Source of the DNA: Candidatus Nomurabacteria bacterium RIFCSPLOWO2_01_FULL_41_18
GTDB taxonomy: Bacteria > Patescibacteriota > Minisyncoccia > Phycocordibacterales > UBA9973
DNA: 64,000 nt
NCBI GenBank assembly: GCA_001785865.1
Contig: MFUZ01000006.1
Coordinates: 176,880-240,879 of the forward strand
Reading direction: 5' to 3'
The position numbers were made by a program, and so were the translations under genes. A model generated the notes under the pieces. The model was not told where the DNA came from and did not search any database. It saw only the letters and a program-made list of their open reading frames with translations. This document shows, piece after piece, positions 1 to 64,000 of this stretch. How positions within the stretch are numbered: the stretch's first letter is position 1; every line of letters starts with the position of its first letter.

Positions 1-586
1 CTTTCTTATATTCATTGATTTGTTTCTGAGCATGAGAAAAACTGCTAGTGTCTTCAATGTTGGCAAAGTGCGCATAGATCCCAGAAACTTTTATATTGTT
101 GCATTTTTTTATTTCTGAAAATAAACTCGGCAACTCACTCCATAAAAACCCTTCACGTCCAAGATACGCATCTATGGGAATATGAATCTCTTGTATTTTG
201 TTTAATTTTTTAGATACTTTATTTAATTCTTTTAATTGCCCTAATGAGAAAACAGTCAAAATGCAACCTAATTTTATTGCTCTAGATAAATCTGAATTTT
301 CCACGTATCCTAAAACCAAAGTTTTCTTTTTGCTTACTTTTTGTAAAAGTTCTAATTCTTCCACACTATTTAATTGAAAATAGTTTACATGTGGCTCCAA
401 AATTTTAGCAATTTCATTTTGCCCATGCCCGTAAGCGTTCCCCTTTATAGCCACAGAAAGTTTAGTCCCCCCGCCACGGCGGGCAGGCTTTTTTACTAAA
501 TTCCTAAACTGTTTGATGTTGCGAATCAAATTATTTTTAGAAAGTTCTATGTACGATAGAGGCAGCTTTTTTTTAATATCTTGCAT
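1..586 (-). CDS. alr: Alanine racemase, N-terminal ~195 aa (partial; continues beyond the window start)
   Basis: The reverse-strand ORF starts at ATG 586 and is not in the ORF track because it runs off the edge. Its translation MQDIKKKLPLSYIELSKNNLIRNIKQFRNLVKKPARRGGGTKLSVAIKGNAYGHG... contains the PLP-lysine motif (V/I)K(A/G)NAYGHG. It lies directly downstream of ddl. Confidence 0.7.
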   Translation of the reverse strand, partial: MQDIKKKLPLSYIELSKNNLIRNIKQFRNLVKKPARRGGGTKLSVAIKGNAYGHGQNEIAKILEPHVNYFQLNSVEELELLQKVSKKKTLVLGYVENSDLSRAIKLGCILTVFSLGQLKELNKVSKKLNKIQEIHIPIDAYLGREGFLWSELPSLFSEIKKCNNIKVSGIYAHFANIEDTSSFSHAQKQINEYKK

Positions 587-2930
587 TTTTAATAATTTTT
601 TCTAATAAATCTAATGGGAAAATTTTAGGACTTTCTGCTAGTGCTTGATGGTAAAGGACAGTCGAAGGAGTAAGAGCTGGTAGAGTATTAACCTCGATAA
701 TTATAAGAGCACCAGTTGTTGTATTCATAAAGGCGTCTATTCGTGCATATCCTTGAATTCCAATTTTGATAGCTAATTCTTCTGCTAAAACACAAGTTTT
801 GGAAACAATTTTAGGTTTTATAATTTCAATCGGTGGAGGGGTAATGTTTATACCCGTGCCACCCTGAAATTTTTCTTCTACGGAAAGTACTTCGCCTTCG
901 GCCACAGTCAAACTAGGATTAAAAGCGTGTAATTTATTATTTTCTTCTAAAATTCCAATAGTAACTTCCGCCCAGCCGTCTTTCCTTGTATATTTTAATT
1001 TATTTCCTTTGAAATGTATAATATCTGTTCTAACAAATTTCTCAAATAAAATTTCCTTTATCGCATGATTTGGCATTTCGATGATACTTTTCTGATTAGA
1101 TAAAGTCCCTGTAGGAATGAGGCTTTCATTTTTAAATAAATATTCTAAATAATTCTTTAAGTCAATTTCACTGTATAAATGAGCCACCCCAGTCGAACAT
1201 CCATCATCTTTGGGCTTTACTATCACAGTCTTTGAATCAAGTTCTGATTGGAGCAGATGCCAAAATTCTTTTATTCTGTCTATTTCTATGTCTTTCAAAA
1301 ATACAACTTTCTGTGAAGCAGTGCCTACTCCATTTATCCGTAAATTTCTTATAAATTCCCCTGTCGTAAATTTATCCATACAAAGACGGGAGGTTTTTTC
1401 ATCTGATCCGTTAAATTTTATCTCCTTATCTTGTAACGATTTTTGAAAATTACCATTCTCGCCATCCCCTCCATGTAATCCTAAAAATACAAACGGGGAC
1501 TTGTTTATAAAATCTTCAAAAGATATTTTTCTGGGCATAAAAAATGGTTCAGTTGCTTCTTCGTTTGAAATTAAAAGTTCATTTTTTACTTTTTCTATTA
1601 TATTCTCTGCATTTTTTTGGGTTACTTCAGCATTTTTAGCGTTAGTAATTATTTCTTCTACCGTATGGTTCAAGATCAGAGTGTATGGTAATTCCCACAC
1701 ATTGTTTTCAAAATCGAGCAAATACGGTTTCGGTTTATATATACTAGATTTACGCAATTTGAGCCATACATTAGTTCCACTCATGAGAGACACTTGTCTT
1801 TCCGATGTTTTTCCTCCAAAAATTACAGACACTTGTTTCTTTTCTCCTTCTTTTTGTTTTAAAGATTCTGAAAAATTTATTTTTTGTCTATTACAAGAGT
1901 TTTTAACGACATAACGTAATAAATCGCTATGACTCATGCCGATCCTTGAAGATTGTTGAAAAAGAAAACTATTTTGTTCCATACCTGACAAAGGATTAAA
2001 GTCAGAAAACCAAATTTCACCATTTTTAAGCAACCAACCATCGAAACGAGTAAAATCTTTCATGTCAAAAAGAGAAAACAGTTGCTTGGCTTGTGTTTGT
2101 ATTTTTTCAATTACTTCATTTGGGAACCTTGCTGGACAATGATATTTTACTTGGTTGGTTGGTAAATACTTTTTTCGGAAATCAAAAATCCTGCCTTCGT
2201 GATAAGCCATCTCTATTTCAGAAGGAACCAAGGCAACTGGCATACCGAGCTTGTTTTGTAATATTATGATTGTGAATTCCGTACCTTCTGCAAAAGGTTC
2301 TAGCACCACTCGAGTATCAATTCTTTTAGAGAAAAGAAGATTCACTTTTTCTACAGCTTCTTCCGGAGTATTCACAGAAAAAACTCCAATACTTGAACCA
2401 CTTGCTGCTGGTTTTACAATTGCACGTTTTACGTTATTTTTTATAAAAAACTCCTTGATTATTTTTTCGTTATCTTTAGAATATATTTTTAATAGAACAG
2501 AAGGAAGCGTAAAGAAACCTTTTTCTCGAAGAGTTTTATTTGCCTCATATTTATCGAAGGCCATTTTGCAAGCCTTACTGCTTGATCCAATAAAAGGAAT
2601 TTTATTTTTTTCTAAAAATGTTTGAATTTGTCCATCTTCACCAAATGCACCATGCATCGCAGAAAAAGTTATATCAACTGACTTTAAAAACTTCGCCAAA
2701 GATTTTTGACTTAAGGGTGAAGAATTTTTTGCTAATTTAAAATCAAAATCAGAAGGGTTATTAGAATAAAGATCAGAACAAGAAATTTTGTAAGCTCTTT
2801 TTTTTTGATCAAAATAAATTGGAACGATTTCAATATTTTCACTCGATAGATGATCGAGAACAGACCTAGCGGAATTTAATGATATTCCGCGTTCCAAAGA
2901 CGGACCGCCTGTAAGAAGTGCTATTTTCAT
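573..2930 (-). CDS. ddl: Tandem D-alanine--D-alanine ligase (two complete Ddl/ATP-grasp modules fused, 785 aa)
   Basis: The N-terminal half (MKIALLTGGPSLERGISLNSARSV...IVKPAASGSSIGV) and the C-terminal half (KQVSVIFGGKTSERQVSLMSG...IVKPKDDGCSTGVA...EVNTLPALTPSTV) each carry the Ddl signatures. Confidence 0.8.
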   Translation of the reverse strand: MKIALLTGGPSLERGISLNSARSVLDHLSSENIEIVPIYFDQKKRAYKISCSDLYSNNPSDFDFKLAKNSSPLSQKSLAKFLKSVDITFSAMHGAFGEDGQIQTFLEKNKIPFIGSSSKACKMAFDKYEANKTLREKGFFTLPSVLLKIYSKDNEKIIKEFFIKNNVKRAIVKPAASGSSIGVFSVNTPEEAVEKVNLLFSKRIDTRVVLEPFAEGTEFTIIILQNKLGMPVALVPSEIEMAYHEGRIFDFRKKYLPTNQVKYHCPARFPNEVIEKIQTQAKQLFSLFDMKDFTRFDGWLLKNGEIWFSDFNPLSGMEQNSFLFQQSSRIGMSHSDLLRYVVKNSCNRQKINFSESLKQKEGEKKQVSVIFGGKTSERQVSLMSGTNVWLKLRKSSIYKPKPYLLDFENNVWELPYTLILNHTVEEIITNAKNAEVTQKNAENIIEKVKNELLISNEEATEPFFMPRKISFEDFINKSPFVFLGLHGGDGENGNFQKSLQDKEIKFNGSDEKTSRLCMDKFTTGEFIRNLRINGVGTASQKVVFLKDIEIDRIKEFWHLLQSELDSKTVIVKPKDDGCSTGVAHLYSEIDLKNYLEYLFKNESLIPTGTLSNQKSIIEMPNHAIKEILFEKFVRTDIIHFKGNKLKYTRKDGWAEVTIGILEENNKLHAFNPSLTVAEGEVLSVEEKFQGGTGINITPPPIEIIKPKIVSKTCVLAEELAIKIGIQGYARIDAFMNTTTGALIIIEVNTLPALTPSTVLYHQALAESPKIFPLDLLEKIIKNARY

Positions 2931-2963
2931 ATTTTTTTGCAGAAAATGACCTTAAATCTGCCT

Positions 2964-3707
2964 TTACAGTATAGCACTATTTAGATTTTTAGGGAAGTTA
3001 GTTAAATTCTTATAACCATTTTTTGTTATCAACACCATATCCTCTATTCTTACCCCACCGAAACCTTTCAGGTATATTCCCGGCTCTATAGTCATCACAC
3101 ACCCCACAGGAATAATGTCTTCACTCTTTGGTTTAAAATTTGGCCACTCGTGAATGACAGTGCCGACTCCATGCCCAAGTCCATGTTTAAAATTATTTTT
3201 AAATTTCTTCGCCAAAAAACTTCTAGCAACTCTATCTACTACTTTTGCTTTCTTTTCCCCCTTACTCAACTTCGCTAAAGCACGATTCTGGGCTTCGAGA
3301 ACTACTTGATAAACTTTTTTCTGCTTAGCAGTAGGTTTGCCCCAAAAATAAGTGCGAGTCATGTCTGAACAATAATGATTTATTGTGCATCCAAAATCAA
3401 ACATGATTATATCCGCCCCGCCACGGCGGGTAAACTTTTTTAATTTAGTTTTTCCCGGATTGTGGTGAATATTCGCAGTATTTTTACCAAAAGAAACTAT
3501 TGGTGGAAAGGACAACACATTTACGCCATGGCGTAAATGTGTTTTTTTAATAAAATTTGCAATTTCAAGCTCTGTCACTCCATCCCGTAATTTTTCTATA
3601 GTCTTTTGCAAAACCTTCTCGCTTATCCTCTGCGCTTTTACAATATTTGCCAACTCTTTTTTACTTTTTACCGCCCGTACTTCGTGAATGAGTTTTGTTT
3701 TTTTCAT
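2964..3707 (-). CDS. map: Methionine aminopeptidase type I
   Basis: Metal-ligand motifs DFGCTINHYCSDMTRT, HGLGHGVG, TIEPGIY and RIEDMVLIT. It contains an in-frame GC-rich insertion coding FTRRGG. Confidence 0.9.
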   Translation of the reverse strand: MKKTKLIHEVRAVKSKKELANIVKAQRISEKVLQKTIEKLRDGVTELEIANFIKKTHLRHGVNVLSFPPIVSFGKNTANIHHNPGKTKLKKFTRRGGADIIMFDFGCTINHYCSDMTRTYFWGKPTAKQKKVYQVVLEAQNRALAKLSKGEKKAKVVDRVARSFLAKKFKNNFKHGLGHGVGTVIHEWPNFKPKSEDIIPVGCVMTIEPGIYLKGFGGVRIEDMVLITKNGYKNLTNFPKNLNSAIL

Positions 3708-3790
3708 GGTTCGATTTTGCTCACCATGACCCTGAGAATTTATTCGAATGGGTCATAATTAACTATCCGCATATTCGCGCGAATTAGAGA
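3704..3790 (-). promoter_or_regulatory. Conserved leader element with the start codon embedded in a hairpin (copy 1 of 3), plus an upstream ATTCGCGCGAAT palindrome
   Basis: The minus-sense sequence reads ATGACCCATTCGAAtaaattCTCAGGGTCATGGTGAGcaAAAtCGAACCATG, where the final ATG is the map start codon. The arms ATGACCC/GGGTCAT and CATGGT/ACCATG are self-complementary. Almost the same string lies upstream of the CDSs at 56892 and 57451. Confidence 0.5.
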
Positions 3791-3792
3791 TA

Positions 3793-4908
3793 TCAAAAGA
3801 ATTTAACTATGTCATTAAAGGTCACGAGAACCATAAGCAATATCAGGATGCCGAAGCCGATCATATTGGCTGTATTGGCAACTTTCGGATTGATTCGCGA
3901 ACCCTTTATTTTTTCGATTAACAAGAAGAATAGCCGCCCGCCGTCTAGTGCTGGAAATGGCACCAGGTTGATCACCGCTAGGCTTACAGAGATGAGTGCA
4001 GCAAAAGACAATAAATACCCCACTCCTACGTCAAATACGACTCCAGTGACCTTGGCGAGCCCTACAGGGCCTATCACCGATTCGCGTATGGCCTTTGATT
4101 CCGGACCGCCAAAAACAAGCTTTTTGAGCCCTACAATCGTATCTCGAGAGGTAAGCAAGGTGGTTTGCAGGCCATAATTGATTGACTCAAAAAAATTGAA
4201 TTTTCCAGAGATTAAGGTATAAGGCATGATGCCGATCAAAGCTCGCCCGACTTCATCATTAGCTTCTGGAATCAGATCTACTGATTTTTCTTCGCCACTC
4301 CGCAGATAAGATATACGAATCGTTTCTCCTGGCTTGTCGGTAAAAGCGATGAATTCATCCAAGGTCGGCGTTTCCATTTTTTCATTATTTGTCTCTATAG
4401 CAGTCAAGATGTCTCCCGCTTCCAGTCCCGCTTTTTCCGCCGGACTTTTTGACGCCACTCCGAGCACTACTATCTTTTCTGTCATCTGCTCAAGGGCGCC
4501 TTTAGGAATACTGTCAGTCGCAAGCGGAGAACCAATAAAAAGCGTGCTCGCAAACAAGAGCCACGCCAAAAGGAAATTCATAAAGACTCCAGCAAACAAC
4601 ACTATCGCCTGTTTCCATTTCGCTTTATTGTAAAATTTTCTGTCTTCATCTGGGCCATTAGTATTTCTTGCTCCGTCCTTGGCAGGGTCATCATTTGGAT
4701 TCTCACCAAATATTTTAACAAATCCGCCTATGGGCAGGAGGTTTAGACTATATTCAGTTTCTCCAAATTTCTTGCCGAATATTTTAGGTGGGAAACCAAA
4801 ACCAAATTCATCCACGCGGATGCCGAACTTCTTCGCAGTAAAAAAATGTCCGAACTCGTGGACTAGGACCAGCACTAGTAGAATAATTATGAATATAATA
4901 ATTGACAT
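3793..4908 (-). CDS. rseP: RIP zinc metalloprotease (site-2 protease) with PDZ domain
   Basis: HEFGHFF zinc motif in TM1, an internal PDZ-like segment, and C-terminal TM helices. Confidence 0.8.
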   Translation of the reverse strand: MSIIIFIIILLVLVLVHEFGHFFTAKKFGIRVDEFGFGFPPKIFGKKFGETEYSLNLLPIGGFVKIFGENPNDDPAKDGARNTNGPDEDRKFYNKAKWKQAIVLFAGVFMNFLLAWLLFASTLFIGSPLATDSIPKGALEQMTEKIVVLGVASKSPAEKAGLEAGDILTAIETNNEKMETPTLDEFIAFTDKPGETIRISYLRSGEEKSVDLIPEANDEVGRALIGIMPYTLISGKFNFFESINYGLQTTLLTSRDTIVGLKKLVFGGPESKAIRESVIGPVGLAKVTGVVFDVGVGYLLSFAALISVSLAVINLVPFPALDGGRLFFLLIEKIKGSRINPKVANTANMIGFGILILLMVLVTFNDIVKFF

Positions 4909-4921
4909 GAATTTTTAGCAC

Positions 4922-5473
4922 CTAACCTAAGACTTCCTTCTGCTTTTTCTCGAAGCTTGCTTCCAGACTCTTATTCGCTTCGTCGATAATTTTTTGCAAC
5001 TCGTCTTTTGCTCGAAATTTATCATCATCTGTAAGTTTGCCTTCCTTGTGTTTCACTTCCACATCTTGCCAGACACGTTCTCGCTCACGACGCACCGTAA
5101 TCCTCTGCTCCTCTAATTTATCTTTCAAAACTTTTACGAGGTTTTGTCTTGTTTCTGTGGTTAGTTGTGGAAAAATAACTCTGATGCCCATGTCGTCAGT
5201 AGCTACTGACAATCCTAAATTTGAAGCATTTATAGCTTTCTCTATATCTTTAATTTGATTTTTATCAAAAGGAACAATGCGTATAGTTTTCGGATCTTCG
5301 ATAGATACAGAAGAAACATTCTTGAGTGGAACACGAGAACCATATGTTTCAACCGATACTCCATCCAAAACCATCGGCGAAGCCCGACCGATGTTTAATT
5401 GACTGTATTCCTTCCCCAAAAACTCCCCCACCTTTTTTATCTCTGTCTTAAAATTTGAAAAATTGTACTGCAT
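4922..5473 (-). CDS. frr: Ribosome recycling factor
   Basis: Full-length RRF-like sequence (183 aa) with the characteristic charged C-terminal helix. Confidence 0.9.
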   Translation of the reverse strand: MQYNFSNFKTEIKKVGEFLGKEYSQLNIGRASPMVLDGVSVETYGSRVPLKNVSSVSIEDPKTIRIVPFDKNQIKDIEKAINASNLGLSVATDDMGIRVIFPQLTTETRQNLVKVLKDKLEEQRITVRRERERVWQDVEVKHKEGKLTDDDKFRAKDELQKIIDEANKSLEASFEKKQKEVLG

Positions 5474-5526
5474 AACTTGATTATATCATACTTTTTAATT
5501 TAATAAATGTGCATAAAAAGAGAAAC

Positions 5527-5570
5527 CCGCCAAACGAACGGAGGGTTTCCTGTTCGGGCGGGTCGAATGA
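5527..5570 (-). terminator. GC-rich hairpin (CCCGCC...GGCGGG family) followed by a U-run on the minus strand
   Basis: aacccgccaaacgaacggagggtttcctgttcgggcggg. The minus-sense transcript ends ...hairpin-tttctcttttt. Confidence 0.5.
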
Positions 5571-5574
5571 ATTT

Positions 5575-6090
5575 TCAACTATGTGCTTTTTTTTGAAGCC
5601 TGTCAGCCTCGAAGCAATCTACCAACTGTTCAGCGCCACAGACAAGCACTCGAGCGTTCACTTGCGCAAGTTCCTCGTAAGGCCACCAGAAGCCCAGCCC
5701 ATCCTCTGAAGGACAAAAACAAATCTTTTTTTTGTCCTTTGAAACCTTGCTTGTAAATGCGACGAATCCCATTGACCAATCTCCGTAGCGTGGTACAACG
5801 TAATCAACGCCCCCAACAATTTGCGCCACTCCTGTTTTGGTTTTTGGTTGATGAAAGCTGCACAAGAAATTTGGGAAATAGATTCGCAGATGTCTGAGTG
5901 GGTTGTCGCCAAACTCGAAACATTTGTCAATATAACCCCAGATGTCTTCGAGAACTTGGCTCAGGGTATCGTCAAATTGTTTATCAACAGGATCGAAATC
6001 CTGAAAGGGATCGCCTGAGTAGTTAAGAACCTTGTTCCTTATCGGATACAAGTAATGGTCTTTTGCTTTTTTCATTTTTGGATTCTCCAA
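5575..6090 (-). CDS. Hypothetical protein, GC-rich relative to its neighbours (likely true start MKKAKDHY at about 6075)
   Basis: ORF with no recognisable motif. Its local GC is clearly higher than the flanking genes. It is driven by a consensus TTGACT-17-TATACT promoter. Confidence 0.45.
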   Translation of the reverse strand: MENPKMKKAKDHYLYPIRNKVLNYSGDPFQDFDPVDKQFDDTLSQVLEDIWGYIDKCFEFGDNPLRHLRIYFPNFLCSFHQPKTKTGVAQIVGGVDYVVPRYGDWSMGFVAFTSKVSKDKKKICFCPSEDGLGFWWPYEELAQVNARVLVCGAEQLVDCFEADRLQKKAHS

Positions 6091-6173
6091 AAGTCTCGCG
6101 GACTATCTCACACTTAGGAACATTCCTGTTGAAGCTTTGGTGACAAGCTTATGTTAAAGGACACTACACTTTA

Positions 6174-6202
6174 AGTATAGCATATCTACACCCAAAAGTC
6201 AA
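6174..6202 (-). promoter_or_regulatory. Sigma70 consensus promoter TTGACT-N17-TATACT (minus strand)
   Basis: rc of 6174-6202 = TTGACTtttgggtgtagatatgcTATACT. It is near-identical to the promoter at 60760-60788. Confidence 0.6.
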
Positions 6203-6224
6203 GCTTTTTTGCGGTATATTCAGT

Positions 6225-7925
6225 CTAGTAAACCTCCAACTGATAGCACTTCTCGCAATAAATTATTTTTGATTTATCTGGTGCATAACTTGTTTCAAAA
6301 GAAACCTCACACTTATTTTTATGATCATGATTTTCTTTATCACACATACAAGTTCTAGTCCAAAGTTTATTTGGCCCTCTATTTTGAAAACGTCTTATAT
6401 GCCGGCACTCTGGGCAATTTCTCGGAATCGGTATTTGCATTCTTTTATAAAAACCAAGTTCATCTTCTATAATTCTATAATTCTTTTTGCATTCTAAACA
6501 CACAAAAACTTCTTTACCCACATCAAAATCAGAAGGCAATTCTGAAATAGAATCTGGAAAAGTTTTCCAATCAACAGTTTCTTTTCCATAAGTTCCCCTC
6601 GGGGTATCTTCCCATTTGAAACCTTGCTTTAATGCTTCTTCTTTCGTAAGCGGAAATTCATCCATAACAGATGATTCATTGTAACCAAATGGAGAAAGCT
6701 CTTTTGGAAAGAAATCTCCATAAATCCCTTCTTGTGTCATTTTTGCAATTATTTCTGCGCGTAATTTTTTATATTCTTCTTTACTGTATTGTTTATTTAA
6801 AATACAATAAGAACCTTTTATTAAACCAGCGCAACCGAAACAATCTTTGGAATTTGGACAATTTGCACAATATTCCATAAACTGCGAACCCCAACACATC
6901 GATCCACAAATTACATTCGAGGCTTGTAGTCCTGTATTGTGACTATTGTAAATAAGTTCAGCAGAACGACCTGCTGTATTACAATCCACGCAATCCTTAG
7001 CTCCACGCCACACATGCACAGAATAAGCATTATCTTCTGCTTCATATGAATGAAAACAGTGATGATTGTTTTTTACATTAATCATGTAATTGCCTGTGGA
7101 ATTAACTGCGTTTGTGATTTCGGCAAATTTTCTCGGCTGATCTTTTAGGAAATTTTTATATTCTTTTCTGAAGGCTTCCACCCCAGTGTAAGTATCTAAT
7201 TTAAAAGATTTTAATTTTTTCTCATATTCTTCTTTTGAATATTGTGTATTGAAAATATTATACTTCTGTCCTCGTAAATTTATACAACCCAGACAATTCG
7301 TACAATTTCTGCAATTAAGTAAGAAAAAACTCTCTAGACAGTTGTAACACCCCTTTGAGAAGCGCAAAGAATGCGAGTCATAACAATCATCAACTTCATA
7401 AGAAAGTTCAACTTTATTGGTAAAAGAACAATCAGCTAAATCTTTTGAAAGTTGTATCCAGTGGCAATTTATGCAGTTTTCGTTATTGGAAGATTCCGTA
7501 ATTACATAACAATTTTTGTTGTCAGCTGCAAAATTAAGATAACTTGAATTTACACTTCTTTCATGAATAAGTGAAAGTTTCGGAACTTTATTCCACAACT
7601 CATTAAACTGCTCAAAAAATGTTTTTTCTGAATCATAATTTTGAGCGTATTTTTTGGCGTCCAAATCATCACTCCACCAACAGTCATGACACCAGACAGG
7701 ATAAGTTTTATTGGGGCTAAATATAGAAATGTGATCTTTTTTACAGTTATCACATTTGTGCTTATAAAAAAATCTTTCATTTTTAAAACAAAGCCGGAGT
7801 TGCATTCGGCATTCTGGACAAAGTTTGGGTGGTAACACCTCCATTTTTTCATAAAACCCAAAATCATTCGGCTCAATAGTGAAATCTTTTTTACAGTTTT
7901 GGCAAATTTTTGTTTGTTGATTCAT
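6225..7925 (-). CDS. Cysteine-rich protein with N- and C-terminal CxxC...CPECR zinc ribbons and an internally duplicated CxxC-repeat core
   Basis: N-terminal ICQNCKKDFTIEPNDFGFYEKMEVLPPKLCPECR matches C-terminal VCLECKKNYRIIEDELGFYKRMQIPIPRNCPECR. The core has many [DNG]CxxC units, and its two halves both end in N.QYSKEEY.KKL. Confidence 0.6.
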   Translation of the reverse strand: MNQQTKICQNCKKDFTIEPNDFGFYEKMEVLPPKLCPECRMQLRLCFKNERFFYKHKCDNCKKDHISIFSPNKTYPVWCHDCWWSDDLDAKKYAQNYDSEKTFFEQFNELWNKVPKLSLIHERSVNSSYLNFAADNKNCYVITESSNNENCINCHWIQLSKDLADCSFTNKVELSYEVDDCYDSHSLRFSKGCYNCLESFFLLNCRNCTNCLGCINLRGQKYNIFNTQYSKEEYEKKLKSFKLDTYTGVEAFRKEYKNFLKDQPRKFAEITNAVNSTGNYMINVKNNHHCFHSYEAEDNAYSVHVWRGAKDCVDCNTAGRSAELIYNSHNTGLQASNVICGSMCWGSQFMEYCANCPNSKDCFGCAGLIKGSYCILNKQYSKEEYKKLRAEIIAKMTQEGIYGDFFPKELSPFGYNESSVMDEFPLTKEEALKQGFKWEDTPRGTYGKETVDWKTFPDSISELPSDFDVGKEVFVCLECKKNYRIIEDELGFYKRMQIPIPRNCPECRHIRRFQNRGPNKLWTRTCMCDKENHDHKNKCEVSFETSYAPDKSKIIYCEKCYQLEVY

Positions 7926-7931
7926 AAAACA

Positions 7932-8660
7932 TTATATTTTCTCCGGTATTACCAAAGCCACAGATTCCATCAAGGTCTTAGAGGAACTTCCGGGCATACG
8001 CAAGAATTCACGGACTTTAAAAATGTGCTCAAAAAATCTAGTATCAAAGGGCATCTTTGACATGAACTTATTATGCAAAATAAGTTCTAGCGCATTTAGA
8101 AATTTCAAAGCTTTTGAGCGAGTGGAATCTAAGGCAATAATTTCATTTCCCTCTTCGTCCTCTTCTTCTGATTCAGCTAATAATTCTTTTATAAAATCAA
8201 TTCTTTTTTGCAAAGGCATATTTATAAACTTCTCTACTTCTTTTGTGTCTTCTCCTAATTCCGTAAGGCCTTGCCTTGGGGAGATTACATAAAATCTAGA
8301 AACTAAAGTTTTTAGAAGAGAATTTGTATCTGGCACGACCAGAAAGAAATGTGTATTTTCTATAGGCTCTTCAAACATTTTTAGCAAGACATTCTGCGCA
8401 TCTAAAGAAAAACTATTAACACAAACAACGAAAATTTTTTTAGTAGAAGAGAAACCTTTGTTCGTTGACATCGCACGCAAATCAAACGCCTCATCTATTT
8501 TTAGGTTATCAATTGTGATGTGACAAAAATCAGGATTACCCGAAGTTTTAATACCTAAATCTTCACAAAATCGTAAAATCTCCGGCACAATTTTCTCTCG
8601 TCCTCCTTCTATTAAGTAAGCATGGTGTAAATTATTTTTATCTAAGTGTTTTGAAATCAT
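7932..8660 (-). CDS. holB: DNA polymerase III delta-prime subunit-like (clamp-loader AAA+ fold, no Walker A)
   Basis: HAYLIEG, NVLLKMFEEP (the NALLKTLEEP box) and a SRF-type sensor motif. Confidence 0.65.
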   Translation of the reverse strand: MISKHLDKNNLHHAYLIEGGREKIVPEILRFCEDLGIKTSGNPDFCHITIDNLKIDEAFDLRAMSTNKGFSSTKKIFVVCVNSFSLDAQNVLLKMFEEPIENTHFFLVVPDTNSLLKTLVSRFYVISPRQGLTELGEDTKEVEKFINMPLQKRIDFIKELLAESEEEDEEGNEIIALDSTRSKALKFLNALELILHNKFMSKMPFDTRFFEHIFKVREFLRMPGSSSKTLMESVALVIPEKI

Positions 8661-8677
8661 GTGAATATTTTTTAAAT

Positions 8678-8812
8678 TAATAGCTTCTCTCGAAAAGCAA
8701 TCTATCTGGCAAAGCTTTGCCAGCGAACTGCTCGTCGCTCAAGAAAATAATAATCGGAATACCTATTTTATTTTCTAAGCTTCTGCGCAAGGCTTTTCTT
8801 AAGAACTATTTA
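8678..8812 (-). repeat. Dispersed ~134-bp repeat, copy 1 (inverted relative to copy 2), with an internal 18-bp palindrome CTGGCAAAGCTTTGCCAG
   Basis: The reverse complement of 8678-8812 aligns to 12112-12250 with about 95% identity (roughly 6 mismatches in 134). It is intergenic, between holB and mreB. Confidence 0.75.
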
Positions 8813-8823
8813 ATTTAAAATAA

Positions 8824-9837
8824 CTATTTTTTACTTAAAACTGTTTTCTTATATACATCCAAATGCTCCAATGCTATGCCTGTGCCCTTTACCACACAAA
8901 AAAGAGGATCTTCGGCTAAGGCCGCCTTTACCCCAGTTTTCCTGTAAACCAAATCAGTAAAATTGCGCAATTGAGACGAACCTCCGGTCATAATGATTCC
9001 TTGATCTATGATGTCGGAAGCAAGCTCGGGTGGAGTTTCTTGCAGTACATCTTTGATAGCTTGTATTATTTGTTTTAATTCTCCGTCTATGGCTTTAACT
9101 ATCTCATTTGTACCTACTCGCGCAGAACGAGGCAATCCCTGAATATAATCTCTACCCTTGATAGTAACATTAAGTTCTTCTTCCAAAAGTACAGCCGCAC
9201 CGATTTTTATTTTTACTTCTTCCGCTGTCCTGTCACCTATTGCTAGATTGAAGGTTTTTTTAATATAATCTGCTATTGCTTGATCTATTTTATTTCCGGC
9301 ACATTTAACTGATTTGGAAGAAACTATTCCGCCGAGCGATATAACTGCCACATCCGTCGTTCCTCCACCTATGTCCACTACCATATGCCCTCTAGACTCG
9401 TAAATCGGTATCCCAGCGCCAATAGCAGCCAAAATGGGTTCTTTGACGACATATGCATTCTTTGCACCTGCACGTATTGCGGCCTCTATTACAGCTCTGC
9501 GTTCTGTGCTGGTGACTCCGGCAGGTACTGAAACCATCACATCTGGTTTAAAGAAATTGAATCGCCCCATCGCTTTATTTATAAAATAACGAAGCATGGC
9601 TTCTGTCACACGATAGTCAGCAATCACACCGTCTTTCATCGGACAATAAGTAATGATGGATTCAGGGGTTTTGCCGATCATATCCTTGGCTTCGAAACCG
9701 ATAGCTAGAATCTTGTTGTCTTGCTCAGAAACTGCTACCACCGAAGGCTCGTTTAAGATTATCCCCTTGCCAGGCAAAAATACCAAGGTATTCGCTGTTC
9801 CTAAATCTATGCCTAATTTTTTCGTAAAAATACCCAT
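8824..9837 (-). CDS. mreB: Rod shape-determining protein MreB
   Basis: Actin-fold motifs GIDLGTANT and DIGGGTTD. Confidence 0.9.
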   Translation of the reverse strand: MGIFTKKLGIDLGTANTLVFLPGKGIILNEPSVVAVSEQDNKILAIGFEAKDMIGKTPESIITYCPMKDGVIADYRVTEAMLRYFINKAMGRFNFFKPDVMVSVPAGVTSTERRAVIEAAIRAGAKNAYVVKEPILAAIGAGIPIYESRGHMVVDIGGGTTDVAVISLGGIVSSKSVKCAGNKIDQAIADYIKKTFNLAIGDRTAEEVKIKIGAAVLLEEELNVTIKGRDYIQGLPRSARVGTNEIVKAIDGELKQIIQAIKDVLQETPPELASDIIDQGIIMTGGSSQLRNFTDLVYRKTGVKAALAEDPLFCVVKGTGIALEHLDVYKKTVLSKK

Positions 9838-9875
9838 TTAACTAATATATATTATTTTTGTGTTAAAATCAAAGA

Positions 9876-10229
9876 ATGAAAGATAAGGAACAAGAAGAGA
9901 AAAAAGAAGAAAAAGATCTTGAAAATAATTTAAAAAATCCATTTGCAGGATATTTAGATAATTTAAAAAAACATAAGCAAGCAGTGAACCCTGTTCACGA
10001 AATCGTAAACTGCTATTACAAAATGAACGGCTGGGAAAAGATGCCTAAAGATTTTTATACCGGCCGATATGCCTACAACAAGCTCGCTAGTGAGGCAAAA
10101 AAATTATATATAGCTTGTAGCGAAGAACTTGATGATTGTATTTGGGCGTTAGATAAAATGAAATACTTGGCAGAAAAAGGTGGCTTTGATTGGTCTATAA
10201 TTACCTGCTTGAAACATAAATTGAAATAG
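9876..10229 (+). CDS. Hypothetical protein
   Basis: 117-aa ORF with a Lys/Glu-rich N-terminus and no recognisable motif. Confidence 0.45.
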   Translation: MKDKEQEEKKEEKDLENNLKNPFAGYLDNLKKHKQAVNPVHEIVNCYYKMNGWEKMPKDFYTGRYAYNKLASEAKKLYIACSEELDDCIWALDKMKYLAEKGGFDWSIITCLKHKLK

Positions 10230-10263
10230 TATATATTTTAATAAATCAACCGAAAGGAAAATT

Positions 10264-10446
10264 ATGCTAAGTTGGTTCTTTCCCGCCGAGGGAGAGGGAT
10301 CCGTCCCTCAACACATTGAGTTGTTTGAACGCAAAGTTGTGGAGCATGATTTGGATATTGGAAAACCAGCGGTTCTCGAGGTGTTGAATTCTCATCACGA
10401 CAATCGCCCAGCCCAACGCATTCCCCACGATCTCGAAAGCAAATAA
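10264..10446 (+). CDS. Small hypothetical ORF (60 aa), GC-rich
   Basis: RBS-like aaaggaaa 7 nt upstream, and followed by a hairpin terminator. It could be non-coding. Confidence 0.3.
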   Translation: MLSWFFPAEGEGSVPQHIELFERKVVEHDLDIGKPAVLEVLNSHHDNRPAQRIPHDLESK

Positions 10447-10462
10447 GATCATCTCAATCAAT

Positions 10463-10500
10463 GGACGCACGGAGAACCCGATGCGTCCGCCCTTTTTTAA
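10463..10500 (+). terminator. Rho-independent terminator hairpin GGACGCA...TGCGTCC plus T-run
   Basis: ggacgcacggagaacccgatgcgtcc gcccttttttaa. Confidence 0.55.
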
Positions 10501-10501
10501 G

Positions 10502-10531
10502 TACGTAATGTATTACGTAATACATTACGTA
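10502..10531. repeat. 30-nt perfect palindrome TACGTAATGTATTACGTAATACATTACGTA, overlapping the rsmI stop codon
   Basis: The sequence equals its own reverse complement. It lies in a convergent intergenic region. Confidence 0.7.
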
Positions 10532-11214
10532 ACGATGACTGTAAATTCCCCTCTTTGTTTTTCGGGATTTTTATTAAGATATTCTAAAACTTCAGCAGGT
10601 GAGCCAGTTTTTAATTCTTCATAGATTTTTGTAAGTTCGCGCGCAATGCAGACTTTTTTAGTTGGGCAAAATTTTACAAGCGATTCTAGGGTTTTTAAAA
10701 TTCTGTGAGGGGATTCGTAAAATACCATAGTTCTCTCCGATTCAGCAATTTCTTTAAACAAAGTTTCTCTCCCCTTTTTGTGTGGTAAAAATCCAAGAAA
10801 AGTAAATTCATGCGTTGGCAATCCTGATGCAGAAAGTGCAGCAATGACTGCTGAAGGACCAGGAATCGGAATCACATCTACGCCATGGCTGAAATGCGTT
10901 TTGATCTTGTTTATAAGCATTGCCCCTGGGTCTGATATCCCCGGCGTACCCGCATCCGAAACCAACGCCAGATTTTTCCCCTGCTCTAATAATTCAAAAA
11001 TTTTATCTATCTTTTTAGCATGGCCTGCCCGGCTGTAATCGTCAGACGGGTAGCTCATAGTCGGCTTATTTATATTATATTTATCTAAAATCTTTTTAGT
11101 CTCCCGGGTGTCCTCGCACAATATCAAATCCACGCTTTTGAGCGTCTCTATCGCCCGGAGCGTAATGTCCCCCATATTTCCTATCGGGGTTGCGACGATG
11201 TAGAACTTTGCCAT
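10525..11214 (-). CDS. rsmI: 16S rRNA (cytidine1402-2'-O)-methyltransferase
   Basis: Tetrapyrrole-methylase fold motifs YIVATPIGNMGDIT, EDTRETKKIL and SDAGTPGISDPG. Confidence 0.85.
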   Translation of the reverse strand: MAKFYIVATPIGNMGDITLRAIETLKSVDLILCEDTRETKKILDKYNINKPTMSYPSDDYSRAGHAKKIDKIFELLEQGKNLALVSDAGTPGISDPGAMLINKIKTHFSHGVDVIPIPGPSAVIAALSASGLPTHEFTFLGFLPHKKGRETLFKEIAESERTMVFYESPHRILKTLESLVKFCPTKKVCIARELTKIYEELKTGSPAEVLEYLNKNPEKQRGEFTVIVT

Positions 11215-11624
11215 ATAGAATTTTTACCATTAAATGCAAAAATGAAAATAGCGGCCGCGACAATGAGTATATTCTTGATTATGTATTGCCCTTCCATTGT
11301 GGGCACCAAGAACCCTTGCCAGGCCACCTCGGGCAAGAGAAAAAGCGGCATAGTAATCATCGCGAGATGAGCTGCCAAAAGGAGCATTACAGGCTTGGTA
11401 AATTTTGGTACCAAAAATAATATACCGATCAGCATCTCAAAGATCCCAAAACAAATTATGAAAGTCTCGAAAGACATGAAAGGCATGGTTCTGCCGAGAA
11501 GTTCCGACACCAGCGGATTCGCCGGGCTCTCGTCGAAAACCTTCAGGATTCCGAACCAAAAATATACTAAAAAAATAGCGAAACGCGAGAAAGGTAGTGA
11601 TATTTTTTGAAAAAATCTTTCCAT
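11181..11624 (-). CDS. Integral membrane protein (DoxX/DUF417-like), probable start MERFF
   Basis: Four predicted TM helices. The family assignment is tentative. Confidence 0.45.
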   Translation of the reverse strand: MERFFQKISLPFSRFAIFLVYFWFGILKVFDESPANPLVSELLGRTMPFMSFETFIICFGIFEMLIGILFLVPKFTKPVMLLLAAHLAMITMPLFLLPEVAWQGFLVPTMEGQYIIKNILIVAAAIFIFAFNGKNSIWQSSTSSQPR

Positions 11625-11625
11625 A

Positions 11626-12096
11626 TTACTTTCTATATTTTTTCGTCCTCCACTTGTCTGCAATCTTTACCCGTGTGAGCGAACGCTCGAGCTCGGCTTC
11701 AAAATGCTCAAAGTCCACTGCCCCTTTGTTTTCTATTTGCTTCTTCAATTCTTCCGAACGAGCTTTTGCTTGAGCAATTTTTTCGTCAGAAATTTCTTTT
11801 ATATGTTCAGCAAAATCTGCAAGTACAGCCACTTCTGTAACGCCTTCTCCCCCCCGCCCATCCAGGCGGGGCAAGCCAGTTTTAACTTCCACAAATCCGC
11901 CGACTACAGCCATCGGCACATATTCGCCATTCGTAACAGCGACAACATCTCCGGATTTTAAACCAACAACAAGCGGAACATGTTCCGGCAAAATAGTTAT
12001 CTCGCCTTCCGTAGTCGGCAAGGTAACTTGATCCACCATTTCTTCCAAAACAAGCCGTTCTGGGGTGACTATTTTTAGTTTTAATTGTTTTGACAT
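11626..12096 (-). CDS. atpC: F1 ATP synthase epsilon subunit, with a ~12-aa in-frame GC-rich insertion (TGLPRLDGRGGEG)
   Basis: The N-terminal beta-sandwich and C-terminal helix are typical of epsilon. The insertion is coded by ccccgcc-tggatg-ggcgggg at 11846-11877. Confidence 0.85.
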   Translation of the reverse strand: MSKQLKLKIVTPERLVLEEMVDQVTLPTTEGEITILPEHVPLVVGLKSGDVVAVTNGEYVPMAVVGGFVEVKTGLPRLDGRGGEGVTEVAVLADFAEHIKEISDEKIAQAKARSEELKKQIENKGAVDFEHFEAELERSLTRVKIADKWRTKKYRK

Positions 12097-12111
12097 AATG
12101 TATATTTACTT

Positions 12112-12250
12112 AAAAAACAAATAGTTCTTAAGAAAAGCCTTGCGCAAGAGCTTAGAAAATAAATGAGGTATTCCGAATATTATTTTCTTGAGCGATGAGC
12201 AGTTCGCTGGCAAAGCTTTGCCAGATAGATTGCTTTTCGAGAGAAGCTAT
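12112..12250 (+). repeat. Dispersed ~134-bp repeat, copy 2, forming an inverted pair with copy 1
   Basis: About 95% identical to rc(8678-8812). It is intergenic, between atpD and atpC. Confidence 0.75.
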
Positions 12251-12312
12251 TTATTTTTTAAATTACAGTGCACCCTTCCCATTCTTCGCTAACGCTCATC
12301 AGGACTTCGGCG

Positions 12313-14420
<2,108 letters not shown>

Positions 14421-14460
14421 TTTATGTTATAATTTTAATCTTTCGATTTACTCAAGACTT

Positions 14461-15381
14461 TCAGCTTACAGACGCCATCCCGGCACTAATCTCTGATATT
14501 TCTCTGGTAATGTTCGACTGTCTGGCTTTGTTAAATACCAAAGTCAGATCATCTATCATTTCTCCCGAGGCATCACTCGCATTTTTCATCGCCACCATTC
14601 TGCTCGACTGTTCGGAAGCATTTGATTCTAGCATCATCTGATATATTTGCATTCTGGTCAATTTCTCTGCAAGAGAACCAATCAATTTTACCTTATCACC
14701 TTCTACTAAATAATTTATTGTTTTTTTCTGCAAAGACCCTATTTCCTCAGATTTAATATTTTCCAAAGATTCAATCATTTCTTTTAAATCTGTCCTACTC
14801 ACTGGCAAAATTTGTTTTATATTTGCTCGTTGCGTAAGGGCAGAAATAAAATCAGTATAAGCTACTAGCACTTTATCATATTTCAAAGCGCTGTATTCGT
14901 CTATGGCAAGTTTTGAAATAGGAATAATTTCAGACAAAGAAATGTTGTCATTTAATTCTGTAAAAGAGGCAATTACATTCACGCCGAGTCTGTGCATTGC
15001 CACATCCCCCTTTCTACCAATTGAAATTATGTCAAAGCCCGTCTTTGACATGCTAGATTTTAAGAGACTTAAAGTCTTTTTGATAACTTGCGCATTGTAA
15101 GCTCCACAAAGACCTCTGTTTGAAGTAATGAGAATCAATAAAACTTTACCTGCAGAAGTTTTTTTATCGCGTTCATCAAAAAGTGGATGCGAAATATCTT
15201 GAATACTTTGCGCAATTGAAGTCAAAATTTCCCAAGAATATTCTGCATACAAACGTGAAGCCAAAGTAGAAGCCACCGCACGCTTCATCTTAGAAGCAGC
15301 CACCAGCTCCATCGCTTTGGTGATCTTCTTAGTGCTTTTTACAGATTTTATTCTATTTTTTATTGCTTTACTGTTTGACAT
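14461..15381 (-). CDS. atpG: F1 ATP synthase gamma subunit
   Basis: Gamma-subunit N- and C-terminal coiled-coil helices, with a conserved C-terminus ITREISEISAGMASV. Confidence 0.9.
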   Translation of the reverse strand: MSNSKAIKNRIKSVKSTKKITKAMELVAASKMKRAVASTLASRLYAEYSWEILTSIAQSIQDISHPLFDERDKKTSAGKVLLILITSNRGLCGAYNAQVIKKTLSLLKSSMSKTGFDIISIGRKGDVAMHRLGVNVIASFTELNDNISLSEIIPISKLAIDEYSALKYDKVLVAYTDFISALTQRANIKQILPVSRTDLKEMIESLENIKSEEIGSLQKKTINYLVEGDKVKLIGSLAEKLTRMQIYQMMLESNASEQSSRMVAMKNASDASGEMIDDLTLVFNKARQSNITREISEISAGMASVS

Positions 15382-15399
15382 ATAATTCTTTTAATTTCC

Positions 15400-15440
15400 C
15401 CGCCCGTACCGAACGGTACGTTCGGGCGGGTTTTGTTCCA
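15400..15440 (-). promoter_or_regulatory. Nested GC-rich palindrome CCCGCCCG-GTACCGAACGGTAC-...-CGGGCGGG between atpA and atpG
   Basis: It is not followed by a U-run, so a processing or stability element is more likely than a terminator. Confidence 0.4.
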
Positions 15441-15448
15441 GACATAAA

Positions 15449-16948
15449 TTATTTCACAAAACTTGTTTTAAAATCCGCAATCGCTTTTTTAAGTTGCTCT
15501 TCGCCTTTATCTGTCCACATTTTGCTTTCTTTTACTTCTTTATAGAAAGTTTTAGCATGAGTTTCGGTATAATCAATGAGTCCAGATTCAAATTCTTTTA
15601 TTTTCTCCACTGGCACATCATCCATAAATCCTTTTGTAAGAGCATAAAACGTCACCACTTGGTGTTCTGTTTTTACCGGCGCGTATTGAAGCTGTTTGAG
15701 CATTTCCACTGATCTCTTGCCTCTTTCGAGTTGTTTTTTAGTAGATTCATCAAGATCAGAGCCGAATTGAGAAAAAGCTTCGAGTTCTCGGAACTGTGCA
15801 AGGTCAAGTTTCAAAGTTCCTGCAACTTTTTTCATAGCTTTTATTTGTGCACTAGAACCCACACGGGACACAGAAGAGCCCACGTTGACAGCCGGACGAA
15901 TTCCTTTATAAAAAAGATCTGTTTCAAGGAAAATTTGTCCGTCAGTAATGGAAATAACGTTGGTCGGAATGTAAGCTGAAATATCTCCAGCTTGAGTTTC
16001 AATAATTGGAAATGCGGTAATAGACCCTCCGCCATATTTTGCATTTCGTCTGCACGCACGTTCCAAAAGACGAGAGTGTAAATAAAAAACGTCTCCCGGA
16101 TACGCTTCACGGCCTGGGGGGCGACGAAGAAGCAAAGAAATTTCACGATATGCCACAGCGTGCTTGGAAAGATCATCATAAATAATTAAAACATCTTTTC
16201 CTTGATCCATAAAATATTCTGCAATAGAAACTCCGGCATACGGCGCAATATAAGACATTGAAGCCGCTTCCGATGCTCCTGCAGAAACAATAACCGTGTA
16301 ATCCATAGCCCCACCAGCCTCAAGTCTAGCTCCCAATTTGCGAAGTTTTGAATCTTTTTGACCGATTGACACATACACACAAATCATGTTTTGTCCTTTT
16401 TGATTTAAAATAGCATCGATGGCAAGCGCAGTTTTTCCTGTCTGTCTGTCACCGATGATGAGCTCACGTTGGCCACGACCTACGGGGATAATTGCGTCTA
16501 TGGCTTTGATACCTGTAGCGACTGGTTCAGAAACGCTCTGTCTAGTGACGACGCCCGGAGCTACTTTTTCGATTGGGTAAGTCTTGCCAGCTTTTATAGC
16601 TCCCTTGCCGTCAATCGGCGCGCCGATAGCATTCACCACTCGACCCAAAATACTATCAGAAACTGGTATTTCCAGAATTCTACCAGTAGCTTTGACCTCA
16701 TCCCCTTCTTTTATTTTTGAAAAGTCACCGAGAATAATTACTCCCACTGCATCTTCTTCTAAGTTTAACGCAACACCCGTTTCACCCCCCGGAAAAGTCA
16801 CCATTTCAGAAGATTTAATATCAGACAATCCAGAAACTTTGGCAATACCATCGAAAACTTCCATAACTTGACCCACTTTTTCCACTTTTAATTGGAGTGA
16901 AAAATTATCTATTTCTTTTCTTAAGTTTTCTATAATGTTATTGCTCAT
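15449..16948 (-). CDS. atpA: F1 ATP synthase alpha subunit
   Basis: GDRQTGKT P-loop and [27 protein letters not shown]. Confidence 0.95.
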
Positions 16949-17355
16949 ATGTTTCTTTCTAAATGCTCTTGTAATTTTCCAATTTTATTTTTTACACTCA
17001 AGTCTATCACTTCATTATTCACTTCCAGTTTTATTCCGCCTATCAATTTTTCATCCAACTTTTCTTCTAATATTACTTCTTTGGCGGAATATCTTTTTTT
17101 TAATGAGTGGGTTAAATCTTCTTTTATTTTATGGCTTAATTTTTCTACGCTTGATACTTTGGCTATTATTCTCCCCTCTTCTTTATTTATTATTTTTCTT
17201 AATTGTGAAAGTATTTCGGGAGCTTTTGATAAAAGTCTTTTCCGAAATAAGAAATTAACGACATTTTTCTGATACAGAGATAATTCATGACCATGCTTTT
17301 CTTTTGCTCCTGAATATATCGCGCGAGCTATGTCATTGTTTGATATAACTGTCAT
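16945..17355 (-). CDS. atpH: ATP synthase delta (OSCP) subunit, short form
   Basis: The position in the operon and the C-terminus [18 protein letters not shown]. Confidence 0.7.
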
Positions 17356-17813
17356 AAATTATTTAAATCCTTTTTACTGCTCATTAATTTCTCTGTGGCA
17401 AGCATTGATACACTCACAATTTCTTTGTTTGCTTCTTCTACAATTTTTGTTTTCTCAACCTGAAGACTTTTTTTACCGTTCTCTAAGATAGATGCAACCT
17501 CGATTTTTGCGTTTTCTATCATTTCGTTCTGCTTAGCTTGCACTTCCTTTTTCCCATCTTGAAAAATTTTGTTTGCTTCAATGCGGGCTTTGGCTAGGAT
17601 TTGTTCGGATTCTTTGCTTGTTTTTGCAAGAATTTCAGCATTTACTTTCGCATCATTCACTCCTTTGGAGATCAAATCTCCCCTGTCTTTCATAAGCTTG
17701 CGAAGCGGTTTTGCGGCAAGTAAATAAAACGCCAAAAACACAATCCCGAAGTTGAACAACTGGGCAATCATGAGCTTCCAATCTATGTGAAATGTTTCAA
17801 TAAACTCTTCCAT
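17352..17813 (-). CDS. atpF: F0 ATP synthase b subunit
   Basis: An N-terminal TM helix followed by a long charged helix, plus operon position. Confidence 0.75.
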   Translation of the reverse strand: MEEFIETFHIDWKLMIAQLFNFGIVFLAFYLLAAKPLRKLMKDRGDLISKGVNDAKVNAEILAKTSKESEQILAKARIEANKIFQDGKKEVQAKQNEMIENAKIEVASILENGKKSLQVEKTKIVEEANKEIVSVSMLATEKLMSSKKDLNNL

Positions 17814-17819
17814 TCTTTT

Positions 17820-18128
<309 letters not shown>

Positions 18129-18148
18129 TTAATAATTTTTTACCAACT

Positions 18149-19060
18149 TTAAACACTTGCTAATTTTTCTTCATGACTTTCGTGCTCTTCATGCTCCCCG
18201 CCTGAATGATCTTCAGATCGGGCAGGCTCGTGATCCTGCGATGCTATGGTGAAGTAAACTGTAGCGAGCAAACTGAATATCAATGCCTGAATGAGCCCGA
18301 TGAACACCTCCAGAAACAAAAACGGAGTCGGCAGGATATAAAGAAAAATTGCCCCCATAGAGGCCAATAACACTTCTCCAGCAAATACATTGCCAAAAAG
18401 TCGGAAAGAAAGTGATGCCACCTTTGCCATTTCTCCGATAAGCTCCAAAATACCTACGAAAAATGTAATCGGGGCAACAATTATGACATTTTTATCCTTG
18501 CGGAATTTCGTCACTATTCCTCCGAGCGCTTTTATATTAACATATTTATTGAAAATTTTCCAAATTCCTATAGTTATGATTCCAAAAATATTTGAAGCGA
18601 TAACTATAGCAATACTCAAGGCCAAAGTAGTGTTTATATCAGCTGTGCCAGCTCGAAAGATGGGAATAAAAACAGAATGTCCGGCCTCATTGGCTAAAAA
18701 TCCGACAGAACCGACAATGGGCAAAAGCCCCAGCCAATTGTTTACTAAAATAAAAACAAAAAGCGATATGACGAGAGGGAAAATTTTAAGGGTTATTTTT
18801 CTGTCATTTGTAACTTGATCGCAAAGTGAAAGCGCACCTTCTAAAAGAATTTCAAAAATGTGCTGAACTTTTCCCGGTATTTGTTTTAGGTTCTTTCGAA
18901 GCACCAAGCAAAATACGATAATAACCAAAACTGCGAGCCAAGAATTAAGTAACGAGTTTGTAATTTGAAAACTTCCAACATGGAAAACCGGTTCCGCGTA
19001 AATAGTAGTTTCGTGGACTGGTTCTACTTCAATATTTTGTTCTAAATTATTTGTTGCCAT
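18149..19060 (-). CDS. atpB: F0 ATP synthase a subunit with a His/Glu-rich C-terminal extension
   Basis: Subunit-a TM architecture. The tail reads ...HEPARSEDHSGGEHEEHESHEEKLASV. Confidence 0.85.
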   Translation of the reverse strand: MATNNLEQNIEVEPVHETTIYAEPVFHVGSFQITNSLLNSWLAVLVIIVFCLVLRKNLKQIPGKVQHIFEILLEGALSLCDQVTNDRKITLKIFPLVISLFVFILVNNWLGLLPIVGSVGFLANEAGHSVFIPIFRAGTADINTTLALSIAIVIASNIFGIITIGIWKIFNKYVNIKALGGIVTKFRKDKNVIIVAPITFFVGILELIGEMAKVASLSFRLFGNVFAGEVLLASMGAIFLYILPTPFLFLEVFIGLIQALIFSLLATVYFTIASQDHEPARSEDHSGGEHEEHESHEEKLASV

Positions 19061-19388
19061 TTGTTTTTTCTTCAGCCCGAGGCTGATCTGCCTCTGGCAG
19101 AAATTCTTTTTTATATCCCTTTACTTCCTTATAAATTCCGAAGCAAGTGATGCCGAAACCAATAATCAGAAAAATAAAGAACAAAGTCTGGCTTTCTGTA
19201 AAATTGCCCGCTATCAGACCTATAACCAAAGGCAATATAATCCACGAGGTCGTTTTAACATAAAAAACAATAACTGGTTGCCAGTTCATATGCATACAGT
19301 ATAAGGGAAAAACCATCGGGATGCAAATAAAAACAAAAGCCCCAAGCACCTTGTTGTGATTGGAGCCGCGATGATATAAAAAGATCAA
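19047..19388 (-). CDS. Small membrane protein upstream of atpB (AtpI/AtpZ-like position)
   Basis: Three hydrophobic helices. The 3' end of the ORF is coded by the 5'UTR repeat motif. Confidence 0.35.
   Translation of the reverse strand: MIFLYHRGSNHNKVLGAFVFICIPMVFPLYCMHMNWQPVIVFYVKTTSWIILPLVIGLIAGNFTESQTLFFIFLIIGFGITCFGIYKEVKGYKKEFLPEADQPRAEEKTNGNK
19068..19108 (-). promoter_or_regulatory. Two-hairpin 5'UTR motif (copy 2) immediately upstream of the atpB start
   Basis: Sense: AATTTCTGCCAGAGGCAGATCAGCCTCGGGCTGAAGAAAAAAcaaATG. Confidence 0.5.
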
Positions 19389-19454
19389 AAAGTGTTTTGA
19401 GTGAGGCCGTGTCCTCTCTCGGCTAGGTTTAGTGATTCACGGCACGAAAGTGGA

Positions 19455-19820
19455 TCAACCACCAGCCCCTGGATCACCATAATACTCTTTCGCTTCAGTA
19501 TCAAGAAGAGCCATCTCTGCTTGCTTTGGATCATTCTCGGGAACGACAGTCTCAGTGCTCAGATCTGGGATGGCGTCGATGTCAATGTGCATCCACTTCA
19601 AATATCCAGCTCTTGTTGCCTGATCAAAATTGCCGGTCTGGTTAACCAAGTAAAGACGCTGAAGTAACTTCACCGCTTCAATGGTCTTCGGACCATACAC
19701 TCCGTCAGGTACGATGTTGTAGCCAATTCCTTGAGCCTTCAACATCAATTGCAGAACCAAATTGGCGTGGCGGTCAGTTGATCCCTGATCAAGAGAAGGA
19801 AACGGGAATAGTTTTTTCAT
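19455..19820 (-). CDS. Peptidoglycan-binding domain (PG_binding_1-like) protein
   Basis: LQLMLKAQGIGYNIVPDGVYGPKTIEAVKLLQ matches the PGBD repeat. The gene is GC-rich. Confidence 0.5.
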   Translation of the reverse strand: MKKLFPFPSLDQGSTDRHANLVLQLMLKAQGIGYNIVPDGVYGPKTIEAVKLLQRLYLVNQTGNFDQATRAGYLKWMHIDIDAIPDLSTETVVPENDPKQAEMALLDTEAKEYYGDPGAGG

Positions 19821-19896
19821 ATTAACGAGCTTTCTTTTTTGGACGCGTTTTGCGTCGCTTTATATTTACAATATGAGAAAAGGCGAATTTGTCAAG

Positions 19897-19968
19897 TGAG
19901 TGTGGAAGGAATCGGACCTTCGACCTCTGTCTTATCAGGACAGCGTTCTACCACTGAACTACACACTC
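19897..19968 (-). tRNA. tRNA-Ile (anticodon GAU)
   Basis: rc = GAGTGTGTAGTTCAGTGGTAGAACGCTGTCCTGATAAGACAGAGGTCGAAGGTCCGATTCCTTCCACACTCA. It folds as a cloverleaf with anticodon loop CTGATAA. Confidence 0.85.
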
Positions 19969-20074
19969 AATAGAAAAAACTATAACAAAATAAACAGATT
20001 TCAGCAAACAATAATTTATCAAACATCACTCTACTAATATGCTGTTACTATGTACTAGTACATGAATGCATTTG

Positions 20075-20108
20075 AAAAAATCAAAAAACCGCCGGGAGGC
20101 GGCTTCTT
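20075..20108 (-). terminator. Rho-independent terminator of the RRM gene
   Basis: Minus-sense GCCGCCTCCCGGCGG followed by TTTTTTGATTTTTT. Confidence 0.7.
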
Positions 20109-20130
20109 GATTTTAAAATACAAATTTAAT

Positions 20131-20451
20131 TTAGTATTCTCTTCGTCCGCCTCCTCCCCCATAACCTCCTCGGTCATTGCCTCCACTTCGTGGTGGACGA
20201 GCTTCCATAGGGCGAGCTTCGTTGACAGTAAGTTTGCGTCCTTCGAATTCTTGATCGTTGAACATTGAAATAGCTTTACCAGCCTCATCTTGCGATGACA
20301 TTTCTACGAATCCAAAACCTTTTGAACGACCAGACATCTTGTCCATAATAATCACAGCGGATACTACTGATCCAGCTTGTGCGAAGAGCTCTTTGAGAGC
20401 ACCTTCTTGAGTGCTGTAAGGGAGTCCCCCTACATATAGCTTTGTAGCCAT
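20131..20451 (-). CDS. Glycine-rich RNA-binding protein (RRM domain)
   Basis: RNP2 LYVGGL, RNP1 KGFGFVEM, and a C-terminal RGG/GGYGGGGG tail. Confidence 0.85.
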   Translation of the reverse strand: MATKLYVGGLPYSTQEGALKELFAQAGSVVSAVIIMDKMSGRSKGFGFVEMSSQDEAGKAISMFNDQEFEGRKLTVNEARPMEARPPRSGGNDRGGYGGGGGRREY

Positions 20452-20660
20452 AACTTATTTCTTCCTTTTTTAATAAAAAGGACAAAAAACTATTTATAAA
20501 CCCTCCCAAGGCGGGCGGGCGTAGAAAACTCTTTTTCGCTAAATGAGACCCTACAGGAAAAGCATACCATATCTGAAATGAAAAGCAATAATTGTGTATA
20601 AAAAGGAACAGGTCGCCTGATTTTATTCAAGCAACCCGGTCTTGCAATTCAAAAATCTAA

Positions 20661-21209
20661 TTAAAATTTGCGTTTCCAAACCACAAACAAGCTACGACTT
20701 TGTGTGGTTTGTCCAACCGACGACACAGGGTACTCATCCCTGTACTGAACCTCGATCCCTTTCAGCCACGATCTTTGCCGAAATGAAAAGATATCCAGTT
20801 TCTCCCTCTTGTCTGGGGTTCGGACAGAATTCATCCCTACCCCTTCCCACGCATTTTCCGGCGTTGCTTTTGATAGCATTTCTGCCGACTTTAGCGCTTG
20901 TGCTTCTTCGACGATGTCAGTTTTTGTGAGAAACAATTTCGCCGTCGAAGTCGCCGAAGCAACTGAAACTTTAGGTTTTGGCTGAACCGACGAGGTTTCG
21001 ACTTTCTTCTGCGGAAGCCTGGGTTCATAAAGCACCATTTGCAAGTCCTTCCAGGTTTTTTCATTCCTCATCTCCATCAAGTTCCATGAGGATTGATAGT
21101 CGTTGCTCGCCACAACCACGACTTTGTTTGTGCTCGCTTTCACAGTCACTACGCAAGCAACGAGACCAACCGCAACCAACACCAGCATCCGACTGAATGT
21201 AGTCTTCAT
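20661..21209 (-). CDS. Secreted hypothetical protein (signal peptide), in a GC-rich block
   Basis: N-terminus MKTTFSRMLVLVAVGLVACVVTVKAS. Local GC is about 50%. Confidence 0.5.
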   Translation of the reverse strand: MKTTFSRMLVLVAVGLVACVVTVKASTNKVVVVASNDYQSSWNLMEMRNEKTWKDLQMVLYEPRLPQKKVETSSVQPKPKVSVASATSTAKLFLTKTDIVEEAQALKSAEMLSKATPENAWEGVGMNSVRTPDKREKLDIFSFRQRSWLKGIEVQYRDEYPVSSVGQTTQSRSLFVVWKRKF

Positions 21210-21339
21210 AGTTTTTTCGGTTTAGGGGGTTTAGGTTTGGAACGTCTTGGATTGTCAAAAAGACCAATCTGAGGAATAGTCTAGCACTTTTATAAAAATT
21301 TGCATCTAAATTTTATTAAGAAAATTAATACAAAAAGTA

Positions 21340-21372
21340 AAGGCCGGTTGCTTTCGCAACCGGCCCGAATCA
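21340..21372 (-). terminator. Hairpin GGCCGGTTGC-tttc-GCAACCGGCC downstream of the 395-aa secreted protein gene
   Basis: Perfect 10-bp stem. Confidence 0.55.
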
Positions 21373-21430
21373 TGATAGTCATTATTTTTGGTCTACACTA
21401 GACCATCTCGACTCAAGGTCGAGCACGAGG

Positions 21431-22618
21431 TCACTTTTCCTCAATGATGACTGGCGTAACTGCGCCACTGCCACCACGATACGAATTATATGGAGACTCA
21501 AAGGTCGAGTCTTGGAAATTCCACCAAATCGGGATCACGTGGTATCGCCCGATTGAGAAGTCCAACTCGAGATCCTCGTTCCAATTTATCGGAAACTCAC
21601 CGGAATCGCCTGTTGCGACGTTAACGATGATCACTTTTTGAGCTGTCTCGCCTTCTGAAGTGCGAACCACCAAACGAACACCGCTGACATTAGAGGTGTA
21701 AGTGACTTCCGTCAGGATGTCACTACCTCGCCTGTACTCGGCCTCGGGTCGTATGACGATTGTGTTCACATTGGTCAGGACTTGTGTCCCTTCAATGGTC
21801 GGACGTACGTTCGCATGCACTTCTCCGACTTTGCTTGCTGAACCAGATGGAACATCAAACGCAATTTGATTCCAATTGCTGTCAATGGCAACAATCACCG
21901 ATCTGCTACCGATAACATTCCTTGGAATGAGAAATCCTCCATTGCTGTCGGGAGAAAGCCAGATAGGCTCTCCACCGTCTTCAGGAAAGATTTGTAAATA
22001 GCGAGCGCCGGGAACAGTGACACGAATGTTCTTTGCAATTGTCACTTCAGGATCTTTCCCATACAGAGACCACCGCATTACCCCATTCGTCGGCTGTGGA
22101 TAGTCCTGATACGTGTACTTCTCCGAACTGCCCTCGAAAAGAGCAACCCAGTTTGTATCGAGATATTTCACAGTGACAGTGACCCGCCCACTTGTGGCGA
22201 TTGGAAACGAAACCTCGACGCTTGCAACGGTGTCACTCATCTCGTCGATCGAGGGCGAAAGACTCGAATAACTCCAACCCCAGCTGTAGCCACCGGAGGC
22301 GACCATGACCGGAGATCGGAATTCAAGATCCAAGTTGCTGACTCTCCTCAGCGCCCACGACATAAACGCAGGCTTCGACTGAAACATCCACAGATTGGAT
22401 GCCACGGTTTCAACCGTGAGAATCTGGTTGGACGCCGGCACCGACACCACGTTGGTTGGCAACGTAATTGGGGTCGGCATGTTCCCAAAGCAGGACTGAC
22501 CAGTGGTTACAGAGAACCCGTTGGTCCGATCACCGCAGCCAGGAATTGTTTCGGCGTTGATAGTGAATACCGCGACCGTCATCCCAATGACGGCAACTAA
22601 CGTTTTGATTGCTTTCAT
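21431..22618 (-). CDS. Secreted hypothetical protein (395 aa, signal peptide), GC-rich
   Basis: N-terminus MKAIKTLVAVIGMTVAVFTINAET. No recognisable domain. Confidence 0.55.
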   Translation of the reverse strand: MKAIKTLVAVIGMTVAVFTINAETIPGCGDRTNGFSVTTGQSCFGNMPTPITLPTNVVSVPASNQILTVETVASNLWMFQSKPAFMSWALRRVSNLDLEFRSPVMVASGGYSWGWSYSSLSPSIDEMSDTVASVEVSFPIATSGRVTVTVKYLDTNWVALFEGSSEKYTYQDYPQPTNGVMRWSLYGKDPEVTIAKNIRVTVPGARYLQIFPEDGGEPIWLSPDSNGGFLIPRNVIGSRSVIVAIDSNWNQIAFDVPSGSASKVGEVHANVRPTIEGTQVLTNVNTIVIRPEAEYRRGSDILTEVTYTSNVSGVRLVVRTSEGETAQKVIIVNVATGDSGEFPINWNEDLELDFSIGRYHVIPIWWNFQDSTFESPYNSYRGGSGAVTPVIIEEK

Positions 22619-22678
22619 TTATTTCAGTTCTTGGTTGTATTTCTTTGTTGTTCTTATTTACGGTTTTTTGTCTTGAGT

Positions 22679-22960
22679 TTACTTGTCGCTAAACGTCGGA
22701 CGAGTCCGCGTGTTCACGACGTTTGTTGAGTTGACTGCCACCACCACTGGACCCGTTCCACCCACCGGTGCAAGTTCCTTTTTCAGAAACTCCTCCAGCA
22801 CTGGTGAAGGTGCCACGGAAACTGACACAACCTCCTGTTTTGGTTCAGGCACCGGCGCAGTTTCAGCAACCGGCGAAACCGGCCCCAGGCACGTTGTGTA
22901 CCAGACTCCAACTCCACACAGGGCAGTTAGAATTATCCAGACTTTAGTCGATTTATTCAT
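22679..22960 (-). CDS. Small signal-anchored hypothetical protein (start MNKSTKV preceded by GGAGG), GC-rich
   Basis: An internal Met with a strong RBS. The longer track ORF would overlap prfA. Confidence 0.45.
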   Translation of the reverse strand: MNKSTKVWIILTALCGVGVWYTTCLGPVSPVAETAPVPEPKQEVVSVSVAPSPVLEEFLKKELAPVGGTGPVVVAVNSTNVVNTRTRPTFSDK

Positions 22961-23078
22961 AATTTCCTCCGTTCGGTTCCAACAGTCCTCACAGACACAA
23001 AAACACACTCCTTGATCGCCAAGCGAAAAGAAGTTGTCTTTATCGAGCCCTAAAGTCAAGGGCAAAATACCCTTCATT

Positions 23079-24047
23079 TTAGTCGCTTTCCTCGTTTCCA
23101 ACCACCCCAGAATCTATAGCTGTAATGATATCCCCGATATCGCCTTCCATTATTTTAGGCAGATTATGCCAGGATTTCTTTATACGATGATCTGTCACCC
23201 GGTCTTGTGGAAAATTGTAGGTGCGGATTTTTTCTGATCTGTCAGCTGTGCCTATTTGCTCTTTGCGATCACCCGCATATTTCTTTGCTTCTTTCTCTTC
23301 TTCAAGTTGCTGAAGTTTAGCTGTCAAAATAGCCATCGCCTTTTCTCTGTTTGCAAGCTGACTTCGTTCATTTGTGGAACGCACATCGAGCCCTGTCGGC
23401 TTGTGGATGATACGCACAGCCGTCTCAACTTTGTTTACATTTTGTCCGCCCTTTCCGCCAGAGCGAGAATATTCCATTTCAAATTCTGAAGGATCAATTT
23501 TTACTGTAACTTTTTTCCTAATGGGTAGAACTGCCACCGACGCAGTGGAAGTGTGTATCCTGCCATTTTTTTCAGTCGCAGGCATTCTCTGCACTCTATG
23601 CACGCCCGTTTCATAACGCATTTTATCGTAAATATTTTTTCCTTTTATTTCAAAACTCGCCTCCTTGTAGCCATTCAAATCACTTTTAGATTCATAGTTG
23701 ACTCTCCACTGCCAACCTTGAGCTTCTGAAAACTTCTCATACATATGCGCGAGCTCCCACGCAAAAAGAGATGCCTCGTCTCCGCCGGCGCCTGCCCGCA
23801 CTTCTAGTACTATCTCATTAGTTATCTCTTCTTCTATTTTTTCTTTATCTAAAATTTCTTGAACTTGTTTTTCTATTCTTTCTCTTTCTTCTTGAATAAA
23901 TTTTAATTCTTTTGCTGCCATTTCGTGCAAGCTGTCATCACCCGAGAGCATCTCTCGCACTTCAGCTTCTTCTCGCAAAATTTTTTCTAGCATTTCTGCT
24001 AGATAATTTGTTCTGTGATCTTTCTTAAGTTCAGATATGTCCAACAT
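23079..24047 (-). CDS. prfA: Peptide chain release factor 1
   Basis: PAT tripeptide (RMPATEKNGRIHTS) and GGQ motif (SGGKGGQNVNK). Confidence 0.9.
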   Translation of the reverse strand: MLDISELKKDHRTNYLAEMLEKILREEAEVREMLSGDDSLHEMAAKELKFIQEERERIEKQVQEILDKEKIEEEITNEIVLEVRAGAGGDEASLFAWELAHMYEKFSEAQGWQWRVNYESKSDLNGYKEASFEIKGKNIYDKMRYETGVHRVQRMPATEKNGRIHTSTASVAVLPIRKKVTVKIDPSEFEMEYSRSGGKGGQNVNKVETAVRIIHKPTGLDVRSTNERSQLANREKAMAILTAKLQQLEEEKEAKKYAGDRKEQIGTADRSEKIRTYNFPQDRVTDHRIKKSWHNLPKIMEGDIGDIITAIDSGVVGNEESD

Positions 24048-24266
24048 TTACTTCTTAGCTTTTGCAGTGGCCGCTTTTCTCTTATTGAAACGTTCCACAC
24101 GTCCAGCGGTGTCCATGATCTTTTCATTGCCAGTATAGAAAGGATGACATTGACTACAAATTTCCATCTCGATACTCGCCATAGTCGAACCAACTTCAAA
24201 TACCGCCCCGCAAGCGCAGGTTGCTTTTGTTTTTATATCGTATTTTGGGTGTATATCTTTTTTCAT
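24048..24266 (-). CDS. rpmE: 50S ribosomal protein L31
   Basis: MKKDIHPKY and a CxxC...CxxC zinc ribbon. Confidence 0.9.
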
Positions 24267-24289
24267 TGCTCCGAAACATTATCATAAAT

Positions 24290-25669
24290 TTATGATGAAA
24301 GCAAATCGATGTTGGCCTGGATGGAAGCTTTCAGCCTTGCCACACTTTGGCTGTATGAGCAGGAGATTCCTCCGGAACCGTAATATTTGCACGCGGCAAT
24401 ATTTTGAGCGCTGGCGCTCGTACCTATGCCCCCTAGATCCGTCAAGTACATGGAAGAAGCCATGAAAGCATCTTTCGGTTCCCAAGGACTCGCGTCGCGG
24501 CCAAGCAAATTTCGGAGGCGCCCTTCAAACAAAGTCCAGGTAGTAGGAATGAATTGCGCAGGACCCATGGCGCCTCCGTATCCTGCCACTCCCGCGATCG
24601 GACAAGAAATTGCGGTCTGGTTCCAGACTAGGCCGAGCTTTGAAGTGATGCGAAGGAAGTCTTCCACATCCCCTTTTCTTCCTGGCATACCCATCGGTTT
24701 CATGACATTCGAGAAAGGCGTTCCAGTGTTCTTGCCTATCCCCGCTCCAGTCGTCTGGTTTGTGAGATAGCATTGTCCGACGTTTGAACCCAGATTGCTC
24801 TCCTGTGTAAGAATTGCGAGAAGAAAAGCGGGCTCAATGCCGGTAAGTTTTTGAGCCTCTTGCGCGTAAGCAAGCGCTGTGCCAAATTCAATCTTCTGCG
24901 AAGTGTTTGCGAGCGGGAACAAAGCGCTCCTAATCCTGTCGGCCCTTGCTTTCTTTTCTGCAGCCAACTTTTGATAAGCAGCTTCGGTCTGCTGGGAAAT
25001 AGAGAGAAGTTGCCTCTTTTCAGCTTCAGAAACAGCTACTTTTTTTTGAGCGCTTTCGAGCTCCGCTTTCGCGTCAGTCTCTGCATTTTGCTTTTTCTCC
25101 AGATCCTGCTTGGCGACTTCGGTCTCTTGCTTAACCCCTTTGATCATATCCACTGAATCTTTTACTGCTGCCTTGAGTGAAGTATAGGATTCGAGATCAT
25201 TATAAAAATTAGAAAGATTGTCGTCAGAAAGAATGAGGTGCACTATATTTTCATTATCATACTCATTTGTATTCCGCAATAATTGGGCCAAGGATTCATA
25301 TTCGCGTTCTATCTTGCTCGAAAGAGAATTGATAGTTTTGGCTTTCTCGGTGATATTGATCTTCAGTTGAGCAATCACGAGCCCCCTCGCCTTGATTTTG
25401 GCTTTTAGGGCATTTATCTGGCTGTTTAAATAATTCACATCTCCGGTCAAGGTACCGGTTTGCTTTTGCTGCTGTTTCTGTAAGTCAAGTAACTTGGCGA
25501 GTTCCGCTTCTATCTGCGAAAGTTCGTTCTTGCAATAATTTTTATCTGACTCGCTTGAAGAAGGAGTGAGTTTAAGACAATCAAAAGCAGCCTCTCCTCT
25601 CACTAAGGGAAAGATTAATAATCCACTAAACAGTAAAAAGCTAACAAAAAATACGGTATTTCTAACCAT
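24290..25669 (-). CDS. Secreted coiled-coil protein with a C-terminal lytic transglycosylase (SLT-like) domain
   Basis: Signal peptide, a long Q/K/E-rich coiled coil, and a C-terminal FLLAILTQESNLG (catalytic Glu) domain. Confidence 0.6.
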   Translation of the reverse strand: MVRNTVFFVSFLLFSGLLIFPLVRGEAAFDCLKLTPSSSESDKNYCKNELSQIEAELAKLLDLQKQQQKQTGTLTGDVNYLNSQINALKAKIKARGLVIAQLKINITEKAKTINSLSSKIEREYESLAQLLRNTNEYDNENIVHLILSDDNLSNFYNDLESYTSLKAAVKDSVDMIKGVKQETEVAKQDLEKKQNAETDAKAELESAQKKVAVSEAEKRQLLSISQQTEAAYQKLAAEKKARADRIRSALFPLANTSQKIEFGTALAYAQEAQKLTGIEPAFLLAILTQESNLGSNVGQCYLTNQTTGAGIGKNTGTPFSNVMKPMGMPGRKGDVEDFLRITSKLGLVWNQTAISCPIAGVAGYGGAMGPAQFIPTTWTLFEGRLRNLLGRDASPWEPKDAFMASSMYLTDLGGIGTSASAQNIAACKYYGSGGISCSYSQSVARLKASIQANIDLLSS

Positions 25670-25690
25670 ATTTTTATTATATCACAAATC

Positions 25691-26392
25691 TTATTTTTTC
25701 TCGGCTTTTTCCCCGCCTGCGTGTGCAGGTTCCTTGGCAGCGACAGTAACGGCATCTGCGGCCGGAACTCCTTCCTCCTCTTTCTTGCCTTTCTTCTCAA
25801 CTTCAATTGCAGTCAAATCAGGCGCTACGACAACTTCCTCTTTTTCTTCCACTTGAGCAACGACAGATGCGACAACATCACCGGCAGATGTGATAGCCAC
25901 GACTCCAGATGGCAATTTGATATCAGAAACTAAAATATTATTATCTAAAGTTTCAAGCTTTGATATGTCAACAGAAAGATTGTGCGGTAAATGAGCAGGC
26001 AGAGCTTCGATTTCTATTTCATGAAGAACTTTTACAAGGTTTCCTATGCCAGTTTTAACTGCATTTGATATACCTTCAAAGACAAGAGGTACTTTAACTT
26101 TTATTTTCTTTTTCATGTCAATAGCCAAAAAGTCTACATGAATAGGTTCGTCTGTCACTGGATCTACTTGTACTTCGTGAATGAGCACATCTATGTCTCC
26201 ATCTGATGTGGCAACTTTAACAGCTGAAGATTCCCCTGCCTCCCTCCAGACTTTCTTGAATTCAATATTTGAAATAACAATGGAAGTGGTATCTTGTCCC
26301 GCACCGTAAAAAACAGCTGGGATTTTCCCAGATTTTCTTAAAACACCTAATTTCGTATCCAAATCTCGCTTGGAAGCTTTAATTACAAACAT
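25691..26392 (-). CDS. rplY: 50S ribosomal protein L25 / general stress protein Ctc form
   Basis: L25 N-terminal beta-barrel plus a Ctc-type C-terminal extension with an acidic/Lys tail. Confidence 0.8.
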   Translation of the reverse strand: MFVIKASKRDLDTKLGVLRKSGKIPAVFYGAGQDTTSIVISNIEFKKVWREAGESSAVKVATSDGDIDVLIHEVQVDPVTDEPIHVDFLAIDMKKKIKVKVPLVFEGISNAVKTGIGNLVKVLHEIEIEALPAHLPHNLSVDISKLETLDNNILVSDIKLPSGVVAITSAGDVVASVVAQVEEKEEVVVAPDLTAIEVEKKGKKEEEGVPAADAVTVAAKEPAHAGGEKAEKK

Positions 26393-26427
26393 AGGAACAG
26401 TATATAGAAAAAAAATAAAAATGCAAA

Positions 26428-28182
26428 TCAGACCTTATGCTTCGCGTCATGCTCGATAGCAATATGGTCTGTGATATATTTTTTTGTTCCTTCCTCTTCA
26501 GTAGGCACTTTTTTCCCTGGATTTAAAATGTTTAACGGATCGAAAATTTTCTTTATTTCCGCAAAGAGCCGTATTATCTCTTTTGGATACATTTTGTCGA
26601 GATATGGAGTGCGGATGATGCCATCATTGTGCTCCGCAGTAATTGAGCCATGGTATCTCCCCACCAAGTCATAGACTTTGTCTGAAAGCTCCATAATAAT
26701 CTTAGCGGTACCTGGACGCTTGAAATCCATCAGCGGAATGATATGGAAATTCCCGTCTCCGGCATGGCCGGCTAAGGTAAACATAAGATCGTATCCGCTT
26801 AATATCGCGTTTAACTCCGGAAGGAACTTCGGCAAAAATTCTGGGCGAACGATCACATCATCGATAAATGGAGCAGTACGCATACCTTTGACATGCTTCC
26901 GAAGGAGCGCAAAGCTCTCTCGGCGGATATCCCAATATTTATTCGCTTCAATTTCTGATTTAGTTATATGAACTTTCAACCCCGACGCATTAGGTTGGGA
27001 TCCCGACTTTATGTCGGGATTAAAAATTTTCAACCTTGATTTTAATACTTGGCATTTTTTATCAACTTCCTTTTCATCATTACCGGCAAACTCAGCCAGA
27101 ATAATTAATTTAGGAAAACCATCTTTAAGCATAAGAAGCGCTTCCGGCAAAAAACTCCACATGAATTTAAGCATTCCCAAAATTCCTTTGTTCTTGAGAA
27201 AATCCGGGAAAAATTTGACCGCTAGCTTCATAGTCTTGTCATCATATGTTTCGAGAGTTTCCGGGTTGAGGGTGAGGATCTCTTCCACCAAGCGCCCGAG
27301 CGGGCCTATGTCGTTCACAAAGATGGCCACAAGCTTGGAATATTTGTTCTCTGGGATCACCTTGAAAGTAATCTCTGTGACAATACCCAAAGTGCCCTGT
27401 GAACCGACTAATAATTTATTGAGATCAAATGCATACCCTTCGGCTCCGCTCAGGGTCTTTGGCTTTTGGCCTTCGACATTCCAAATATAATATCCAGCAG
27501 AATTCTTGCTTACTTTTGGTTTTGCGTGTTGTATTTCTGATTCATTATTTTGTATTAATGAAAATATATTTTTATAAACATTCCCCTCAAAATCGTTCTG
27601 AGTAATCTTTTTATTTAATTCTTGTTTATTGAGTGGCTTTACGACATATTCATTACCATCAGCAAAGACCACTTTGGCTTCTAAAATATAATTTTCAGTT
27701 TGACCGTATTTTAAAGTTCTCTCGCCAGCAGAATTGTTTCCAAACATGCCACCCATGGCATTTATACTTTTTGAAGCCGTGTAGCACGGCAAAATCATTC
27801 CTTTTTCTAAAGTTATTTTTTCAAAATCTCTATAAAACATCCCGGGTTGAACGGCAATTTCCCATATAGACTTTGTTTTCATGGGTAATGGCCCGCCAAT
27901 TAATTTATTCATGTACCGAGTGAAATCCAAAATAATAGATTCACCTATCGCTCCCCCCGACATATCGGTTCCGGCACACCTCGCTGTGATAGAAAGATCC
28001 GGATACTTTTGTTTATTTTCATTTACCCATTTAACTAAATTTTTCACATCTTCCGAATCTTTTGGAAAAAGCACAATTTTAGGCCGCACTTCAAGTAAGC
28101 TCGCATCATGCGAATATTTTAAAAGCGTTTCTGCATCATCCTCCACATCTCCCCTAAAAAATTTTTGTATTTCGGGTTTCAT
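26428..28182 (-). CDS. FAD-linked oxidoreductase (GlcD / D-lactate dehydrogenase family)
   Basis: PCMH-type FAD-binding N-terminal domain and a C-terminal FAD-oxidase domain (HAGDGNFH). Confidence 0.7.
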   Translation of the reverse strand: MKPEIQKFFRGDVEDDAETLLKYSHDASLLEVRPKIVLFPKDSEDVKNLVKWVNENKQKYPDLSITARCAGTDMSGGAIGESIILDFTRYMNKLIGGPLPMKTKSIWEIAVQPGMFYRDFEKITLEKGMILPCYTASKSINAMGGMFGNNSAGERTLKYGQTENYILEAKVVFADGNEYVVKPLNKQELNKKITQNDFEGNVYKNIFSLIQNNESEIQHAKPKVSKNSAGYYIWNVEGQKPKTLSGAEGYAFDLNKLLVGSQGTLGIVTEITFKVIPENKYSKLVAIFVNDIGPLGRLVEEILTLNPETLETYDDKTMKLAVKFFPDFLKNKGILGMLKFMWSFLPEALLMLKDGFPKLIILAEFAGNDEKEVDKKCQVLKSRLKIFNPDIKSGSQPNASGLKVHITKSEIEANKYWDIRRESFALLRKHVKGMRTAPFIDDVIVRPEFLPKFLPELNAILSGYDLMFTLAGHAGDGNFHIIPLMDFKRPGTAKIIMELSDKVYDLVGRYHGSITAEHNDGIIRTPYLDKMYPKEIIRLFAEIKKIFDPLNILNPGKKVPTEEEGTKKYITDHIAIEHDAKHKV

Positions 28183-28874
28183 ATTCTGTCTCGATATTTT
28201 ATGAAATCATTAATAAATAATCTATATAATGCGGGAGTAATTTTTTTTATCTCTTCCGCCCACTTTCGTACAATTTCCATTTCGCTATTAAAATTAACCC
28301 TAGACATATAAAAAAGAGTTGCGAAAGGAATAAGATCTGGTTCGTCTTTCAATCTTTCAATTTTTTCATCTTCTGAAACCATTAAAACTTGTGGCTTTAT
28401 TCTATCTCTATATGCTCCTACAGTTTTGGGATATATTTTATCGTATGCTTCAATCGCTGTTTGCGGTAAGCCAGACATTCTACCCATTTCCCAATAAATT
28501 TCTGGATCTCTTTCATGATTACCATAATCGGGCCTAGACCAAAAATGTGATATTAAATCTAAGTCCTTTTGATTATTTGCAACAAGACAAATTTTACCCG
28601 GTCTTGATCCTCGTATTCTTATATTCAATACTGGACCTTCATTAAACAACATACCAGCCTTTTCAACTCTTTCTTTCAAGTCACGTAACACTGATTCTGG
28701 CATGCCAAGTTCAAGAGATACCGCAGTGGCTGTTTTTAACCCCTTCCAAACAAGCACAAGAAAAACTCTATCTTTTGGCTCTAAATGTTGAAAACTCTCC
28801 AACGAAGTTGCTATTTTGTGTTCTTCTGCATTTAATTCTCTTTTTTGTTGTCCAACACTATCAGGTGTTTTCAT
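28179..28874 (-). CDS. Hypothetical protein with a sigma-70 region-4-like HTH
   Basis: The segment LEPKDRVFLVLVWKGLKTATAVSLELGMPESVLRDLKERV. Confidence 0.4.
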   Translation of the reverse strand: MKTPDSVGQQKRELNAEEHKIATSLESFQHLEPKDRVFLVLVWKGLKTATAVSLELGMPESVLRDLKERVEKAGMLFNEGPVLNIRIRGSRPGKICLVANNQKDLDLISHFWSRPDYGNHERDPEIYWEMGRMSGLPQTAIEAYDKIYPKTVGAYRDRIKPQVLMVSEDEKIERLKDEPDLIPFATLFYMSRVNFNSEMEIVRKWAEEIKKITPALYRLFINDFIKYRDRI

Positions 28875-29446
28875 AATTTTTTATTTAAATACTTTAAAAT
28901 CACAGCCACACTTCTGTCCTCCTTCATTTTACCAGATAGTGCTAATTCTTTTAATTCATCTTTAGAGATTTTTTTGACTTCTATTTTTTCATGTTCTTCT
29001 AGTTTCTGTCCAACTTGTTCATATTTTTTAATTACAAAATAATACAAATCCCACTCAAAACTACCTCCGCATTTAGAAATACAAAAAAATTCCATTTCAA
29101 TAGGTTTTACGCCCACTTCTTCCATTCCTTCTCTGATAACAGCAACTTTCACTTTTTCTAGAATTTCTTTTTGATTTTTTGGGTCTTTCTGTTTTACTAA
29201 AAAATCATTGTACTCAATCAAGGAATCAAAAACTTTTCCACCTGGTAATCTAAAATCTATACCTAAACCAAATCTTTCTTCTTTGCTTATTAAAAATTCA
29301 CCATCTGGGGTTTCGATAATTAATCGCACTCCTGGAGCCCTGCGTCCTTTTTCTAACACAATTTCTTTACCATTTGGAAAAAGAGTCTCGTGAACTATTT
29401 CTATCATTTTTCCTTGATAAACTATTTTTTGATTTTTACTTTGCAT
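28871..29446 (-). CDS. NUDIX hydrolase
   Basis: Nudix box ...REGMEEVGV. Confidence 0.75.
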   Translation of the reverse strand: MQSKNQKIVYQGKMIEIVHETLFPNGKEIVLEKGRRAPGVRLIIETPDGEFLISKEERFGLGIDFRLPGGKVFDSLIEYNDFLVKQKDPKNQKEILEKVKVAVIREGMEEVGVKPIEMEFFCISKCGGSFEWDLYYFVIKKYEQVGQKLEEHEKIEVKKISKDELKELALSGKMKEDRSVAVILKYLNKKL

Positions 29447-29495
29447 ATTTGTATCCTAAATTTCATCTTTAGTCCTTTCGGATAAATGTATGAAA

Positions 29496-30368
29496 TTACT
29501 TCATCCCGCTAAAGAGTTTTAGTCGAGCTTCTACAACTTTCTCTACTGCATCTACAGCAGGAGGCAAATATTTATAAGGGGTAATTTCTTCAGGACTATC
29601 ATTCAGAGCTTTCCTTAATGCCTTAGTAAAGGCAACACGAATCTCAGTATTGATATGAACTATGTCCACACCTTCCTTTATGCAAGCGATGAAGTCTTCA
29701 TCCATTGAACCAGAACCACCATGCAATACTAATGGTATACCCGTAGCTTTGCGGATATCTTTGACGCGCTCAGGATGTAATCTAGGATTACCACTTTTAA
29801 CCATACCATGCACATTGCCAATAGAAGGTGCTAAAAGATCAATACCAGTTTCATCCACAAAATGCTTTGCATCTTCTGGGGTTGTCATCGTAGCTTCTGA
29901 AACTCCATCTGGAATTTTATCTAGAATTTTTGAAGATGAACCAATGAAACCAAGCTCTGCCTCTATTAAAATCTCTCTATTCTCTTTTTTAGAAAGCTCA
30001 CGAGCATACTCCACGCATTGTTTAGTAATTTTTATATTTTCTTCTAGTGGAAGTTTAACCAGATCGATAACGGCCGAATCAAAACCAGCATCTAGCGAAT
30101 TTTTTACCGCCTCAAAACTGTAATGATGGTCCGCATTCAAAAATATCGGATAATTGTCTCTGGCGCGCAACGCTCGCACGACAGCCACTGCCTCATTTTT
30201 TCCGAAAAATTCTTCTTCCCCTTCGGAGAGTCCAATAATAATCGGCACGCCTAATTTTTTTGCCGCGTTGTAAATACCGTGTAGCGCTTCTAGATTTGAA
30301 ATATTAAAATGACCCATCGCAATGCCTTTCTTATCCGCCTCTAAAATATATTCTTTATATGTTTTCAT
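29496..30368 (-). CDS. fba: Class II fructose-bisphosphate aldolase
   Basis: Class II aldolase metal ligands and overall alignment (GHFNISNLE...HGGSGS). Confidence 0.85.
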   Translation of the reverse strand: MKTYKEYILEADKKGIAMGHFNISNLEALHGIYNAAKKLGVPIIIGLSEGEEEFFGKNEAVAVVRALRARDNYPIFLNADHHYSFEAVKNSLDAGFDSAVIDLVKLPLEENIKITKQCVEYARELSKKENREILIEAELGFIGSSSKILDKIPDGVSEATMTTPEDAKHFVDETGIDLLAPSIGNVHGMVKSGNPRLHPERVKDIRKATGIPLVLHGGSGSMDEDFIACIKEGVDIVHINTEIRVAFTKALRKALNDSPEEITPYKYLPPAVDAVEKVVEARLKLFSGMK

Positions 30369-30372
30369 TCTT

Positions 30373-31848
30373 TTATTTTAACATTTCTATTAAAATTTGC
30401 TTTGTAACTACTGGATTTACAGAACCTTTTGTCTCTTTCATTATTTGGCCAACGAGAGACATCAATGCTTGCTCTTTGCCCCTTTTGTAATCTGCTACAA
30501 CCTTTGGATTAGCATCTATAATCTTTTGTGCTATTTGTTTTAACGCCCTTGTGTCATTACTCTGAAGTAAATTCTGTTCTGTAGCTATTTTAAGCGGTGA
30601 TTCATCTTTTGTGACTAAAGTTGCTAAAATATCTTTGGCCACACGAGAAGAAATCTTATTTTCTCCAACTAAATTTATAAGCTCTGAAAAATTGTTTTCA
30701 CTTGGAAGCTTTGCATTTTTTTCAGACTTTTTAATACCTATATAATCTGTCGTAATATAATTCGATGCTATTTTTATTTTATCCTTATCTTTTAAAACCT
30801 TTGCAACTTTTTCAAACCAAGCACTAAGCGTAGGGTCATTTATGTAAACTTCAATATCTTCGTCTTTTATTCGAAAATCTTTTTTATACCTAGAGCGCTT
30901 AGCAACAGGCAATTCCGGCAATTCTTTCTTCATCTTTTCTAAATCAAATGCTTCGTGCAGTTTCAATTTAGGAAGATCGGGTTCAGGAAAATAGCGGTAG
31001 TCGGCGCTTCCCTCCTTCTTTCTCTGTGAAAAAGTCTTTTGTTTATTTTCATCCCAGCCACGAGTTTCCTGTACTATTTCTGACTCTTTACCACTCTCTA
31101 GTAATTCAGTCATTCTATCAAGCTCATATTTTATGGCACGCTCCACACTTCTGAACGAATTTAGATTCTTCACTTCCACTTTTGTGCCTAATTTTTTAGA
31201 GTCCGTAGAAATAGAAATATTCGCCTCAACTCGCATTTCGCCTTTTTCCATATTTGCTTCCGACACGCCGAGATACCAGAGCAAGAGCTGAAATTCTTTT
31301 GCGAATTTTGTCGCGCCCAAAGCCGCCTCATCCGCTTTTTGAAATGTGGTCGATTCGGTGACCAGCTCCATTAACGGCATTCCGGCTCTATTAAAATCTA
31401 CTAAACTATACCTTCCGAGATCGCCTGCCCCGTAGGAAGTACTCTTTCCTTCGGGGTGTTTGTTGTTCGCAGTATCTTCCTCTAAGTGCACTCGGGTGAT
31501 ATCGAAATCCACCAAATGTCCGCCGGAGACTATCGGATACTTGTATTGCGAGATCTGATACCCCTTCGGGATGTCGGGATAAAAATAATTCTTGCGGTCA
31601 AATTCGGAGAAGTCCGCAATGTTGCCACCAATCGCGAGACCGACCTTGATGACATTTTCTATTGCTTGTTTGTTCGCGACAGGAAGAGCGCCGGGGTGCG
31701 CCATGCATACCGGGCAAATATTTGTATTCGGCCTCTCCTCGTCCGGGTCGTTCTTGCAAACACAAAACATTTTCGTCAGTGTTTTGAGTTCGGCGTGGAC
31801 CTCGAGACCGATCGTTGGGTAATATTTTTTATCCATAGGCAATATCAA
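30373..31848 (-). CDS. gatB: Asp/Glu-tRNA amidotransferase subunit B
   Basis: PTIGLEVHAEL, CPVCMAHPGALPV and a C-terminal GatB/YqeY domain. Confidence 0.9.
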   Translation of the reverse strand: MILPMDKKYYPTIGLEVHAELKTLTKMFCVCKNDPDEERPNTNICPVCMAHPGALPVANKQAIENVIKVGLAIGGNIADFSEFDRKNYFYPDIPKGYQISQYKYPIVSGGHLVDFDITRVHLEEDTANNKHPEGKSTSYGAGDLGRYSLVDFNRAGMPLMELVTESTTFQKADEAALGATKFAKEFQLLLWYLGVSEANMEKGEMRVEANISISTDSKKLGTKVEVKNLNSFRSVERAIKYELDRMTELLESGKESEIVQETRGWDENKQKTFSQRKKEGSADYRYFPEPDLPKLKLHEAFDLEKMKKELPELPVAKRSRYKKDFRIKDEDIEVYINDPTLSAWFEKVAKVLKDKDKIKIASNYITTDYIGIKKSEKNAKLPSENNFSELINLVGENKISSRVAKDILATLVTKDESPLKIATEQNLLQSNDTRALKQIAQKIIDANPKVVADYKRGKEQALMSLVGQIMKETKGSVNPVVTKQILIEMLK

Positions 31849-31883
31849 TATAATATCATAAACAACATCAACGTGCGTATGGA

Positions 31884-32564
31884 TTACTGCCTTTGAATTC
31901 TTTCTTGGACAATTTTTCCGTCGTCCAAATGAACTATGCGCTCGGCGAATTTGCTGTATTCTTCCTCGTGAGTCACCATAATGATAGTCTGGCCTCCTTT
32001 ATGTAGTTCTTTAAAAATATTCATGATGATACGGGAGGATTCGTTGTCGAGATTCGCTGTCGGCTCGTCGGCAAACAATATCTGCGGTTCATGTGCGATC
32101 GCCCGAGCGATGCTCACTCTCTGCTGTTCTCCGCCGGAGAGCTGGCTCGGCAAATTAAAAAGCTTTTTATCTAGTCCGATTTTTGAGAGAGCCTCGCCCG
32201 CCTTTTTATAGGCCTGCTTTTCCGAAATATTCTGCATCAAGAGAGGCAGAGCCACATTTTCGATTGCATTCATTTCAGGCAGGAGCGCATAGTCCTGAAA
32301 AACATACCCTAACTTGGAAAGACGAAAGTATGTCTTTTCACTGATTGAGAGTGAGTTCATATTTTTATTGTCTATATAAATATCCCCCTCGGTTGGCTCG
32401 TCGAGTAGGCTCATCTGGTAAAGAAAAGTGCTTTTCCCTGCACCGGAACGGCCCATGATTGCGATGAACTCCCCGCCTTTCGCTACAAAATTAATTCCTT
32501 TCAGAACTTCTGTCACAGTTTCTCCATCTTTGAATAATTTTTTTAAATTTTTTACTTCAATCAT
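31884..32564 (-). CDS. ABC transporter ATP-binding protein (MacB/LolD-type)
   Basis: Walker A GRSGAGKST, signature LSGGEQQR, Walker B ILFADEPT. Confidence 0.85.
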   Translation of the reverse strand: MIEVKNLKKLFKDGETVTEVLKGINFVAKGGEFIAIMGRSGAGKSTFLYQMSLLDEPTEGDIYIDNKNMNSLSISEKTYFRLSKLGYVFQDYALLPEMNAIENVALPLLMQNISEKQAYKKAGEALSKIGLDKKLFNLPSQLSGGEQQRVSIARAIAHEPQILFADEPTANLDNESSRIIMNIFKELHKGGQTIIMVTHEEEYSKFAERIVHLDDGKIVQERIQRQ

Positions 32565-32569
32565 ATAAT

Positions 32570-33826
32570 TTAATTTCTGCCTAAAATGGAATCTAATGTA
32601 TTTTTACGGACGATGAGACGCGCGGGGATAAACCCGGCCACTATCGTGGTAAACATCAATAACCCCACTCTAAATAACGTACCACCGACCGGGGCTACCA
32701 ATATACCGTCGCTGAAAGGAAAATCTATCGGATGCGCCGCGATAAATGGTTGGAGCACACCGTAAAGCACGAGAATGCCTATGACGGAACCGCAAAAAGC
32801 ATAAAAGAAGGATTGTAATATATAGGAGATCTCGATTGCCCTCTCATTGATGCCGATTCCTTTCAAAATTCCAATAAATTTTCTTCTGGTAATTGCATTG
32901 ATGAAAATCACAATGAAAATAGTGATCGAGGCGACGACCAGACCGATGGAAGAAAGCATGTTTCCGAGCAGAGCAAACGTGTCGATCATATCTTTTATGA
33001 ACTTCGGCTGCGCATCGGCATATGTTTGGACCTTGGCTACGCGGTCGATCCCATTCTGTTTGAGAATATCGCGGACAACTTCTGGATCGGTGCCAGGTTT
33101 CAGTTTGATGGATATTTCATCTACGTTGTAATCATTGCGCCCGATAATGCTGCGAAGCTGAGAATCCACCATGAAGACCCGGAGGCTGACTTCATCCACT
33201 TTCGCTTTAATGATGCCCTTGATAGTGACTTCTCGCTCGATACCGTGCACATTGATACGGATTTTCACGCCAGGAGCCACATTGTAAAGAGTTGTAAATC
33301 CTGGAGAATCGATCGGCAAATATTCGCTATCAAGATAAGCACCAAGCATGACTTGATCATAGTCTGTGGGCGAGAGGTATTCCCCTTCGACTATGAACTT
33401 CGAGAGATTGGTAACCTCGTCCTCAGCCACTGGATCAATGCCGGTCACTGAGGCGACAGCAGTGTTAGGTTTCTCTTTGTCATTGGTTCGCGTCTTGTAA
33501 TTGGCCTCGAGAGTACCGCCTTCCAGATATCGCGCCGAGACGGCTTCCACCTGTGGCAAAGAATTCACAATACTCATAATTTCCGGACTACTCTCTATGT
33601 AAGTTTTGTTATTTAAGGTAGATATGATGACATCACTCGTATAATGGCTACGCACAGCGACTATCGCCCCTTGGATGAGTCCCACCAAGATTCCGCTCAC
33701 CACCACTAAATTAATGAAGGTGAAAAACATTACGAAAATGATAAGAATTGTAGTCCATATACTAGACCTTCTGATTTGCCGTTTCGCCAGAAAAAATCCT
33801 ATTCGAATATTCAATAAAGAAAACAT
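32570..33826 (-). CDS. ABC transporter permease (FtsX/MacB-like)
   Basis: An N-terminal TM helix, a large extracytoplasmic domain, and three C-terminal TM helices. Confidence 0.75.
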   Translation of the reverse strand: MFSLLNIRIGFFLAKRQIRRSSIWTTILIIFVMFFTFINLVVVSGILVGLIQGAIVAVRSHYTSDVIISTLNNKTYIESSPEIMSIVNSLPQVEAVSARYLEGGTLEANYKTRTNDKEKPNTAVASVTGIDPVAEDEVTNLSKFIVEGEYLSPTDYDQVMLGAYLDSEYLPIDSPGFTTLYNVAPGVKIRINVHGIEREVTIKGIIKAKVDEVSLRVFMVDSQLRSIIGRNDYNVDEISIKLKPGTDPEVVRDILKQNGIDRVAKVQTYADAQPKFIKDMIDTFALLGNMLSSIGLVVASITIFIVIFINAITRRKFIGILKGIGINERAIEISYILQSFFYAFCGSVIGILVLYGVLQPFIAAHPIDFPFSDGILVAPVGGTLFRVGLLMFTTIVAGFIPARLIVRKNTLDSILGRN

Positions 33827-33828
33827 AA

Positions 33829-35364
33829 TTATTCGACTGGCGGGAGGGTTGGGTTGAGCACAACCATTTCCCCTACTTCCAGTCCTGACACAACCTCGAC
33901 TTGCCCCAAAGAAGAAATGTCCCCGAGTACCACCTCTCTGTCATTTATTTCTTTACCATTTTTTACCTGCACGAATTTTTTTCCGTCTTTTCCAAAGACG
34001 ACCCCTCCCGGCACAGTTATGACGTCCGGTTTGCTGAAAATTACTATGAGAACATTGGCGGTCATACCAGATTTTAGCCGGTCATCCTTTTCAACGAATT
34101 GGAGTTGGATCTTATAATTGGCGACGCCGTCCCGCACTGTTTCGGCTTGATCGATAGACACTACCTCCGCGTTGAAGGTCTCATTTTCTCCGTAGGCATC
34201 GAGAGTCACCAGAGCTTTGTCGTGAAGTTTAATAAGAGGAATATTTATTTCCGGGACGTAACTTTCTATGAGAAAAGTACCGGTACTTATCATTGTAATA
34301 AGAGGCTCATTCGTAGAAGCTATTTCCCCAACTTCTTTTTCGGTGTTTGTGATCAAGCCATCGAAAGGCGCGTAAATAGTGTTTTTCTTTATTTCTGCGT
34401 GTATTTTTTCAATTTCAGCGTCTAAAATGGAGGACGAACCGTCATTTTTCTCCGTTAAAAGCTTTTGATAATCCGACTCTGCATTTTTAATTGCCAAATC
34501 ACGCTCATCTTTTGCTTCATTGTAAGCATTCAGGTTTGTACCGTAAGAAGAACTGGTTTTATTGGGAATATCCAGGTACCAAGTCGTTCCCTCATAAGAA
34601 GATAGGCCAGGATCGTCGGGAAAAAAAATATAGAGCCCCCTCGTGCCGAGCAGTGTCGAGCCTTGTTTGTTAATGACTCTTTTTGTGTTTTCTAAATTAA
34701 AAGTGAAAAGCACATAATTAGGCAGAGTTACATTTTCTTTATCAATATAAATTTTATATCTTCCTTCCGCGCCTTTATAAATCCCTCCCAAAGTCGGCGG
34801 ATCTACACCATAGTCATTGACCTCTGGAATTAATTCCAAATCTTCTGTAAGCAAAGCTTGGTAAGTATTGTCGACTTTTGTATCTTCCTGATTTCGTACT
34901 TTTTCTAATACTTCTTTTGCGTCTTCCAGATCCACATTGGAAGTTCTGGAATTTATTTCTTTTATTTTAAGATCCGCGAGAAGATCTGTAATTTCAAGCT
35001 GCGCTAAAATCTGTCCAGCTTTGACATTCTGGTTCTCCTTTACAAAAATCCTACCTATCCGGCCGGAATCCGCAAAACCGAGCTCCGCTCTGCTAGATGT
35101 CTCCACTTTTCCAGAAACAGAAACTTGATTCACGAAAAGCGAACGCTTAACCATGATTGTTTCTCCTGATATTTCCCGTCTAGTCAAGAAGAAAATTACC
35201 ACAATAACAAAGAGGAACGCCCCGATCGCATAATAAAGATATTTCTTATTTAGCTTTGAAAAAATGGTCATGTTGGTATGAATATTAGCACAAAATCCCT
35301 TTTCTGCAAAATAAAAAACCCTTACTGACTTATTAAATTTATTTAACGGGAGATAATTCTGCAA
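33829..35364 (-). CDS. Periplasmic adaptor / membrane-fusion protein (HlyD/MacA-like)
   Basis: TM anchor, coiled-coil hairpin, and a lipoyl/beta-barrel C-terminal domain. It is the first gene of the ABC trio. Confidence 0.6.
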   Translation of the reverse strand: MQNYLPLNKFNKSVRVFYFAEKGFCANIHTNMTIFSKLNKKYLYYAIGAFLFVIVVIFFLTRREISGETIMVKRSLFVNQVSVSGKVETSSRAELGFADSGRIGRIFVKENQNVKAGQILAQLEITDLLADLKIKEINSRTSNVDLEDAKEVLEKVRNQEDTKVDNTYQALLTEDLELIPEVNDYGVDPPTLGGIYKGAEGRYKIYIDKENVTLPNYVLFTFNLENTKRVINKQGSTLLGTRGLYIFFPDDPGLSSYEGTTWYLDIPNKTSSSYGTNLNAYNEAKDERDLAIKNAESDYQKLLTEKNDGSSSILDAEIEKIHAEIKKNTIYAPFDGLITNTEKEVGEIASTNEPLITMISTGTFLIESYVPEINIPLIKLHDKALVTLDAYGENETFNAEVVSIDQAETVRDGVANYKIQLQFVEKDDRLKSGMTANVLIVIFSKPDVITVPGGVVFGKDGKKFVQVKNGKEINDREVVLGDISSLGQVEVVSGLEVGEMVVLNPTLPPVE

Positions 35365-35728
35365 TTAAAGAATCTAACATTCTATTAGCTATATCTACAT
35401 CCTCTTCCGTGTAAAATCTTTCAGTACCCCGAAGGGTGTCGCAAAACCTGGAAAATTCTTCGCATTGTTTCTTAACTTCAGGATTATTTATCAATTCATG
35501 TGTATTTAAAACCATAATGACCCCCAATACATTACTAAAGAACACAGTTCGACATTTATACCTTTGATAATTTGGCATTTCAGGTCGCAATCTTTTAGAA
35601 GGAATTTCCTCTATATAATCAAACCTTAAAACATTAAGAAGCTTCAAATATTCTTCTCTTATTTTCGAAATTTTTTCAGGACTCGGAGTTACTTTTATTT
35701 TTTGGAATTGTTTAAAATTTTCATCCAT
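35339..35728 (-). CDS. Hypothetical protein
   Basis: 129-aa ORF with no recognisable motif. Confidence 0.4.
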   Translation of the reverse strand: MDENFKQFQKIKVTPSPEKISKIREEYLKLLNVLRFDYIEEIPSKRLRPEMPNYQRYKCRTVFFSNVLGVIMVLNTHELINNPEVKKQCEEFSRFCDTLRGTERFYTEEDVDIANRMLDSLIAELSPVK

Positions 35729-35740
35729 GGTAAATTTTGG

Positions 35741-36751
35741 TTACTTTTTCTTTAAAATCTTTACCAGTGCATCTTGAAACTTCTTCACAGCTTTATCATC
35801 AAATAAAGATAAAGTAAATACGTTTTTACTTATTTTCTTAAATTCTGCTACTTTTTTTAGGACGACTTTCGGATCATCTATTACATCACTTTTTGTTAAA
35901 ATAATTATTTCTTCTTTCTCTGATAAACCTTCTACTCCTAAATCTAAGCTTTGATCGTATTTTGCCAACTCTTTGCGAATTTCTTTGTAGCTCTTCATCA
36001 TGCCCGTCGAACCTCTGGATAAATTCTCGAACGAGATCAAGTGCGCGAGCATCTTGGTGCGCTTGATGTGACGTAAAAATTTGACCCCGAGCCCCTTGCC
36101 CTCGGACGCCCCTTCTATAAGTCCTGGAATATCGGCAATGATGTAACCGAAAAAATCTCCCAGATTTGGATCAAGTGTGGTAAAAGGATAATCTCCCACT
36201 TTCGCTTCAGCATTTGTAAGCGCGTTTAAGAGCGAAGACTTGCCTGCATTCGGAAGCCCGATAAATCCAATATCTGCAAAAAGCTCCAGCTCTATTTTAA
36301 AATTCCCGCTTTCTCCGGGTCCTCCGATGTTTGATTCATGTGGAGTAGTATTGATCGAGCTTTTGAAATGCTCATTTCCAAAACCTCCAAAGCCGCCCTT
36401 CAAAATAAGTATTTTCTCTCCTTCTTTTGTTAATTGCCATTTCTCATTAGTATCGAAATTGGTAATAATAGAACCCACTGGCAATTTTAGAACAAAATCT
36501 TCTCCATTTGCTCCATGTAAACTTTTACTTCCGCCGTCCTCTCCTCTCCCAGCGACAAAACTTTTTTTGGTTTTGTATTTTGAAAGAATATGAACGTCAC
36601 GCACTGACTGTACGTAAAAATTCCCACCCTTGCCAGCGTCACCTCCGGCTGGTCCGCCTTTCGGTTCAAATTTCTGGCGATGCCAGCGCACGACGCCGTT
36701 TCCGCCGTGCCCCGCCTCCGCATATATTTGTATTTCATCAATAAAGGCCAT
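35741..36751 (-). CDS. obgE: GTPase Obg
   Basis: Obg fold with a Gly-rich N-terminus (AEAGHGGNGVVRWHRQKF), G1 GLPNAGKSSL, and G3 DIPGLIEGA. Confidence 0.9.
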   Translation of the reverse strand: MAFIDEIQIYAEAGHGGNGVVRWHRQKFEPKGGPAGGDAGKGGNFYVQSVRDVHILSKYKTKKSFVAGRGEDGGSKSLHGANGEDFVLKLPVGSIITNFDTNEKWQLTKEGEKILILKGGFGGFGNEHFKSSINTTPHESNIGGPGESGNFKIELELFADIGFIGLPNAGKSSLLNALTNAEAKVGDYPFTTLDPNLGDFFGYIIADIPGLIEGASEGKGLGVKFLRHIKRTKMLAHLISFENLSRGSTGMMKSYKEIRKELAKYDQSLDLGVEGLSEKEEIIILTKSDVIDDPKVVLKKVAEFKKISKNVFTLSLFDDKAVKKFQDALVKILKKK

Positions 36752-36770
36752 CTTGAATAGGCTCTAGGCT

Positions 36771-37700
36771 TTAGGCACTAGGCGTTAACTTATAATCTAA
36801 GGCAAGTTGTGATAATTTGATGGCTCCCTCTTTTGATTTTGCTACCGCGAGGAAAAGAGCCCGATGGCAGAATACAGCATCCTGGACACCGGTAAGTTCC
36901 TGTAATTTTTTGTCCATAAGCCCAGCCCAGGATGCAGGAAGATCTTTTCTGTTTCCAAAGCTGTTTTTTGTTTTTCTCATAGCTACTGCAGACCATTTTT
37001 CATTGTCACCAAATACGGCGAATAAGGGTTCGGTAAAATTTTGCAAAGCATCCCAGATCTCAAATTTAGAAACTTTCGGCTCATCTATCACAATCAATCT
37101 TTTATCTTTTGCTTTTTTATAAAAACCTTTGATAATTTGGGCGACTTCTATTTGATCGTTCGCTTTCTTTATTTCTCTTTGAAGAATTTCTTTGCCCCAA
37201 GCAAACGCTTTTAAAAACTGTTTGTCTTTTTCCATATCTTCCAGAGAAGTCGGTGAAAAAATGGCGAAAACATCCTGTAAAGTATATGCCGAAATATTTG
37301 GAAAATTATTTTTATATAAATCAATCCCATTATCATTGGCATCTATCGGCATTGCAAGTTTGTGCTCGATAAAATCCGCAACTTCTTTGTTGCCGGCAAC
37401 TTCCACACCAAATTTTTTCCATACCAGACCAAAAGAGGAATAGGGTATTCCTTCCCTTTCACCTGCCCCGTCCGTTTGATGATGATCAAACCTATTTAAT
37501 TTTGCATCATATATTCCCCCCACATCAAAAACATAGTCCGCGTCATGTATGGTTTCTTTATCTCTCGTGCGAATTACTTCAAATTTCTCCCGCTTTTTCT
37601 CAAGCAATAAAGACAGCGTTGCGTAGGCAAAAATGTCATCCGCGTGAAAAGACCCGTCATGGGTAATTAGTTTTAATTTTTTTTCTTTCTTGCCCATCAT
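36771..37700 (-). CDS. MYG1/UPF0160 family metal-dependent hydrolase
   Basis: HDGSFHADD motif. Confidence 0.7.
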   Translation of the reverse strand: MMGKKEKKLKLITHDGSFHADDIFAYATLSLLLEKKREKFEVIRTRDKETIHDADYVFDVGGIYDAKLNRFDHHQTDGAGEREGIPYSSFGLVWKKFGVEVAGNKEVADFIEHKLAMPIDANDNGIDLYKNNFPNISAYTLQDVFAIFSPTSLEDMEKDKQFLKAFAWGKEILQREIKKANDQIEVAQIIKGFYKKAKDKRLIVIDEPKVSKFEIWDALQNFTEPLFAVFGDNEKWSAVAMRKTKNSFGNRKDLPASWAGLMDKKLQELTGVQDAVFCHRALFLAVAKSKEGAIKLSQLALDYKLTPSA

Positions 37701-37703
37701 AAT

Positions 37704-38153
37704 TTAAAAAAGACTGTCCACGACTGCTTTTACCACCATCCCGTCTGCTTTGCCTTTTAGTTCTTTCATAAGAGCTGACATGAGCATTCCCTTCTTTGCG
37801 GCATCTGTGATTTTAAGTTCCTCTTTTTTAATACGAGCAATTTTTTCCACTTCACCCCTATCCATCATTTTTGGCAAATAAGTTTCAAGTATCGCCAGCT
37901 CGGATTCTTCTTCTTTTACTAAATCCTCTCTATTTCCCTTTTTAAATTGCTCTATTGAGTCTTTTCTTTGTTTTGCGAGTTTAGTTATAACAGAAATAGC
38001 TTCGGGGTCTGTGAGCATTTCTTGTGGTTTTCTATTTTTGGCGACAAGCTCGTTGGTAAATGCGGCAGACATGGCCCGGAAAGCTTTCAAGCGCAAAACG
38101 TCTTTTGCCATCATTGCTTCTTTTATTCCATTTTTAATTTGTTCGTGTAGCAT
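37704..38153 (-). CDS. GatB/YqeY domain protein
   Basis: YqeY-like helical repeat sequence. The probable start is MLHEQ. Confidence 0.65.
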   Translation of the reverse strand: MLHEQIKNGIKEAMMAKDVLRLKAFRAMSAAFTNELVAKNRKPQEMLTDPEAISVITKLAKQRKDSIEQFKKGNREDLVKEEESELAILETYLPKMMDRGEVEKIARIKKEELKITDAAKKGMLMSALMKELKGKADGMVVKAVVDSLF

Positions 38154-38191
38154 TGCTTGATTATAACAAAGAAATATTGTTTTAGAAAGCC

Positions 38192-38262
38192 TTGCACAGG
38201 CGGGTAGCCGAGCAGTTCGCCCTGCCAAGCTTGCAGGGATAGATTGCTTTATAAAATAATAT
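38192..38262 (+). repeat. Partial third copy of the ~134-bp repeat, with a covarying palindrome around AAGCTT
   Basis: gagcagttcgcc-ctgccaagcttgcaggg-atagattgcttt compared with gagcagttcgc-tggcaaagctttgccag-atagattgcttt in copies 1 and 2. Confidence 0.6.
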
Positions 38263-38284
38263 TTCTTTGTGGTAATATAGTAAG

Positions 38285-39001
38285 ATGGCTAAGCTAATAT
38301 TTTTTGATACGGAGACCACGGGCAATGAACAGAAGGACTCCCTATGCCAAATTGCTTATAAAAGTGGTGATGAAAGTTTTACTGGCCTTTACAAGCCTCC
38401 ACTAAAAATTCCACCCGAAGCTTCTGCTGTACACCATATAACCAATAAGATGGTCGCCGACAAACCATCTTTTGCTGAAAGTGGGGATTTGTCTAAAATT
38501 AAAAAACTTTTTGAAGATAAAGACATCGTCGTCGTGGCTCACAACGCGCCTTTTGATTTGATGATAGTCGAAAAAGAAGGAATCAAGCCGCAAAAATTTA
38601 TTTGCACTTTACGGGTTGCCAGACATTTAGACCCAGAGGGAAAAATAGAAAGATATAACTTACAATATTTGCGTTACTTACTCGAAATAGAAATAGATGC
38701 CACTGCTCATGACGCGCTTGGTGATGTGTTGGTCTTAGAAAAACTTTTTGAGCGATTGAAAAATAAATTAATTCAGAGCGAGAATGTAAGCGAAGATGAA
38801 GCGATAAATAAAATGATTGAAATCTCTTCGCACCCTTCACTTCTGCGTTCATTCAACTTTGGCAAACATACTGGTAAAAAAATAGAAGAAGTAGCGAAAG
38901 TAGATAGAGGCTATCTGGAATGGCTACTAGCCCAAAAACTCGAAAGCGATCAAATAGATGAGGATTGGATTTATACGTTGAAACATTATTTGGGGAAATA
39001 A
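38285..39001 (+). CDS. DnaQ-like 3'-5' exonuclease with a C-terminal DUF3820-like domain
   Basis: Exo I FFDTETTG, Exo II VVAHNAPFDL, and C-terminus KHTGKKIEEVAKVDRGYLEWLL. Confidence 0.75.
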   Translation: MAKLIFFDTETTGNEQKDSLCQIAYKSGDESFTGLYKPPLKIPPEASAVHHITNKMVADKPSFAESGDLSKIKKLFEDKDIVVVAHNAPFDLMIVEKEGIKPQKFICTLRVARHLDPEGKIERYNLQYLRYLLEIEIDATAHDALGDVLVLEKLFERLKNKLIQSENVSEDEAINKMIEISSHPSLLRSFNFGKHTGKKIEEVAKVDRGYLEWLLAQKLESDQIDEDWIYTLKHYLGK

Positions 39002-39004
39002 TCA

Positions 39005-39052
39005 CCACCCCCTACCCCCGCCTTAATCAAGGAGGGGGTTAGGGGGTGGTAA
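39005..39052 (+). terminator. G/C-rich hairpin CCACCCCCTACCCCC...GGGGGTTAGGGGGTGG
   Basis: Imperfect 15-bp stem immediately after the stop codon. Confidence 0.5.
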
Positions 39053-39074
39053 TTCTGAATTCGGAAGGAAAAAC

Positions 39075-39106
39075 TTGACAATAGCTGTGTGTGTGTGTGT
39101 TAAATT
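39075..39106 (+). promoter_or_regulatory. TTGACA promoter with a (TG)7 dinucleotide tract in the spacer (20-nt spacer to TAAATT)
   Basis: ttgaca-atagc-(tg)7t-taaatt. Losing one or two TG units would give 18 or 16 nt, close to the optimal 17-nt spacing (candidate slipped-strand switch). Confidence 0.4.
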
Positions 39107-39140
39107 TTCAATCGAAAAGAAAACCCAACGAAAGGCTGTT

Positions 39141-39350
39141 ATGCTAGTACAAATTGTAAGTGCCCCTACAGGTTTAAGTTTGGTGGGAATAATGCACGTA
39201 GGTGCAGTCCACACCGGCAAGGCAATCGTCTGTATTAATGAACAACAAGGTTTGTTGGAAATTCACAACGGAGACGACAACGACCTTAAGACGTTGCGAG
39301 AAAAGGCAAGAATCACCTTGCAACAAGTTCCCAGCGAAAAAAGAGTGTGA
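39141..39350 (+). CDS. Small hypothetical protein (69 aa)
   Basis: RBS aaagg is 6 nt upstream. It is followed by repeated terminator module A. Confidence 0.35.
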   Translation: MLVQIVSAPTGLSLVGIMHVGAVHTGKAIVCINEQQGLLEIHNGDDNDLKTLREKARITLQQVPSEKRV

Positions 39351-39371
39351 AAAAGTGTGCATTCTGCCGCT

Positions 39372-39420
39372 TGTGAGGAGCCGAGCTTCCACAGGCGGCT
39401 TCTTATTTTTATTTAAATAA
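39372..39420 (+). terminator. Repeated terminator module (copy A): GCCGCTTGT-loop-ACAGGCGGC plus TTCTTATTTTTATTT
   Basis: About 55 nt, almost identical to 40525-40580. Confidence 0.65.
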
Positions 39421-39447
39421 ATGTGGTAAAATAAATTGGAAACTTGA

Positions 39448-39481
39448 TTACCTAACTTTTCCGACCGGTAGAGTTAGGTAA
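39448..39481. repeat. 34-bp palindrome TTACCTAAC-N16-GTTAGGTAA (copy 1), overlapping the 3' end of the PaaX-like CDS
   Basis: Perfect 9-bp arms. It codes the last 9 residues (LPNSTGRKS) and the stop codon. Confidence 0.65.
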
Positions 39482-40087
39482 ATTGAAAGTTTTTCGCAAA
39501 TGCCAATCATTTTCTAATTTTTCTACTATCATATACAAAACATCTTTTCCTATCTTAAAATCCGCTTTTAATAAAGAAATCAGATCCTCGCAATCATACG
39601 GATATAGCCAGACACTATTTTGAAGCCGAATAAAGCCTATTTGAGAAAGTGTTTGCCTTAAAAGAAATCTGGTTTTACTCCTTGATTCTTTTATATCAAA
39701 AATAACTACCCTCCAACGACCATCCCATTTTTTTGGAATTTTTAATTTAAAATTATGCTTATCAAGAAAATCCAACTTACTTTCCCCTTTCCTTGTAATA
39801 CGGGCAACTTTTTTCCCATTTATTTCAATTATTTCAATAAAGCCTTTTTCTCTAAGACGTGTAAAGGAATCATTTATGGAGTACTTTAAATTCTTTTTTC
39901 TTTTAAAAGAACTCTCAAGTTTTTTAATAGCTGATAAAACATTGGGAGCAACCAGAGCAACTCCAAGCATGCCAGCGGTAAAAACTGTGTTTAAAATTAT
40001 TTTTTGAATATTTTTGCGTTTATCCTTCTTTTTGATTTCTTGTTCTAAATTTCCCATATATTGATAACTACGTAAATTATAATCCAC
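39452..40087 (-). CDS. PaaX-family transcriptional regulator-like protein
   Basis: N-terminal winged-helix region (RLREKGFIEI...ARITRKGESKL). C-terminal WDGRWRVVIFDIKESRSKTRFLLRQTLSQIGFIRLQNSVWLYP matches the PaaX_C pattern. Confidence 0.55.
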   Translation of the reverse strand: MDYNLRSYQYMGNLEQEIKKKDKRKNIQKIILNTVFTAGMLGVALVAPNVLSAIKKLESSFKRKKNLKYSINDSFTRLREKGFIEIIEINGKKVARITRKGESKLDFLDKHNFKLKIPKKWDGRWRVVIFDIKESRSKTRFLLRQTLSQIGFIRLQNSVWLYPYDCEDLISLLKADFKIGKDVLYMIVEKLENDWHLRKTFNLPNSTGRKS

Positions 40088-40097
40088 AAATATAAAA

Positions 40098-40131
40098 TTA
40101 CCTAATTATTCCGACCGGTAGAGTTAGGTAA
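40098..40131. repeat. 34-bp palindrome TTACCTAAT-N16-GTTAGGTAA (copy 2), 11 nt upstream of the PaaX-like start codon
   Basis: Differs by one base from copy 1. It is a candidate operator. Confidence 0.65.
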
Positions 40132-40211
40132 TTTAGCAAAGTAAAAAATTGACACCTTACGCCTGAAGTGTTAGTTTTTAAGGGATAATCAACTAGTTCA
40201 CCAAAGGACAT

Positions 40212-40511
40212 ATGAAACAAAATGAAAAAGAAGTTACTGTTGTCGCAGACTGCACGAGTTGCGACGGCACTGGACTCTTTGGGTTTCGAGACAAACTCGG
40301 AGTTACCTGTTGGGATTGTGAAGGCAGTGGAAAAATGTCCATAACTTACACACCCTTCATCGAGCGAAAATTACGCCACGAGTGGCAAATCACAGAGGTA
40401 TGCCAAAGAAGTTCCCTCAGTATGAGATTGGGAACACCCATCAGCTACAAGGAGTTCCTGGAGGGTAAGTTCCCTGAGACACCTATCGAACCAGAAATAC
40501 CCAAAGATTAG
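40212..40511 (+). CDS. Small protein with two DnaJ-type CxxCxGxG zinc-finger motifs
   Basis: CTSCDGTG and CWDCEGSG. It has its own TTGACA promoter (40149-40178) and terminator module B. Confidence 0.5.
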   Translation: MKQNEKEVTVVADCTSCDGTGLFGFRDKLGVTCWDCEGSGKMSITYTPFIERKLRHEWQITEVCQRSSLSMRLGTPISYKEFLEGKFPETPIEPEIPKD

Positions 40512-40524
40512 TGTGCGTAATTGC

Positions 40525-40580
40525 CGCTTGTAGGAAGCCGAGCTTCCACAGGCGGCTTCTTATTTTTATTTAAAATGCTA
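40525..40580 (+). terminator. Repeated terminator module (copy B)
   Basis: gccgcttgtaggaagccgagcttccacaggcggcttcttatttttatttaaa. Confidence 0.65.
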
Positions 40581-40590
40581 AAATACTCTT

Positions 40591-41640
40591 ATGCAAATTC
40601 TTTGGATAATATTAGCTTTAGTTGCAGGAGTAACAATTGCCTATTTTGCTTTTGGGCGTAGAAAAGAAGAAAAGAAAGATGATAGTTTGGGGTTAAATTT
40701 AATACTCACTCAAATAAACGAACTTTCCAGAACTGTAGACAATAAAATCGGAGAATCGCATAAACAAGTCAACGAAAGTTTGAAATTCCATTCTAGCGAA
40801 TCAAATAAAATTATTAGAGATGTTACAGAAAGATTGACCAGATTGGACGAGACAAATAAACAAGTCATTTCTTTTGCAGACCAATTGCAAAGTTTGGAAA
40901 ATATTTTAAAGAATCCGAAACAACGCGGAATTCTCGGTGAATATTATTTAGAAACAGTTTTAAAAAATGTCCTTCCTCCCGGTAGCTACCAAATGCAATA
41001 CGAATTTGAAGATAAAACTATTGTGGACGCTGTAGTTTTCGTAAAAGATAAAATTATTCCCATAGACTCAAAATTCTCTCTGGAAAATTATAATAAAATG
41101 GTGGAAGAAAGGGATGCCGTAGAAAAGAAAAGACTAGAAGCAATCTTTGTGGGAGACTTAAAAAATAGAATCACTGAAACTGCAAAATATATTCAGCCAA
41201 CAAAAGGCACTACTGATTTTGCTTTTATGTTTATCCCCCACGAAGCTATTTATTATGATTTGCTCACAAATAAAGTGGGCGCGTTGGCATCGGAAGAAAA
41301 TGAGAACTTGATCCAACGCGCGGCAGGAAAATATAAAGTCATCATCACCTCCCCCACTTCATTCCTCGCATATTTGCAAACTGTCTTGCAAGGATTGAAG
41401 GCACTCAAAATAGAAGAATCCGCGAAAGAAATAATTAAAAAAGTGGAAGATTTGGGAAAACATTTAAAATCTTACGACGAATATCATAATAAACTCGGGA
41501 ATGCGCTCGGCACTGTGGTGAACCATTACAATGCTTCCAATAAGGAATTGAAGAAAATAGACAAGGATGTGCTCCGGATTGCTGGATCATCGCCGGAATT
41601 GGCATTATTAGAAGTCGAAAAACCCCGCCCGAACGACTGA
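40591..41640 (+). CDS. rmuC: DNA recombination protein RmuC
   Basis: N-terminal TM helix, a long coiled coil, and a C-terminal RmuC nuclease-like domain. It ends in TGA. Confidence 0.8.
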   Translation: MQILWIILALVAGVTIAYFAFGRRKEEKKDDSLGLNLILTQINELSRTVDNKIGESHKQVNESLKFHSSESNKIIRDVTERLTRLDETNKQVISFADQLQSLENILKNPKQRGILGEYYLETVLKNVLPPGSYQMQYEFEDKTIVDAVVFVKDKIIPIDSKFSLENYNKMVEERDAVEKKRLEAIFVGDLKNRITETAKYIQPTKGTTDFAFMFIPHEAIYYDLLTNKVGALASEENENLIQRAAGKYKVIITSPTSFLAYLQTVLQGLKALKIEESAKEIIKKVEDLGKHLKSYDEYHNKLGNALGTVVNHYNASNKELKKIDKDVLRIAGSSPELALLEVEKPRPND

Positions 41641-41687
41641 TCGTTCAGTCGGGCAGGCGAAATTAGAAGAATAATTAATAAATCAAG

Positions 41688-41906
41688 ATGTTTAAAAATT
41701 TTTTATTAAAAAAGATGTTGCGAACCCAAGGCGTGCCAGAAGCTCAGATCGACATGTTCATTAATATGATGGAAAAGAATCCTGAGCTTTTCAAAAAAAT
41801 TGCGGAGGAAGTAAAAGTAAAGATGGATCAGGGCGTAGATCAACAGACTGCGTCTCTCACTGTCATGAAAAAATACGAGCAGGAACTGAAAAAATTGGCG
41901 CAATGA
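41688..41906 (+). CDS. Hypothetical small protein
   Basis: 72-aa ORF that overlaps the msrB start by 4 nt. Confidence 0.4.
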
Positions 41907-42259
41907 ATAATTTAACTCCGGAAGAAAAAAGAGTAATAATCGACAAAGGCACGGAAGCGCCATTTGTGGGTGAATATGTGAACAATAAAGAAACTGGTGT
42001 GTATGTCTGCCGACAATGCGGATCCCCTCTTTATAATTCCAAAGATAAATTTGAATCTACTTGTGGCTGGCCAAGCTTTGATGATGAAATAAAAGGCGCA
42101 GTTAAAAAAAGCGTAGATGCTGACGAAATGCGAACAGAAATAACTTGCGCAAAATGCGGTGGGCATCTCGGACATGTCTTTACTGGAGAACACCTGACCG
42201 ACAAAAACGTCCGCCATTGCGTGAACTCGATCTCGATGAAATTTATTCCCGGAAAGTAG
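41903..42259 (+). CDS. msrB: Peptide methionine sulfoxide reductase MsrB
   Basis: Two CxxC pairs ([20 protein letters not shown]) and the catalytic RHCVNS. Confidence 0.9.
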
Positions 42260-42277
42260 TTAATTATTTAAAACGCC

Positions 42278-42769
42278 ATGACCAAAAAAATAGTATTAGC
42301 AGGAGGATGTTTTTGGGGACTCCAGGATTTGATCCGGAAACAGACGGGTGTGATACAGACGCGCGTAGGCTATACCGGCGGCAAAATCATCAATCCTACC
42401 TACACAAACCATGAAGGCCATGCGGAGGCTGTGGAAATAGAATATGACACAGAAAAAACTTCTTACAAAAATCTGCTGGATTTTTTCTTTCAAATCCACA
42501 ATCCTACAACATTGAACCAGCAAGGCAACGACCGAGGCACTTCTTACCGTTCAGCTATTTTTTATGGTAGCGATGAAGAGAAAAAGGAAGCCCAGAATTT
42601 CATAGACATCGTGAATAAGTCAAAAAGATGGAAAGACCCCGTCGTCACCACCCTTGAGCCTTTGGATAAATTTTATCTTGCCGAAGATTATCACCAAGAT
42701 TATCTAGAAAAGAATCCGGGTGGCTACACCTGCCACGCTATTTATTTTGATAGCTATTTGAAACCATAA
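42278..42769 (+). CDS. msrA: Peptide methionine sulfoxide reductase MsrA
   Basis: GCFWG active-site motif. Confidence 0.9.
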
Positions 42770-42853
42770 ATTCCCTATTCGCCTATTCGCGCGAATTAGA
42801 GAATAGAAAAGCTGGGCTGTGATTATACGTATATGAATACGTATAAAGTCGTG

Positions 42854-42925
42854 TGACCCTACGCGGAATCGGACCGCGATTTAAGCCTTGAGAAGGCCTT
42901 GTCCTAACCGTTAGACGATAGGGCC
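42854..42925 (-). tRNA. tRNA-Glu (anticodon CUC)
   Basis: rc = GGCCCTATCGTCTAACGGTTAGGACAAGGCCTTCTCAAGGCTTAAATCGCGGTCCGATTCCGCGTAGGGTCA. It folds as a cloverleaf. Confidence 0.8.
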
Positions 42926-43000
42926 GTAGCAAAAATATAACATTTTTAATAAAAAATTGAAAATTATCTCATCTGATATAGAATTTGTTATAATAATCTT

Positions 43001-43252
43001 ATGATCAAGAACAAGATAGCCACTGGCACAGTACACAAAGTACCAGCGGATTTGAGAAAGGCCGTTACTTCTGACAAAACGGTGCTAAAAACTTGGGAAG
43101 ACATCACTCCGCTCGCGCGCAACGAATGGATCTGCTGGGTTACATCTGGCAAAAAAGTAGAAACCAGAAATATCCGTATCAAAAAGGCACTCTCAAAGCT
43201 AAAAGGCGGAATACGTCGGCCTTGCTGTTGGGCTGGTTGTATTCATCGTTAA
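43001..43252 (+). CDS. YdeI/OmpD-associated (OmdA)-like small protein
   Basis: TPLARNEWICWVTSGKKVETRNIRI resembles the OmdA-family core. Tentative. Confidence 0.4.
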   Translation: MIKNKIATGTVHKVPADLRKAVTSDKTVLKTWEDITPLARNEWICWVTSGKKVETRNIRIKKALSKLKGGIRRPCCWAGCIHR

Positions 43253-43286
43253 AACCCCCTAAAACCCTGTAAAATCGATCAATCCC

Positions 43287-43321
43287 ATCAAAATCAGCTC
43301 GATTTTGATGGGATTCGCCCA
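43287..43321 (+). terminator. Perfect 15-bp hairpin AATCCCATCAAAATC-agctc-GATTTTGATGGGATT
   Basis: It is the first of several perfect hairpins in a 300-nt non-coding stretch. Confidence 0.45.
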
Positions 43322-43564
43322 AAAACAACAAAACCCACGTCCGGATAGTCGAACGTGGGTGTAAACGATTTACACAGACAAAAAAAGTGAAGCTGGGTTG
43401 CAACCTCTGGCTGTTGGTTGCAGAATGCTGAATTTCCCGTGGAGGAAAAGCCTTCCAGCAGAGCAGAAGATCCAACAACTGATCATCGGTGAAGAACAAC
43501 CCAACTTCGATAAATTTATATCACAACAAAAACAAAAAGCAAATTTGTGTTATAATATGAGTCT

Positions 43565-43879
43565 ATGATCAAATATTTAATCATTTTAGGCCTTATACTT
43601 CTCGCTTGGTGTCCGTGGCTGACAGCAGAAGAAGCCTCAAATATTATTGATAACAGAGTCGCAGAAATGCAGGAAGCGAACCCGGATCTTTGCGCTATGG
43701 AAATAAACAAGGACTCGATCCGCAAAGTACCGTTTGGCTATACGGAAGAAGTTTCTTACGACTGTTCGGTCTCTGATCCTATCTACGGAGTCTTCCAATC
43801 GACAGAAATAGTGTTTATAACATTCTATAAAGGACTGATCGGCATGCCAAACCGAAAAGTTTTACAGAATTTTGATTAA
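43565..43879 (+). CDS. Small secreted hypothetical protein
   Basis: Signal peptide MIKYLIILGLILLAWCPWLTAEE. An extended -10 TGtTATAAT ends 8 nt before the ATG (leaderless-type). Confidence 0.45.
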   Translation: MIKYLIILGLILLAWCPWLTAEEASNIIDNRVAEMQEANPDLCAMEINKDSIRKVPFGYTEEVSYDCSVSDPIYGVFQSTEIVFITFYKGLIGMPNRKVLQNFD

Positions 43880-43901
43880 GACTGGATTTAATTATAAGTA
43901 G

Positions 43902-44144
43902 ATGCAAAAAAATATTAAAAAGGCTGCCATACTCACCGCTGGAATCGTCTTCCTCACACTCGGATTACTCGGCTTGGTGTTGCCCTTTCTGCAAGGAATT
44001 CTTTTTTTGGCTATCGGGCTCATTCTGGTCTCGTTCAGCTCACCAAAGATCCGTCTGTGGATAAATAAACACACGGCAAAATACCCTCACTTGTCTTCGG
44101 TAATAGGAAAAGTTGAGACCTGGATCACTAAATTTATCGGATAA
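43902..44144 (+). CDS. DUF454/YbaN-like inner-membrane protein
   Basis: GLLGLVLPFLQGILFLAIGLILVSFSSPK pattern. Confidence 0.5.
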   Translation: MQKNIKKAAILTAGIVFLTLGLLGLVLPFLQGILFLAIGLILVSFSSPKIRLWINKHTAKYPHLSSVIGKVETWITKFIG

Positions 44145-44147
44145 GAA

Positions 44148-45449
44148 TTATTTTTTACCGAGCCAGGCATCGTCTTGACGCACTAGGATTTTATTTTTGT
44201 TTTCCTTATCGAGAATTATAGCTTCCACCACCCGCTCGAGGCGCATTTTTTGAGAACCTTTCACTAAGATGAAATCGTTCTTTTTTACAAATGTTTTCAT
44301 AAATTCGCCTGCATCCGCCGCATCTTTGAATTCAAGAATGTTATTCGGATCCATTCCTGCATCTATGGCGCCGGACTTGATAGCTTGCGCCCGCTGTCCC
44401 ACTACGATCAATATATCGCAGTTGTCCTTGGCTAGCCTGCCCACTTTTTCATGCGCTTCTACTGTATGTTTCCCGAGTTCGAGCATGTCTCCGAGCACTG
44501 CGATCTTCCTGTTCTTCGCTCTCACTTCTCCCAGGGTCTTCACCGCTCCCTCACAGGCAAAAGGAGAAGAATTGTAGGTATCATCGATGATCATCGAGTC
44601 GTTTATGCCCTTTAGTAGGCGCATGCGTCCCGGTGGTGCATCGTATTTCTGAAGAGCGTCGATGGCATTGATGACGTTCAGCTTGAGCCCGAAAGCGAGA
44701 GCAATTGAAGCGAGCGAGGCGTATTTGTGATTTTTACCGAATGCTCCGCCGATCACTACCGGCAGACTATTGCCTCCTTTTTCATCCTCTACTCTGAAAA
44801 TTATTCCTTCCGGATCCTCCGAAGCATTGTACAAAATACTCTCCTGAGTTCCCAATACGTCGGCGCCTGGCTTGAATCCAAAAGTAGTCACCAAGCTTTT
44901 AGTTTTGCTCCTCATTTCTGAGACATCTTCGTCGTCGTAATTCAATATCAAGAGGCCGTCTTTTTTTAAAGTTTTAATGAGCTTGGTCTTTTCTTCTATC
45001 AAGCTTTTGCGAGAGGTAAAAAATTCAATATGAGCGGGAGTTTCTCCGATCGTAGTAATGATCACCACGTCGGTCTTGAGCCATAGTGCGGTCTTCTGCA
45101 TATCCCCTTCTTTCCCCACCCCCACTTCGAGAACCAACCATTTCGGATATTTATGAGGGAATAAAAATAGAGACAATCCTTTTAAAATATTCGAAAACCA
45201 AATCCAGGGATTGTTCCAGCCGTTCGGAATGCCTAAAATAGTAAGCGGCAGACCGATTTCGCTATTGTAACTTTTCTCGCTCTTCCTCACATGGGAGACT
45301 CCGGAGAGGACAGCATACACCGCATCCTTGGTGGAAGTTTTTCCGACACTGCCGGTAATGGCAATGATCTTCGGCTTGTACTTGGCGAGTACCAGTCGGG
45401 ATTCCATCTGCAATATGTAGGCTATAATTTTTCTAAATGTTGTTTTCAC
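44148..45449 (-). CDS. murF: Mur ligase, MurF-like (UDP-MurNAc-peptide D-Ala-D-Ala adding enzyme)
   Basis: ITGSVGKTSTKD P-loop, a Mur ligase central domain, and a C-terminal domain. It is the last gene of the dcw cluster. MurE is not excluded. Confidence 0.65.
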   Translation of the reverse strand: MKTTFRKIIAYILQMESRLVLAKYKPKIIAITGSVGKTSTKDAVYAVLSGVSHVRKSEKSYNSEIGLPLTILGIPNGWNNPWIWFSNILKGLSLFLFPHKYPKWLVLEVGVGKEGDMQKTALWLKTDVVIITTIGETPAHIEFFTSRKSLIEEKTKLIKTLKKDGLLILNYDDEDVSEMRSKTKSLVTTFGFKPGADVLGTQESILYNASEDPEGIIFRVEDEKGGNSLPVVIGGAFGKNHKYASLASIALAFGLKLNVINAIDALQKYDAPPGRMRLLKGINDSMIIDDTYNSSPFACEGAVKTLGEVRAKNRKIAVLGDMLELGKHTVEAHEKVGRLAKDNCDILIVVGQRAQAIKSGAIDAGMDPNNILEFKDAADAGEFMKTFVKKNDFILVKGSQKMRLERVVEAIILDKENKNKILVRQDDAWLGKK

Positions 45450-45455
45450 GTTTGA

Positions 45456-47216
45456 TTATGAACGGTCCGGCGGAACATCGTAATAATTTAATAAAAATTC
45501 TGTGATATCTACAAAGGGGTTTCCCCAGGTAGTTGCGGCATAGGACACGCCTTTCGGATTTACGGCATAAAGGAAAACAATAAACTTCGGCTCATAAGCC
45601 GGAAAATAACCGACAAATGAATGAATGTGCACGTCCTTATAATAGCCTCCAGTGGTATGGTCCGCAACTTGCGCCGTGCCTGTTTTTATCGCCACACTAA
45701 AATTATCTATTTTCCCTTGTCCGCTCTTCATCGTCTTATCCATGACACCGACCAGCATCCTGGTTATCTCTTCGGAAGTTTCCTCGCTTATTTTCGTGCG
45801 CGTGGTCGGGTAAGTGAGTTTCTTGGAACCGCCAGTCATGTATCTGATCTCTTTGATGACATGAGGCACCACTAGATTCCCGCCATTTGCGAGCGAAGCT
45901 AGAGCTCGGGTCATCTCGATCGGAGTGAGAGCTATTCCTTGGCCGAAAGCAGCGTTGGCATATTCTATTTCTCGAATATTTTTCAAATTGCTGGTAATAT
46001 TTTTCATCAAGCCACTGGTTTCATTTGGCAGGTCAATGCCAGTTTTTTCATCTAATCCATAGGAGAGCAAGTAGTCGTGCATATTTTGTTTACCCAATTT
46101 GCGAAAAACATAAACCATTCCTGTGTTCAATGATTGATTCAAAACTTCTTGCATGCTTGTACCAGGGCCACGACCTTTTTTGTCAAAATTAGTAATAGGT
46201 TTATTAGTATCTACCATCACCGAACCCTTGTCGTCATAAGTAGTGTTTGCGTTTAATACTCCCGCATCGATCGCCCCCGCCATAACGAGAGGCTTTACCA
46301 CCGATCCGAACTCCATCACGTTTTCTACCAGAGGGTTGGAAAACACAGAGATCTTGTTTTTAGAAAAATCATTCGGATTAAAGTCCGGTTTGGCTCCTAG
46401 CGCATAGATCGATCCGTCCATCGGATCCATAATTATCCCGCCGATAGAATCCACTTTATATCTTTCTTGCACCTCGGTTAATTTCTTTTCCAAAAAACTC
46501 TGCACTTCTGGTTCGATAGTGGTGACCACGTCTCCGCCTCTGTCCGACTGTCTGAATGGGCTGATGTTTGAAAAGACCTCTGCAAAGAAATTCACATACG
46601 GCTTGTCATTATTGTGAGCGAGGACTTCTTCATACTGTCTCTCGAGTCCATAACGCCCGCCCAAATCATTTCCCTTGTAACCGACAAAGCCGAGGGTGTG
46701 GGAAGCGAGCAAACCCCCGGGGTAAAAACGCCATTTCTCCTTGAAGACACTGACACCCGAAATTTTCAGAGCCGTCACCGCATCGGCTTTATCCTTGGAA
46801 AGGCGGTACGCGACTTCTTCGTAAGGATCGCCGACTTTGGATGCCTTCGCGATGAAATCTTCCTGGTCGAGAACTATTATTTTTGACAATTTCAGATAGG
46901 CGGCCTCTTTGTCAGTTATTTTGCTAGGATTGATTGTGACCTTGAATCCGGTGACTTGAGTGGCAGCTGCAATCAGATGCCCTTCTTTGCCATCCCGGCT
47001 TCTGTTTTGAAAGAAAATAGTTCCACGCTCATAAATATTACTTCCGGGCGTGACATACTGACGGTCGGCAGAAGCCGAGTACGTTTCCCCGTGCACCACC
47101 TGCACCATAAATAGCCTCGCGCTCAAGACCAGACTAAAAGCTACGATGAATAAAAGCGTAACTCTTGATCTATTGATGAAACTAAAGGTCATTTTGGACA
47201 ATTTTTGCTCTATCAA
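45456..47216 (-). CDS. ftsI: Penicillin-binding protein (FtsI/PBP2-type transpeptidase)
   Basis: TM anchor, a dimerisation domain, and transpeptidase motifs SVVKP, SNT and KTGTA. Confidence 0.85.
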   Translation of the reverse strand: MIEQKLSKMTFSFINRSRVTLLFIVAFSLVLSARLFMVQVVHGETYSASADRQYVTPGSNIYERGTIFFQNRSRDGKEGHLIAAATQVTGFKVTINPSKITDKEAAYLKLSKIIVLDQEDFIAKASKVGDPYEEVAYRLSKDKADAVTALKISGVSVFKEKWRFYPGGLLASHTLGFVGYKGNDLGGRYGLERQYEEVLAHNNDKPYVNFFAEVFSNISPFRQSDRGGDVVTTIEPEVQSFLEKKLTEVQERYKVDSIGGIIMDPMDGSIYALGAKPDFNPNDFSKNKISVFSNPLVENVMEFGSVVKPLVMAGAIDAGVLNANTTYDDKGSVMVDTNKPITNFDKKGRGPGTSMQEVLNQSLNTGMVYVFRKLGKQNMHDYLLSYGLDEKTGIDLPNETSGLMKNITSNLKNIREIEYANAAFGQGIALTPIEMTRALASLANGGNLVVPHVIKEIRYMTGGSKKLTYPTTRTKISEETSEEITRMLVGVMDKTMKSGQGKIDNFSVAIKTGTAQVADHTTGGYYKDVHIHSFVGYFPAYEPKFIVFLYAVNPKGVSYAATTWGNPFVDITEFLLNYYDVPPDRS

Positions 47217-47559
47217 AAGACTCGCCCGGAGAAAGCAGGCCGAGAGTCTTGCGAGTTGCGAATGTCGCTTGAGTATTTTTGAATCCTAAAGAATACGAAA
47301 GGGTCAGATCGACTTTGTTCGACATGGATAGATAGGTGACTTCCAGATCTCGGACTTCATTGACAAGAGTGCGGGCGCTCGACTCCAAGCTTTGTCGTTC
47401 TACGATATTTTTGACCATATTGCCTAGGAGCAATACATATACCAAAGTAAGGAATCCGAGGGACCAAAAAATAAAACTGAACAAGGAGCGTTCAAAATTA
47501 TTGGTAACAATATTCAAACTCTTCACATGCATATATAATTTTGAACTGAGCTGCAACAT
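47182..47559 (-). CDS. ftsL: FtsL/DivIC-like cell division protein
   Basis: Short cytoplasmic tail, a single TM, and a periplasmic coiled coil. It lies between rsmH and ftsI. Confidence 0.5.
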   Translation of the reverse strand: MLQLSSKLYMHVKSLNIVTNNFERSLFSFIFWSLGFLTLVYVLLLGNMVKNIVERQSLESSARTLVNEVRDLEVTYLSMSNKVDLTLSYSLGFKNTQATFATRKTLGLLSPGESFDRAKIVQNDL

Positions 47560-47562
47560 ATT

Positions 47563-48495
47563 TTATTTTTTTTCTAAGATCCTTAATTTTGCGCTTCTGG
47601 ATCTCGGATTATTTTTAATTTCACTTTCCCCTGCTAATATTACTTTTTTGTTGATCAATTCTCCTTCTCCTTTCGCAACTTTCTCTTTATAAAATCTCTT
47701 AACTATCCTGTCTTCCAGACTATGAAAAGATATGACCGACATTCTTCCTCCATTTTTCAAAAATTGAAACCCTTTCTCCAACCCTTCCGCGAGCGCTCCC
47801 AGTTCATCGTTGACCGCTATCCTGATCGCTTGGAAAGTCTTGGTAGCAAAATGAATTCGTCTCTTATTCCCCTTGCGAAACTTTGCCGGAATAGCTTGCT
47901 CTATAATCTTTACTAAATCAAAAGTGGTTTTAATCTCCTGCTTCTTTCTAAACTCCACTATTTCCTTAGCGATTCTCCGAGCTTGCTTTTCCTCGCCGTA
48001 GCCGTAGATTATATCGGCTAGGCTTTCTTCTTCCCAAGTATTTACCACATCCTGGGCTGTAATATCTTCTGAAGAAGGATTTTCTTTCATGGTCATGAGT
48101 AGCGGCTCATCGATCAAAAAAGAAAATCCTCGTCCAGATCCACCGGCTAGCGGACTCAACTGATCCGAACTCAAACCTAAATCAAAAATAATACCGTCAA
48201 CTTTTTCTATCCCCTCTTTTTCCAAAACTTTATCTACATTTCTGAAATTGTCGTTAATAAAAGTAAAATCACAATTTAATTCTTTGAATTTACTTTCAAC
48301 TCTCTCTAAAGTGCTTTTGTCTTGGTCAAGAGCTAGTATTTTCACGCTCGGATATCTTCGGCAAATCTCGGAGCTGTGTCCTCCGCCCCCGAACGTCGCA
48401 TCCACAATCACCAATTTCTCATTCCCCACCTTGTGCGGAGCAAGCAAACCATCTATAGCTTCATTTAAAAGAACTGTCTTGTGTATACTCGTCAT
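47563..48495 (-). CDS. rsmH: 16S rRNA m4C1402 methyltransferase RsmH (MraW)
   Basis: DATFGGGGHS SAM motif, and DLGLSS. Confidence 0.9.
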   Translation of the reverse strand: MTSIHKTVLLNEAIDGLLAPHKVGNEKLVIVDATFGGGGHSSEICRRYPSVKILALDQDKSTLERVESKFKELNCDFTFINDNFRNVDKVLEKEGIEKVDGIIFDLGLSSDQLSPLAGGSGRGFSFLIDEPLLMTMKENPSSEDITAQDVVNTWEEESLADIIYGYGEEKQARRIAKEIVEFRKKQEIKTTFDLVKIIEQAIPAKFRKGNKRRIHFATKTFQAIRIAVNDELGALAEGLEKGFQFLKNGGRMSVISFHSLEDRIVKRFYKEKVAKGEGELINKKVILAGESEIKNNPRSRSAKLRILEKK

Positions 48496-48935
48496 TTTTG
48501 TCCGTTTCCGAGCGCTTCCGCTAATTGTTCCGCCTGCTTCTCGACAACTGCTTTATTTTCCGCCCAAACCTTGTCGTTCCAAACCTCCACTCTGTCCCTC
48601 ACGCCGACGATTGCCGCAGAACTGGAGAGCCCAATCCTTGCCTTCAGGAAATCCGGAATGAGAATCCTGCCGATCGAATCTATCTCCACTTCCGCCGCAC
48701 GTCCGAACATGTAGCGGTTGAAATTTCTCTGGTCAGCTTTCAGGAAAGACAGATCTGAATCCGAGTCAGAAAGTTTCTTGCTAACTTTTTCCCATTCTTT
48801 AGCTGTAAAAATGAACAAGCAAGCGCCCAACCCCGGTGTGATGATAATTTTTTTCCCAAGCTCCTTGCGGAACTTTGCCGGCATGGAAACCCTGTTTTTG
48901 TCATCTATTGTGTGTATGTATTCGCCGATCAACAT
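48492..48935 (-). CDS. mraZ: Transcriptional regulator MraZ
   Basis: Two SpoVT/AbrB-like halves with DxxxR motifs (DDKNRVSMPAKFR, DSIGRILIPDFL). Confidence 0.9.
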   Translation of the reverse strand: MLIGEYIHTIDDKNRVSMPAKFRKELGKKIIITPGLGACLFIFTAKEWEKVSKKLSDSDSDLSFLKADQRNFNRYMFGRAAEVEIDSIGRILIPDFLKARIGLSSSAAIVGVRDRVEVWNDKVWAENKAVVEKQAEQLAEALGNGQK

Positions 48936-48956
48936 AAATTTTGTAAAAATTATTAT

Positions 48957-48996
48957 TTCCCACTTCTTCCCACTTGATATACATTGTAAACCACTA
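48957..48996 (-). promoter_or_regulatory. MraZ box: direct GTGGG repeats (10-bp spacing) upstream of mraZ
   Basis: Minus-sense AGTGG-N21-AGTGGGaagaaGTGGGaaa. MraZ is known to bind GTGGG direct repeats upstream of its own promoter. Confidence 0.55.
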
Positions 48997-49042
48997 ACAA
49001 AATAACGCCAAGCCCCACCTGTGGATAACTTTTAGTGTCGCT

Positions 49043-49071
49043 GTTGACTTCTGTTGATTTAGGTTTTATAA
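49043..49071 (+). promoter_or_regulatory. Perfect sigma70 consensus promoter TTGACT-N17-TATAAT (plus strand, divergent from mraZ)
   Basis: ttgact-tctgttgatttaggttt-tataat. Confidence 0.6.
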
Positions 49072-49077
49072 TTAGAA

Positions 49078-49142
49078 TGTTTGGTTCCCCGAGGGGGGTC
49101 GTACCTGCGTGCATTTCAGGCCGACCTCCCTCACTTTTCTTG
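49078..49142 (+). ncRNA. Candidate ~65-nt small RNA: consensus promoter followed directly by an 11-bp GC hairpin and a U-run
   Basis: GAGGGGGGTCG-loop20-CGACCTCCCTC then ACTTTTCTT. There is no ORF downstream on the plus strand. Confidence 0.35.
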
Positions 49143-49250
49143 AAAAAAATACAAGAAAAAGGTGTCTAAAAAACGCCCATATCAAAATGATGTCCCGAGA
49201 ATCCCTGTGGTTCACGGGCATTTTCTATTTTTGGATAATTTTTACTCTTT

Positions 49251-49463
49251 TTATTTTGGTTTAAGCGCTCTAAGTCTAGCTATTTCTGTTTCAGCTTGAA
49301 TTTTCTTTGTATTTAAATATTCAAGTAAAGTCTTATCTTTGCTACCGGCTTCATTCAATTTAGCAATCTGCGAAACTGCAAATTCCAACATAGACTCTAA
49401 TTCTTCAATTGTTCTTGTAGGAGTTTTTTCTCTTGTTTCTGATTTTGATGACTTTCGTTCCAT
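49251..49463 (-). CDS. Small hypothetical protein downstream of lysS
   Basis: 70-aa ORF with a helical, charged composition. Its start overlaps the lysS stop. Confidence 0.35.
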   Translation of the reverse strand: MERKSSKSETREKTPTRTIEELESMLEFAVSQIAKLNEAGSKDKTLLEYLNTKKIQAETEIARLRALKPK

Positions 49464-49464
49464 G

Positions 49465-50931
49465 TTATTTTGGCTTCATTGTTGGAAAAAGAATAACTTC
49501 TTTTATGTTTTTCGCGCCTGATAAAAACATGACAAGTCTATCAATTCCTATGCCAATTCCCCCATTTGGAGGCATGCCATATTCCATAGCTTCTAAATAT
49601 GCCATATCGGTCGGTGAGATCTCTTCTGCCCCTTTTTTTGCTTTATTATCCTGATCGAGATAGCGCTCTTTTTGGTCGATAGGATTATTGAGCTCGGTAA
49701 ACGCATTTACCAACTCGAGACCTGAAATGACTAACTGGAAGCGATCGATAATGGATGGATCATCTTCTTTTCTTTTTGCAAATGGATTAAAAGCTACGGG
49801 ATAATCTATGATGAATGTAGGCTGAAGCAAATTTGAGCGACACAGCTTCTTGTACACAGAATCTAGAATATTCTCTTTCGATTCATCGGGTTCAATTTTG
49901 ATGCTATTTTTTTCTGCAAAGGCGGCCAATTCTTTTTCTGAGATATTTTCTGGATCTTTTATCCCTGAATATTTCTTTATCAAATCGTAAAACGTAATTA
50001 CCTCGAATTTTTTAGAAAAATCCAATGCAGTTTCCCCTATCACAACTTTATCTTGCTGAAAAATCTCCTTGATTAAATATTTAAATAGTTTTTCTGTAAA
50101 ATCTCTCTGGGTTTCGGCATCGCCATAGACTTCTTGAGACTCAAGCATGGTAAATTCGGGATTATGGGTGGTATCAATCCCTTCATTCCTGAATTTCCTT
50201 CCGATCTCGTAAATCTTTGTAAAACCTCCGACCAAGAGCATCTTCAAATATAATTCTTGCGCGATGGTAAGAAAAAAATCTGCATCTAGGGCATTGTGAT
50301 GCGTAATAAAAGGCTTGGCGATGGCACCGCCAGCAACTGTCTGCAATCTCGGAGTTTCTACTTCTATATAACCATTGTCGTTATAGAACTTGCGCACTAA
50401 GACAACGGCACGAGAACGTAAAAGCAACCTGTCCTTCGCTTCTTCATTCATCAAAATATCCAAATATCTCTTTCTAAATCTCTCTTCCACATCTTGCAAT
50501 CCGTGCCATTTTTCAGGCAAAGGTCGGAGGCTTTTTGAGAGCATTCGCCAATCTTTGGCCTCTACTGTCTTCTCTCCTCTTTTTGTTGTGAAAAAACCAC
50601 CTTGAATTTCTACAAAGTCCCCAATATCCACTATTTCATTAAAGAAATTAAATTTTTCTTCAGAAAGGACATCTTTTTTTAATAAACCCTGAAAAGTTGC
50701 AGTGCCATCATTTAAAGTTATGAAAATAATTGCGCCTTGCCCGCGAATAGACATGATTCTGCCGGCTATCCATTTCACTTCCTTACTTTTCTCCAGATTC
50801 TCAAAATTTAGGACAGCTTCACTGATGGCGAGCTCCCTTTTTGACTCCGCCGGATACGGATTCACACCCTTTTTCTTTAAGAGCTCAAGTTTTTTTATCC
50901 TGGCATCCCTAATTTCATCAATTGAAGACAT
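49465..50931 (-). CDS. lysS: Lysine--tRNA ligase, class II
   Basis: Anticodon-binding OB fold and class II motifs (FRNEG, GGIGIGIDR). Confidence 0.95.
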   Translation of the reverse strand: MSSIDEIRDARIKKLELLKKKGVNPYPAESKRELAISEAVLNFENLEKSKEVKWIAGRIMSIRGQGAIIFITLNDGTATFQGLLKKDVLSEEKFNFFNEIVDIGDFVEIQGGFFTTKRGEKTVEAKDWRMLSKSLRPLPEKWHGLQDVEERFRKRYLDILMNEEAKDRLLLRSRAVVLVRKFYNDNGYIEVETPRLQTVAGGAIAKPFITHHNALDADFFLTIAQELYLKMLLVGGFTKIYEIGRKFRNEGIDTTHNPEFTMLESQEVYGDAETQRDFTEKLFKYLIKEIFQQDKVVIGETALDFSKKFEVITFYDLIKKYSGIKDPENISEKELAAFAEKNSIKIEPDESKENILDSVYKKLCRSNLLQPTFIIDYPVAFNPFAKRKEDDPSIIDRFQLVISGLELVNAFTELNNPIDQKERYLDQDNKAKKGAEEISPTDMAYLEAMEYGMPPNGGIGIGIDRLVMFLSGAKNIKEVILFPTMKPK

Positions 50932-50935
50932 ATTT

Positions 50936-50990
50936 TTCAGCCTGAAGCTGATACTCCTTCAAAGGCGGACACAGCGCCTCCAGAGGAAAG
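50936..50990 (-). promoter_or_regulatory. Two-hairpin 5'UTR motif (copy 3) immediately upstream of the lysS start
   Basis: Sense: ...GTCCGCCTTTGAAGGAGTATCAGCTTCAGGCTGAAAAATATATG. Confidence 0.45.
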
Positions 50991-51458
50991 TTAAGAAACA
51001 TCGAGAATTTTATAATTTACTTTTCCACCCGGAGCAGTGAAAGAAACATTTTCACCTTTTTTTTTGCCAAAAAGGGCTTCTCCAAAAGGAGATCTGTTTG
51101 AGACCTTGCCCTTCCCCATATCAGCCTCTTCGGAACCCACTATAGTATAAGTCCTTTTGTCTTGGCTACCCACTTTCTGCACAATGACATTCGAGCCAAC
51201 TTCTATCAAATCTCCCCCACCTCCGGAAACAGTCTCTGAAGACTGCAAGATTTTTTCTATTTTTACGATGCGTCCTTCGAGCTTGCCTTGATCTTCGCGA
51301 GTCTGATGGTATTCCGCATTCTCCGACAGATCACCCAAAGATTTTGCATACTCCAAACTAGCCAAGATTTCTTTTCTTTTCGGCCCTTTCAAATCTTCTA
51401 ATTCCTTCAACAACTCTTCTCTTTTTTCTTTGGTTATATAGTTAGCTGCTTGGTCCAT
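50991..51458 (-). CDS. greA: Transcription elongation factor GreA
   Basis: N-terminal coiled coil with acidic tip residues (DLSEN), and a C-terminal FKBP-like domain. Confidence 0.9.
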   Translation of the reverse strand: MDQAANYITKEKREELLKELEDLKGPKRKEILASLEYAKSLGDLSENAEYHQTREDQGKLEGRIVKIEKILQSSETVSGGGGDLIEVGSNVIVQKVGSQDKRTYTIVGSEEADMGKGKVSNRSPFGEALFGKKKGENVSFTAPGGKVNYKILDVS

Positions 51459-51534
51459 AATTGTTTATAGTATCTTTTTTACCAAAAAAGTCAATACATT
51501 TTACAAAAAATCATTTATATGATAGTCTCTCTGT

Positions 51535-51768
51535 ATGGCAAACACCGTAATCGAAATAAAGAAAAATCCAAACGAGAACAATTCCAGCGTTCTGCGTCGT
51601 TTTTCACGCCGGATCCTGGAGTCAGGCATCATCCGCAAAATAAAAGGGGCTCGCTACAACGTGCGACAAGAATCCAAACTCAAGATAAAAAAAAGCGCGC
51701 TCAAGAGAATGGCTCGCAGGAAAGAAATCGAGCACTTAAAAAAACTCGGCAAAATGGTCACGAAATAG
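51535..51768 (+). CDS. rpsU: 30S ribosomal protein S21
   Basis: Basic 77-aa protein with the ARYNVRQESKLKIKKSALKRMARRKE pattern. Confidence 0.85.
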   Translation: MANTVIEIKKNPNENNSSVLRRFSRRILESGIIRKIKGARYNVRQESKLKIKKSALKRMARRKEIEHLKKLGKMVTK

Positions 51769-51772
51769 AGTC

Positions 51773-52114
51773 ATGCATTTCAAAAAATTAAAAAACGACA
51801 TTCTAGGAAAAGACTATTCCCTGTCGATTGCTTACGTAGACGAAAAGAAATCAGAAGAGATAAATAAAAAATATAGAGGCAAAGACAAACCGACAAACGT
51901 CTTGTCTTTTGCTTTGCGCAAAAATGAAGGCGAACTCGTGTTGTGCAAACCTGTCATCAGAAGAGAAGCGAAAAATTTCAATAAGACTTTCAGTCAGTTC
52001 CTGGGCTTTTTAGTTATCCACGGCATGCTTCATTTGAAAGGCCTCAAACATGGCAAAAAAATGGAAAAACTAGAGAAAAAATACTTGTCCCGTACTAAAT
52101 TTTTGATTAAGTGA
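51773..52114 (+). CDS. ybeY: rRNA maturation endoribonuclease YbeY
   Basis: HGMLHLKGLKH zinc motif (H..H....H). Confidence 0.8.
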   Translation: MHFKKLKNDILGKDYSLSIAYVDEKKSEEINKKYRGKDKPTNVLSFALRKNEGELVLCKPVIRREAKNFNKTFSQFLGFLVIHGMLHLKGLKHGKKMEKLEKKYLSRTKFLIK

Positions 52115-52154
52115 TATAATAATAAGTATTAGTAAATAAAATTTTAGTACTGGG

Positions 52155-53321
52155 ATGATAAGAAATATTTCAGTCGGAATAGACGTCGGATCAGGAACGA
52201 CCAGAGTCGTGGTGGGAGAATTCACAAAGGGAGAAAAAAATCCTAGGATTGTTGGCGTGGGCGAAGGAGAAACATTCGGCGTTCGCAGCGGTTATGTGGT
52301 AGATCCAAATGAAGCGCTAGAATCGGTCAGGAAAGCTGTCAGCATGGCGGAAAAATCTGCTGGAATAAAAATCAAGCGCGCCTTCATCTCAGTCGGAGGC
52401 TTGAGCTTGCGCGGAGAAGCCAGTTCTGGTTCGACCATCATTTCCAAGGCTGACGGCGAAGTAACCAACCTCGATGTAAATAAGGCTCTGCAGGACTGCG
52501 AGGATAATCTTAATCTGACCAACAAAAAAATCATCCAGATGTTCCATAGCTCTTCTCGGCTAGATGGAAAAGAAGTGTTGGGGCGCTTGGAAGGCATGCG
52601 AGGAACTCGGCTCGAGGTCAAAGCTTTTTTCATCACCTATTCCCTGCAACATCTAGAGGACTTGATAGAAATCATCGCCCAAGCGGGAGTGGAAACCATC
52701 GACGTGGTCGCTTCCCCCATCGCTATCGCTGAAATCACCCTATCTAAAAAACAAAAGATCGCCGGTGTCGGCCTGGTAAACATCGGACACCGCACCACTA
52801 CGCTAGCGGTATTTGAAAATGGAGTACCGACAGCGCTCCATACTTTTTCGATCGGCGGAGCCGACATCACCAATGACATTGCGCTTGGATTCAAAGTTCC
52901 GCTCGAGACTGCAGAGTCCTATAAACAAGGAAATAATATGGAAGAGAACTTTTCTAAAAAGAAATTAGACGAGATCATTGAAGCGAGGCTCTCGGATATT
53001 TTTGAACTCATAGAGAATCACTTGAGAAAAATAAAACGGAACGAACTTTTGCCGGCCGGGATAGTGTTTGTCGGCGGGGGCTCGAACACGCCAAAGCTTG
53101 TCGAGCTTTCGAAATCTATATTGAAGCTCCCTTCCGGATTGGGAACGACTGAAATTTTTGGGAACAATAAAACAAAACTTCGCGACTCTGCCTGGTTTAC
53201 AGCCATTGGTCTGGTCATCTCTGGACGAAACAACGATGACTATTCCGAAGGATCATTAAAAAACTTATTCAAGGACGTAAAAAATACTATAAAATCAAGC
53301 ATCAAGCAGTTGATGCCGTAA
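52155..53321 (+). CDS. ftsA: Cell division protein FtsA
   Basis: Actin-like ATPase motifs GIDVGSGTT and VFVGGGS. Confidence 0.9.
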   Translation: MIRNISVGIDVGSGTTRVVVGEFTKGEKNPRIVGVGEGETFGVRSGYVVDPNEALESVRKAVSMAEKSAGIKIKRAFISVGGLSLRGEASSGSTIISKADGEVTNLDVNKALQDCEDNLNLTNKKIIQMFHSSSRLDGKEVLGRLEGMRGTRLEVKAFFITYSLQHLEDLIEIIAQAGVETIDVVASPIAIAEITLSKKQKIAGVGLVNIGHRTTTLAVFENGVPTALHTFSIGGADITNDIALGFKVPLETAESYKQGNNMEENFSKKKLDEIIEARLSDIFELIENHLRKIKRNELLPAGIVFVGGGSNTPKLVELSKSILKLPSGLGTTEIFGNNKTKLRDSAWFTAIGLVISGRNNDDYSEGSLKNLFKDVKNTIKSSIKQLMP

Positions 53322-53351
53322 AGATTTGCTTTTTTTTACGCCAGTGCTAAG

Positions 53352-54572
53352 ATGATGGATATGCCAAAAATAAACCAAGAAATACAAACTTTCGCTCGCA
53401 TTATGGTCATTGGGGTAGGAGGATCGGGGAAAAACGCAGTCAATCATATGATAAACTCGAAGGTCAAAGGAGTATCCTTCATCTGCATGAATACCGACAC
53501 CCAAGACCTACATCACTCTCTCGCTGATAAGAAGATCCATATCGGAAAAAATCTTACCAAGGGTCTCGGCGCCGGAATGGATCCAGAGACCGGCAAGAAA
53601 GCGGCCGAAGAAACAAAATCCGAGATCCAAGACGTCATCAAAGGAGCTGACATGATCTTTATCGCCTGCGGAATGGGCGGAGGCACTGGCACTGGCGCAG
53701 CCCCGATAATAGCTCGCGCAGCTAGAGAGCAAGGGATACTCACTGTCGCCGTCACGACCAAGCCTTTCTTCTTTGAAGGAAATTATAGAATGAAAATAGC
53801 AGAAAAAGGAATCGAGGAACTCGCAAAGGAAGTGGATGCGATCATTGTCATTCCAAATGACAAACTTCTTCAATTGTCGGACAAAAATACCAACTTCAAA
53901 GATGCATTCAGCAACTGTGACAATATCCTACGCCAGGCGGTAGAGGGAATCTCAGACCTTATCACCACTCCCGGAGTCATCAACGTAGACTTCGCAGATA
54001 TCAAAGCTGTCATGCGAGATGCGGGAAGCGCGCTTATGGGCATCGGACTTGCCTCCGGCGAAAAGCGCGCTGAAAAAGCCGCCCTTATGGCGATAAATTC
54101 CCCTCTCCTCGAAATTTCGATCCACGGCGCCAAAGGAGTGCTGTTTGCTATCTCTGGCGGAGATGACCTGACTATTCACGAGATACAGGAAGCAGCGAAA
54201 ATAATCACTGAATCTATCGACAAGGATGCCAAAGTCATATTCGGTACGATACGTGATGAAAATATGAAAAAAGGCGAGTTGAAAGTGACTGTCATCGCCA
54301 CAAACTTCCCTGCTGATATGCCCAGGAAGAGTCTCTTTGGCAGCACTGGAGCTACACAGCCCGGCCCATTGCTCAAAGAAGATAATGCACTCATGGCAAA
54401 AAAAGATATAAACAGTAGCATCAATAGCGCCAAAGGTGGCAATACAAATATAAGCAACAATGATTTCATAAAGAAGGGAGACAAGAAATCTGACCCTATC
54501 GAAGATATAGTGATCGAAGACAATACTGATGACTGGAGCGCTGTTCCAGCATTTCTACGAAGGAAGAAATAG
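53352..54572 (+). CDS. ftsZ: Cell division GTPase FtsZ
   Basis: GGGTGTG tubulin signature and a variable C-terminal linker. Confidence 0.95.
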   Translation: MMDMPKINQEIQTFARIMVIGVGGSGKNAVNHMINSKVKGVSFICMNTDTQDLHHSLADKKIHIGKNLTKGLGAGMDPETGKKAAEETKSEIQDVIKGADMIFIACGMGGGTGTGAAPIIARAAREQGILTVAVTTKPFFFEGNYRMKIAEKGIEELAKEVDAIIVIPNDKLLQLSDKNTNFKDAFSNCDNILRQAVEGISDLITTPGVINVDFADIKAVMRDAGSALMGIGLASGEKRAEKAALMAINSPLLEISIHGAKGVLFAISGGDDLTIHEIQEAAKIITESIDKDAKVIFGTIRDENMKKGELKVTVIATNFPADMPRKSLFGSTGATQPGPLLKEDNALMAKKDINSSINSAKGGNTNISNNDFIKKGDKKSDPIEDIVIEDNTDDWSAVPAFLRRKK

Positions 54573-54606
54573 GAAAAAACTTGACGCTTAGTATATAATG
54601 TAAGAT

Positions 54607-55551
54607 ATGACTTACGATTTGATAATAATTGGTGGTGGGCCGGCTGGGGCGGCTGCTGCTGTTTACGCTTCTCGTAAAAAACTTCAAACACTTTTTATAA
54701 CTGCCGAATGGGGAGGGCAATCTGTCGTGTCTGAAAAGATTTTTAACTGGATCGGGACAACTTCCCTTTCGGGTAATGAGCTCGCGGACAATTTCAAAAA
54801 ACATGTTTTAGCTAATGCTAAAAGCGCTGAAAACACAAATCCTACTTTAGAAGTAAAAGAAGGCGAGAAAGTAACTAGTATAGAAAGACAGGGAGAATTA
54901 TTTTTAGTCAAAACAGAGTCTGGTCAAGAATTTTTAAATAAAACTGTTCTCATAACCAGTGGCAGTGGACGCAGAAAGCTTATGGCAAAAAATGCAGACA
55001 GACTGGAGCACAAAGGCCTCACTTATTGTGCTTCTTGTGATGGACCTCTTTTTGAAGGGCAAGATGTAATAGTTATTGGTGGAGGCAATGCAGGCTTTGA
55101 ATCTGCTGCTCAGCTCCTCGCCTATTGTAAATCTGTAACACTTTTGCACAGAAGTGAGAATTTCCGTGCGGACGAAATAACTGTGGAAAAGGTTCTAAAG
55201 AATCCAAGGATGAAGGCTATTAAAAATCTGGATATTTTGGAAGTAAAAGGCGATAAATTTGTGGAAGGAATAGTTTATAAAGACAAAATTACAGGTGAAC
55301 AAACAGAACTAAAAGTCTCAGGAATTTTTGTTGAAATAGGACAGATTCCAAATACTGATTTCATAAAGGACCTTGTTCCACTTGATTCCATTGGGCGTAT
55401 TAAAATAAATCCACTAAACCAAAAAACAGAAGTTCCGGGCATTTGGGCGGCTGGCGACTGCACTGATGTCCTCTATCATCAAAACAACATCGCTGCCGGC
55501 GACGCTGTGCGGGCACTTGAAGATATTTATCTTGCGATACATGCAAAGTAG
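54607..55551 (+). CDS. trxB: Thioredoxin reductase
   Basis: GGGPAGAAAA FAD motif, the redox-active CASCDG, and an NAD(P)H motif GGGNAG. Confidence 0.9.
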   Translation: MTYDLIIIGGGPAGAAAAVYASRKKLQTLFITAEWGGQSVVSEKIFNWIGTTSLSGNELADNFKKHVLANAKSAENTNPTLEVKEGEKVTSIERQGELFLVKTESGQEFLNKTVLITSGSGRRKLMAKNADRLEHKGLTYCASCDGPLFEGQDVIVIGGGNAGFESAAQLLAYCKSVTLLHRSENFRADEITVEKVLKNPRMKAIKNLDILEVKGDKFVEGIVYKDKITGEQTELKVSGIFVEIGQIPNTDFIKDLVPLDSIGRIKINPLNQKTEVPGIWAAGDCTDVLYHQNNIAAGDAVRALEDIYLAIHAK

Positions 55552-55562
55552 CATTTACACAA

Positions 55563-55590
55563 AAAAACACCCTGAAGGTGTTTTTTTGTG
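55563..55590. terminator. Bidirectional terminator ACACCCTGAAGGTGT flanked by A-run and T-run
   Basis: aaaaaaacaccctgaaggtgttttttt. Confidence 0.65.
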
Positions 55591-55606
55591 TGTGTAATCT
55601 ATAAAT

Positions 55607-55777
55607 TTATTTCTTATCCTCCATTCCATGCCCCTTTGGATCTGCCATGCAACATTGGCCTACTGGTTTGCCAGATCCACAAAAACACTTTTCCATCATT
55701 CCACAGCACGCTCCGTACATTTTTCCAGATCCACATTTGCAATCCTCCATTAATTTTGCTTTTTGTGTTTCGTCCAT
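55607..55777 (-). CDS. Unannotated 56-aa protein with two tandem SEC-C metal-binding motifs
   Basis: Hand translation of the reverse strand gives MDETQKAKLMEDCKCGSGKMYGACCGMMEKCFCGSGKPVGQCCMADPKGHGMEDKK. The two motifs are CxCGSGKxxxxCC. It is below the 60-aa cutoff of the ORF track. Confidence 0.55.
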   Translation of the reverse strand: MDETQKAKLMEDCKCGSGKMYGACCGMMEKCFCGSGKPVGQCCMADPKGHGMEDKK

Positions 55778-55940
55778 ACTTTTTAAATAAATTAAATTAT
55801 AATTGTAATTGTACCGAGAGATACGAGTGACTAAGACGCATCTATCATACTCGTCTATTATACCATAAATTGACTAGAGATTTTTTTTAGGATAATCTTT
55901 TAGAGAAAACAAGCAGTCAACCCTTAACGGAGACAAAAAC

Positions 55941-56552
55941 ATGATCTTTAAGCAAGCACTCAACAGGCGGAAGTTTGTTCGGAATTTCGGCATCCTGTCG
56001 ACAACTCTTTTAGCACACAAGGGAGTCGCCAGCATCACCAATTTGGTTTCGTCTCGACTGAAATACGAAAAAGTGGTGGTCAACGGCACGGAGATTTTCC
56101 GAGTTGTTGCAACACCTTCACCAACAAATTCAGTTTGGGAACTGCAACAGTCTCTGGATGCAGGAACGTCATGGACGACTATCACAAACGCCACTTCTAT
56201 TGGTGGGGGCAAAATCCAATGGGATGCGTCGTCGATAAAAAAAGCCGAATTTTTTCGGGCAAAGATAGTCACAGCAACAATCACGGTCCCAAACAATACT
56301 CCTTATGACATCCCTTTGATTGAGGGGCAAAAGTTATTTGACGCCATGGAAAGCCTTAAATTGGTTATTCCATCGTTCACTTTCACCTCCCAGTTTCACA
56401 CTGGTCTCGGTCAGTTTGTGACCAGCATCAATGGGACGAGCCAAGGAGGAGGCTTGAAGTGGATCCTATTCGTCAACGGAGTCTCCTCGACCAAAGGAAG
56501 CTCACAATTAGCGCTAAACGCAGGCAACCATATGGAATGGCGCTTAATCTAA
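55941..56552 (+). CDS. Secreted protein with a Tat-like signal (RRKFVRNFG) and a C-terminal DUF4430-like domain
   Basis: C-terminus GQFVTSINGTSQGGGLKWILFVNG...NAGNHMEWRL. It has its own TTGACT promoter and a GGAG RBS. Confidence 0.5.
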   Translation: MIFKQALNRRKFVRNFGILSTTLLAHKGVASITNLVSSRLKYEKVVVNGTEIFRVVATPSPTNSVWELQQSLDAGTSWTTITNATSIGGGKIQWDASSIKKAEFFRAKIVTATITVPNNTPYDIPLIEGQKLFDAMESLKLVIPSFTFTSQFHTGLGQFVTSINGTSQGGGLKWILFVNGVSSTKGSSQLALNAGNHMEWRLI

Positions 56553-56569
56553 TCGGTTTTATCGGTAAC

Positions 56570-56610
56570 AAACACGGCTGGTAAGGGTTTCCCTTGCCAG
56601 CCTGTTCTTT
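56570..56610 (+). terminator. Rho-independent terminator GGCTGGTAAGGG-tttc-CCTTGCCAGCC plus T8
   Basis: 12-bp stem followed by TTCTTTTTTTT. Confidence 0.7.
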
Positions 56611-56816
56611 TTTTTACTTGCAACTATTTTTAAAGAGAATATAATATGTTTACTGTTATATGGTGGAAATGAGGTTAGATTCCTCTACTGTGCCGCAACG
56701 GTAATATCATAAATTTTATGATTAGTCCGGTCTTCATGTAACAGAGCTTCCGAGCAGAAGATTTTTTCATAGAAACTTTTATGATATCTTCCCGCCCGGG
56801 TAAGATATTTTTTTTA

Positions 56817-56894
56817 TGTGACCCTTCTAAATAATCAGGCCTTCGCTCTGAGACTCAGGCTCGAAGAGGTCATGGTGAGTAAAACCGAACCATG
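56817..56894 (+). promoter_or_regulatory. Start-codon-embedding leader element (copy 2 of 3), expanded form
   Basis: TGACCC...CTCAGGcTCgaagaGGTCATGGTGAGtaAAAcCGAACCATG. The final ATG is the CDS start. Confidence 0.5.
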
Positions 56895-57401
56895 AAAAAT
56901 CCAAAAAAACTATATATTGAAACAATTATTTTATTATTTTTTTGTGTTGTTATATTTTTTGTATATACAAAAGAAGAGAAAATCACCACCCCGTCTCAAG
57001 TAAAAACCGAAGCTCCCCTCCTTGATAAGGAGGGGGTTCCGGCTGGTAATTTAAAAAAGAACCACCTCGCCTCTGGCACTCCTCCTCAACAAGGAAGAGA
57101 GGAAACTATCCCAGAAAATACTCAATCTGCAACTGTCCTAGCTGGAGAAATGAACATAAATTTATCATTTCTCCCAAATACTATTTTCTATGATGCACTC
57201 ATACAAGCAAGAGATGCTAATAAAATAACATTTTCCGGTAAAAATTATCCTGGGCTTGGATTTTTTGTAACCGACATCGGCACCCTGCATGCAGGCAGTA
57301 GAAAATACTTGATTTATTACATTAATGGGAAGGAGGCGACCGTCGGCGTCTCGGCTTATACACTCAAAAAGGGCGACGTCATCGAGTGGAAATTGGAATA
57401 A
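56892..57401 (+). CDS. Secreted protein with a C-terminal DUF4430-like domain
   Basis: Signal-anchor MKNPKKLYIETIILLFFCVVIFFVY. C-terminus GFFVTDIGTLHAGSRKYLIYYINGKEATVGVSAYTLKKGDVIEWKL. Confidence 0.5.
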   Translation: MKNPKKLYIETIILLFFCVVIFFVYTKEEKITTPSQVKTEAPLLDKEGVPAGNLKKNHLASGTPPQQGREETIPENTQSATVLAGEMNINLSFLPNTIFYDALIQARDANKITFSGKNYPGLGFFVTDIGTLHAGSRKYLIYYINGKEATVGVSAYTLKKGDVIEWKLE

Positions 57402-57402
57402 C

Positions 57403-57453
57403 ATGACCCATTCGAGAAAACCTCAGGGTCATGGTGAGTATAATCGAACCATG
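57403..57453 (+). promoter_or_regulatory. Start-codon-embedding leader element (copy 3 of 3), with a perfect TATAAT 7 nt before the ATG
   Basis: ATGACCCATTCGAGaaaacCTCAGGGTCATGGTGAGtaTAAtCGAACCATG. It starts 2 nt after the upstream stop codon. Confidence 0.55.
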
Positions 57454-59526
57454 ACAAATATATTAAAATTGAGTTTGTTGTGTCTGATGGTGTTTAGTTT
57501 TACTGTAAATATTTATGCAGAAGATACTGAAATAGTTGATCCAGAACCAGTACTCCCTCCAGCCGAAATTCCTCTAGATCCAATTCCAGATCCCGTGCCA
57601 GAACCTGATCCAGCACCAACAGTTACATTTATAATTAGAAATGGTGATACATTGATCTACCAAGACACAACCCCTCTTCCTGACATAGAAAATGATAGAA
57701 ATGTATTATCAGTTTTGCAATCTATTGATGAATCAAGTGATGCATTTTCTATAACAAACATTCAAGAATTTTCTTTCGGTAAATATTTAAAATGCATATT
57801 ACCAACTGATGCGACAGAGCTATGCGACAATTGGCAATACGCCGTCGGAAATTTGACGCCTTTCTCGAGCATAGATACTACAATGCTCGTAGGCGGCGAA
57901 ACAGTAGGCATATATTTCGGCACATCGCACCAGCTCGTCTTGAGCAACGAACGCATTACTGAAGGCGGATCATTGACTGCCACTGCTCAAAAATATAATT
58001 ATGAAACCAACGCATGGGATATATTGGAAGGTGTCTCCGTGGGCGTGACCCTGCCAAATCCCGATGACGCCTGGAATCCGATAGTGGTCTCGACCCACCC
58101 TGTCGATGATGTGGGAATAGCAACTATCACCATCGCCGAAGAAAACACATTCACACTCGGCATCGTGGAAGATTTTTACTTTCCTTCATACACCGTAGTC
58201 GTCGAAAAATCCGAAGAAGACGGCGAAAATGGAAGCGAGAATGAGGGAACGAACGGAAGCAACCCTACCCCACACTCTTTCAGCACCGCAGACGCTTTGT
58301 CGTATCTGAAAAGCATGCAAAGCGAAGACGGATCATTCGGAGACTCCGATCTGTACACAGACTGGGCAGGAATTGCTTTTGGATCTATGAATGTAGGCGG
58401 AAGTTCAAAAACTAAAATTCTTTCTTATTTTGAATCTAATAACGAAATTAGTTCCCTTTTGACCGACAATGAAAGGCGTGCGATGACACTTCTCGCGCTT
58501 GATAAAAATCCATATTCTTTTGGTGATGATGAAGTAAATTACATAAAAGCTATTGTGGATGAGTTTGATGGTGAACAGTTTGGTGATGCAGACTTAGTTA
58601 ATGATGATATTTTTGCTTTGATTCCACTTCAAAATGCTGGTTACAATGAAAACGACGATATGATTATAGAAGACATCACTTTTATAATTTCAAAACAAAA
58701 AAGTAACGGCTCATGGGAAGAAAGCGTAGACGTCACAGCGGCAGCTATCCAAGCACTTGAAGCTTTTGATGGAGTAGATGGGGTTTCAAATGCACTCTCG
58801 CAAGCAAGTGCTTATCTCGAAAATGAACAAAACAGTGACGGTGGTTGGGGTAATGTTTCTTCTACAAGTTGGGCAATGCAAGCAGAAAGTGCGCTAAATA
58901 CGTCATGGTCAAAAAATGGAAAAGATGGACTTGATTATCTAGCGACAGGGCAAGAAGAAGACGGCGCAGTTTCCCCTACCGAAGAGACACTTGAAAATCG
59001 CATTTGGGCAACGAGTTATGCAGTTGCCGGAGCTTCGGGAAAGTCATGGGGTGAAATTATGAATTCAGTTTCAAAACCATCAAATCAAGAAGAGAATTCT
59101 GGGAATAATAATGAAAATGATTCAGATGATGAAAATGATTCTAGAGATGACACAGAAGATGAAATAGAGGATGTTGCTCCAGAAGAAACCCAAATTAAAA
59201 CAGTTGTCTGCCCTGTCGGAGATTTTTTTAACGCGACGACTGGAGAGTGGTGCACCGAATTTGTGGTGATAAATAATCCACCAATTATTAAACAAGAAAC
59301 AAAAATAGTAAAAAAAATAGAGATAGTGGAAACTCTAGCGGAAGAAAAAACATTAGGAGAACAAACTTTAACAACAACAGAGACCCTGACAGCAACAGCT
59401 ATCGGTACATTACCTACCGAGCAAAGTGTGCCACCGGAAAAAACTTCCAGTACGACCCCGATTGTTCTCGGAACTCTCGGAGGAATCGTTCTTCTTTATA
59501 TTGCCGCTAAGTTTTTGATCAAATAA
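57451..59526 (+). CDS. Large surface protein with an N-terminal DUF4430-like region, prenyltransferase/squalene-oxidase-type alpha-alpha toroid repeats, an acidic linker, and a Thr-rich C-terminal anchor (TM plus basic tail)
   Basis: The likely true start is MTNILKLSLLCLMVFSFTVNIYA (a signal peptide). The track ORF starts 42 codons earlier and runs through the leader element. Repeats: SEDGSFGDSD..., QKSNGSWEES..., EQNSDGGWGN... and GQEEDGAVSP.... C-terminus ...TLPTEQSVPPEKTSSTTPIVLGTLGGIVLLYIAAKFLIK. Confidence 0.6.
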   Translation: MTNILKLSLLCLMVFSFTVNIYAEDTEIVDPEPVLPPAEIPLDPIPDPVPEPDPAPTVTFIIRNGDTLIYQDTTPLPDIENDRNVLSVLQSIDESSDAFSITNIQEFSFGKYLKCILPTDATELCDNWQYAVGNLTPFSSIDTTMLVGGETVGIYFGTSHQLVLSNERITEGGSLTATAQKYNYETNAWDILEGVSVGVTLPNPDDAWNPIVVSTHPVDDVGIATITIAEENTFTLGIVEDFYFPSYTVVVEKSEEDGENGSENEGTNGSNPTPHSFSTADALSYLKSMQSEDGSFGDSDLYTDWAGIAFGSMNVGGSSKTKILSYFESNNEISSLLTDNERRAMTLLALDKNPYSFGDDEVNYIKAIVDEFDGEQFGDADLVNDDIFALIPLQNAGYNENDDMIIEDITFIISKQKSNGSWEESVDVTAAAIQALEAFDGVDGVSNALSQASAYLENEQNSDGGWGNVSSTSWAMQAESALNTSWSKNGKDGLDYLATGQEEDGAVSPTEETLENRIWATSYAVAGASGKSWGEIMNSVSKPSNQEENSGNNNENDSDDENDSRDDTEDEIEDVAPEETQIKTVVCPVGDFFNATTGEWCTEFVVINNPPIIKQETKIVKKIEIVETLAEEKTLGEQTLTTTETLTATAIGTLPTEQSVPPEKTSSTTPIVLGTLGGIVLLYIAAKFLIK

Positions 59527-59530
59527 AATG

Positions 59531-59615
59531 CGGAGATGGTGAGATTTGAACTCACGATACCTTGCGGTATGCCGGTTTTCGAAACCGGTGCTTTAAACCT
59601 CTCAGCCACATCTCC
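59531..59615 (-). tRNA. tRNA-Ser (anticodon CGA)
   Basis: rc = GGAGATGTGGCTGAGAGGTTTAAAGCACCGGTTTCGAAAACCGGCATACCGCAAGGTATCGTGAGTTCAAATCTCACCATCTCCG. It has a long variable arm, which is typical of Ser tRNAs. Confidence 0.85.
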
Positions 59616-59650
59616 ATGTCTTTTAATCTAGCATTTTTTAAAATTTTGGC

Positions 59651-59680
59651 TAGAAATTAAACAAGGCTTGGAGTTGTACT
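59651..59680. terminator. Perfect 13-bp hairpin CAAGGCTTGGAGT-tgt-ACTCCAAGCCTTG
   Basis: It lies between tRNA-Ser and a GC-rich non-coding stretch. Confidence 0.5.
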
Positions 59681-60097
59681 CCAAGCCTTGCGATGATAAA
59701 ACCCTGATACCCTATTTACCATACTTACCGTCCTACGAGTGAAAGCACCTGACTCTGGAACCGAAGTCCCGTGCCAGTGATCCCTTCATCGGAAACCTTC
59801 GTATTAGTAACGAATGGCATCCAATCCCCTTGCCTTGAACTGTAAACTGCGTTCCACGCCTTCTGTGCAAGTGACGTGAAATATTGTGGGTGTGAGATTG
59901 TTTTCTCGTGCATTTTTGGTTTTAGTTGGGTTTTTGGTTGTTGGGTTGTGCTATGAATTCTCCTCCCGAAGAATCCACAGCGGGTGAACATTAAAACTAC
60001 AAAAATATCCTAGCACGCTTGCTAATTTTTGTCAAGTGTTGTGAAATAATAAAATTAAATTTGTTTTTTTAAAAAAAATGTTATAGTATCCAACATT

Positions 60098-60169
60098 GGC
60101 CCTATCGTCTAACGGTTAGGACAACGGGTTTTCAATCCGTTAATCGCAGTTCGATTCTGCGTAGGGTCA
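60098..60169 (+). tRNA. tRNA-Glu (anticodon UUC)
   Basis: GGCCCTATCGTCTAACGGTTAGGACAACGGGTTTTCAATCCGTTAATCGCAGTTCGATTCTGCGTAGGGTCA. It shares its 5' half with the Glu-CUC tRNA at 42854-42925. Confidence 0.8.
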
Positions 60170-60341
60170 CAGCTACATAAAACAAACCCACTGCTGGGCT
60201 TTTTTATGTGCTGTGACGACCGCAGTGATGTTTTGTCAGTAGACAAAACCACGAGGAGCGGACTGCGAAAATTCTGAGTGACGAAGAAGAATTATTTGTG
60301 GTCACATTTTTGTAAAAAATTGCAAAAAAAAGTGGCCTGCG

Positions 60342-60366
60342 TTTTCCACGCAGGCCAGTGCACCCA
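60342..60366 (-). terminator. Hairpin GGCCTGCGT-tttcc-ACGCAGGCC with a U-run on the minus strand
   Basis: Minus sense: ...GGCCTGCGTGGAAAACGCAGGCCACTTTTTTTTGC. Confidence 0.5.
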
Positions 60367-60759
60367 ATTTGTAGTTATACGAACCTACTGCTTACGCAAA
60401 CCTCATCACCCGATCCTGATCACCACTCCTCCTCCAGTCGGCGACAATGCCACGACTGGTTGGACGAGAAATCAATCTCGGATCATGCCACGTCCTGAAT
60501 CTGATGGTGGGACGATCCAAGCGAACAGGATTTGCTGAGGTTTCTTTGAGACCCTGCCTTACTGCAGGCGCCGTTGCGTTTTGCGTTTGCATTTTTTTTG
60601 TTTTTCGTTTTTGGTTTTACGTTGCTGCTCTTGGTTGAGGAACCAATATGTCGGTGGAGAACCGACACCGAAGAACAGCTTCAAAAAGACTGTACCACAT
60701 CTTCTTTAATAAAGCAATTTTTCCACAATCCCTTTAAAAATAAGCCTAAAAATCAGTGA

Positions 60760-60788
60760 TTGACTTTTGAGTATGAATATGCTATACT
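60760..60788 (+). promoter_or_regulatory. Sigma70 consensus promoter TTGACT-N17-TATACT (plus strand), a twin of the promoter at 6174-6202
   Basis: ttgact-tttgagtatgaatatgc-tatact. Confidence 0.6.
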
Positions 60789-60862
60789 GTAGAGAGTAGG
60801 TAGTAAATAGTTCAAACAACGGTCTCCTTAAAATGGGGACTGCAACAATTCAACCGAAAGAG

Positions 60863-61057
60863 ATTATGAAGTCAAAAAATTCACTCAATGCGAAGTGGTC
60901 TCGGCAAAGATACGAAGACAACAACGAGATCATGAGACTTGGGATATGGGGCATGGCATCGGCTACAGCAGTTTGGTTCACAATCTGCGCCACTTGTAGC
61001 AACGAGTCGGCAACGCATCTGGTGGACTGCTTCCGACACATCGTCGCCAACTGGTAA
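60863..61057 (+). CDS. GC-rich small ORF (about 63 aa) between a consensus promoter and a hairpin terminator. It could alternatively be an ncRNA.
   Basis: RBS gaaagag is 5 nt upstream. Terminator at 61080-61120 (GAGCGCCAAGG...CCTTCGGCGCT plus a T-run). Confidence 0.3.
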   Translation: MMKSKNSLNAKWSRQRYEDNNEIMRLGIWGMASATAVWFTICATCSNESATHLVDCFRHIVANW

Positions 61058-61144
61058 TCTCATGAAAACATCAAATCGTCGAGCGCCAAGGTTCTATTCC
61101 TTCGGCGCTTTACTGTTTTTATATATACTTTATAATCATACTTA

Positions 61145-61741
61145 ATGACTAAAAAAGAAGAACTAGAGAATTTACATAATAAATGGAAACAAGAATGCTC
61201 GTGCGAACTTAAAAAAACAGCCACGCAGGCAGTGCCAGGGGCTGGCAGCCCTGATGCAGAGATAGTCTTTATCGGAGAAGCGCCAGGAAAGAAGGAAGAC
61301 GAACTCGGAATCCCATTTGTCGGATCTGCGGGGAAATTCTTGGACGAAATGCTAGGGTTGATAAATTTAAAAAGAGAAGATATATACATCACAAACGTAG
61401 TAAAGTACCGCCCGCCAAACAATCGCGATCCTAGCCCCGAAGAAAAAAGTGCCTGCCGAGAATGGCTCTTGGAAGAGCTTAAAATAATTTCCCCAAAACT
61501 CATAATCTTCCTCGGGCGTCATGCAATGAACAATTTCTTTCCAGAACTCCAGATATCCGGCGCGCATGGTAAATTATTAATCAAATCTTTCAAAGATATA
61601 TCTACAAAATATTTCTTCCCTCTTTATCATCCAGCAGCTGCTCTGTATGACGGCTCTATGCGTGAAACTTTAAAAGACGATTTTAAAAAAATTCCGAAAG
61701 TCTTGAAGGAGATAGAGAAACGTGAAGAAAAAGCAAATTAG
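61145..61741 (+). CDS. udg: Uracil-DNA glycosylase, family 4
   Basis: GEAPGKKEDELGIPFVGSAGKFLD motif (GE[AG]PG...G.PF.G.AG). Confidence 0.8.
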   Translation: MTKKEELENLHNKWKQECSCELKKTATQAVPGAGSPDAEIVFIGEAPGKKEDELGIPFVGSAGKFLDEMLGLINLKREDIYITNVVKYRPPNNRDPSPEEKSACREWLLEELKIISPKLIIFLGRHAMNNFFPELQISGAHGKLLIKSFKDISTKYFFPLYHPAAALYDGSMRETLKDDFKKIPKVLKEIEKREEKAN

Positions 61742-62511
61742 TGTATAATCTTGAGACAATGTCAGATAAAATAAAAATCGTAATTTTAGCGGCGGGCAAG
61801 GGCAAAAGGATGCAAAGCGCACTGCCGAAGGTTTTGATTCCCTTCAAAAATAAACCCCTAATTTTCCATGTTCTGGATAGCGTAAAAAAATCCGGAGTGG
61901 ATCACAGGCCGACGATCGTCGTTGGACAACAGCGTGAATTGGTGATGAAAACCCTCGGAAATGATTACAATTATATAATACAAGAAGACCAGAAAGGCAC
62001 CGGGCACGCAGTCATCATCGCCCAAAAAACTCTAGAGAATGATGCAGATCACATAGTCGTGCTTTATGGAGACCACCCTTTTGTAAGTCCGGAAACCATA
62101 AAAAAATTAGTGCAGAAACATTTGGACTCTCACGGAAAAATAACATTGGCAACAGTCAAGCTTCCAGACTTCGAGGATTGGCGATCAGTGTTTGCTAAAA
62201 GTTTTTCCCGCATCATTAGAGACGAAAATGAAAATATAATAAAAGATGTACAGTATAAAGATACAACTCTCGAAGAGAGAAAAGTGACTGAAGTAAATCC
62301 ATGCTATTTTTGTTTCGAAGCAAAATGGCTTTGGGAGAAACTTAAAACCTTAAATACAAATAATGCTCAAAAGGAATATTATCTGACTGATTTAGTAAAA
62401 ATAGCTATGCAAGAAAAAATAAAAATAGCATCAATAAATATAGATCCAAAAGAAGCTTTGGGTGTAAACTCTAAAGAAGAATTGGAAGTATTAAATAATT
62501 TGGCAATATAA
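61741..62511 (+). CDS. Sugar nucleotidyltransferase (GlmU N-terminal-like, lacking the acetyltransferase domain)
   Basis: LAAGKGKRMQSALPKVL and YGDHPF motifs. The probable start is MSDKIKIV (61762). Confidence 0.65.
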   Translation: MYNLETMSDKIKIVILAAGKGKRMQSALPKVLIPFKNKPLIFHVLDSVKKSGVDHRPTIVVGQQRELVMKTLGNDYNYIIQEDQKGTGHAVIIAQKTLENDADHIVVLYGDHPFVSPETIKKLVQKHLDSHGKITLATVKLPDFEDWRSVFAKSFSRIIRDENENIIKDVQYKDTTLEERKVTEVNPCYFCFEAKWLWEKLKTLNTNNAQKEYYLTDLVKIAMQEKIKIASINIDPKEALGVNSKEELEVLNNLAI

Positions 62512-62518
62512 TCATCAT

Positions 62519-63769
62519 ATGCATCCCCCACACAATCCATTTGAAAACGCGATGGCCCAGCTCGACCTCGCCGCAAAGCTAAGAAACTTTGACGACAGTT
62601 TTATTGACAGCCTGAGGGAACCGAACCGCGACATCAGAGTCTCGATCAAAGTAAAAATGGATAATGGGGGGACGGAAATATTTGAAGGATATCGGGTGGA
62701 ATACAACAATTCCCTCGGGCCCTACAAGGGCGGAATAAGGTATCATCCTAAAACAGAGATAAATGAAGTGAAGGCTCTCGCCTTCTGGATGACGCTCAAA
62801 TGCGCCGTAGTAGGCATCCCGATGGGCGGAGGCAAAGGCGGAATAACTGTCGAGCCAAAAAATTTATCAAAATCGGAATTAGAGAGACTTTCCCGCGGGT
62901 GGGTAGAGAGCCTTTCTGACGTCTTGGGGCCATACAAGGACATCCCTGCTCCGGATATAAACACTACTCCGGAGATAATGGCGTGGATGGCAGATGAATT
63001 TGCAAAAATATCCGGCGACAAAACTCTCGCCACCTTTACCGGCAAACCGATGGCGAAAGGAGGCTCAGAGGGGCGAAATGAAGCCACCGGCCTAGGCGGG
63101 TTTTACGTTTTAGAAACACTACGCAAAGAAATAGGATTACCGGAAAAATGCGAGGTAGCTATCCAAGGATTTGGAAACGTGGGCAGTAATGCGGCGAAAA
63201 TTTTTATTGATCATGGGCATAAAGTGACAGCCGTTTCAGATTCTCAAAGCGGAATTTATAACCCGAACGGTCTCGATATCAAAAAAGTCTTGGAATTTAA
63301 AAAAAATACCGGAACCCTATTAAATTTTTCAAAAGAAAATCCGGAATGTAAGAACATTACCAACGAAGAACTCCTTGAATTGCCTTGTGATATTCTCATC
63401 CCGGCCGCCTTTGAAAATGTCATCACCGGCTCTAACGCCGACAAAATACAGGCACGAGCGATTCTGGAGCTCGCTAATGGGCCGGTCACTCCGGAAGCGG
63501 ACGAGATCCTATTTAAAAAAAACATCCCCGTCATACCGGACATATTGGCCAATGCTGGCGGAGTGACAGTGTCTTATTTTGAATGGGAGCAAAATCTAAA
63601 GGGTGAGCATTGGACACCAGAGCAAATTTTTGAAAAATTAAGACCAATAATGGAAACCGCTTCCAGTGAAATATTTAACAAAGCCAAAGATGTCAATACT
63701 TCTCTCCGCATGGGAGCTTTTATAGTGGCTCTTGAAAGAATTCAGCGAAAAAAATTAAGTAGCATTTAG
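62519..63769 (+). CDS. gdhA: Glutamate dehydrogenase
   Basis: GPYKGGIRYHP and GGGKGG motifs, and a C-terminal Rossmann motif GFGNVG. Confidence 0.9.
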   Translation: MHPPHNPFENAMAQLDLAAKLRNFDDSFIDSLREPNRDIRVSIKVKMDNGGTEIFEGYRVEYNNSLGPYKGGIRYHPKTEINEVKALAFWMTLKCAVVGIPMGGGKGGITVEPKNLSKSELERLSRGWVESLSDVLGPYKDIPAPDINTTPEIMAWMADEFAKISGDKTLATFTGKPMAKGGSEGRNEATGLGGFYVLETLRKEIGLPEKCEVAIQGFGNVGSNAAKIFIDHGHKVTAVSDSQSGIYNPNGLDIKKVLEFKKNTGTLLNFSKENPECKNITNEELLELPCDILIPAAFENVITGSNADKIQARAILELANGPVTPEADEILFKKNIPVIPDILANAGGVTVSYFEWEQNLKGEHWTPEQIFEKLRPIMETASSEIFNKAKDVNTSLRMGAFIVALERIQRKKLSSI

Positions 63770-64000
63770 TTAATTTAAAAATACTTATAAATCTGCGATA
63801 GCAGAAACATAAGTAACTTTATTTTTTAAACATGTAACCTTTTGCTAATTTGAAAGTTTTCAACCCATCTTTAATACCTATACTTTCCACATATTCCAAA
63901 AATTCCCTTGGAAGAGGTGAAGGTCCCACCCATACACTTTTCTGAATCATTAAATAATTGAACTTTTTTAGGTGCCAGCGAAGCCATTCCCTTTCAGCTT

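Follow-up and report, generated by a model that had tools for sequence, protein, structure and literature searches.

A dispersed, structured intergenic repeat family of Candidatus Nomurabacteria/Paceibacterota, with an inverted pair of copies beside atpC and mreB

The window analysed here is the whole of a 64,000-nucleotide stretch from Candidatus Nomurabacteria bacterium RIFCSPLOWO2_01_FULL_41_18, in which all atp genes are encoded on the minus strand and keep the canonical order, apart from an additional 241-aa ORF between atpG and atpD (Table 1). The ORFs of the region 7932-15381 are holB, mreB, an rsmI-like gene, a DUF417 gene, atpC, atpD, atpG and three without a match; none of them is a recombinase or transposase by Pfam and NCBIfam. 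Two intergenic spacers of this region each hold a copy of a repeat. Copy A is bounded by the mreB stop (8824), directly upstream of it, and by the start of the holB-like gene (8660), which is 9 nt from the extended hairpin and 20 nt from the 95 %-identical core. Copy B is bounded by the atpD stop (12313), 53 nt from its extended hairpin, and by the atpC start (12096), 13 nt from the hairpin and 18 nt from the core. In the initial annotation this pair cut atpC off from the other atp genes. It does not: atpD is followed directly by atpC, which starts 216 nt downstream on the same strand, copy B sits within that spacer, and the atp operon is intact.

As inverted arms, copies A and B extend over 8667-8816 and 12114-12263, are 150 nt long and 92 % complementary, and lie 3297 nt apart. 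Their best-matching core (8674-8811 against 12256-12119) runs for 138 nt without a gap at 94.9 % identity, with 7 mismatches. An inverted pair of ~134 bp and 95 % identity had been noted beforehand, with both copies intergenic and a perfect 18-bp palindrome in each, and all of this is borne out. The palindrome, CTGGCAAAGCTTTGCCAG, has a chance expectation of 0 matches (100 shuffles), and the A/B repeat as a whole is far beyond chance. Inverted arms within copy A occupy 8670-8698 and 8792-8820, and the copy folds better on the minus strand, that of mreB and holB (-48.2 kcal/mol, z = -5.1, versus -40.0 on the plus strand). Copy B folds better on the plus strand, which is antisense to atpD and atpC (-46.3 versus -42.3 kcal/mol), and its flanks, AAAAAACAAAUAG and CUAUUUAUUUUUU, are locus-specific and complementary to each other. 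Four of the six differences between the two copies make up two compensatory double changes.

The two copies are not a lone pair, as at least three copies are present in the 64-kb window. Copy C, a short form with inverted arms of 38 nt (82 %), occupies the entire spacer between divergent YqeY-like and RNase T/ExoX-like genes and folds at -50.5 kcal/mol on the plus strand versus -37.8 on the minus strand. Its P3 stem (the parts of the fold are described below) has shrunk to a GGC-GGGUA-GCC stub, and its P2 stem is wholly unlike that of copies A and B in sequence, with the pairing and the AAGCUU centre retained.

Table 1. Repeat copies and neighbouring genes in the window (CM R1, covariance model R1).
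Feature	Position	Strand	Support or detail
holB-like (DNA polymerase III delta-prime)	7932-8660	-	Pfam DNA_pol3_delta2, E = 9e-17
Copy A, long form, full extended hairpin	8670-8820	-	CM R1 match 8685-8805, 133.8 bits, E = 5e-30
Copy A P2 hairpin (18-nt palindrome)	8706-8723	-	CUGGCAA-AGCU-UUGCCAG
mreB	8824-9837	-	Pfam MreB_Mbl, E = 5e-133
atpC (ATP synthase epsilon)	11626-12096	-	Pfam ATP-synt_DE_N, E = 7e-19
Copy B, long form, full extended hairpin	12110-12259	+	CM R1 match 12125-12245, 130.3 bits, E = 3.4e-29
Copy B P2 hairpin (18-nt palindrome)	12207-12224	+	
atpD (ATP synthase beta)	12313-13674	-	Pfam ATP-synt_ab, E = 2e-73
atpG	14461-15381	-	
atpA	15449-16948	-	
YqeY-like gene, copy C neighbour	37704-38153	-	
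Copy C, short form	38153-38283	+	CM R1 match 38177-38259, 62.6 bits, E = 9e-13
Copy C P2 hairpin	38220-38238	+	stem CCCUGC...GCAGGG
RNase T/ExoX-like gene, copy C neighbour	38285-39001	+	

Structural modelling shows each copy as one long imperfect palindrome of ~130-170 nt, predicted to fold into a three-way junction on one strand. The order of the parts is P1, strand CU, P3, strand GUUCG, P2, strand AUAGAUU and the returning P1 strand. P1 is the long outer stem, with ~28 of 34 positions paired and a variable, partly locus-specific sequence; P3 (UGCGC[A]GG...CC GAGCA) carries either a ~20-bp AU-rich extension or a 4-bp stub; and P2 is a hairpin of 6-7 bp and free sequence. Between species the junction strands hardly change, and the stems covary. 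Conservation is strongest at the junction and weakest at the termini, where no conserved terminal inverted repeat was found. When 47 sequences are laid on a hand-drawn structure, 96.1 % of cells are paired, compared with 85.3 % in shuffles and 36-50 % for slid partners. Compensatory changes affect 27 of the 43 pairs, and the covariation score is 0.261 versus 0.090, with the observed value reached by 0 of 500 shuffles; independently, RNAalifold gives compensatory changes in 16 of 34 pairs. P2 occurs in ~39 sequence variants, nearly all of them perfect hairpins, in a set that was not seeded on P2. A better-folding strand exists in all 39 of 39 copies, with a mean gap of 8.7 kcal/mol. Folding z-scores for copies A and C run from -3.9 to -5.6. 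G-U pairs number 154 on the favoured strand versus 41 on the other, and the outer stems taken alone hold 71 G-U versus 35 A-C.

A genome scan with the 18-mer returns 93 loci, ~45 of which, in Nomurabacteria/Paceibacterota assemblies, carry a core of ~103 nt at 85-97 % identity. Covariance model R1 detects three copies in the window, 51 copies in 29 species-representative assemblies of Nomurabacteria/Paceibacterota and at least 87 further copies in groundwater metagenomes. The family comprises at least 141 copies overall, every one intergenic. Copies A and B thus belong to a dispersed structured element family of Candidatus Nomurabacteria/Paceibacterota (Patescibacteria/CPR), as the initial annotation had allowed as its fallback; the third copy in the window and the matches in genomes and metagenomes uphold that reading, and the copies occupy many unrelated intergenic positions that are not tied to rearrangement. 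The family is apparently undescribed. At the gathering threshold, Rfam 15 reports four tRNAs in the window and no match to the element, and on 8600-8900 a permissive Rfam scan yields nothing beyond rli60 at 18 bits (gathering 60) and SdsR at 14 (38), with E = 5-8. Neither phage and plasmid records nor viral contigs contain the element, and nothing resembling it was found in the searchable literature.

The surroundings of 121 copies divide into 42 co-directional antisense, 24 co-directional sense, 33 convergent and 22 divergent, and within co-directional pairs the folding strand is more often antisense (42 vs 24, p = 0.036). Stop codons lie at a median of 16-18 nt from the end of the covariance model, usually within the base of P1. 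Recurrent sites follow highly expressed cistrons, namely atpE/atpF, atpD/atpC, mreB/holB, rpsT, rpsO and efp. Housekeeping genes surround the copies, no mobility genes are among them, and 20 neighbour proteins in copy-rich loci include no HUH transposase, tyrosine/serine recombinase or integrase. Orientations are mixed even inside single loci (L048, L096). Core identity is 90.2 % within a genome and 89.2 % between genomes, with no clustering by genome.

Orthologous spacers differ between relatives, the element being present, absent, flipped or degenerate. In the atpD-atpC spacer it is antisense in the window and in L084, sense in L037 and L065, degenerate in L081, and lacking in L032; between mreB and holB, the window and L032 carry it and L065 does not. 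No clean empty-site/filled-site pair was obtained among the orthologous spacers compared. Copies can recombine because their cores are ~90 % identical, and the hybrid copy L095 reflects an exchange between copies. That hybrid belongs to one other genome; at the locus of copies A and B there is no recombination event.

The geometry of the pair had first suggested an invertible or composite, MITE-flanked block (8.7-12.25 kb), bounded by copies A and B, that displaces atpC. Two 95 %-identical inverted copies only 3.3 kb apart would suit such a block, as would homologous exchange between family copies of the kind seen in the L095 hybrid, but the idea is now scarcely credible, because the atpD-atpC adjacency is intact, synteny is kept, contigs show one orientation, and there are no recombinases or target-site duplications. 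The order atpD-atpC-rsmI-(117-aa ORF, opposite strand)-mreB-holB is retained in five related species (L032, L037, L065, L081 and L084) whatever their number of copies (zero, one or two), rather than being disrupted by the block. Inversion would leave both orientations in the source species; in the public assembled contigs read with exact AtpC (13) or MreB (15) from several samples, only the atpD/atpC and mreB/holB junctions occur, with the same neighbours and no inverted junction, in a contig-level check that would hide a minority orientation. An invertible segment of the Hin/Gin/Fim type would account for the inverted repeats, but it comes with neither a recombinase nor a second orientation in the contigs. 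A composite transposon or MITE-flanked block is likewise rejected, with synteny unbroken even in relatives without one copy and no direct target-site duplications at the flanks of the block or of the copies. The copy flanks are inverted, not direct, repeats, e.g. GAAAAGATAAA...TTTATCTTTTC, and pair at -7.1 and -7.7 kcal/mol in the present arrangement versus -6.2 and -2.0 when swapped; as the flanks are rich in A+T, the retention by each copy of its own complementary flanks counts only weakly against an inversion. The single copies do not behave as MITEs either: variation is greatest at the termini (outer P1), conservation lies in the centre, and no insertion sequence or transposase was found in copy-rich loci. 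What lies between copies A and B is 3.3 kb of ordinary syntenic chromosome.

The family has the attributes of ERIC/BOX/REP-type repeats: dispersed intergenic copies placed either way, a stable stem-loop palindrome and variable presence at orthologous sites. ERIC (IRU) elements are imperfect palindromes of ~127 bp found in Enterobacteriaceae and Vibrio. The present element resembles them in being intergenic only, ~120-170 nt long, a single long hairpin in either orientation and of low to moderate copy number, with striking cross-species sequence conservation, no transposase of its own and variable presence at orthologous spacers. It differs in having no sequence similarity to ERIC, in its conserved central three-way junction with a variable, partly locus-specific outer stem, in showing no TA-type target duplication and in its host clade, the CPR (Nomurabacteria). 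The pneumococcal BOX elements (boxA-boxB-boxC) have conserved module ends, with boxA pairing with boxC, and documented effects on expression. BOX and RUP share with the element a modular, structured intergenic design with an optional or variable middle module (cf. the long and short P3), a predicted stable RNA structure and a distribution among housekeeping genes in both orientations, whereas in the element it is the ends that vary and the junction that is conserved. REPs measure 20-40 nt, and REPINs are doublets with a conserved REP at each end that need a RAYT gene; REP/BIME elements can stabilise upstream mRNA. The element is like REP/BIME in being palindromic and intergenic, in folding strand-specifically, often right after stop codons, and in persisting vertically for a long time, but no HUH or RAYT-like gene is seen near its copies. 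In MITEs the terminal inverted repeats are conserved and the target sites are directly duplicated, and Correia/MITE-type elements can be processed as RNA hairpins. Correia elements (NEMIS/CREE, Neisseria) and other MITEs are also small, non-coding, intergenic, bounded by inverted repeats and able to sit in operons; conserved terminal inverted repeats and direct duplications were sought in the element and not found. A riboswitch or cis-regulatory 5' leader was considered as well and rejected, given an orientation that is not fixed (42/24/33/22) and the many copies right after stop codons.

Bidirectional intrinsic terminators offer a further comparison, with an A-tract, hairpin and T-tract directly after stops and an enrichment at convergent genes (33/121). 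The ends of the element are terminator-like in this way, and T-tract exits (at least 6 of 7 T) are found in 40 % and 54 % of copies versus 19 % in the background. Unlike such terminators, the element is branched, ~60 bp, AU-rich at the base of P1 and sequence-conserved at the junction; none of the copies is called in a consensus terminator scan, and the T-tracts do not follow the direction of the incoming gene (p = 0.35 and 0.58).

The favoured reading, held with somewhat more confidence than doubt, is that of an ERIC/BOX/REP-like structured intergenic repeat, dispersed in Nomurabacteria/Paceibacterota, that is probably a transcript hairpin. Its features are also open to a reading that seems rather unlikely yet deserves weight, in which the copies are multicopy genes for a stand-alone structured ncRNA (a protein scaffold, regulator or ribozyme) with its own transcription from the better-folding strand; P1 would then pair the 5' and 3' ends, cf. 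Y RNA, 6S RNA and SRP RNA. Invariant junction strands, freely covarying P1, P2 and P3 and an optional P3 extension are the pattern of a functional RNA. The consistent favouring of one strand, an orientation independent of neighbours, cores no less alike between species than within one genome and the compensatory changes between copies A and B all agree with it. Copies are not depleted between divergent genes (22/121), where a dedicated promoter alone could transcribe them; these same copies argue against a read-through role, as no such transcript is expected there, and the antisense excess (42 vs 24) would be surprising in an RNA element that acts purely by read-through. Against ncRNA genes, no upstream promoter-like motif is conserved, the flanks vary by copy and subfamily, and a promoter scan calls sites no more often than it does in shuffled sequence. 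Degenerate (L081) and hybrid (L095) copies occur, presence and orientation shift at orthologous spacers of close relatives in a manner unusual for essential RNA genes, no recurrent partner protein gene lies beside the copies, and there is no related Rfam family.

Distinctly improbable is a role as a single-stranded DNA substrate for recombination or transposition in trans, with the three-way junction recognised in folded form (cf. attC, IS200/IS605 and REP/RAYT, Xer-dependent systems). The folding-strand bias would then reflect the processed strand, and the strand asymmetry (G-T tolerated, A-C avoided) is also expected of folded single-stranded DNA. The missing target-site duplications, the location of copies within locus-specific palindromes, the flipping of the entire unit at the same spacer in different species and the hybrid copy as a product of exchange could all be so explained. 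No HUH transposase, tyrosine/serine recombinase or integrase, however, is encoded among the 20 neighbour proteins or in the window block, no co-oriented cassette arrays are seen, and viral contigs, phage records and plasmid records all lack the element; moreover, its termini are least conserved, whereas known systems recognise conserved ends. Integron attC sites in particular are rejected on mixed orientation in one locus (L048, L096), housekeeping neighbours, the lack of an integrase and the variable hairpin base.

For the favoured repeat, a plausible course is that AT-rich palindromic intergenic sites from time to time receive a copy of the element or exchange copies with one another, and that selection on its single-stranded fold would keep its shape. 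Read through within neighbouring transcripts, it would form a large, orientation-tolerant hairpin that may serve as a 3'-end protector, as a partial terminator or insulator, or as an RNase target. We infer that such a transcript hairpin is most likely its function, a role that would fit the recurrence of copies after highly expressed cistrons. Against the favoured reading, conservation is centred on the junction and cores do not cluster by genome, a pattern closer to that of a functional RNA class kept by purifying selection than to that of a typical selfish repeat.

Copies A and B of the element flank mreB and atpC as an inverted pair, as the initial annotation described. Inverted-repeat search gives arms of 150 nt that are 92 % complementary and lie 3297 nt apart, and BLAST and MAFFT resolve within them a core of 138 nt with sharp bounds (94.9 % identity, 7 mismatches, 0 gaps). 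The 18-nt palindrome occurs exactly twice in the window, with none expected in shuffled sequence. The accompanying gene description is right in placing copies A and B where it did; it is wrong in separating atpC from its operon, since atpD is followed directly by atpC. Copy B occupies the 216-nt spacer between these two, without any gene intervening, and all tabulated genes from holB to atpA lie on the minus strand. The atp operon is not split, and the 8.7-12.3 kb region is neither a switch nor a composite transposon.

Coordinates of the features in the window (strand of copies A, B and C: the strand that folds)
Feature	Coordinates	Strand	Remark
holB-like gene	7932-8660	minus	
Inverted-repeat arm, left	8667-8816		
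Copy A	8670-8820	minus	long form
Core of the pair, left	8674-8811		
Palindrome CTGGCAAAGCTTTGCCAG, left	8706-8723		
mreB	8824-9837	minus	
rsmI-like gene	10525-11214	minus	
DUF417 membrane protein	11181-11663	minus	
atpC	11626-12096	minus	
Copy B	12110-12259	plus	long form
Inverted-repeat arm, right	12114-12263		
Core of the pair, right	12256-12119		aligned to the left core
Palindrome CTGGCAAAGCTTTGCCAG, right	12207-12224		
Relic of the old atpD end	12263-12278		GAAGGGTGCACTGTAA
Insertion at the atpD 3' end	12279-12327	minus	CGAGGCGGGATGTAGCGCCGAAGTCCTGATGAGCGTTAGCGAAGAATGG in gene sense
Stop codon within the insertion	12313-12315	minus	TAG
atpD	12313-13674	minus	
241-aa ORF	13695-14420	minus	without family match
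atpG	14461-15381	minus	
atpA	15449-16948	minus	
Copy C	38153-38283	plus	short form
YqeY-like gene	start 38153		divergent from the next
RNase T/ExoX-like gene	start 38285, end 39001		
G+C-rich hairpin	39000-39054		AATCACCACCCCCTACCCCC / GGGGTTAGGGGGTGGTAATT

The block between the two copies had been read as an invertible segment or a composite transposed block. Intact atpD-atpC adjacency, conserved synteny and uniform contig junctions contradict that reading, and we consider it most improbable that copies A and B bound such a unit. Exact-protein matches to AtpC (13 contigs read) and MreB (15 contigs read) supplied contigs of the source species, which came from several ENA and JGI samples. The neighbours are identical at all places shown, also at those grouped as similar, and every contig that spans a copy has the junction atpD, copy B, atpC or mreB, copy A, holB. 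Four source-species loci (L002, L003, L007 and L008) differ from the window only by dense substitution clusters in the last 100-300 nt, which look like the assembly switching to a related strain. A strain-level conservation test on L002 and L003 (3-4 % diverged) was uninformative, because all differences cluster at these contig ends. Several source-species contigs end inside atpC or atpD, not at the repeat. The adjacency of atpD and atpC, said to be broken, is kept in five related species whose AtpD is 89-92 % and MreB 91-98 % identical to the window: all five have the order atpD-atpC-rsmI-(117-aa ORF, opposite strand)-mreB-holB. One of these, L032, has an atpD-atpC spacer without a family copy, and another, L065, a mreB-holB spacer without one. 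Pfam and NCBIfam revealed no recombinase or transposase in the block between copies A and B. A flank-swap energy test for past inversion was weakly informative because the flanks are AT-rich.

The fallback offered alongside, that the repeats are members of a dispersed family, is borne out by a third copy in the window and many in other genomes. Scanning one genome per species with the 18-mer gave 93 loci, about half of them chance matches in unrelated phyla. The match widens to a core of ∼103 nt (85-97 % identity) in ∼45 loci of assemblies assigned to Nomurabacteria, Paceibacterota or Patescibacteria, where a stretch of 8 kb often contains several copies. The covariance model of the family (R1) makes exactly three significant matches in the window with filters off, finds 51 copies in 29 assemblies among the genome loci, and detects at least 87 copies in at least 80 metagenome loci taken from a scan for which the junction strands served as anchor. 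The family is present in at least 29 species-level assemblies and many groundwater metagenome contigs; extrapolated from three copies in 64 kb, a genome of ∼1 Mb would hold tens of copies. Viral contigs, phage records and plasmid records contained no copy. Five loci from assemblies labelled Burkholderiales, Bacteroidota or Saccharibacteria (L055, L093, L019, L073 and L094) carry full-length copies, and may be mis-binned or mislabelled contigs because the element is otherwise restricted to Nomurabacteria/Paceibacterota. Rfam scans, at the gathering threshold over the whole window and at E <= 10 over the copy A region, gave no family for the element, and a literature search that included the sequence itself returned nothing relevant to it; the family is apparently undescribed so far.

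The element folds as a three-way junction formed by an outer stem (P1), a hairpin of 6-7 bp (P2) and a third arm (P3). Read 5' to 3' on the folding strand, the order is P1, CU, P3 (UGCGC[A]GG ... CC GAGCA), GUUCG, P2 (for example CUGGCAA AGCU UUGCCAG), AUAGAUU and P1'. In the long form, P3 carries an AU-rich extension of ∼20 bp with a GGUAYUCC cap, and the model match spans ∼121 nt; in the short form, P3 is a 4-bp stub with a GACG or GGGUA loop and the match spans ∼83 nt. Across 47 sequences, 96.1 % of cells are standard pairs, compared with 85.3 % after shuffling and 36-50 % for slid partners; two-sided changes occur in 27 of 43 pairs, the covariation score is 0.261 versus 0.090, and none of 500 shuffles attains the observed value on any of these measures. 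RNAalifold independently finds 16 of 34 pairs to be compensatory. P2 takes ∼39 sequences among the metagenome matches listed, a copy set that was not seeded on P2; nearly all are perfect hairpins, and the junction strands are fixed. The outer stem reaches well past the model, with ∼28 of 34 positions Watson-Crick paired, and its sequence falls into subfamilies common to several species, the outermost 10-13 bp being locus-specific.

Three other readings of these motifs were set aside. As a protein operator, the palindrome would not be expected to vary as it does, both halves changing together in ∼39 variants within and between genomes among the matches listed. The resemblance to a sigma-54 promoter (TGGCA-N-TTGC within the palindrome) fails on a spacing that is off by one base and on a sequence that covaries as a hairpin. 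Some short P3 stubs have a hammerhead-like motif, CUGACGAG, but only as one of many variants of the hairpin loop.

The two strands are not equivalent. All 39 copies analysed have the same better-folding strand, with a mean gain of 8.7 kcal/mol and 154 G-U pairs versus 41, in a set whose members are not independent, the core being common to all; in the outer stems, which evolve independently, the excess persists (71 G-U versus 35 A-C). Copy C gives -50.5 kcal/mol on the folding strand and -37.8 on the other. Between copies A and B, four of the six differences in the modelled region make up two compensatory doubles, G-C to A-U at pair 23-74 and A-U to U-A at pair 40-53. Selection therefore acts on a single-stranded form, which may be RNA or ssDNA.

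Copies sit among housekeeping genes (efp, recA, ftsK, rpsT, rpsO, ruvA, spoU, fpg, atpE, atpF), and no mobility genes were found among their neighbours. Of 121 listed copies flanked on each side by a called gene no more than 400 nt away, 42 are antisense and 24 sense between co-directional genes (p = 0.036 for the antisense excess); 33 lie between convergent and 22 between divergent genes. Stop codons lie at a median of 16-18 nt from the model end, that is, inside P1, and start codons at 37-42 nt. In the atpD-atpC spacer the element is antisense in the window and in the related species L084, and sense in L037 and L065, the whole unit being turned with its asymmetric arms. In L081 this spacer (2417-2544) holds a degenerate relative on which R1 makes no call at E < 0.01: its junction strands have mutated, an AU hairpin takes the place of P2, and the outer stem, common to L065, is kept and pairs up to the atpD stop codon. 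The spacer of L032 (1366-1461) has a different hairpin and four tandem CTTTATAA units instead. A clean empty site was not found, the atpD-atpC spacers of L032 and L081 and the mreB-holB spacer of L065 being too diverged or containing other hairpins. A further copy lies between atpE (c subunit) and atpF (b subunit) in L084 (1787-1907) and L081 (7404-7524), and the atp operon can therefore hold two copies; the atpE-atpF junction of the window measures only 6 nt and has none.

Cores are 90.2 % identical within genomes and 89.2 % between them and form no genome-wise clusters; another species carries, at a different locus, a copy with 98 % identity to the core of copy B. One copy, L095:1402-1522, is a hybrid, with a 5' arm identical to L074:3584-3704 for ∼33 nt, a 3' arm of which ∼21 nt match L049/L055, and no mutual pairing of the arms beyond ∼12 bp. 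Exchange between copies therefore occurs. A breakpoint search between the 8-kb loci of L095 and L074 shows the hybrid arms clearly, the parental loci not being reconstructable from them. In L074 the element is followed, at a distance of 1.7-3.5 kb, by a gene block that in L095 stands inverted and directly upstream of it; together with the hybrid arms, this suggests recombination between copies, accompanied by a rearrangement.

Copy C, found by the inverted-repeat scan of the window, has a P2 stem entirely different in sequence from those of the other window copies. It fills the entire 131-nt spacer between two divergent genes, and both promoters therefore overlap its AT-rich P1 arms or sit elsewhere. 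The hairpin that overlaps the stop of the exonuclease gene differs from the AU-rich family element; it has 20-nt arms, 90 % complementary, and is possibly a conventional terminator.

The atpD region has two further features. One, an insertion of ∼49 nt, replaces the last atpD codons and supplies its own stop, and the old C-terminal codons and stop persist just downstream as a relic. It is common to L084, with a covarying small hairpin around the stop, and absent in L037, L065, L081 and L032; a hammerhead reading (CUGAUGAG...CGAA) was rejected by hand inspection, the stem order being a misfit. The other, the ORF between atpG and atpD, has no match in Pfam, NCBIfam or PHROGs and a G+C of 0.28-0.34 versus ∼0.44 in atpD. 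It is missing at this position in L084, L037 and L081 and has the look of a lineage-specific gene that was inserted into an essential operon.

The family is a dispersed, structurally constrained, intergenic palindromic element that undergoes gain, loss, flipping, decay and exchange between copies. Nearest in behaviour are the ERIC/IRU, BOX and REP/REPIN elements. In contrast with these and with MITEs, it conserves a central three-way junction while its termini vary; no direct target-site duplication was seen, and the flanks of each copy are complementary to each other instead. It would behave as an ERIC, BOX or REP-type repeat that persists by being copied or converted, on rare occasions, into AT-rich palindromic spacers; transcripts would read through it, and it would form a large hairpin at their ends or between cistrons. 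The cistrons that it follows repeatedly are atpE (before atpF), atpD (before atpC), mreB (before holB), rpsT, rpsO and efp, presumably needed in excess over the next gene, which might suit a 3'-end-protecting or attenuating hairpin. A-tract/T-tract ends are enriched (at least six of seven T in 40 % and 54 % of copies versus a background of 19 %); these T-tracts show no association with the direction of incoming genes, and a consensus terminator scan made no call at the copies.

We assign the element to the structured intergenic repeats; the alternative, a new class of functional RNA in the candidate phyla radiation, keeps a non-trivial probability. Such an RNA would be specific to Nomurabacteria/Paceibacteria, number tens of copies in a genome of ∼1 Mb and arise by transcription of its own strand; not a passive repeat, it could be a scaffold that recruits proteins, an antisense or processing signal acting on operon mRNAs, or a ribozyme. 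Conservation centred on the junction with invariant junction nucleotides, cores that do not group by genome and the copies between divergent genes speak for this possibility, which we nonetheless hold to be rather unlikely. A promoter search found no excess of sites over shuffled controls, and the upstream flanks inspected share no conserved box. Selection on a single-stranded form would also fit an ssDNA recombination substrate, but neither a recombinase nor conserved ends were found; for that reason it is less likely than a stand-alone functional RNA, and we think it quite improbable.

To our knowledge, candidate-phyla-radiation bacteria have tiny, tightly packed genomes with almost no characterised non-coding elements. 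The present element, ∼130-170 nt long and conserved, with textbook covariation, sits inside essential operons (atp, ribosomal protein genes, mreB) and would offer a useful handle on transcript organisation in these bacteria. Its ∼90 %-identical cores are potential substrates for homologous rearrangement, which bears on assembly and synteny analysis, and the element would serve as a marker for Nomurabacteria contigs.

Follow-up and report, generated by a model that had tools for sequence, protein, structure and literature searches.

The window analysed here is a 64-kb stretch of DNA with a G+C content of about 40%, most closely related to metagenome-assembled genomes that bear the labels Candidatus Nomurabacteria, Paceibacterota or Parcubacteria. 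At the locus of interest, the gene for the epsilon subunit of F1 ATP synthase carries a GC-rich hairpin within its coding sequence.

11626-12096, minus strand: atpC (F1 ATP synthase epsilon subunit), the host gene, an ORF of 156 aa
12313-13674, minus strand: atpD, directly upstream of atpC
11851-11874, minus strand: 24-nt insert TTGCCCCGCCTGGATGGGCGGGGG in atpC, codons 75-82 (LPRLDGRG), with boundaries uncertain by 2 nt in either direction because of a C run
11852-11871, no strand assigned: hairpin core, with a perfect all-G/C 7-bp stem and a 6-nt loop

AtpC has the features of an epsilon subunit, namely a PF02823 beta-sandwich with C-terminal helices and a gene placed after atpD. All the homologues examined carry PF02823 and these are named ATP synthase epsilon, while solved epsilon chains are matched as well (E = 9e-18 for 9itj_R). 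The sequence quoted for 11846-11877 in a preliminary description of this DNA reads back from the window as given. On the plus strand, CCCCGCC (11852-11858) and GGCGGGG (11865-11871) enclose the loop CATCCA (11859-11864), and the gene strand is CCCCGCC-TGGATG-GGCGGGG, with an eighth T.G pair giving CCCCGCCT-GGAT-GGGCGGGG. The surrounding codons, AAA ACT GGC TTG CCC CGC CTG GAT GGG CGG GGG GGA GAA GGC, encode KTGLPRLDGRGGEG. The RGG tripeptide pointed out previously is thus indeed encoded, and is simply GGCGGGG read in that frame. This is the only all-G/C stem of at least 7 bp (loop of 3-10 nt) in the 64-kb window, compared with a mean of 0.035 per window in 200 first-order Markov shuffles. A chance origin of the hairpin is ruled out by these shuffles together with the insertion census described below. 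The predicted RNA fold of the 56-nt neighbourhood has an energy of -21.1 kcal/mol with a z-score of only -1.6, which is modest because shuffles of an equally G/C-rich sequence fold too.

We gathered 160 related atpC loci, one half (80) being from species-representative genomes and the other (80) from metagenomes. These, like the other related loci compared with the window, are designated by L-numbers (L005, L082, etc.). The loop was readable in 157 of them, and 145 (75/79 species-representative genomes and 70/78 metagenome contigs) have a short loop with no insert. In this basal arrangement, GGFxEVK is followed by five to six residues and then by TEVAVLADF. The position of the insert is a gap in 89% of the 160 aligned loci, and excising the 24 nt leaves K-TGGEGV-TEV, which is the basal six-residue loop. 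When solved epsilon subunits are aligned, 10-13 residues are missing from them exactly at the insert. Among the best 120 database proteins, the loop is short in 76, and the other 44 have some insertion there, with peptides of roughly ten unrelated types. The atpC hairpin is a derived 24-nt in-frame insertion, and the original claim that it has no counterpart in other epsilon subunits is borne out both by the short loops and by the gap in the solved structures. An alignment of AtpC across relatives had been set beforehand as the test of this claim, and the segment is missing from most of them. Two details of the preliminary description need amending. The number of added residues, put at about 12, is 8 relative to close relatives and about 13 only relative to distant epsilons such as 2qe7_H. 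The site is not between the beta-sandwich and the C-terminal helix, but is predicted to be the turn that joins the final two beta-strands of the N-terminal sandwich, with the helices starting about 20 residues further on. This placement comes from the PDB alignment and from an AlphaFold model of AtpC (strands 58-73 and 86-94, helices from residue 104), which is of low confidence (pLDDT of 48) and was used solely for the order of strands and helices.

The insertion in atpC has company within the window. When all the ORFs in 1-26 kb were compared with the 160 loci, five window-specific insertions of at least 3 aa were found, three of which are CCCGCC..GGCGGG hairpins (in alr at 470-487, in map at 3417-3434 and in atpC). 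These and other related features are as follows.

470-487, minus strand: F2 insert in alr (PARRGG), gene strand CCTGCCCGCCGTGGCGGG, at the junction of AAAAAG and GGG
3417-3434, minus strand: F2 insert in map (FTRRGG), gene strand TTTACCCGCCGTGGCGGG, at the junction of AAAAAG and GG
3514-3543, no strand assigned: perfect 30-nt palindrome in map, due to four substitutions in a quasi-palindrome
4666-4686, minus strand: GC-rich insert PAKDGAR in an M50 peptidase gene, related to the hairpin GCCCCG-ccaagga-CGGGGC (PAKDGAS) of L026 but decayed
5526-5562, no strand assigned: F3-like intergenic hairpin CCCGCC..GGCGGG, terminator-like on the minus strand after ORF 5575-6090
15399-15430, no strand assigned: F3 hairpin CCCGCCCGTACCGAACGGTACGTTCGGGCGGG of 32 nt in the atpA-atpG spacer
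18073-18102, minus strand: F6 double hairpin, TCCGCC-AAA-GGCGGA followed by TCAGCC-TCA-GGCTGA, intergenic just upstream of atpE
26980-27019, minus strand: F5 double hairpin, TCCCGAC-ATAAA-GTCGGGA followed by TCCCAAC-CTAATGC-GTCGGGG, in frame in a 584-aa ORF (26428-28182)
41624-41655, no strand assigned: F3-like hairpin CCCCGCCCGAACGACTGATCGTTCAGTCGGGCAGG at the 3' end of ORF 40591-41640, assigned from its sequence only

The alr and map cases, which had been put forward as parallels to atpC, are genuine insertions of this kind; each includes CCCGCCGTGGCGGGG and is lacking in most orthologues. The map insert is missing from the other 47 of the 50 loci aligned, including L050, and the alr insert is identical at 17 of 18 positions to the insert found in the atpC loop of L167. 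Similarly, the second loop of the 26980-27019 doublet, CTAATGC, is the loop found in an atpC doublet of L164, and the F6 family is found in frame as GGSASGG in L018 and L058. The 30-nt palindrome at 3514-3543 results from a related process, not from an insertion: its four substitutions (KTYISHG to KTHLRHG) all raise complementarity, and five orthologues stay imperfect.

The same epsilon loop harbours other hairpins in other genomes. We fetched the DNA of representative loop inserts and found that nearly all of them are stem-loops, which belong to at least seven sequence families.

L161: CTTG-CCCCGCCC-GGAT-GGGCGGGG-TGAA, a homologue of the atpC insert of the window
L082: exact 18-nt palindrome CCTGCCTGCGCAGGCAGG, the removal of which restores AAT GGA AAA GAA (NGKE)
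L167: CCTGCCCGCCGTGGAGGG, read as LPAVEG
L162: CCCGCCTGCGCGGGCAGG
L163: an 18-nt element nested within another
L165: two tandem 18-nt hairpins, TCCCGAC-nnnn-GTCGGGA
L164: a doublet related to the TCCCGAC..GTCGGGA tandem of L165
L087, L085, L168, L169 and L170 (type C): 34-nt hairpin with a 15-bp stem
L166 (type H): 48-nt hairpin
L146: CTTCCTT-caaaac-AAGGAGG

Only a few inserts form a weak hairpin or none (HNVSFQNDDK, PFDSAQGK and those of L062 and L072). By peptide alone, the F6 family is also present in the atpC loop of P0013/P0042. The L161 insert sits between the basal codons for KTN and EQGM, and the insertion points within the loop vary by up to 6 nt (two codons), which defines a hot region rather than a single recombination site. 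Moreover, the hairpins of type C (L087) and type H (L166) exceed the net insertion by 6-10 nt. Varying insertion points and hairpins longer than the insertion are a better fit to local templated synthesis than to simple pasting. The type C stems of L087 and L168 are perfect or nearly so and differ by two double compensatory swaps, while two to four stem positions are unpaired in L085, L169 and L170. On sequence comparison, this is the pattern of stems that have apparently been re-perfected in some lineages and are decaying in others.

Since the preliminary description had proposed that palindromes occupy both coding and intergenic DNA, the distribution of each family bears directly on it. Nearly the same sequence as the intergenic F3 hairpin of 15399-15430 (CCCGCCCG..CGGGCGGG) lies in frame in genes of L115, L049 and L088. 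The hairpin measures 30 nt there but 32 nt in its three intergenic copies, which shows that length is filtered inside genes. The atpC type (GCTTGCCCCGCC-loop-GGCGGGG-TGAA, with the leader CTTG before CCCCGCC) recurs with other loops in the atpB-atpE spacer of L015/L106, in a further gene of L015, and within a 5'-half tRNA-like fragment in L005 (intergenic), L014 and L040. In F4, the stems are constant and the loops are TT, TAGGTCA, TGAGCTA, TATTTCA, TGGATG or CGGATG. Other families were found in 7 (F1), 22 (F5), 11 (F6) and 9 (F7) contexts, and 43 of 66 family contexts lie inside ORFs. Many "non-hairpin" insertions are visibly akin in their GC-rich sequence; PARNATQSVAGG, for one, turned up in three separate genes and also at a second hotspot of atpC, between KKQM and ENKE. 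The proposed spread over coding and intergenic DNA is therefore confirmed by the F3 and atpC-type copies, which occur in both, while the idea of one palindrome family gives way to at least seven distinct families plus further recurrent insert types. Some of these "families" may be convergent since the F1 palindrome, (CCTG)2C.G(CAGG)2, is of low complexity and was found in 25 viral contigs, most of which are GC-rich and unrelated. The F4 pattern had zero matches in the viral contig scan. No hairpin site matched Rfam, where only four tRNAs in the window reached the gathering score.

How frequent and how palindromic such insertions are was quantified by a census, in which the 2,416 ORFs called in the window and 167 loci (2.0 Mb) were compared all against all. 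We retained insertions of at least 4 residues that are absent from at least 80% of at least 8 orthologues. This yielded 95 distinct lineage-specific in-frame insertions, whose mean GC content is 61% where that of the genomes is 40%. Of the 95 insertions, 27, 16 and 9 contain perfect stems of at least 6, 7 and 8 bp, respectively. By comparison, 7.3, 2.3 and 0.8 would be expected from random coding segments of the same lengths (the maxima of 200 resamples being 16, 7 and 4), and 4.6, 1.1 and 0.2 from shuffled inserts.

These data bear on a first alternative, namely that the atpC hairpin arose locally de novo by template switching (a quasi-palindrome mutation), in which the new strand folds back on itself or changes strands and copies neighbouring sequence in reverse complement, with no mobile family involved. 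Quasi-palindrome correction and short template switches are processes that make perfect hairpins without any element (for the concept, see PMC10710096). Template switching is seen in the window itself, in the four substitutions that perfected the palindrome at 3514-3543. The excess length of the type C and H hairpins looks as if one arm partly pre-existed, the compensatory changes are compatible with arm-to-arm copying, and the F1 palindrome occurs in unrelated GC-rich phage contigs too. Quasi-palindrome correction, however, needs a local template and a pre-existing arm, which were present at 3514-3543 but not at atpC, where both arms of the insert are new relative to the basal loop. Furthermore, unrelated genes and spacers of different genomes have strings of 12-18 nt in common (GCTTGCCCCGCC, CCTGCCCGCCGTGG.GGG and the TCCCGAC doublet with CTAATGC), and inserts of 61% GC in genomes of 40% GC are not expected from copying local sequence. 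Template switching can maintain stems and may extend them, but fails to account for GC-rich strings that are identical at unrelated loci, and we view it as an unlikely origin of the atpC insert.

Conservation of the inserts was assessed against a species phylogeny. Because an AtpC-only tree was too short to resolve, we used a neighbour-joining tree of 12 proteins (3,014 columns, 200 bootstraps). At map, the window, L007 and L106 agree at all 23 positions covering the insert and the five bases that follow it, yet their 100-nt flanks are just 71-82% identical, no closer than to insert-less genomes. Flanks this dissimilar led us to discard recent recombination as the cause of the identical insert. 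The clade formed by L050, L106 and L007 is found in 100% of bootstraps, although L050 has no map insert, and an exclusive clade of the three bearers (window, L106 and L007) is found in 0%. Likewise, the type C hairpin is found in L087, which is the sister of the insert-less L018 (96.5%), and in the distant L085. This sporadic distribution indicates that the inserts have been gained repeatedly or lost precisely. A peptide conserved across the lineage with variable nucleotides would have contradicted the insertion hypothesis. Instead, shared inserts conserve their nucleotides, and these alignments show that it is the nucleotides rather than the peptide that are conserved.

Identity of 23 nt at the map insert across three diverged genomes, like the compensatory stem changes, could also be taken as a sign that the hairpins are selected regulatory structures, such as terminators that stop antisense transcription or signals for mRNA stability or pausing. 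A Rho-independent terminator is a G/C stem-loop with a T-run within 0-2 nt on the transcribed strand, and the SPRITE repeats of S. pneumoniae are terminator-like as well. The present elements resemble intrinsic terminators in being G/C hairpins next to A/T runs, and some family stems are part of ordinary intergenic terminators (e.g., L156 at 294). When terminator-like sites (hairpin plus T-run) in 1-20 kb are ranked, the highest are the 3514-3543 palindrome and the inserts of alr and map, all read in antisense. The sites at 465-488 and 3412-3431 are nevertheless not ordinary terminators, for they lie within the alr and map ORFs, are insertions, and are terminator-like in antisense only; intragenic copies in general are on the non-terminating strand. 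At atpC, the terminator scan calls none on either strand, and the antisense T-run is 9 nt away from the stem rather than adjacent. Even sister genomes differ in whether they have an insert, and decay is under way in many copies. The sense strand has AAAA upstream of 17 of the 27 hairpin inserts (63%), compared with 20% of random coding windows. Against other insertions, however, the association is modest (59% versus 38-42%) and weakens because permissive loops are Lys-rich, which is why we did not retain an A-tract target preference. Interior G.U and A.C mismatches were too few for sense-strand RNA structure to be deduced from them. Selection for regulation is, in our opinion, a quite improbable explanation of the hairpins.

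Another alternative is that the extra residues are adaptive for the protein, for example as an RGG-type or flexible loop altering epsilon regulation, and that palindromy is incidental. The in-frame insert has been kept in at least two lineages (window and L161), and F1 copies are always in the frame that gives LPAQAG (7/7), so peptide-level selection does act. However, the same DNA turns up in peptidase genes, in spacers and in a tRNA-like fragment as well as in alr, map, atpC and atpG, and a single element can yield PARRGG in alr but LPAVEG in the atpC loop of L167, depending on the frame. At least eight unrelated peptides occur at the one epsilon loop and most relatives have none. Protein adaptation as the reason for the insert therefore seems extremely improbable to us.

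The insert is derived, palindromic and in frame, it has kin at unrelated coding and intergenic loci, and it lies in a hot region with a sporadic distribution. Taken together, these findings make it very probable that the atpC hairpin is one copy of repeated, DNA-level, GC-rich palindromic elements, of which the in-frame survivors in permissive loops would be translated. The earlier interpretation was essentially right and, if anything, understated, with a lineage-wide population of elements and an epsilon loop that is a recurrent landing or survival site. The elements of these Nomurabacteria/Paceibacteria genomes would be very short, 18-48 nt and often built from hairpin units of about 15-24 nt, and would originate at the DNA level, not as selected peptides. 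After landing in a gene, selection would spare copies whose length is a multiple of three in permissive surface turns, and the surviving copies would be translated into short loop extensions rich in Gly, Pro, Arg and Ala. The last beta-turn of epsilon would be one such permissive place, struck repeatedly by different families. Since the insert has no stop, is in frame and lies in an essential gene, it is presumably translated, and it is probably neutral or nearly so for the ATP synthase.

As to how the elements are copied, our best guess, which we rank above local template switching, regulatory selection and protein adaptation, is a copy-and-insert process acting on single-stranded hairpin DNA. 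Copies might be mobilised in trans by an enzyme such as the conserved Y1/HUH transposase of the lineage, or might be made by replication template switching from existing copies. Once inserted, intramolecular template switching would keep the arms complementary, and stems would otherwise decay. Neither a target-site duplication nor defined ends came to light, and it is solely from their distribution that the hairpins are read as mobile elements. Y1/HUH transposases (PF01797, IS200-like) are widespread in the lineage, with 3,720 homologues, the best 120 of which are 73-83% identical. The only Y1 gene seen, in L167, is 1.1 kb from atpC and looks like an ordinary IS200-like insertion, since L050 and L076 have the site empty. 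The hairpin at its flanks (AAGCAAGAAC.GTTCTTGCTT) is AT-richer and unrelated to the GC elements, and the 64-kb window encodes no Y1 transposase. These loci lend no support to a link between Y1 and the elements, and our search found no enzyme linked to them. It is conceivable, and we suggest it with some reserve, that these are undescribed ultra-short hairpin elements with a modular unit of about 18 nt, which could be the smallest DNA units known to propagate themselves. They would leave no detectable footprint on insertion, would return to the same protein loops as well as entering spacers and tRNA-like sequence, would be copied via a single-stranded hairpin by Y1/HUH or from terminator hairpins, and would be a main source of loop-length variation in proteins encoded by these minimal genomes.

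We compared the elements with known repeats. The RPEs of Rickettsia are repeated palindromic families that are found in frame in unrelated housekeeping genes as well as in spacers, and are translated as an extra peptide (PMC10969869). The present elements are similarly a repeated palindromic family inserted in frame in unrelated protein genes, and the host of RPEs is also a host-dependent bacterium with a small AT-leaning genome. However, RPEs are about 100-150 bp with a conserved peptide module per family, whereas the present units are 18-48 nt (3-8 times shorter) and are read in several frames. They are also strongly GC-rich simple stem-loops with variable loops, often in tandem or nested, and many families strike one protein loop. 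Yeast mitochondrial GC clusters (e.g., GC42) are GC-rich hairpins in AT-richer DNA, with conserved stems and variable loops, a sporadic distribution, merging and nesting, and a mechanism that is unknown (PMC4478555). Further organellar analogues are the hairpin elements (RHEs) of sponges (PMC2800124) and the double-hairpin elements of Allomyces, cited in PMC4478555. Our elements share with GC clusters a GC content above that of the genome around them, a hairpin form and stems that are better conserved than loops. The organellar elements differ in being mostly intergenic, about 30-60 bp long and targeted to an AG dinucleotide, whereas many copies here are intragenic and in frame in a free bacterial genome. 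There is no AG duplication either: the alr and map inserts follow AAAAAG without duplication and other sites differ. The elements resemble, but belong to neither, RPEs and yeast GC clusters.

Bacterial REP/REPIN-RAYT systems share with the present elements short imperfect palindromes in many copies, often paired, and a Y1 transposase in the lineage. REPs are extragenic by definition and have a conserved 5' GTAG-type tetranucleotide. Here, most of the contexts are inside ORFs, as counted above, and the leaders are CCTG, CTTG and TTTA. In REPs, the cognate Y1 gene is flanked by the same repeats; here, a Y1 gene is present in the lineage, and the copy seen in L167 is flanked by an unrelated hairpin. 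MITEs, of 50-500 bp, have terminal inverted repeats and a target-site duplication, while each of the present elements is a single 18-48-nt stem-loop, and restoration of the basal codons on removal of the L082 palindrome leaves an ambiguity of at most 1-3 nt. A search of the full-text literature, whose coverage is incomplete and which is weak evidence of novelty, returned no relevant report of hairpin or palindromic insertions in genes of CPR/Parcubacteria or of RAYT in Patescibacteria.

If these hairpins truly propagate, the lower size limit of repeated "selfish" DNA would be brought down to a single 18-nt stem-loop, and tiny CPR genomes with scant non-coding DNA would still host invasive repeats, parked in protein loops. 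This would account for many puzzling short GC-rich indels in CPR proteins. The inserts show where essential proteins such as epsilon, MetAP and alanine racemase have permissive loops and could be used as strain-level markers, and they should not be taken for functional motifs such as "RGG". The coexistence in one gene of pasted hairpins and clear quasi-palindrome correction offers a natural system in which to study how palindromes are made and tolerated.

The C-terminal helical part of the epsilon subunit forms a second hot region for insertion in atpC, at the junction between KKQM and ENKE (around residues 119-124 of the window protein). In six of the related loci compared with the window (L015, L035, L046, L041, L115 and L159), this site is occupied by a 36-nt element, CCTGCCCGCAATGCTACGCAAAGCGTTGCAGGCGGG (PARNATQSVAGG), and by other GC-rich inserts, the element being present in L046 as a nested double copy. 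The window atpC has no insert at the equivalent position. Other atp genes, and map at a second position, hold further in-frame GC hairpin inserts, as follows.

L054 7929-7945, atpG: CCCGCCTCGGCGGCGGG after AAAAAAACAA
L106 3407-3500, AtpB N-terminus: PARNASSIADAGG
L054 17844-17861, map, second site in the gene: LPAQAG

Across genomes, the atp operon has taken such inserts at many points. It also appears to tolerate inserted genes, besides hairpins. In the window, an open reading frame of 241 amino acids with an HExxH motif lies between atpD and atpG (13695-14420, minus strand); it gives a weak Peptidase_M78/IrrE-like match (E = 0.006) and has no counterpart among 160 related loci. The atpA-atpG interval of another locus, L167, harbors two extra genes, one of them Bro-N, which differ from the window open reading frame.

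The map gene contains a feature of another kind.

3514-3543, minus strand, within map: perfect 30-nt palindrome AACACATTTACGCC-ATGGCGTAAATGTGTT

An imperfect form is present in the map orthologs of L007, L142, L006, L078 and L085, from which the window differs by four bases, each raising complementarity and together changing KTYISHG to KTHLRHG. This pattern of base changes makes the palindrome a textbook case of quasi-palindrome correction. Directly 3' of it on the plus strand lies TTTTT, and the palindrome scores there as the top terminator-like site in 1-20 kb. When we compared L106, L087, L113 and L018 with L007, L085, L142, L006 and L078, the map stretch aligned to window positions ~3500-3545 was seen to exist as two alternative "alleles" at one position, ..AGCCATGGCGTAAATGTGTT.. 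(YISHGVNVL) and ..AAATACGGCGCGCCTATTTT.. (FIKYGAPIL). Each is a quasi-palindrome. The way they are spread over the loci is at odds with the neighbor-joining tree of 12 proteins, in which the sisters L106 and L007 carry different ones.

Hairpins also mark partial tRNA copies. Immediately 5' of a real tRNA, after a gene for an RRM protein, several loci carry a second version of the tRNA 5' half (GTGTAGTTCAG...GTAGAACGCTGT.CTGA), with a hairpin at the D-loop position whose sequence family (F4, F5 or F6) varies by genome. The window has the tRNA (19897-20130) but lacks the half-copy.

L005 2698-2745: 5'-half tRNA copy
L014 ~1860-1900: 5'-half tRNA copy
L040 ~1030-1080: 5'-half tRNA copy
L118 ~3180: 5'-half tRNA copy
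L036 ~2290: 5'-half tRNA copy
L162 ~3275: 5'-half tRNA copy

The 18-nt palindrome CCTGCCTGCGCAGGCAGG was found in 25 IMG/VR viral contigs (L171-L195), the majority of which have 58-67% G+C and are unrelated to CPR; in these GC-rich contigs it frequently belongs to a longer hairpin. L185 and L188, which are low in GC, carry it in frame (LPAQAG) immediately 3' of AAAAAG, the same arrangement as at the alr and map sites of the window.

A transposase gene flanked by hairpins was present in L167.

L167 5930-6720: IS200-like Y1 transposase gene (PF01797)

It has the hairpin AAGCAAGAAC(C/G)GTTCTTGCTT on either side, plus a duplicated TTAATTTATGTTTCAARCAAGT, and the empty site is seen in L050 and L076. 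Y1 homologs are very frequent in Nomurabacteria, Paceibacterota, Zambryskibacteria and Staskawiczbacteria.

The minimum of the cumulative GC skew falls at window ~38000-40000. Gene orientation changes there from nearly all minus (1-38 kb) to mainly plus, and the pattern would fit a replication origin or terminus close by. Other hairpins, pairing CCCCTCCTT or CTCCTCCT with AAGGAGGGG or AGGAGGAG, sequester a Shine-Dalgarno-like AGGAGG in the stem and may represent a separate class of regulatory or repeated hairpin.

Window 39000-39054: AGGAGG-sequestering hairpin
Window 57015-57035: AGGAGG-sequestering hairpin
L167 4273-4294: AGGAGG-sequestering hairpin, between atpD and atpC
L167 4342-4362: AGGAGG-sequestering hairpin, between atpD and atpC

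Follow-up and report, generated by a model that had tools for sequence, protein, structure and literature searches.

Loci at which surface structures are encoded between conserved genes on both flanks include O-antigen and capsule loci, and hot spots between core genes at which horizontally transferred DNA integrates were reportedly described by Oliveira and colleagues in 2017. Replacement flexible genomic islands, or "metagenomic islands," encode exposed cell structures (Lopez-Perez, Martin-Cuadrado & Rodriguez-Valera 2014, PMC4033161). In Thermococcales, a hypervariable gene module is centered on an Ig-domain protein, and a role in conflict or in self/non-self recognition has been proposed for it (Makarova et al. 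2021, PMC8416519). Here, we compare these systems with a three-gene block of high GC content in Candidatus Nomurabacteria bacterium RIFCSPLOWO2_01_FULL_41_18; "the window" refers to the whole stretch of DNA that was analyzed (64,000 nucleotides). In our reading, to which we assign a probability of roughly 0.55, the block represents an accessory islet at a hot spot between prfA and a gene for an RRM protein, it contains a co-inherited, swapped two-gene cassette that would act as a variable surface determinant, and its GC richness is a stable property of the cassette's family.

Comparison with relatives shows the block to be accessory DNA inserted between prfA and the RRM-protein gene. Homology to the window ends at 23088-23092 and restarts at 20588-20596 in four relatives whose site is empty (L010, L012, L013, and L022; blastn), in which the two junction points lie just 24 to 38 bp apart. 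These comparisons delimit an inserted block of 2.49 kb at approximately 20597-23087 on the minus strand, absent from all four. Its upstream flank is prfA (23079-24047, minus strand), which encodes peptide chain release factor 1 (Pfam PCRF and RF-1 domains) with 75 to 91% amino acid identity across 80 Nomurabacteria/Paceibacterota loci. The downstream flank (20131-20596, minus strand) comprises the RRM-protein gene (20131-20451; Pfam RRM_1) and its conserved promoter/5′ leader (20452 to approximately 20596), which we studied by alignment and covariation analysis and which is 74 to 87% identical at the DNA level in >20 relatives. Of 69 related Nomurabacteria loci, 43 have a gap of <400 bp between prfA and the RRM gene, and 18 hold ≥1 kb of different cargo at this position, such as ABC transporters or an 870-aa low-GC protein. 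The four empty sites and the 43 short gaps, a pattern typical of genomic islands, bear out the insertion between these two genes that a first-pass annotation had proposed for comparison with relatives. The best explanation is that prfA|RRM is a recombination/insertion hot spot bordered by two strongly conserved genes of this CPR (Paceibacterota) genome.

The mobility gene, border tRNA, and direct repeats that mark classical genomic islands were not found together or singly. The block consists of three ORFs only, with no integrase or other mobility domain detected by Pfam or NCBIfam, and the sole direct repeat in the flanks, 24 nt long with 71% identity, is no better than chance. A tRNA-Ile gene (19896-19968) does lie approximately 0.67 kb from the block, as had been pointed out, but it is not at the insertion border, because the RRM gene and its leader separate the two. 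Integrases and transposases were also not seen among the prfA|RRM cargo listed for the 69 loci.

Base composition sets the block apart from the rest of the window, as is expected of a genomic island. When all 2.46-kb windows were compared, 20640-23100 was the top GC segment, with 47.9% GC compared to a window mean of 40.0%; this value lies approximately 2.4 SD over the mean and is matched by just 0.4% of windows. The elevation reported in the first-pass annotation is therefore real and the highest of the window, but its size had been overstated (roughly 50% versus about 35%). The three genes have GC contents of 0.474, 0.507, and 0.532, compared to a gene mean of 0.402 ± 0.051, and their GC3 is 0.52 to 0.56 compared to 0.38 ± 0.09. 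The tetranucleotide L1 distance of the block is 0.408 versus 0.217 ± 0.039 (z = 4.9), making it the most deviant 2.5-kb stretch in the window, and the correlation of GC-normalized tetranucleotide usage is 0.49 versus 0.78 ± 0.07. The windowed GC and tetranucleotide analysis that had been suggested as a check thus identifies the block as the strongest outlier for both. Approximately half of the GC excess is due to amino acid composition and half to synonymous sites. The synonymous excess is not peculiar to the block, because approximately 10 core genes in the window (mraZ, ftsA, ftsZ, murein-synthesis genes, and an ABC transporter) reach comparable GC3.

All three ORFs are present at the coordinates given before, on the minus strand, and codon statistics favor the annotated frame of every one over the other five. 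Predicted signal peptides or anchors also held up: each protein has one hydrophobic segment, which is N-terminal, and no other (Kyte-Doolittle 19-residue scan; highest mean 1.78 to 2.38, segment start at residues 5 to 7). As had been claimed, the proteins lack detectable domains, with zero matches in Pfam, NCBIfam, PHROGs, and PADLOC, the last of which also returned no defense-system match for the cassette.

The large gene (21431-22618, minus strand) encodes a 395-aa protein whose family we characterized by homologue and profile searches, alignment, and AF2 modeling. The protein opens with a signal peptide (…INA/ET), followed by a Cys-loop (PGCGDRTNGFSVTTGQSC) that is optional in the family; next come a helical hairpin and an alpha/beta segment, then a pair of beta-sandwich domains, and the tail is Gly-rich, ending in the large proteins in …VIIEEK or …GGGKG. 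The AF2 model has a pLDDT of 85 (>90 at residues 60 to 375) and confidently predicts an all-beta fold with beta-sandwich domains. The model had no match in PDB or BFVD (viral) folds at E<1e-3, and the resemblances to tandem Ig, FnIII, and macroglobulin-type folds reported by Foldseek were all nonsignificant. Homology to characterized proteins was likewise not detected in Pfam, NCBIfam, PHROGs, PADLOC, or PDB. Only six homologues of the large gene were found among 5.8 billion clustered proteins, and a profile search recovered 47 cluster representatives out of 1.84 billion proteins. We built a family HMM from an alignment of 45 family sequences, among which Pfam found nothing significant, with a single weak match in one member (E = 0.0011). 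With a score of 329 bits, the window protein matches this HMM and shares the features that define the family: a length of 320 to 420 aa, a signal peptide, a full-length collinear profile match, a T-x-E-G-E-x-A loop, a Gly-rich tail, and an upstream small transmembrane gene. All members with a stated organism or placeable flanking genes belong to Paceibacterota or Parcubacteria. On the sequences available, the pair's family is rare and so far known solely from these two groups, and the gene pair is unannotated. No viral relatives were found by an IMG/VR scan, PHROGs, or the BFVD fold search at E<1e-3; homologues on viral contigs or in phage families, as expected of phage-derived cargo, were therefore lacking.

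The small partner gene (22679-22960, minus strand) encodes a 93-aa single-pass membrane protein. Its ATG at 22960 is backed by a GGAGG Shine-Dalgarno sequence 5 nt upstream; an extended ORF, up to 23077 or 23101, is a less probable alternative. The predicted layout is a basic N terminus, one transmembrane helix (N-in, C-out) that corresponds to the sole hydrophobic segment at residues 7 to 25, and a Pro/Val/Thr-rich extracellular linker of approximately 65 residues that ends in the motif RPTFSDK (conserved form [KR]PxF[SN]D). A small transmembrane ORF of 50 to 152 aa lies directly 5′ of the large gene in every family member examined except L097, which is outside this count because its sequence begins approximately 360 nt ahead of the large gene. 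The C termini of most of these ORFs resemble [KR]PxF[SN]D, and the partners in L008 and L091 were recovered by phmmer. In the window, the small and large genes form a transcription unit closed by an intrinsic terminator (21341-21366, minus strand; 11-bp stem, 8 GC pairs, and a T-run), identified by a terminator scan and by reading the sequence.

A secreted protein encoded beside a small membrane protein is also the architecture expected if the 395-aa protein were an effector or bacteriocin-like toxin and its partner an immunity protein, forming a polymorphic antagonism locus driven by strain competition. Extreme allelic divergence and joint replacement (described below) likewise resemble polymorphic toxin-immunity loci, and the conserved acidic loop of the family, T-[ST]-E-G-E-x-A, could serve as a functional site. 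Searches of Pfam, NCBIfam, PADLOC, and PDB profiles, however, found no toxin, lysin, or enzyme domain in the 395-aa protein. Divergence is even along the whole protein, with no conserved delivery region followed by a variable toxin tip, and the conserved residues in the alignment are mainly Gly and Pro, which indicates a structural scaffold. In addition, the long Pro-rich extracellular tail of the small protein would be unusual in an immunity protein. We therefore consider a toxin-immunity pair unlikely.

To examine variation at this site, we compared the cassette between relatives. Family members lie directly 3′ of prfA in L014, L016, L017, L018, L019, and L021 (family HMM) and in L091, and amino acid identity between allele classes across the window and these loci is 24 to 33%. 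The hosts of L017 and L019 share 97% protein identity in prfA and 94% in SLT, whereas their large proteins are only 27% identical. Each of these large proteins has a closer counterpart in a more distant host (L019-L014, 71%; L017-L021, 73%). At the DNA level, L017 and L019 are 85% identical through SLT-L31-prfA, lack any identity across the cassette, and are again 81% identical from the last bases of the large gene. Closely related hosts with 27%-identical alleles and sharp breaks at the edges indicate cassette replacement, and this locus thus combines divergent, nonalignable versions with the conserved flanks, sharp breakpoints, and allele/host conflict that characterize replacement islands. 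Alleles are replaced as whole cassettes; recombination itself is suggested by the incongruence and homology breaks rather than by dated events. The simplest route to replacement is homologous recombination within the conserved flanks, and extreme diversifying selection combined with lineage sorting could add to the allele pattern. Unlike in replacement islands, we did not find versions coexisting among strains of one species: the block is at least 99.97% identical in six same-species contigs, scaffold Ns in L004 aside, and variation occurs between species and genera only.

Some of these data fit a pair of fast-evolving genes that is inherited vertically and repeatedly lost without horizontal exchange, with its GC excess due to selection on protein composition and codon usage. 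The pair occupies conserved positions in two lineages, prfA|RRM here and a second site, ClpB…[pair]-rpmG-miaA-parB-topA, in other Paceibacteria. Between L019 and L014, the cassette is 74% identical at the DNA level, close to the flanks at 70 to 78%, and part of the GC excess reflects amino acid composition. Vertical descent is nonetheless difficult to reconcile with L017 and L019, whose unalignable cassettes lie between 85%-identical flanks while each resembles a cassette in a more distant host. At four-fold degenerate sites, the large gene has frequencies of 0.293 for C and 0.288 for G compared to 0.198 and 0.188 in the hosts, and this equal gain of G and C is unlike translational selection. 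Ribosomal-protein and ATP-synthase genes usually rank among the most highly expressed genes, and those in the window are low in GC3. Strictly vertical inheritance is thus rather improbable.

The first-pass annotation had suggested horizontal acquisition on the basis of composition. One part of this suggestion stands, as the disagreement between host and allele similarity and the sharp breaks indicate horizontal exchange of the cassette; the high GC content, by contrast, does not mark a recent, GC-richer foreign donor. Across 17 loci in hosts of 34 to 48% GC, the large gene has 52.1 ± 2.1% GC (slope on host GC, −0.03) and exceeds host GC in 17 of 17 (p = 1.5e-5). A GC content of approximately 52% whatever the host indicates that GC richness is a family trait rather than a sign of recent foreign origin. 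Moreover, alleles just 20 to 30% identical are all 47 to 57% GC in hosts of 34 to 47% GC, which implies that the excess has survived very long divergence or keeps being restored. The refuting observation named with the original suggestion, a block similarly GC-rich in all relatives, applies in part: it holds for cassette-carrying relatives, and for those only.

An un-ameliorated donor signature would account for a block that is missing from most relatives and is the window's strongest outlier in GC and tetranucleotides. It would also accommodate the family member L089, which is host-like in composition in a Parcubacteria genome of 48% GC, so that the source could be a pool of CPR lineages richer in GC. 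In addition to the uniform GC content of divergent alleles, however, no member was assigned outside Paceibacterota or Parcubacteria, the block has neither an integrase nor att-like repeats nor a tRNA border, viral relatives are lacking, and half of the excess is amino acid composition. Recent acquisition from a foreign donor is accordingly hard to credit. The excess is partly a consequence of a Lys-poor, Val/Ser/Thr/Pro/Trp-rich protein; candidate causes of the high GC are GC-biased gene conversion at an often-recombining locus and circulation of the family out of a Parcubacteria pool of approximately 50% GC.

The third gene (20661-21209, minus strand) encodes a 182-aa protein with a predicted N-terminal signal peptide or anchor. 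It is set apart from the small and large genes by a 220-bp AT-rich spacer and forms its own unit, followed by a terminator-like hairpin (20609-20638, minus strand; terminator scan). Its only matches in the database of 5.8 billion proteins are from the same species, and no similar ORF or DNA was found in approximately 90 related loci. L091 lacks it, though L091 has the same cassette allele class between prfA and RRM. The best explanation is a species-specific gene for a protein predicted to be secreted, added downstream of the cassette in this lineage. Because of the high GC, both strands here contain long ORFs that overlap, and the orphan has no homologue outside the species, yet it is very improbable that the ORFs, chiefly the orphan, are spurious frames in GC-rich noncoding DNA, given that the annotated frame of all three genes scores well ahead of the five alternatives, many genomes conserve the protein products of the small and large genes (which refutes the idea for the pair), the large protein has a confident AF2 model, a terminator hairpin closes each unit, and the orphan has a clear signal-like N-terminal segment.

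Our best guess is that the cassette is a variable cell-surface display module. The predicted signal peptide, transmembrane anchor, and beta-sandwich model point to export of the products, which would be exposed at the surface. In the mechanism that we infer, the small bitopic protein would be a membrane-anchored stalk that crosses the cell wall, and the Sec-exported protein of approximately 40 kDa (helical hairpin and beta-sandwich) would be held at the cell surface by it. Strict co-occurrence and joint replacement suggest that the two proteins may be in physical contact. The pair would then be a surface determinant that varies, serving as an adhesin or recognition factor or else as a phage/host target, with whole alleles swapped, most simply through homologous recombination in the flanking prfA and RRM sequences. 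CPR/Patescibacteria are generally regarded as living in attachment to other cells, and we know of no attachment or specificity molecules for most CPR lineages outside Saccharibacteria. A role in host or partner interaction is a plausible prediction for the cassette. As a compact, easily spotted two-gene unit with predicted export, no likeness to solved structures, extreme variability, and swapping at a fixed site, it is a concrete candidate for surface recognition. A bolder proposal, possible but doubtful, is a specificity determinant unique to Paceibacterota, in which a stalk with a hypervariable beta-sandwich head would choose the host or partner cell or the attaching phage, alleles would be shuffled via the prfA/RRM flanks, and GC-biased gene conversion would hold GC at approximately 52%. 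If true, surface variation driven by recombination would be readable from the GC content of CPR genomes. A family of approximately 52% GC in genomes of 34 to 48% GC is, in any case, a natural test case for biased gene conversion versus selection versus transfer in streamlined genomes, and it cautions that a GC anomaly alone is no proof of recent foreign origin.

Compared to known systems, the prfA|RRM interval resembles core-gene integration hot spots in gathering diverse accessory cargo in related genomes; unlike them, it has no mobile-element genes among the cargo listed. The cassette shares a signal peptide and tandem beta-sandwich domains with Gram-positive wall-anchored surface proteins, as well as a Pro-rich segment able to span the wall, here on the partner protein. 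The large protein differs in having no LPXTG motif, lipobox, SLH, LysM, or PG-binding domain. The C-terminal hydrophobic helix and basic tail that accompany LPXTG in sortase substrates are also absent, its only hydrophobic segment being N-terminal. A C-terminal Lys was considered as an anchoring residue and set aside, as just 22 of 45 members have it. Any anchoring would run via the separate small membrane protein, a mechanism that, to our knowledge, has not been described for Gram-positive wall-anchored families.

As described, the Thermococcales module (PMC8416519) differs in being archaeal, with a much larger protein, other partner genes, and no sequence relationship, and resembles the cassette in having a lineage-restricted, hypervariable beta-sandwich/Ig-like protein with variable neighbors. 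Replacement flexible genomic islands (PMC4033161) are typically 10 to 50 kb, whereas the cassette is tiny (two genes, approximately 1.6 kb) and encodes proteins rather than glycan-synthesis enzymes. The islands are GC-poor relative to the host and the cassette is GC-rich; in addition, the cassette is wholly missing from most relatives and showed no replacement between strains within a species, same-species contigs being identical. Like these islands, the cassette lies at a constant chromosomal position with very different alleles or cargo, its conserved flanks border an abrupt loss of homology, its products are predicted to be extracytoplasmic, its base composition is atypical, and homologous recombination in the flanks is the simplest explanation for its exchange.

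We quantified the base composition of the segment between prfA and the gene for an RRM protein, which the first-pass annotation had described as a GC-rich block (approximately 50%, compared to about 35% elsewhere) coding for three secreted or membrane proteins. The elevation is genuine, but its size had been overstated: positions 20640 to 23100 have a GC content of 47.9%, and the mean of the window is 40.0%. This is the highest value of all 2.46-kb windows, approximately 2.4 SD above the mean, and only 0.4% of windows reach it. ORF calls returned the same three minus-strand genes as that annotation, at 20661 to 21209 (182 aa), 21431 to 22618 (395 aa), and 22679 to 22960 (93 aa). Their GC contents are 0.474, 0.507, and 0.532, compared to a mean of 0.402 ± 0.051 for genes of the window, and their GC3 is 0.52 to 0.56, compared to 0.38 ± 0.09. 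When expected GC was computed from the amino acid sequences using the window's own synonymous codon frequencies (0.43 to 0.49), protein composition explained about half of the excess, and synonymous sites (GC3 raised by 0.12 to 0.16) contributed about the other half. Approximately ten core genes (mraZ, ftsA, ftsZ, murein genes, and an ABC transporter) share this synonymous excess, therefore the genome is heterogeneous in GC3. In tetranucleotide usage, too, no other 2.5-kb stretch of the window deviates as much as the block (z = 4.9), and this holds after normalization for base composition (correlation 0.49, compared to 0.78 ± 0.07).

Across the whole window, GC3 ranges from 0.15 to 0.57 from gene to gene. 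Values near 0.5 are found in cell-division genes, cell-wall genes, and an ABC transporter (e.g., mraZ at 48492 to 48935, ftsA and ftsZ at 52155 to 54572, 44148 to 47216, and 31884 to 33826), and values near 0.3 in ribosomal-protein and ATP-synthase genes (contrasting examples at 13695 to 14420, 28179 to 29446, and 573 to 2930). Any "GC island" in this genome should be judged against this uneven background.

A prfA scan with one genome per species yielded 80 loci, mostly labeled Candidatus Nomurabacteria or Paceibacterota, with the conserved order L25, SLT-like lytic transglycosylase (SLT), L31, prfA, RRM protein and, further on, ATP synthase. In four relatives with an empty site (L010, L012, L013, and L022), homology to the window stops at 23088 to 23092 and restarts at 20588 to 20596, and the two end points lie 24 to 38 bp apart; therefore, 2.49 kb have been inserted in the window between the stop codon of prfA and the promoter of the RRM gene, as had been suspected. 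The interval is an insertion hot spot: among the 69 loci with both prfA and RRM, the gap is <400 bp in 43 and at least 1 kb in 18, with varied cargo that includes ABC transporters, a low-GC protein of 870 aa, and small uncharacterized proteins. At the block we found neither an integrase nor a tRNA border, and no flanking repeat was convincing; the tRNA-Ile gene is indeed close (0.67 kb), but the RRM gene intervenes.

Other features of this neighborhood were noted in passing. In the prfA-RRM gap of L014, a close relative with a genome of approximately 39% GC, a 398-aa ORF (9506 to 10702; 58.6% GC, GC3 0.72) follows the paired genes described below; it is different extra cargo in the position that the 182-aa ORF has in the window, and by eye its N-terminus resembles an NAD-binding oxidoreductase (Gfo/Idh/MocA-like). 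Two further loci share a low-GC two-gene cargo in the same interval (L033, 11011 to 11633; L015, 11669 to 12288), coding for a protein of 69 to 70 aa and one of 136 aa that starts MKY(K/P)YLTVLN(S/N)DPNGKHFRRP…; their size and arrangement suggest a small toxin-antitoxin or retropepsin-like pair. On the other side of prfA, a 459-aa secreted protein (24290 to 25669, minus strand) is conserved beside L31 and prfA in all relatives. Its N-terminal half is a long coiled coil with weak SMC- and EnvC-like matches, its C-terminal half has a weak SLT_2 lytic-transglycosylase match, and the 3′ part of its gene (24300 to 24750, 54% GC) forms the second GC peak of the neighborhood.

Each of the three block proteins has one N-terminal hydrophobic segment, in agreement with the signal peptides or anchors first proposed, and all three lack a match in Pfam, NCBIfam, PHROGs, and PADLOC. 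The 93-aa and 395-aa genes are strictly paired: in every locus with readable upstream DNA, a small gene of 50 to 152 aa lies directly upstream of the large gene. Its product has one transmembrane helix, a Pro/Val/Thr-rich stretch, and mostly a C-terminal motif, which reads RPTFSDK in the window, RPTFSDKVD in L008, QPTFSDVVN in L091, KPTFSDKIK in L092, KPNFSDN in L017 and L021, TPKFNDSIK in L007, and NPTFAP in L018. The 93-aa protein ends in the peptide …VVNTRTRPTFSDK; a GGAGG upstream of 22960 favors a start there, and the basic N-terminus predicts an N-in, C-out orientation. No terminator lies between prfA and the pair, which may thus be co-transcribed with prfA; the large gene is followed by a strong one at 21366 to 21341.

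In a collection of 5.8 billion proteins, just six homologues of the 395-aa protein were found. A profile search among 1.84 billion cluster representatives found 47, and a further search with a 45-sequence profile, limited by its word index, gained only one protein (P0050). Two scans of metagenome contigs, one with an alignment and one with a single protein, gave no confirmed member, and a scan of viral contigs gave no match. All homologues are 316 to 420 aa long and are matched along the full chain or most of it; those with a named source are hypothetical proteins from Paceibacterota or Parcubacteria. An AF2 model reached a pLDDT of 45 with 6 sequences and 85 with the 45-sequence alignment (>90 over residues 60 to 375). 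From the N-terminus, it predicts a disordered region after the signal peptide, a helical hairpin (69 to 90), a mixed alpha/beta segment, two beta-sandwich domains, and a Gly-rich disordered tail. Foldseek searches of the model against PDB and BFVD gave no significant match, and a sequence profile search of PDB gave none. Conservation is uniformly low along the chain; the residues that never vary are, besides those of a T-x-E-G-E-x-A loop, mostly Gly and Pro.

Three ideas about short motifs were discarded. One was covalent attachment via a C-terminal Lys, Lpp-like or by isopeptide bond, but just 22 of 45 members have Lys in the last two residues. Another was TSEGE as a GH16-like catalytic strand, but the modeled TSEGE sits in an inter-strand loop and no glycosidase fold was matched. 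An optional Cys-loop at residues 26 to 42, after the signal peptide and ahead of the folded part (PGCG(D/C)(R/Q)T.G[FY]S..(T/N)G(Q/E).C, also in L014, L019, and L091), was considered as a shared address tag (C…G[FY]S..TG..C); within the sequences compared, it occurs in these four family members only and in no other protein.

We favor a reading in which the small protein would be a membrane-anchored stalk across the cell wall, its conserved C-terminal peptide would hold the secreted beta-sandwich protein at the surface, and the pair would be a variable surface determinant diversified via contact with hosts, partners, or phages. A secreted effector encoded with a membrane immunity protein would likewise combine an exported and a membrane product, and we regard this as rather unlikely.

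Exchange of the pair is evident among the window's nearest relatives that carry it. A family HMM places a member immediately 3′ of prfA in L014, L016, L017, L018, L019, and L021, and likewise in L091. The prfA proteins of these relatives (six with full prfA) are 88 to 91% identical to that of the window, but the large proteins of all seven are only 24 to 33% identical to it. L017 and L019 share 97% protein identity in prfA and 94% in SLT, but 27% in the large protein. The L019 allele is 71% identical to that of L014, a locus with which L019 shares 88% identity in prfA and 69% in SLT, and the L017 allele is 73% identical to that of L021; allele similarity and host similarity thus disagree. The DNA of L017 and L019 is 85% identical over SLT-L31-prfA plus approximately 170 nt beyond; both genes of the pair are then unalignable, and identity resumes, at 81%, with the final bases of the large gene. 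This pattern is the mark of a cassette replaced between conserved flanks. Given this disagreement between alleles and hosts, we consider it unlikely that the pair evolved fast by vertical descent alone and was lost repeatedly. Strain-level variation and dN/dS of the block were set aside, as the same-species contigs (L001 to L006) are essentially identical and apparent differences in L004 are scaffold Ns. This genome is present in samples of the Rifle aquifer (SRR3989344 and the ANAN16 assemblies).

The pair is not confined to prfA. Other Paceibacteria carry it at a second conserved site (ClpB … pair, rpmG, miaA, parB, topA), seen in L007, L092, L096, L099, L100, and one locus without DNA, and in one Parcubacteria genome of 48% GC its neighbors are genes for other proteins that start with signal-like segments, and a gene for a peptidoglycan-binding protein lies two genes upstream. 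Therefore, the family is long established within the Paceibacterota/Parcubacteria group and not foreign to it. Over 17 loci, the large gene has a GC content of 52.1 ± 2.1% (range 47 to 57%), with host flanks at 34 to 48%; it exceeds host GC in all 17 (mean +12 points, Wilcoxon p = 1.5e-5) and does not track it (slope −0.03, r = −0.05). The 395-aa protein is poor in Lys (2.5%, compared to 9.1%) and enriched for Val, Ser, Thr, Pro, and Trp, which accounts for the nonsynonymous part of the excess. Four-fold degenerate sites are enriched to the same degree in C (0.293, compared to 0.198 in the hosts) and in G (0.288, compared to 0.188), a pattern that does not resemble selection on specific codons. 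In the window, GC3 is low in ribosomal-protein and ATP-synthase genes, two classes that usually rank at the top in expression. Because alleles at 20 to 30% identity retain the same GC in low-GC hosts, the excess cannot be the fading donor signature of one recent transfer. Recent foreign acquisition, which the raised GC had seemed to favor, is therefore quite improbable: the first-pass reading was right that the block is inserted and exchanged, but not in taking its GC as the sign of a foreign donor. Two explanations of the excess are candidates, namely GC-biased gene conversion at a frequently recombining locus (concept: Lassalle et al. 2015, PMC4450053) and repeated re-seeding from Parcubacteria of approximately 50% GC.

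The product of the 182-aa ORF begins with a signal-like segment; the gene is preceded by an AT-rich spacer of its own and followed by a terminator-like hairpin. Of the six frames, the annotated one clearly scores best by codon statistics, and GC3 of the gene (0.536) is close to that of the pair. No search found a homologue outside its species, and phmmer, tblastx, and blastn found no remote relative in the cargo that other genomes carry at this hot spot. In L091, the same allele class of the pair sits between prfA and RRM with only approximately 117 bp after the large gene; the orphan is therefore a later, lineage-specific addition. That these genes are ORF artefacts is very improbable, and for the pair it is excluded.

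Beside the block, upstream of the RRM gene (20131 to 20451), we noted a strongly conserved promoter and 5′ leader of approximately 110 nt (20452 to 20596, minus strand), with 74 to 87% DNA identity across more than 20 Nomurabacteria. A first hairpin (GTAGnnTCTC…GAGnnTCTAC) encloses an invariant TTAGCGAAA loop, and the 3′ arm of a second holds the Shine-Dalgarno sequence, GGAAGAAG or GGGAGAAG. The second hairpin has compensatory changes at two pairs (U-A in 21 sequences and C-G in 15; U-A in 14, G-C in 11, and C-G in 6). An extra GC-rich mini-hairpin, CCCGCCCGCCTTGGGAGGG, lies between the two hairpins in the window (approximately 20500 to 20520, minus strand) and in some other genomes (mini-hairpins or inserts were noted in L023, L037, L039, L014, and L062); in L014 and L062, a different GC-rich insert lies inside the loop of the Shine-Dalgarno-sequestering hairpin. 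The conserved leader therefore has variable expansion segments. It has no match in Rfam. Cold-shock and rbp-type leaders are reported to be thermosensors or autoregulatory elements, and by analogy this leader could be one.

In the literature on Nomurabacteria signal peptides and horizontal transfer and on hypervariable surface islands in Patescibacteria, we found no description of this family, and none of the two-gene architecture or of its host-independent GC content. The family is unnamed and matches nothing in Pfam, NCBIfam, PHROGs, or PADLOC, and its predicted fold resembles no solved or viral structure significantly. The kind of locus is known already, as a small replacement islet for exported proteins at a core-gene hot spot. 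Replacement flexible genomic islands, in which cassettes are replaced between conserved flanks, have been described (PMC4033161), and the break in identity at the cassette between L017 and L019 matches their signature.
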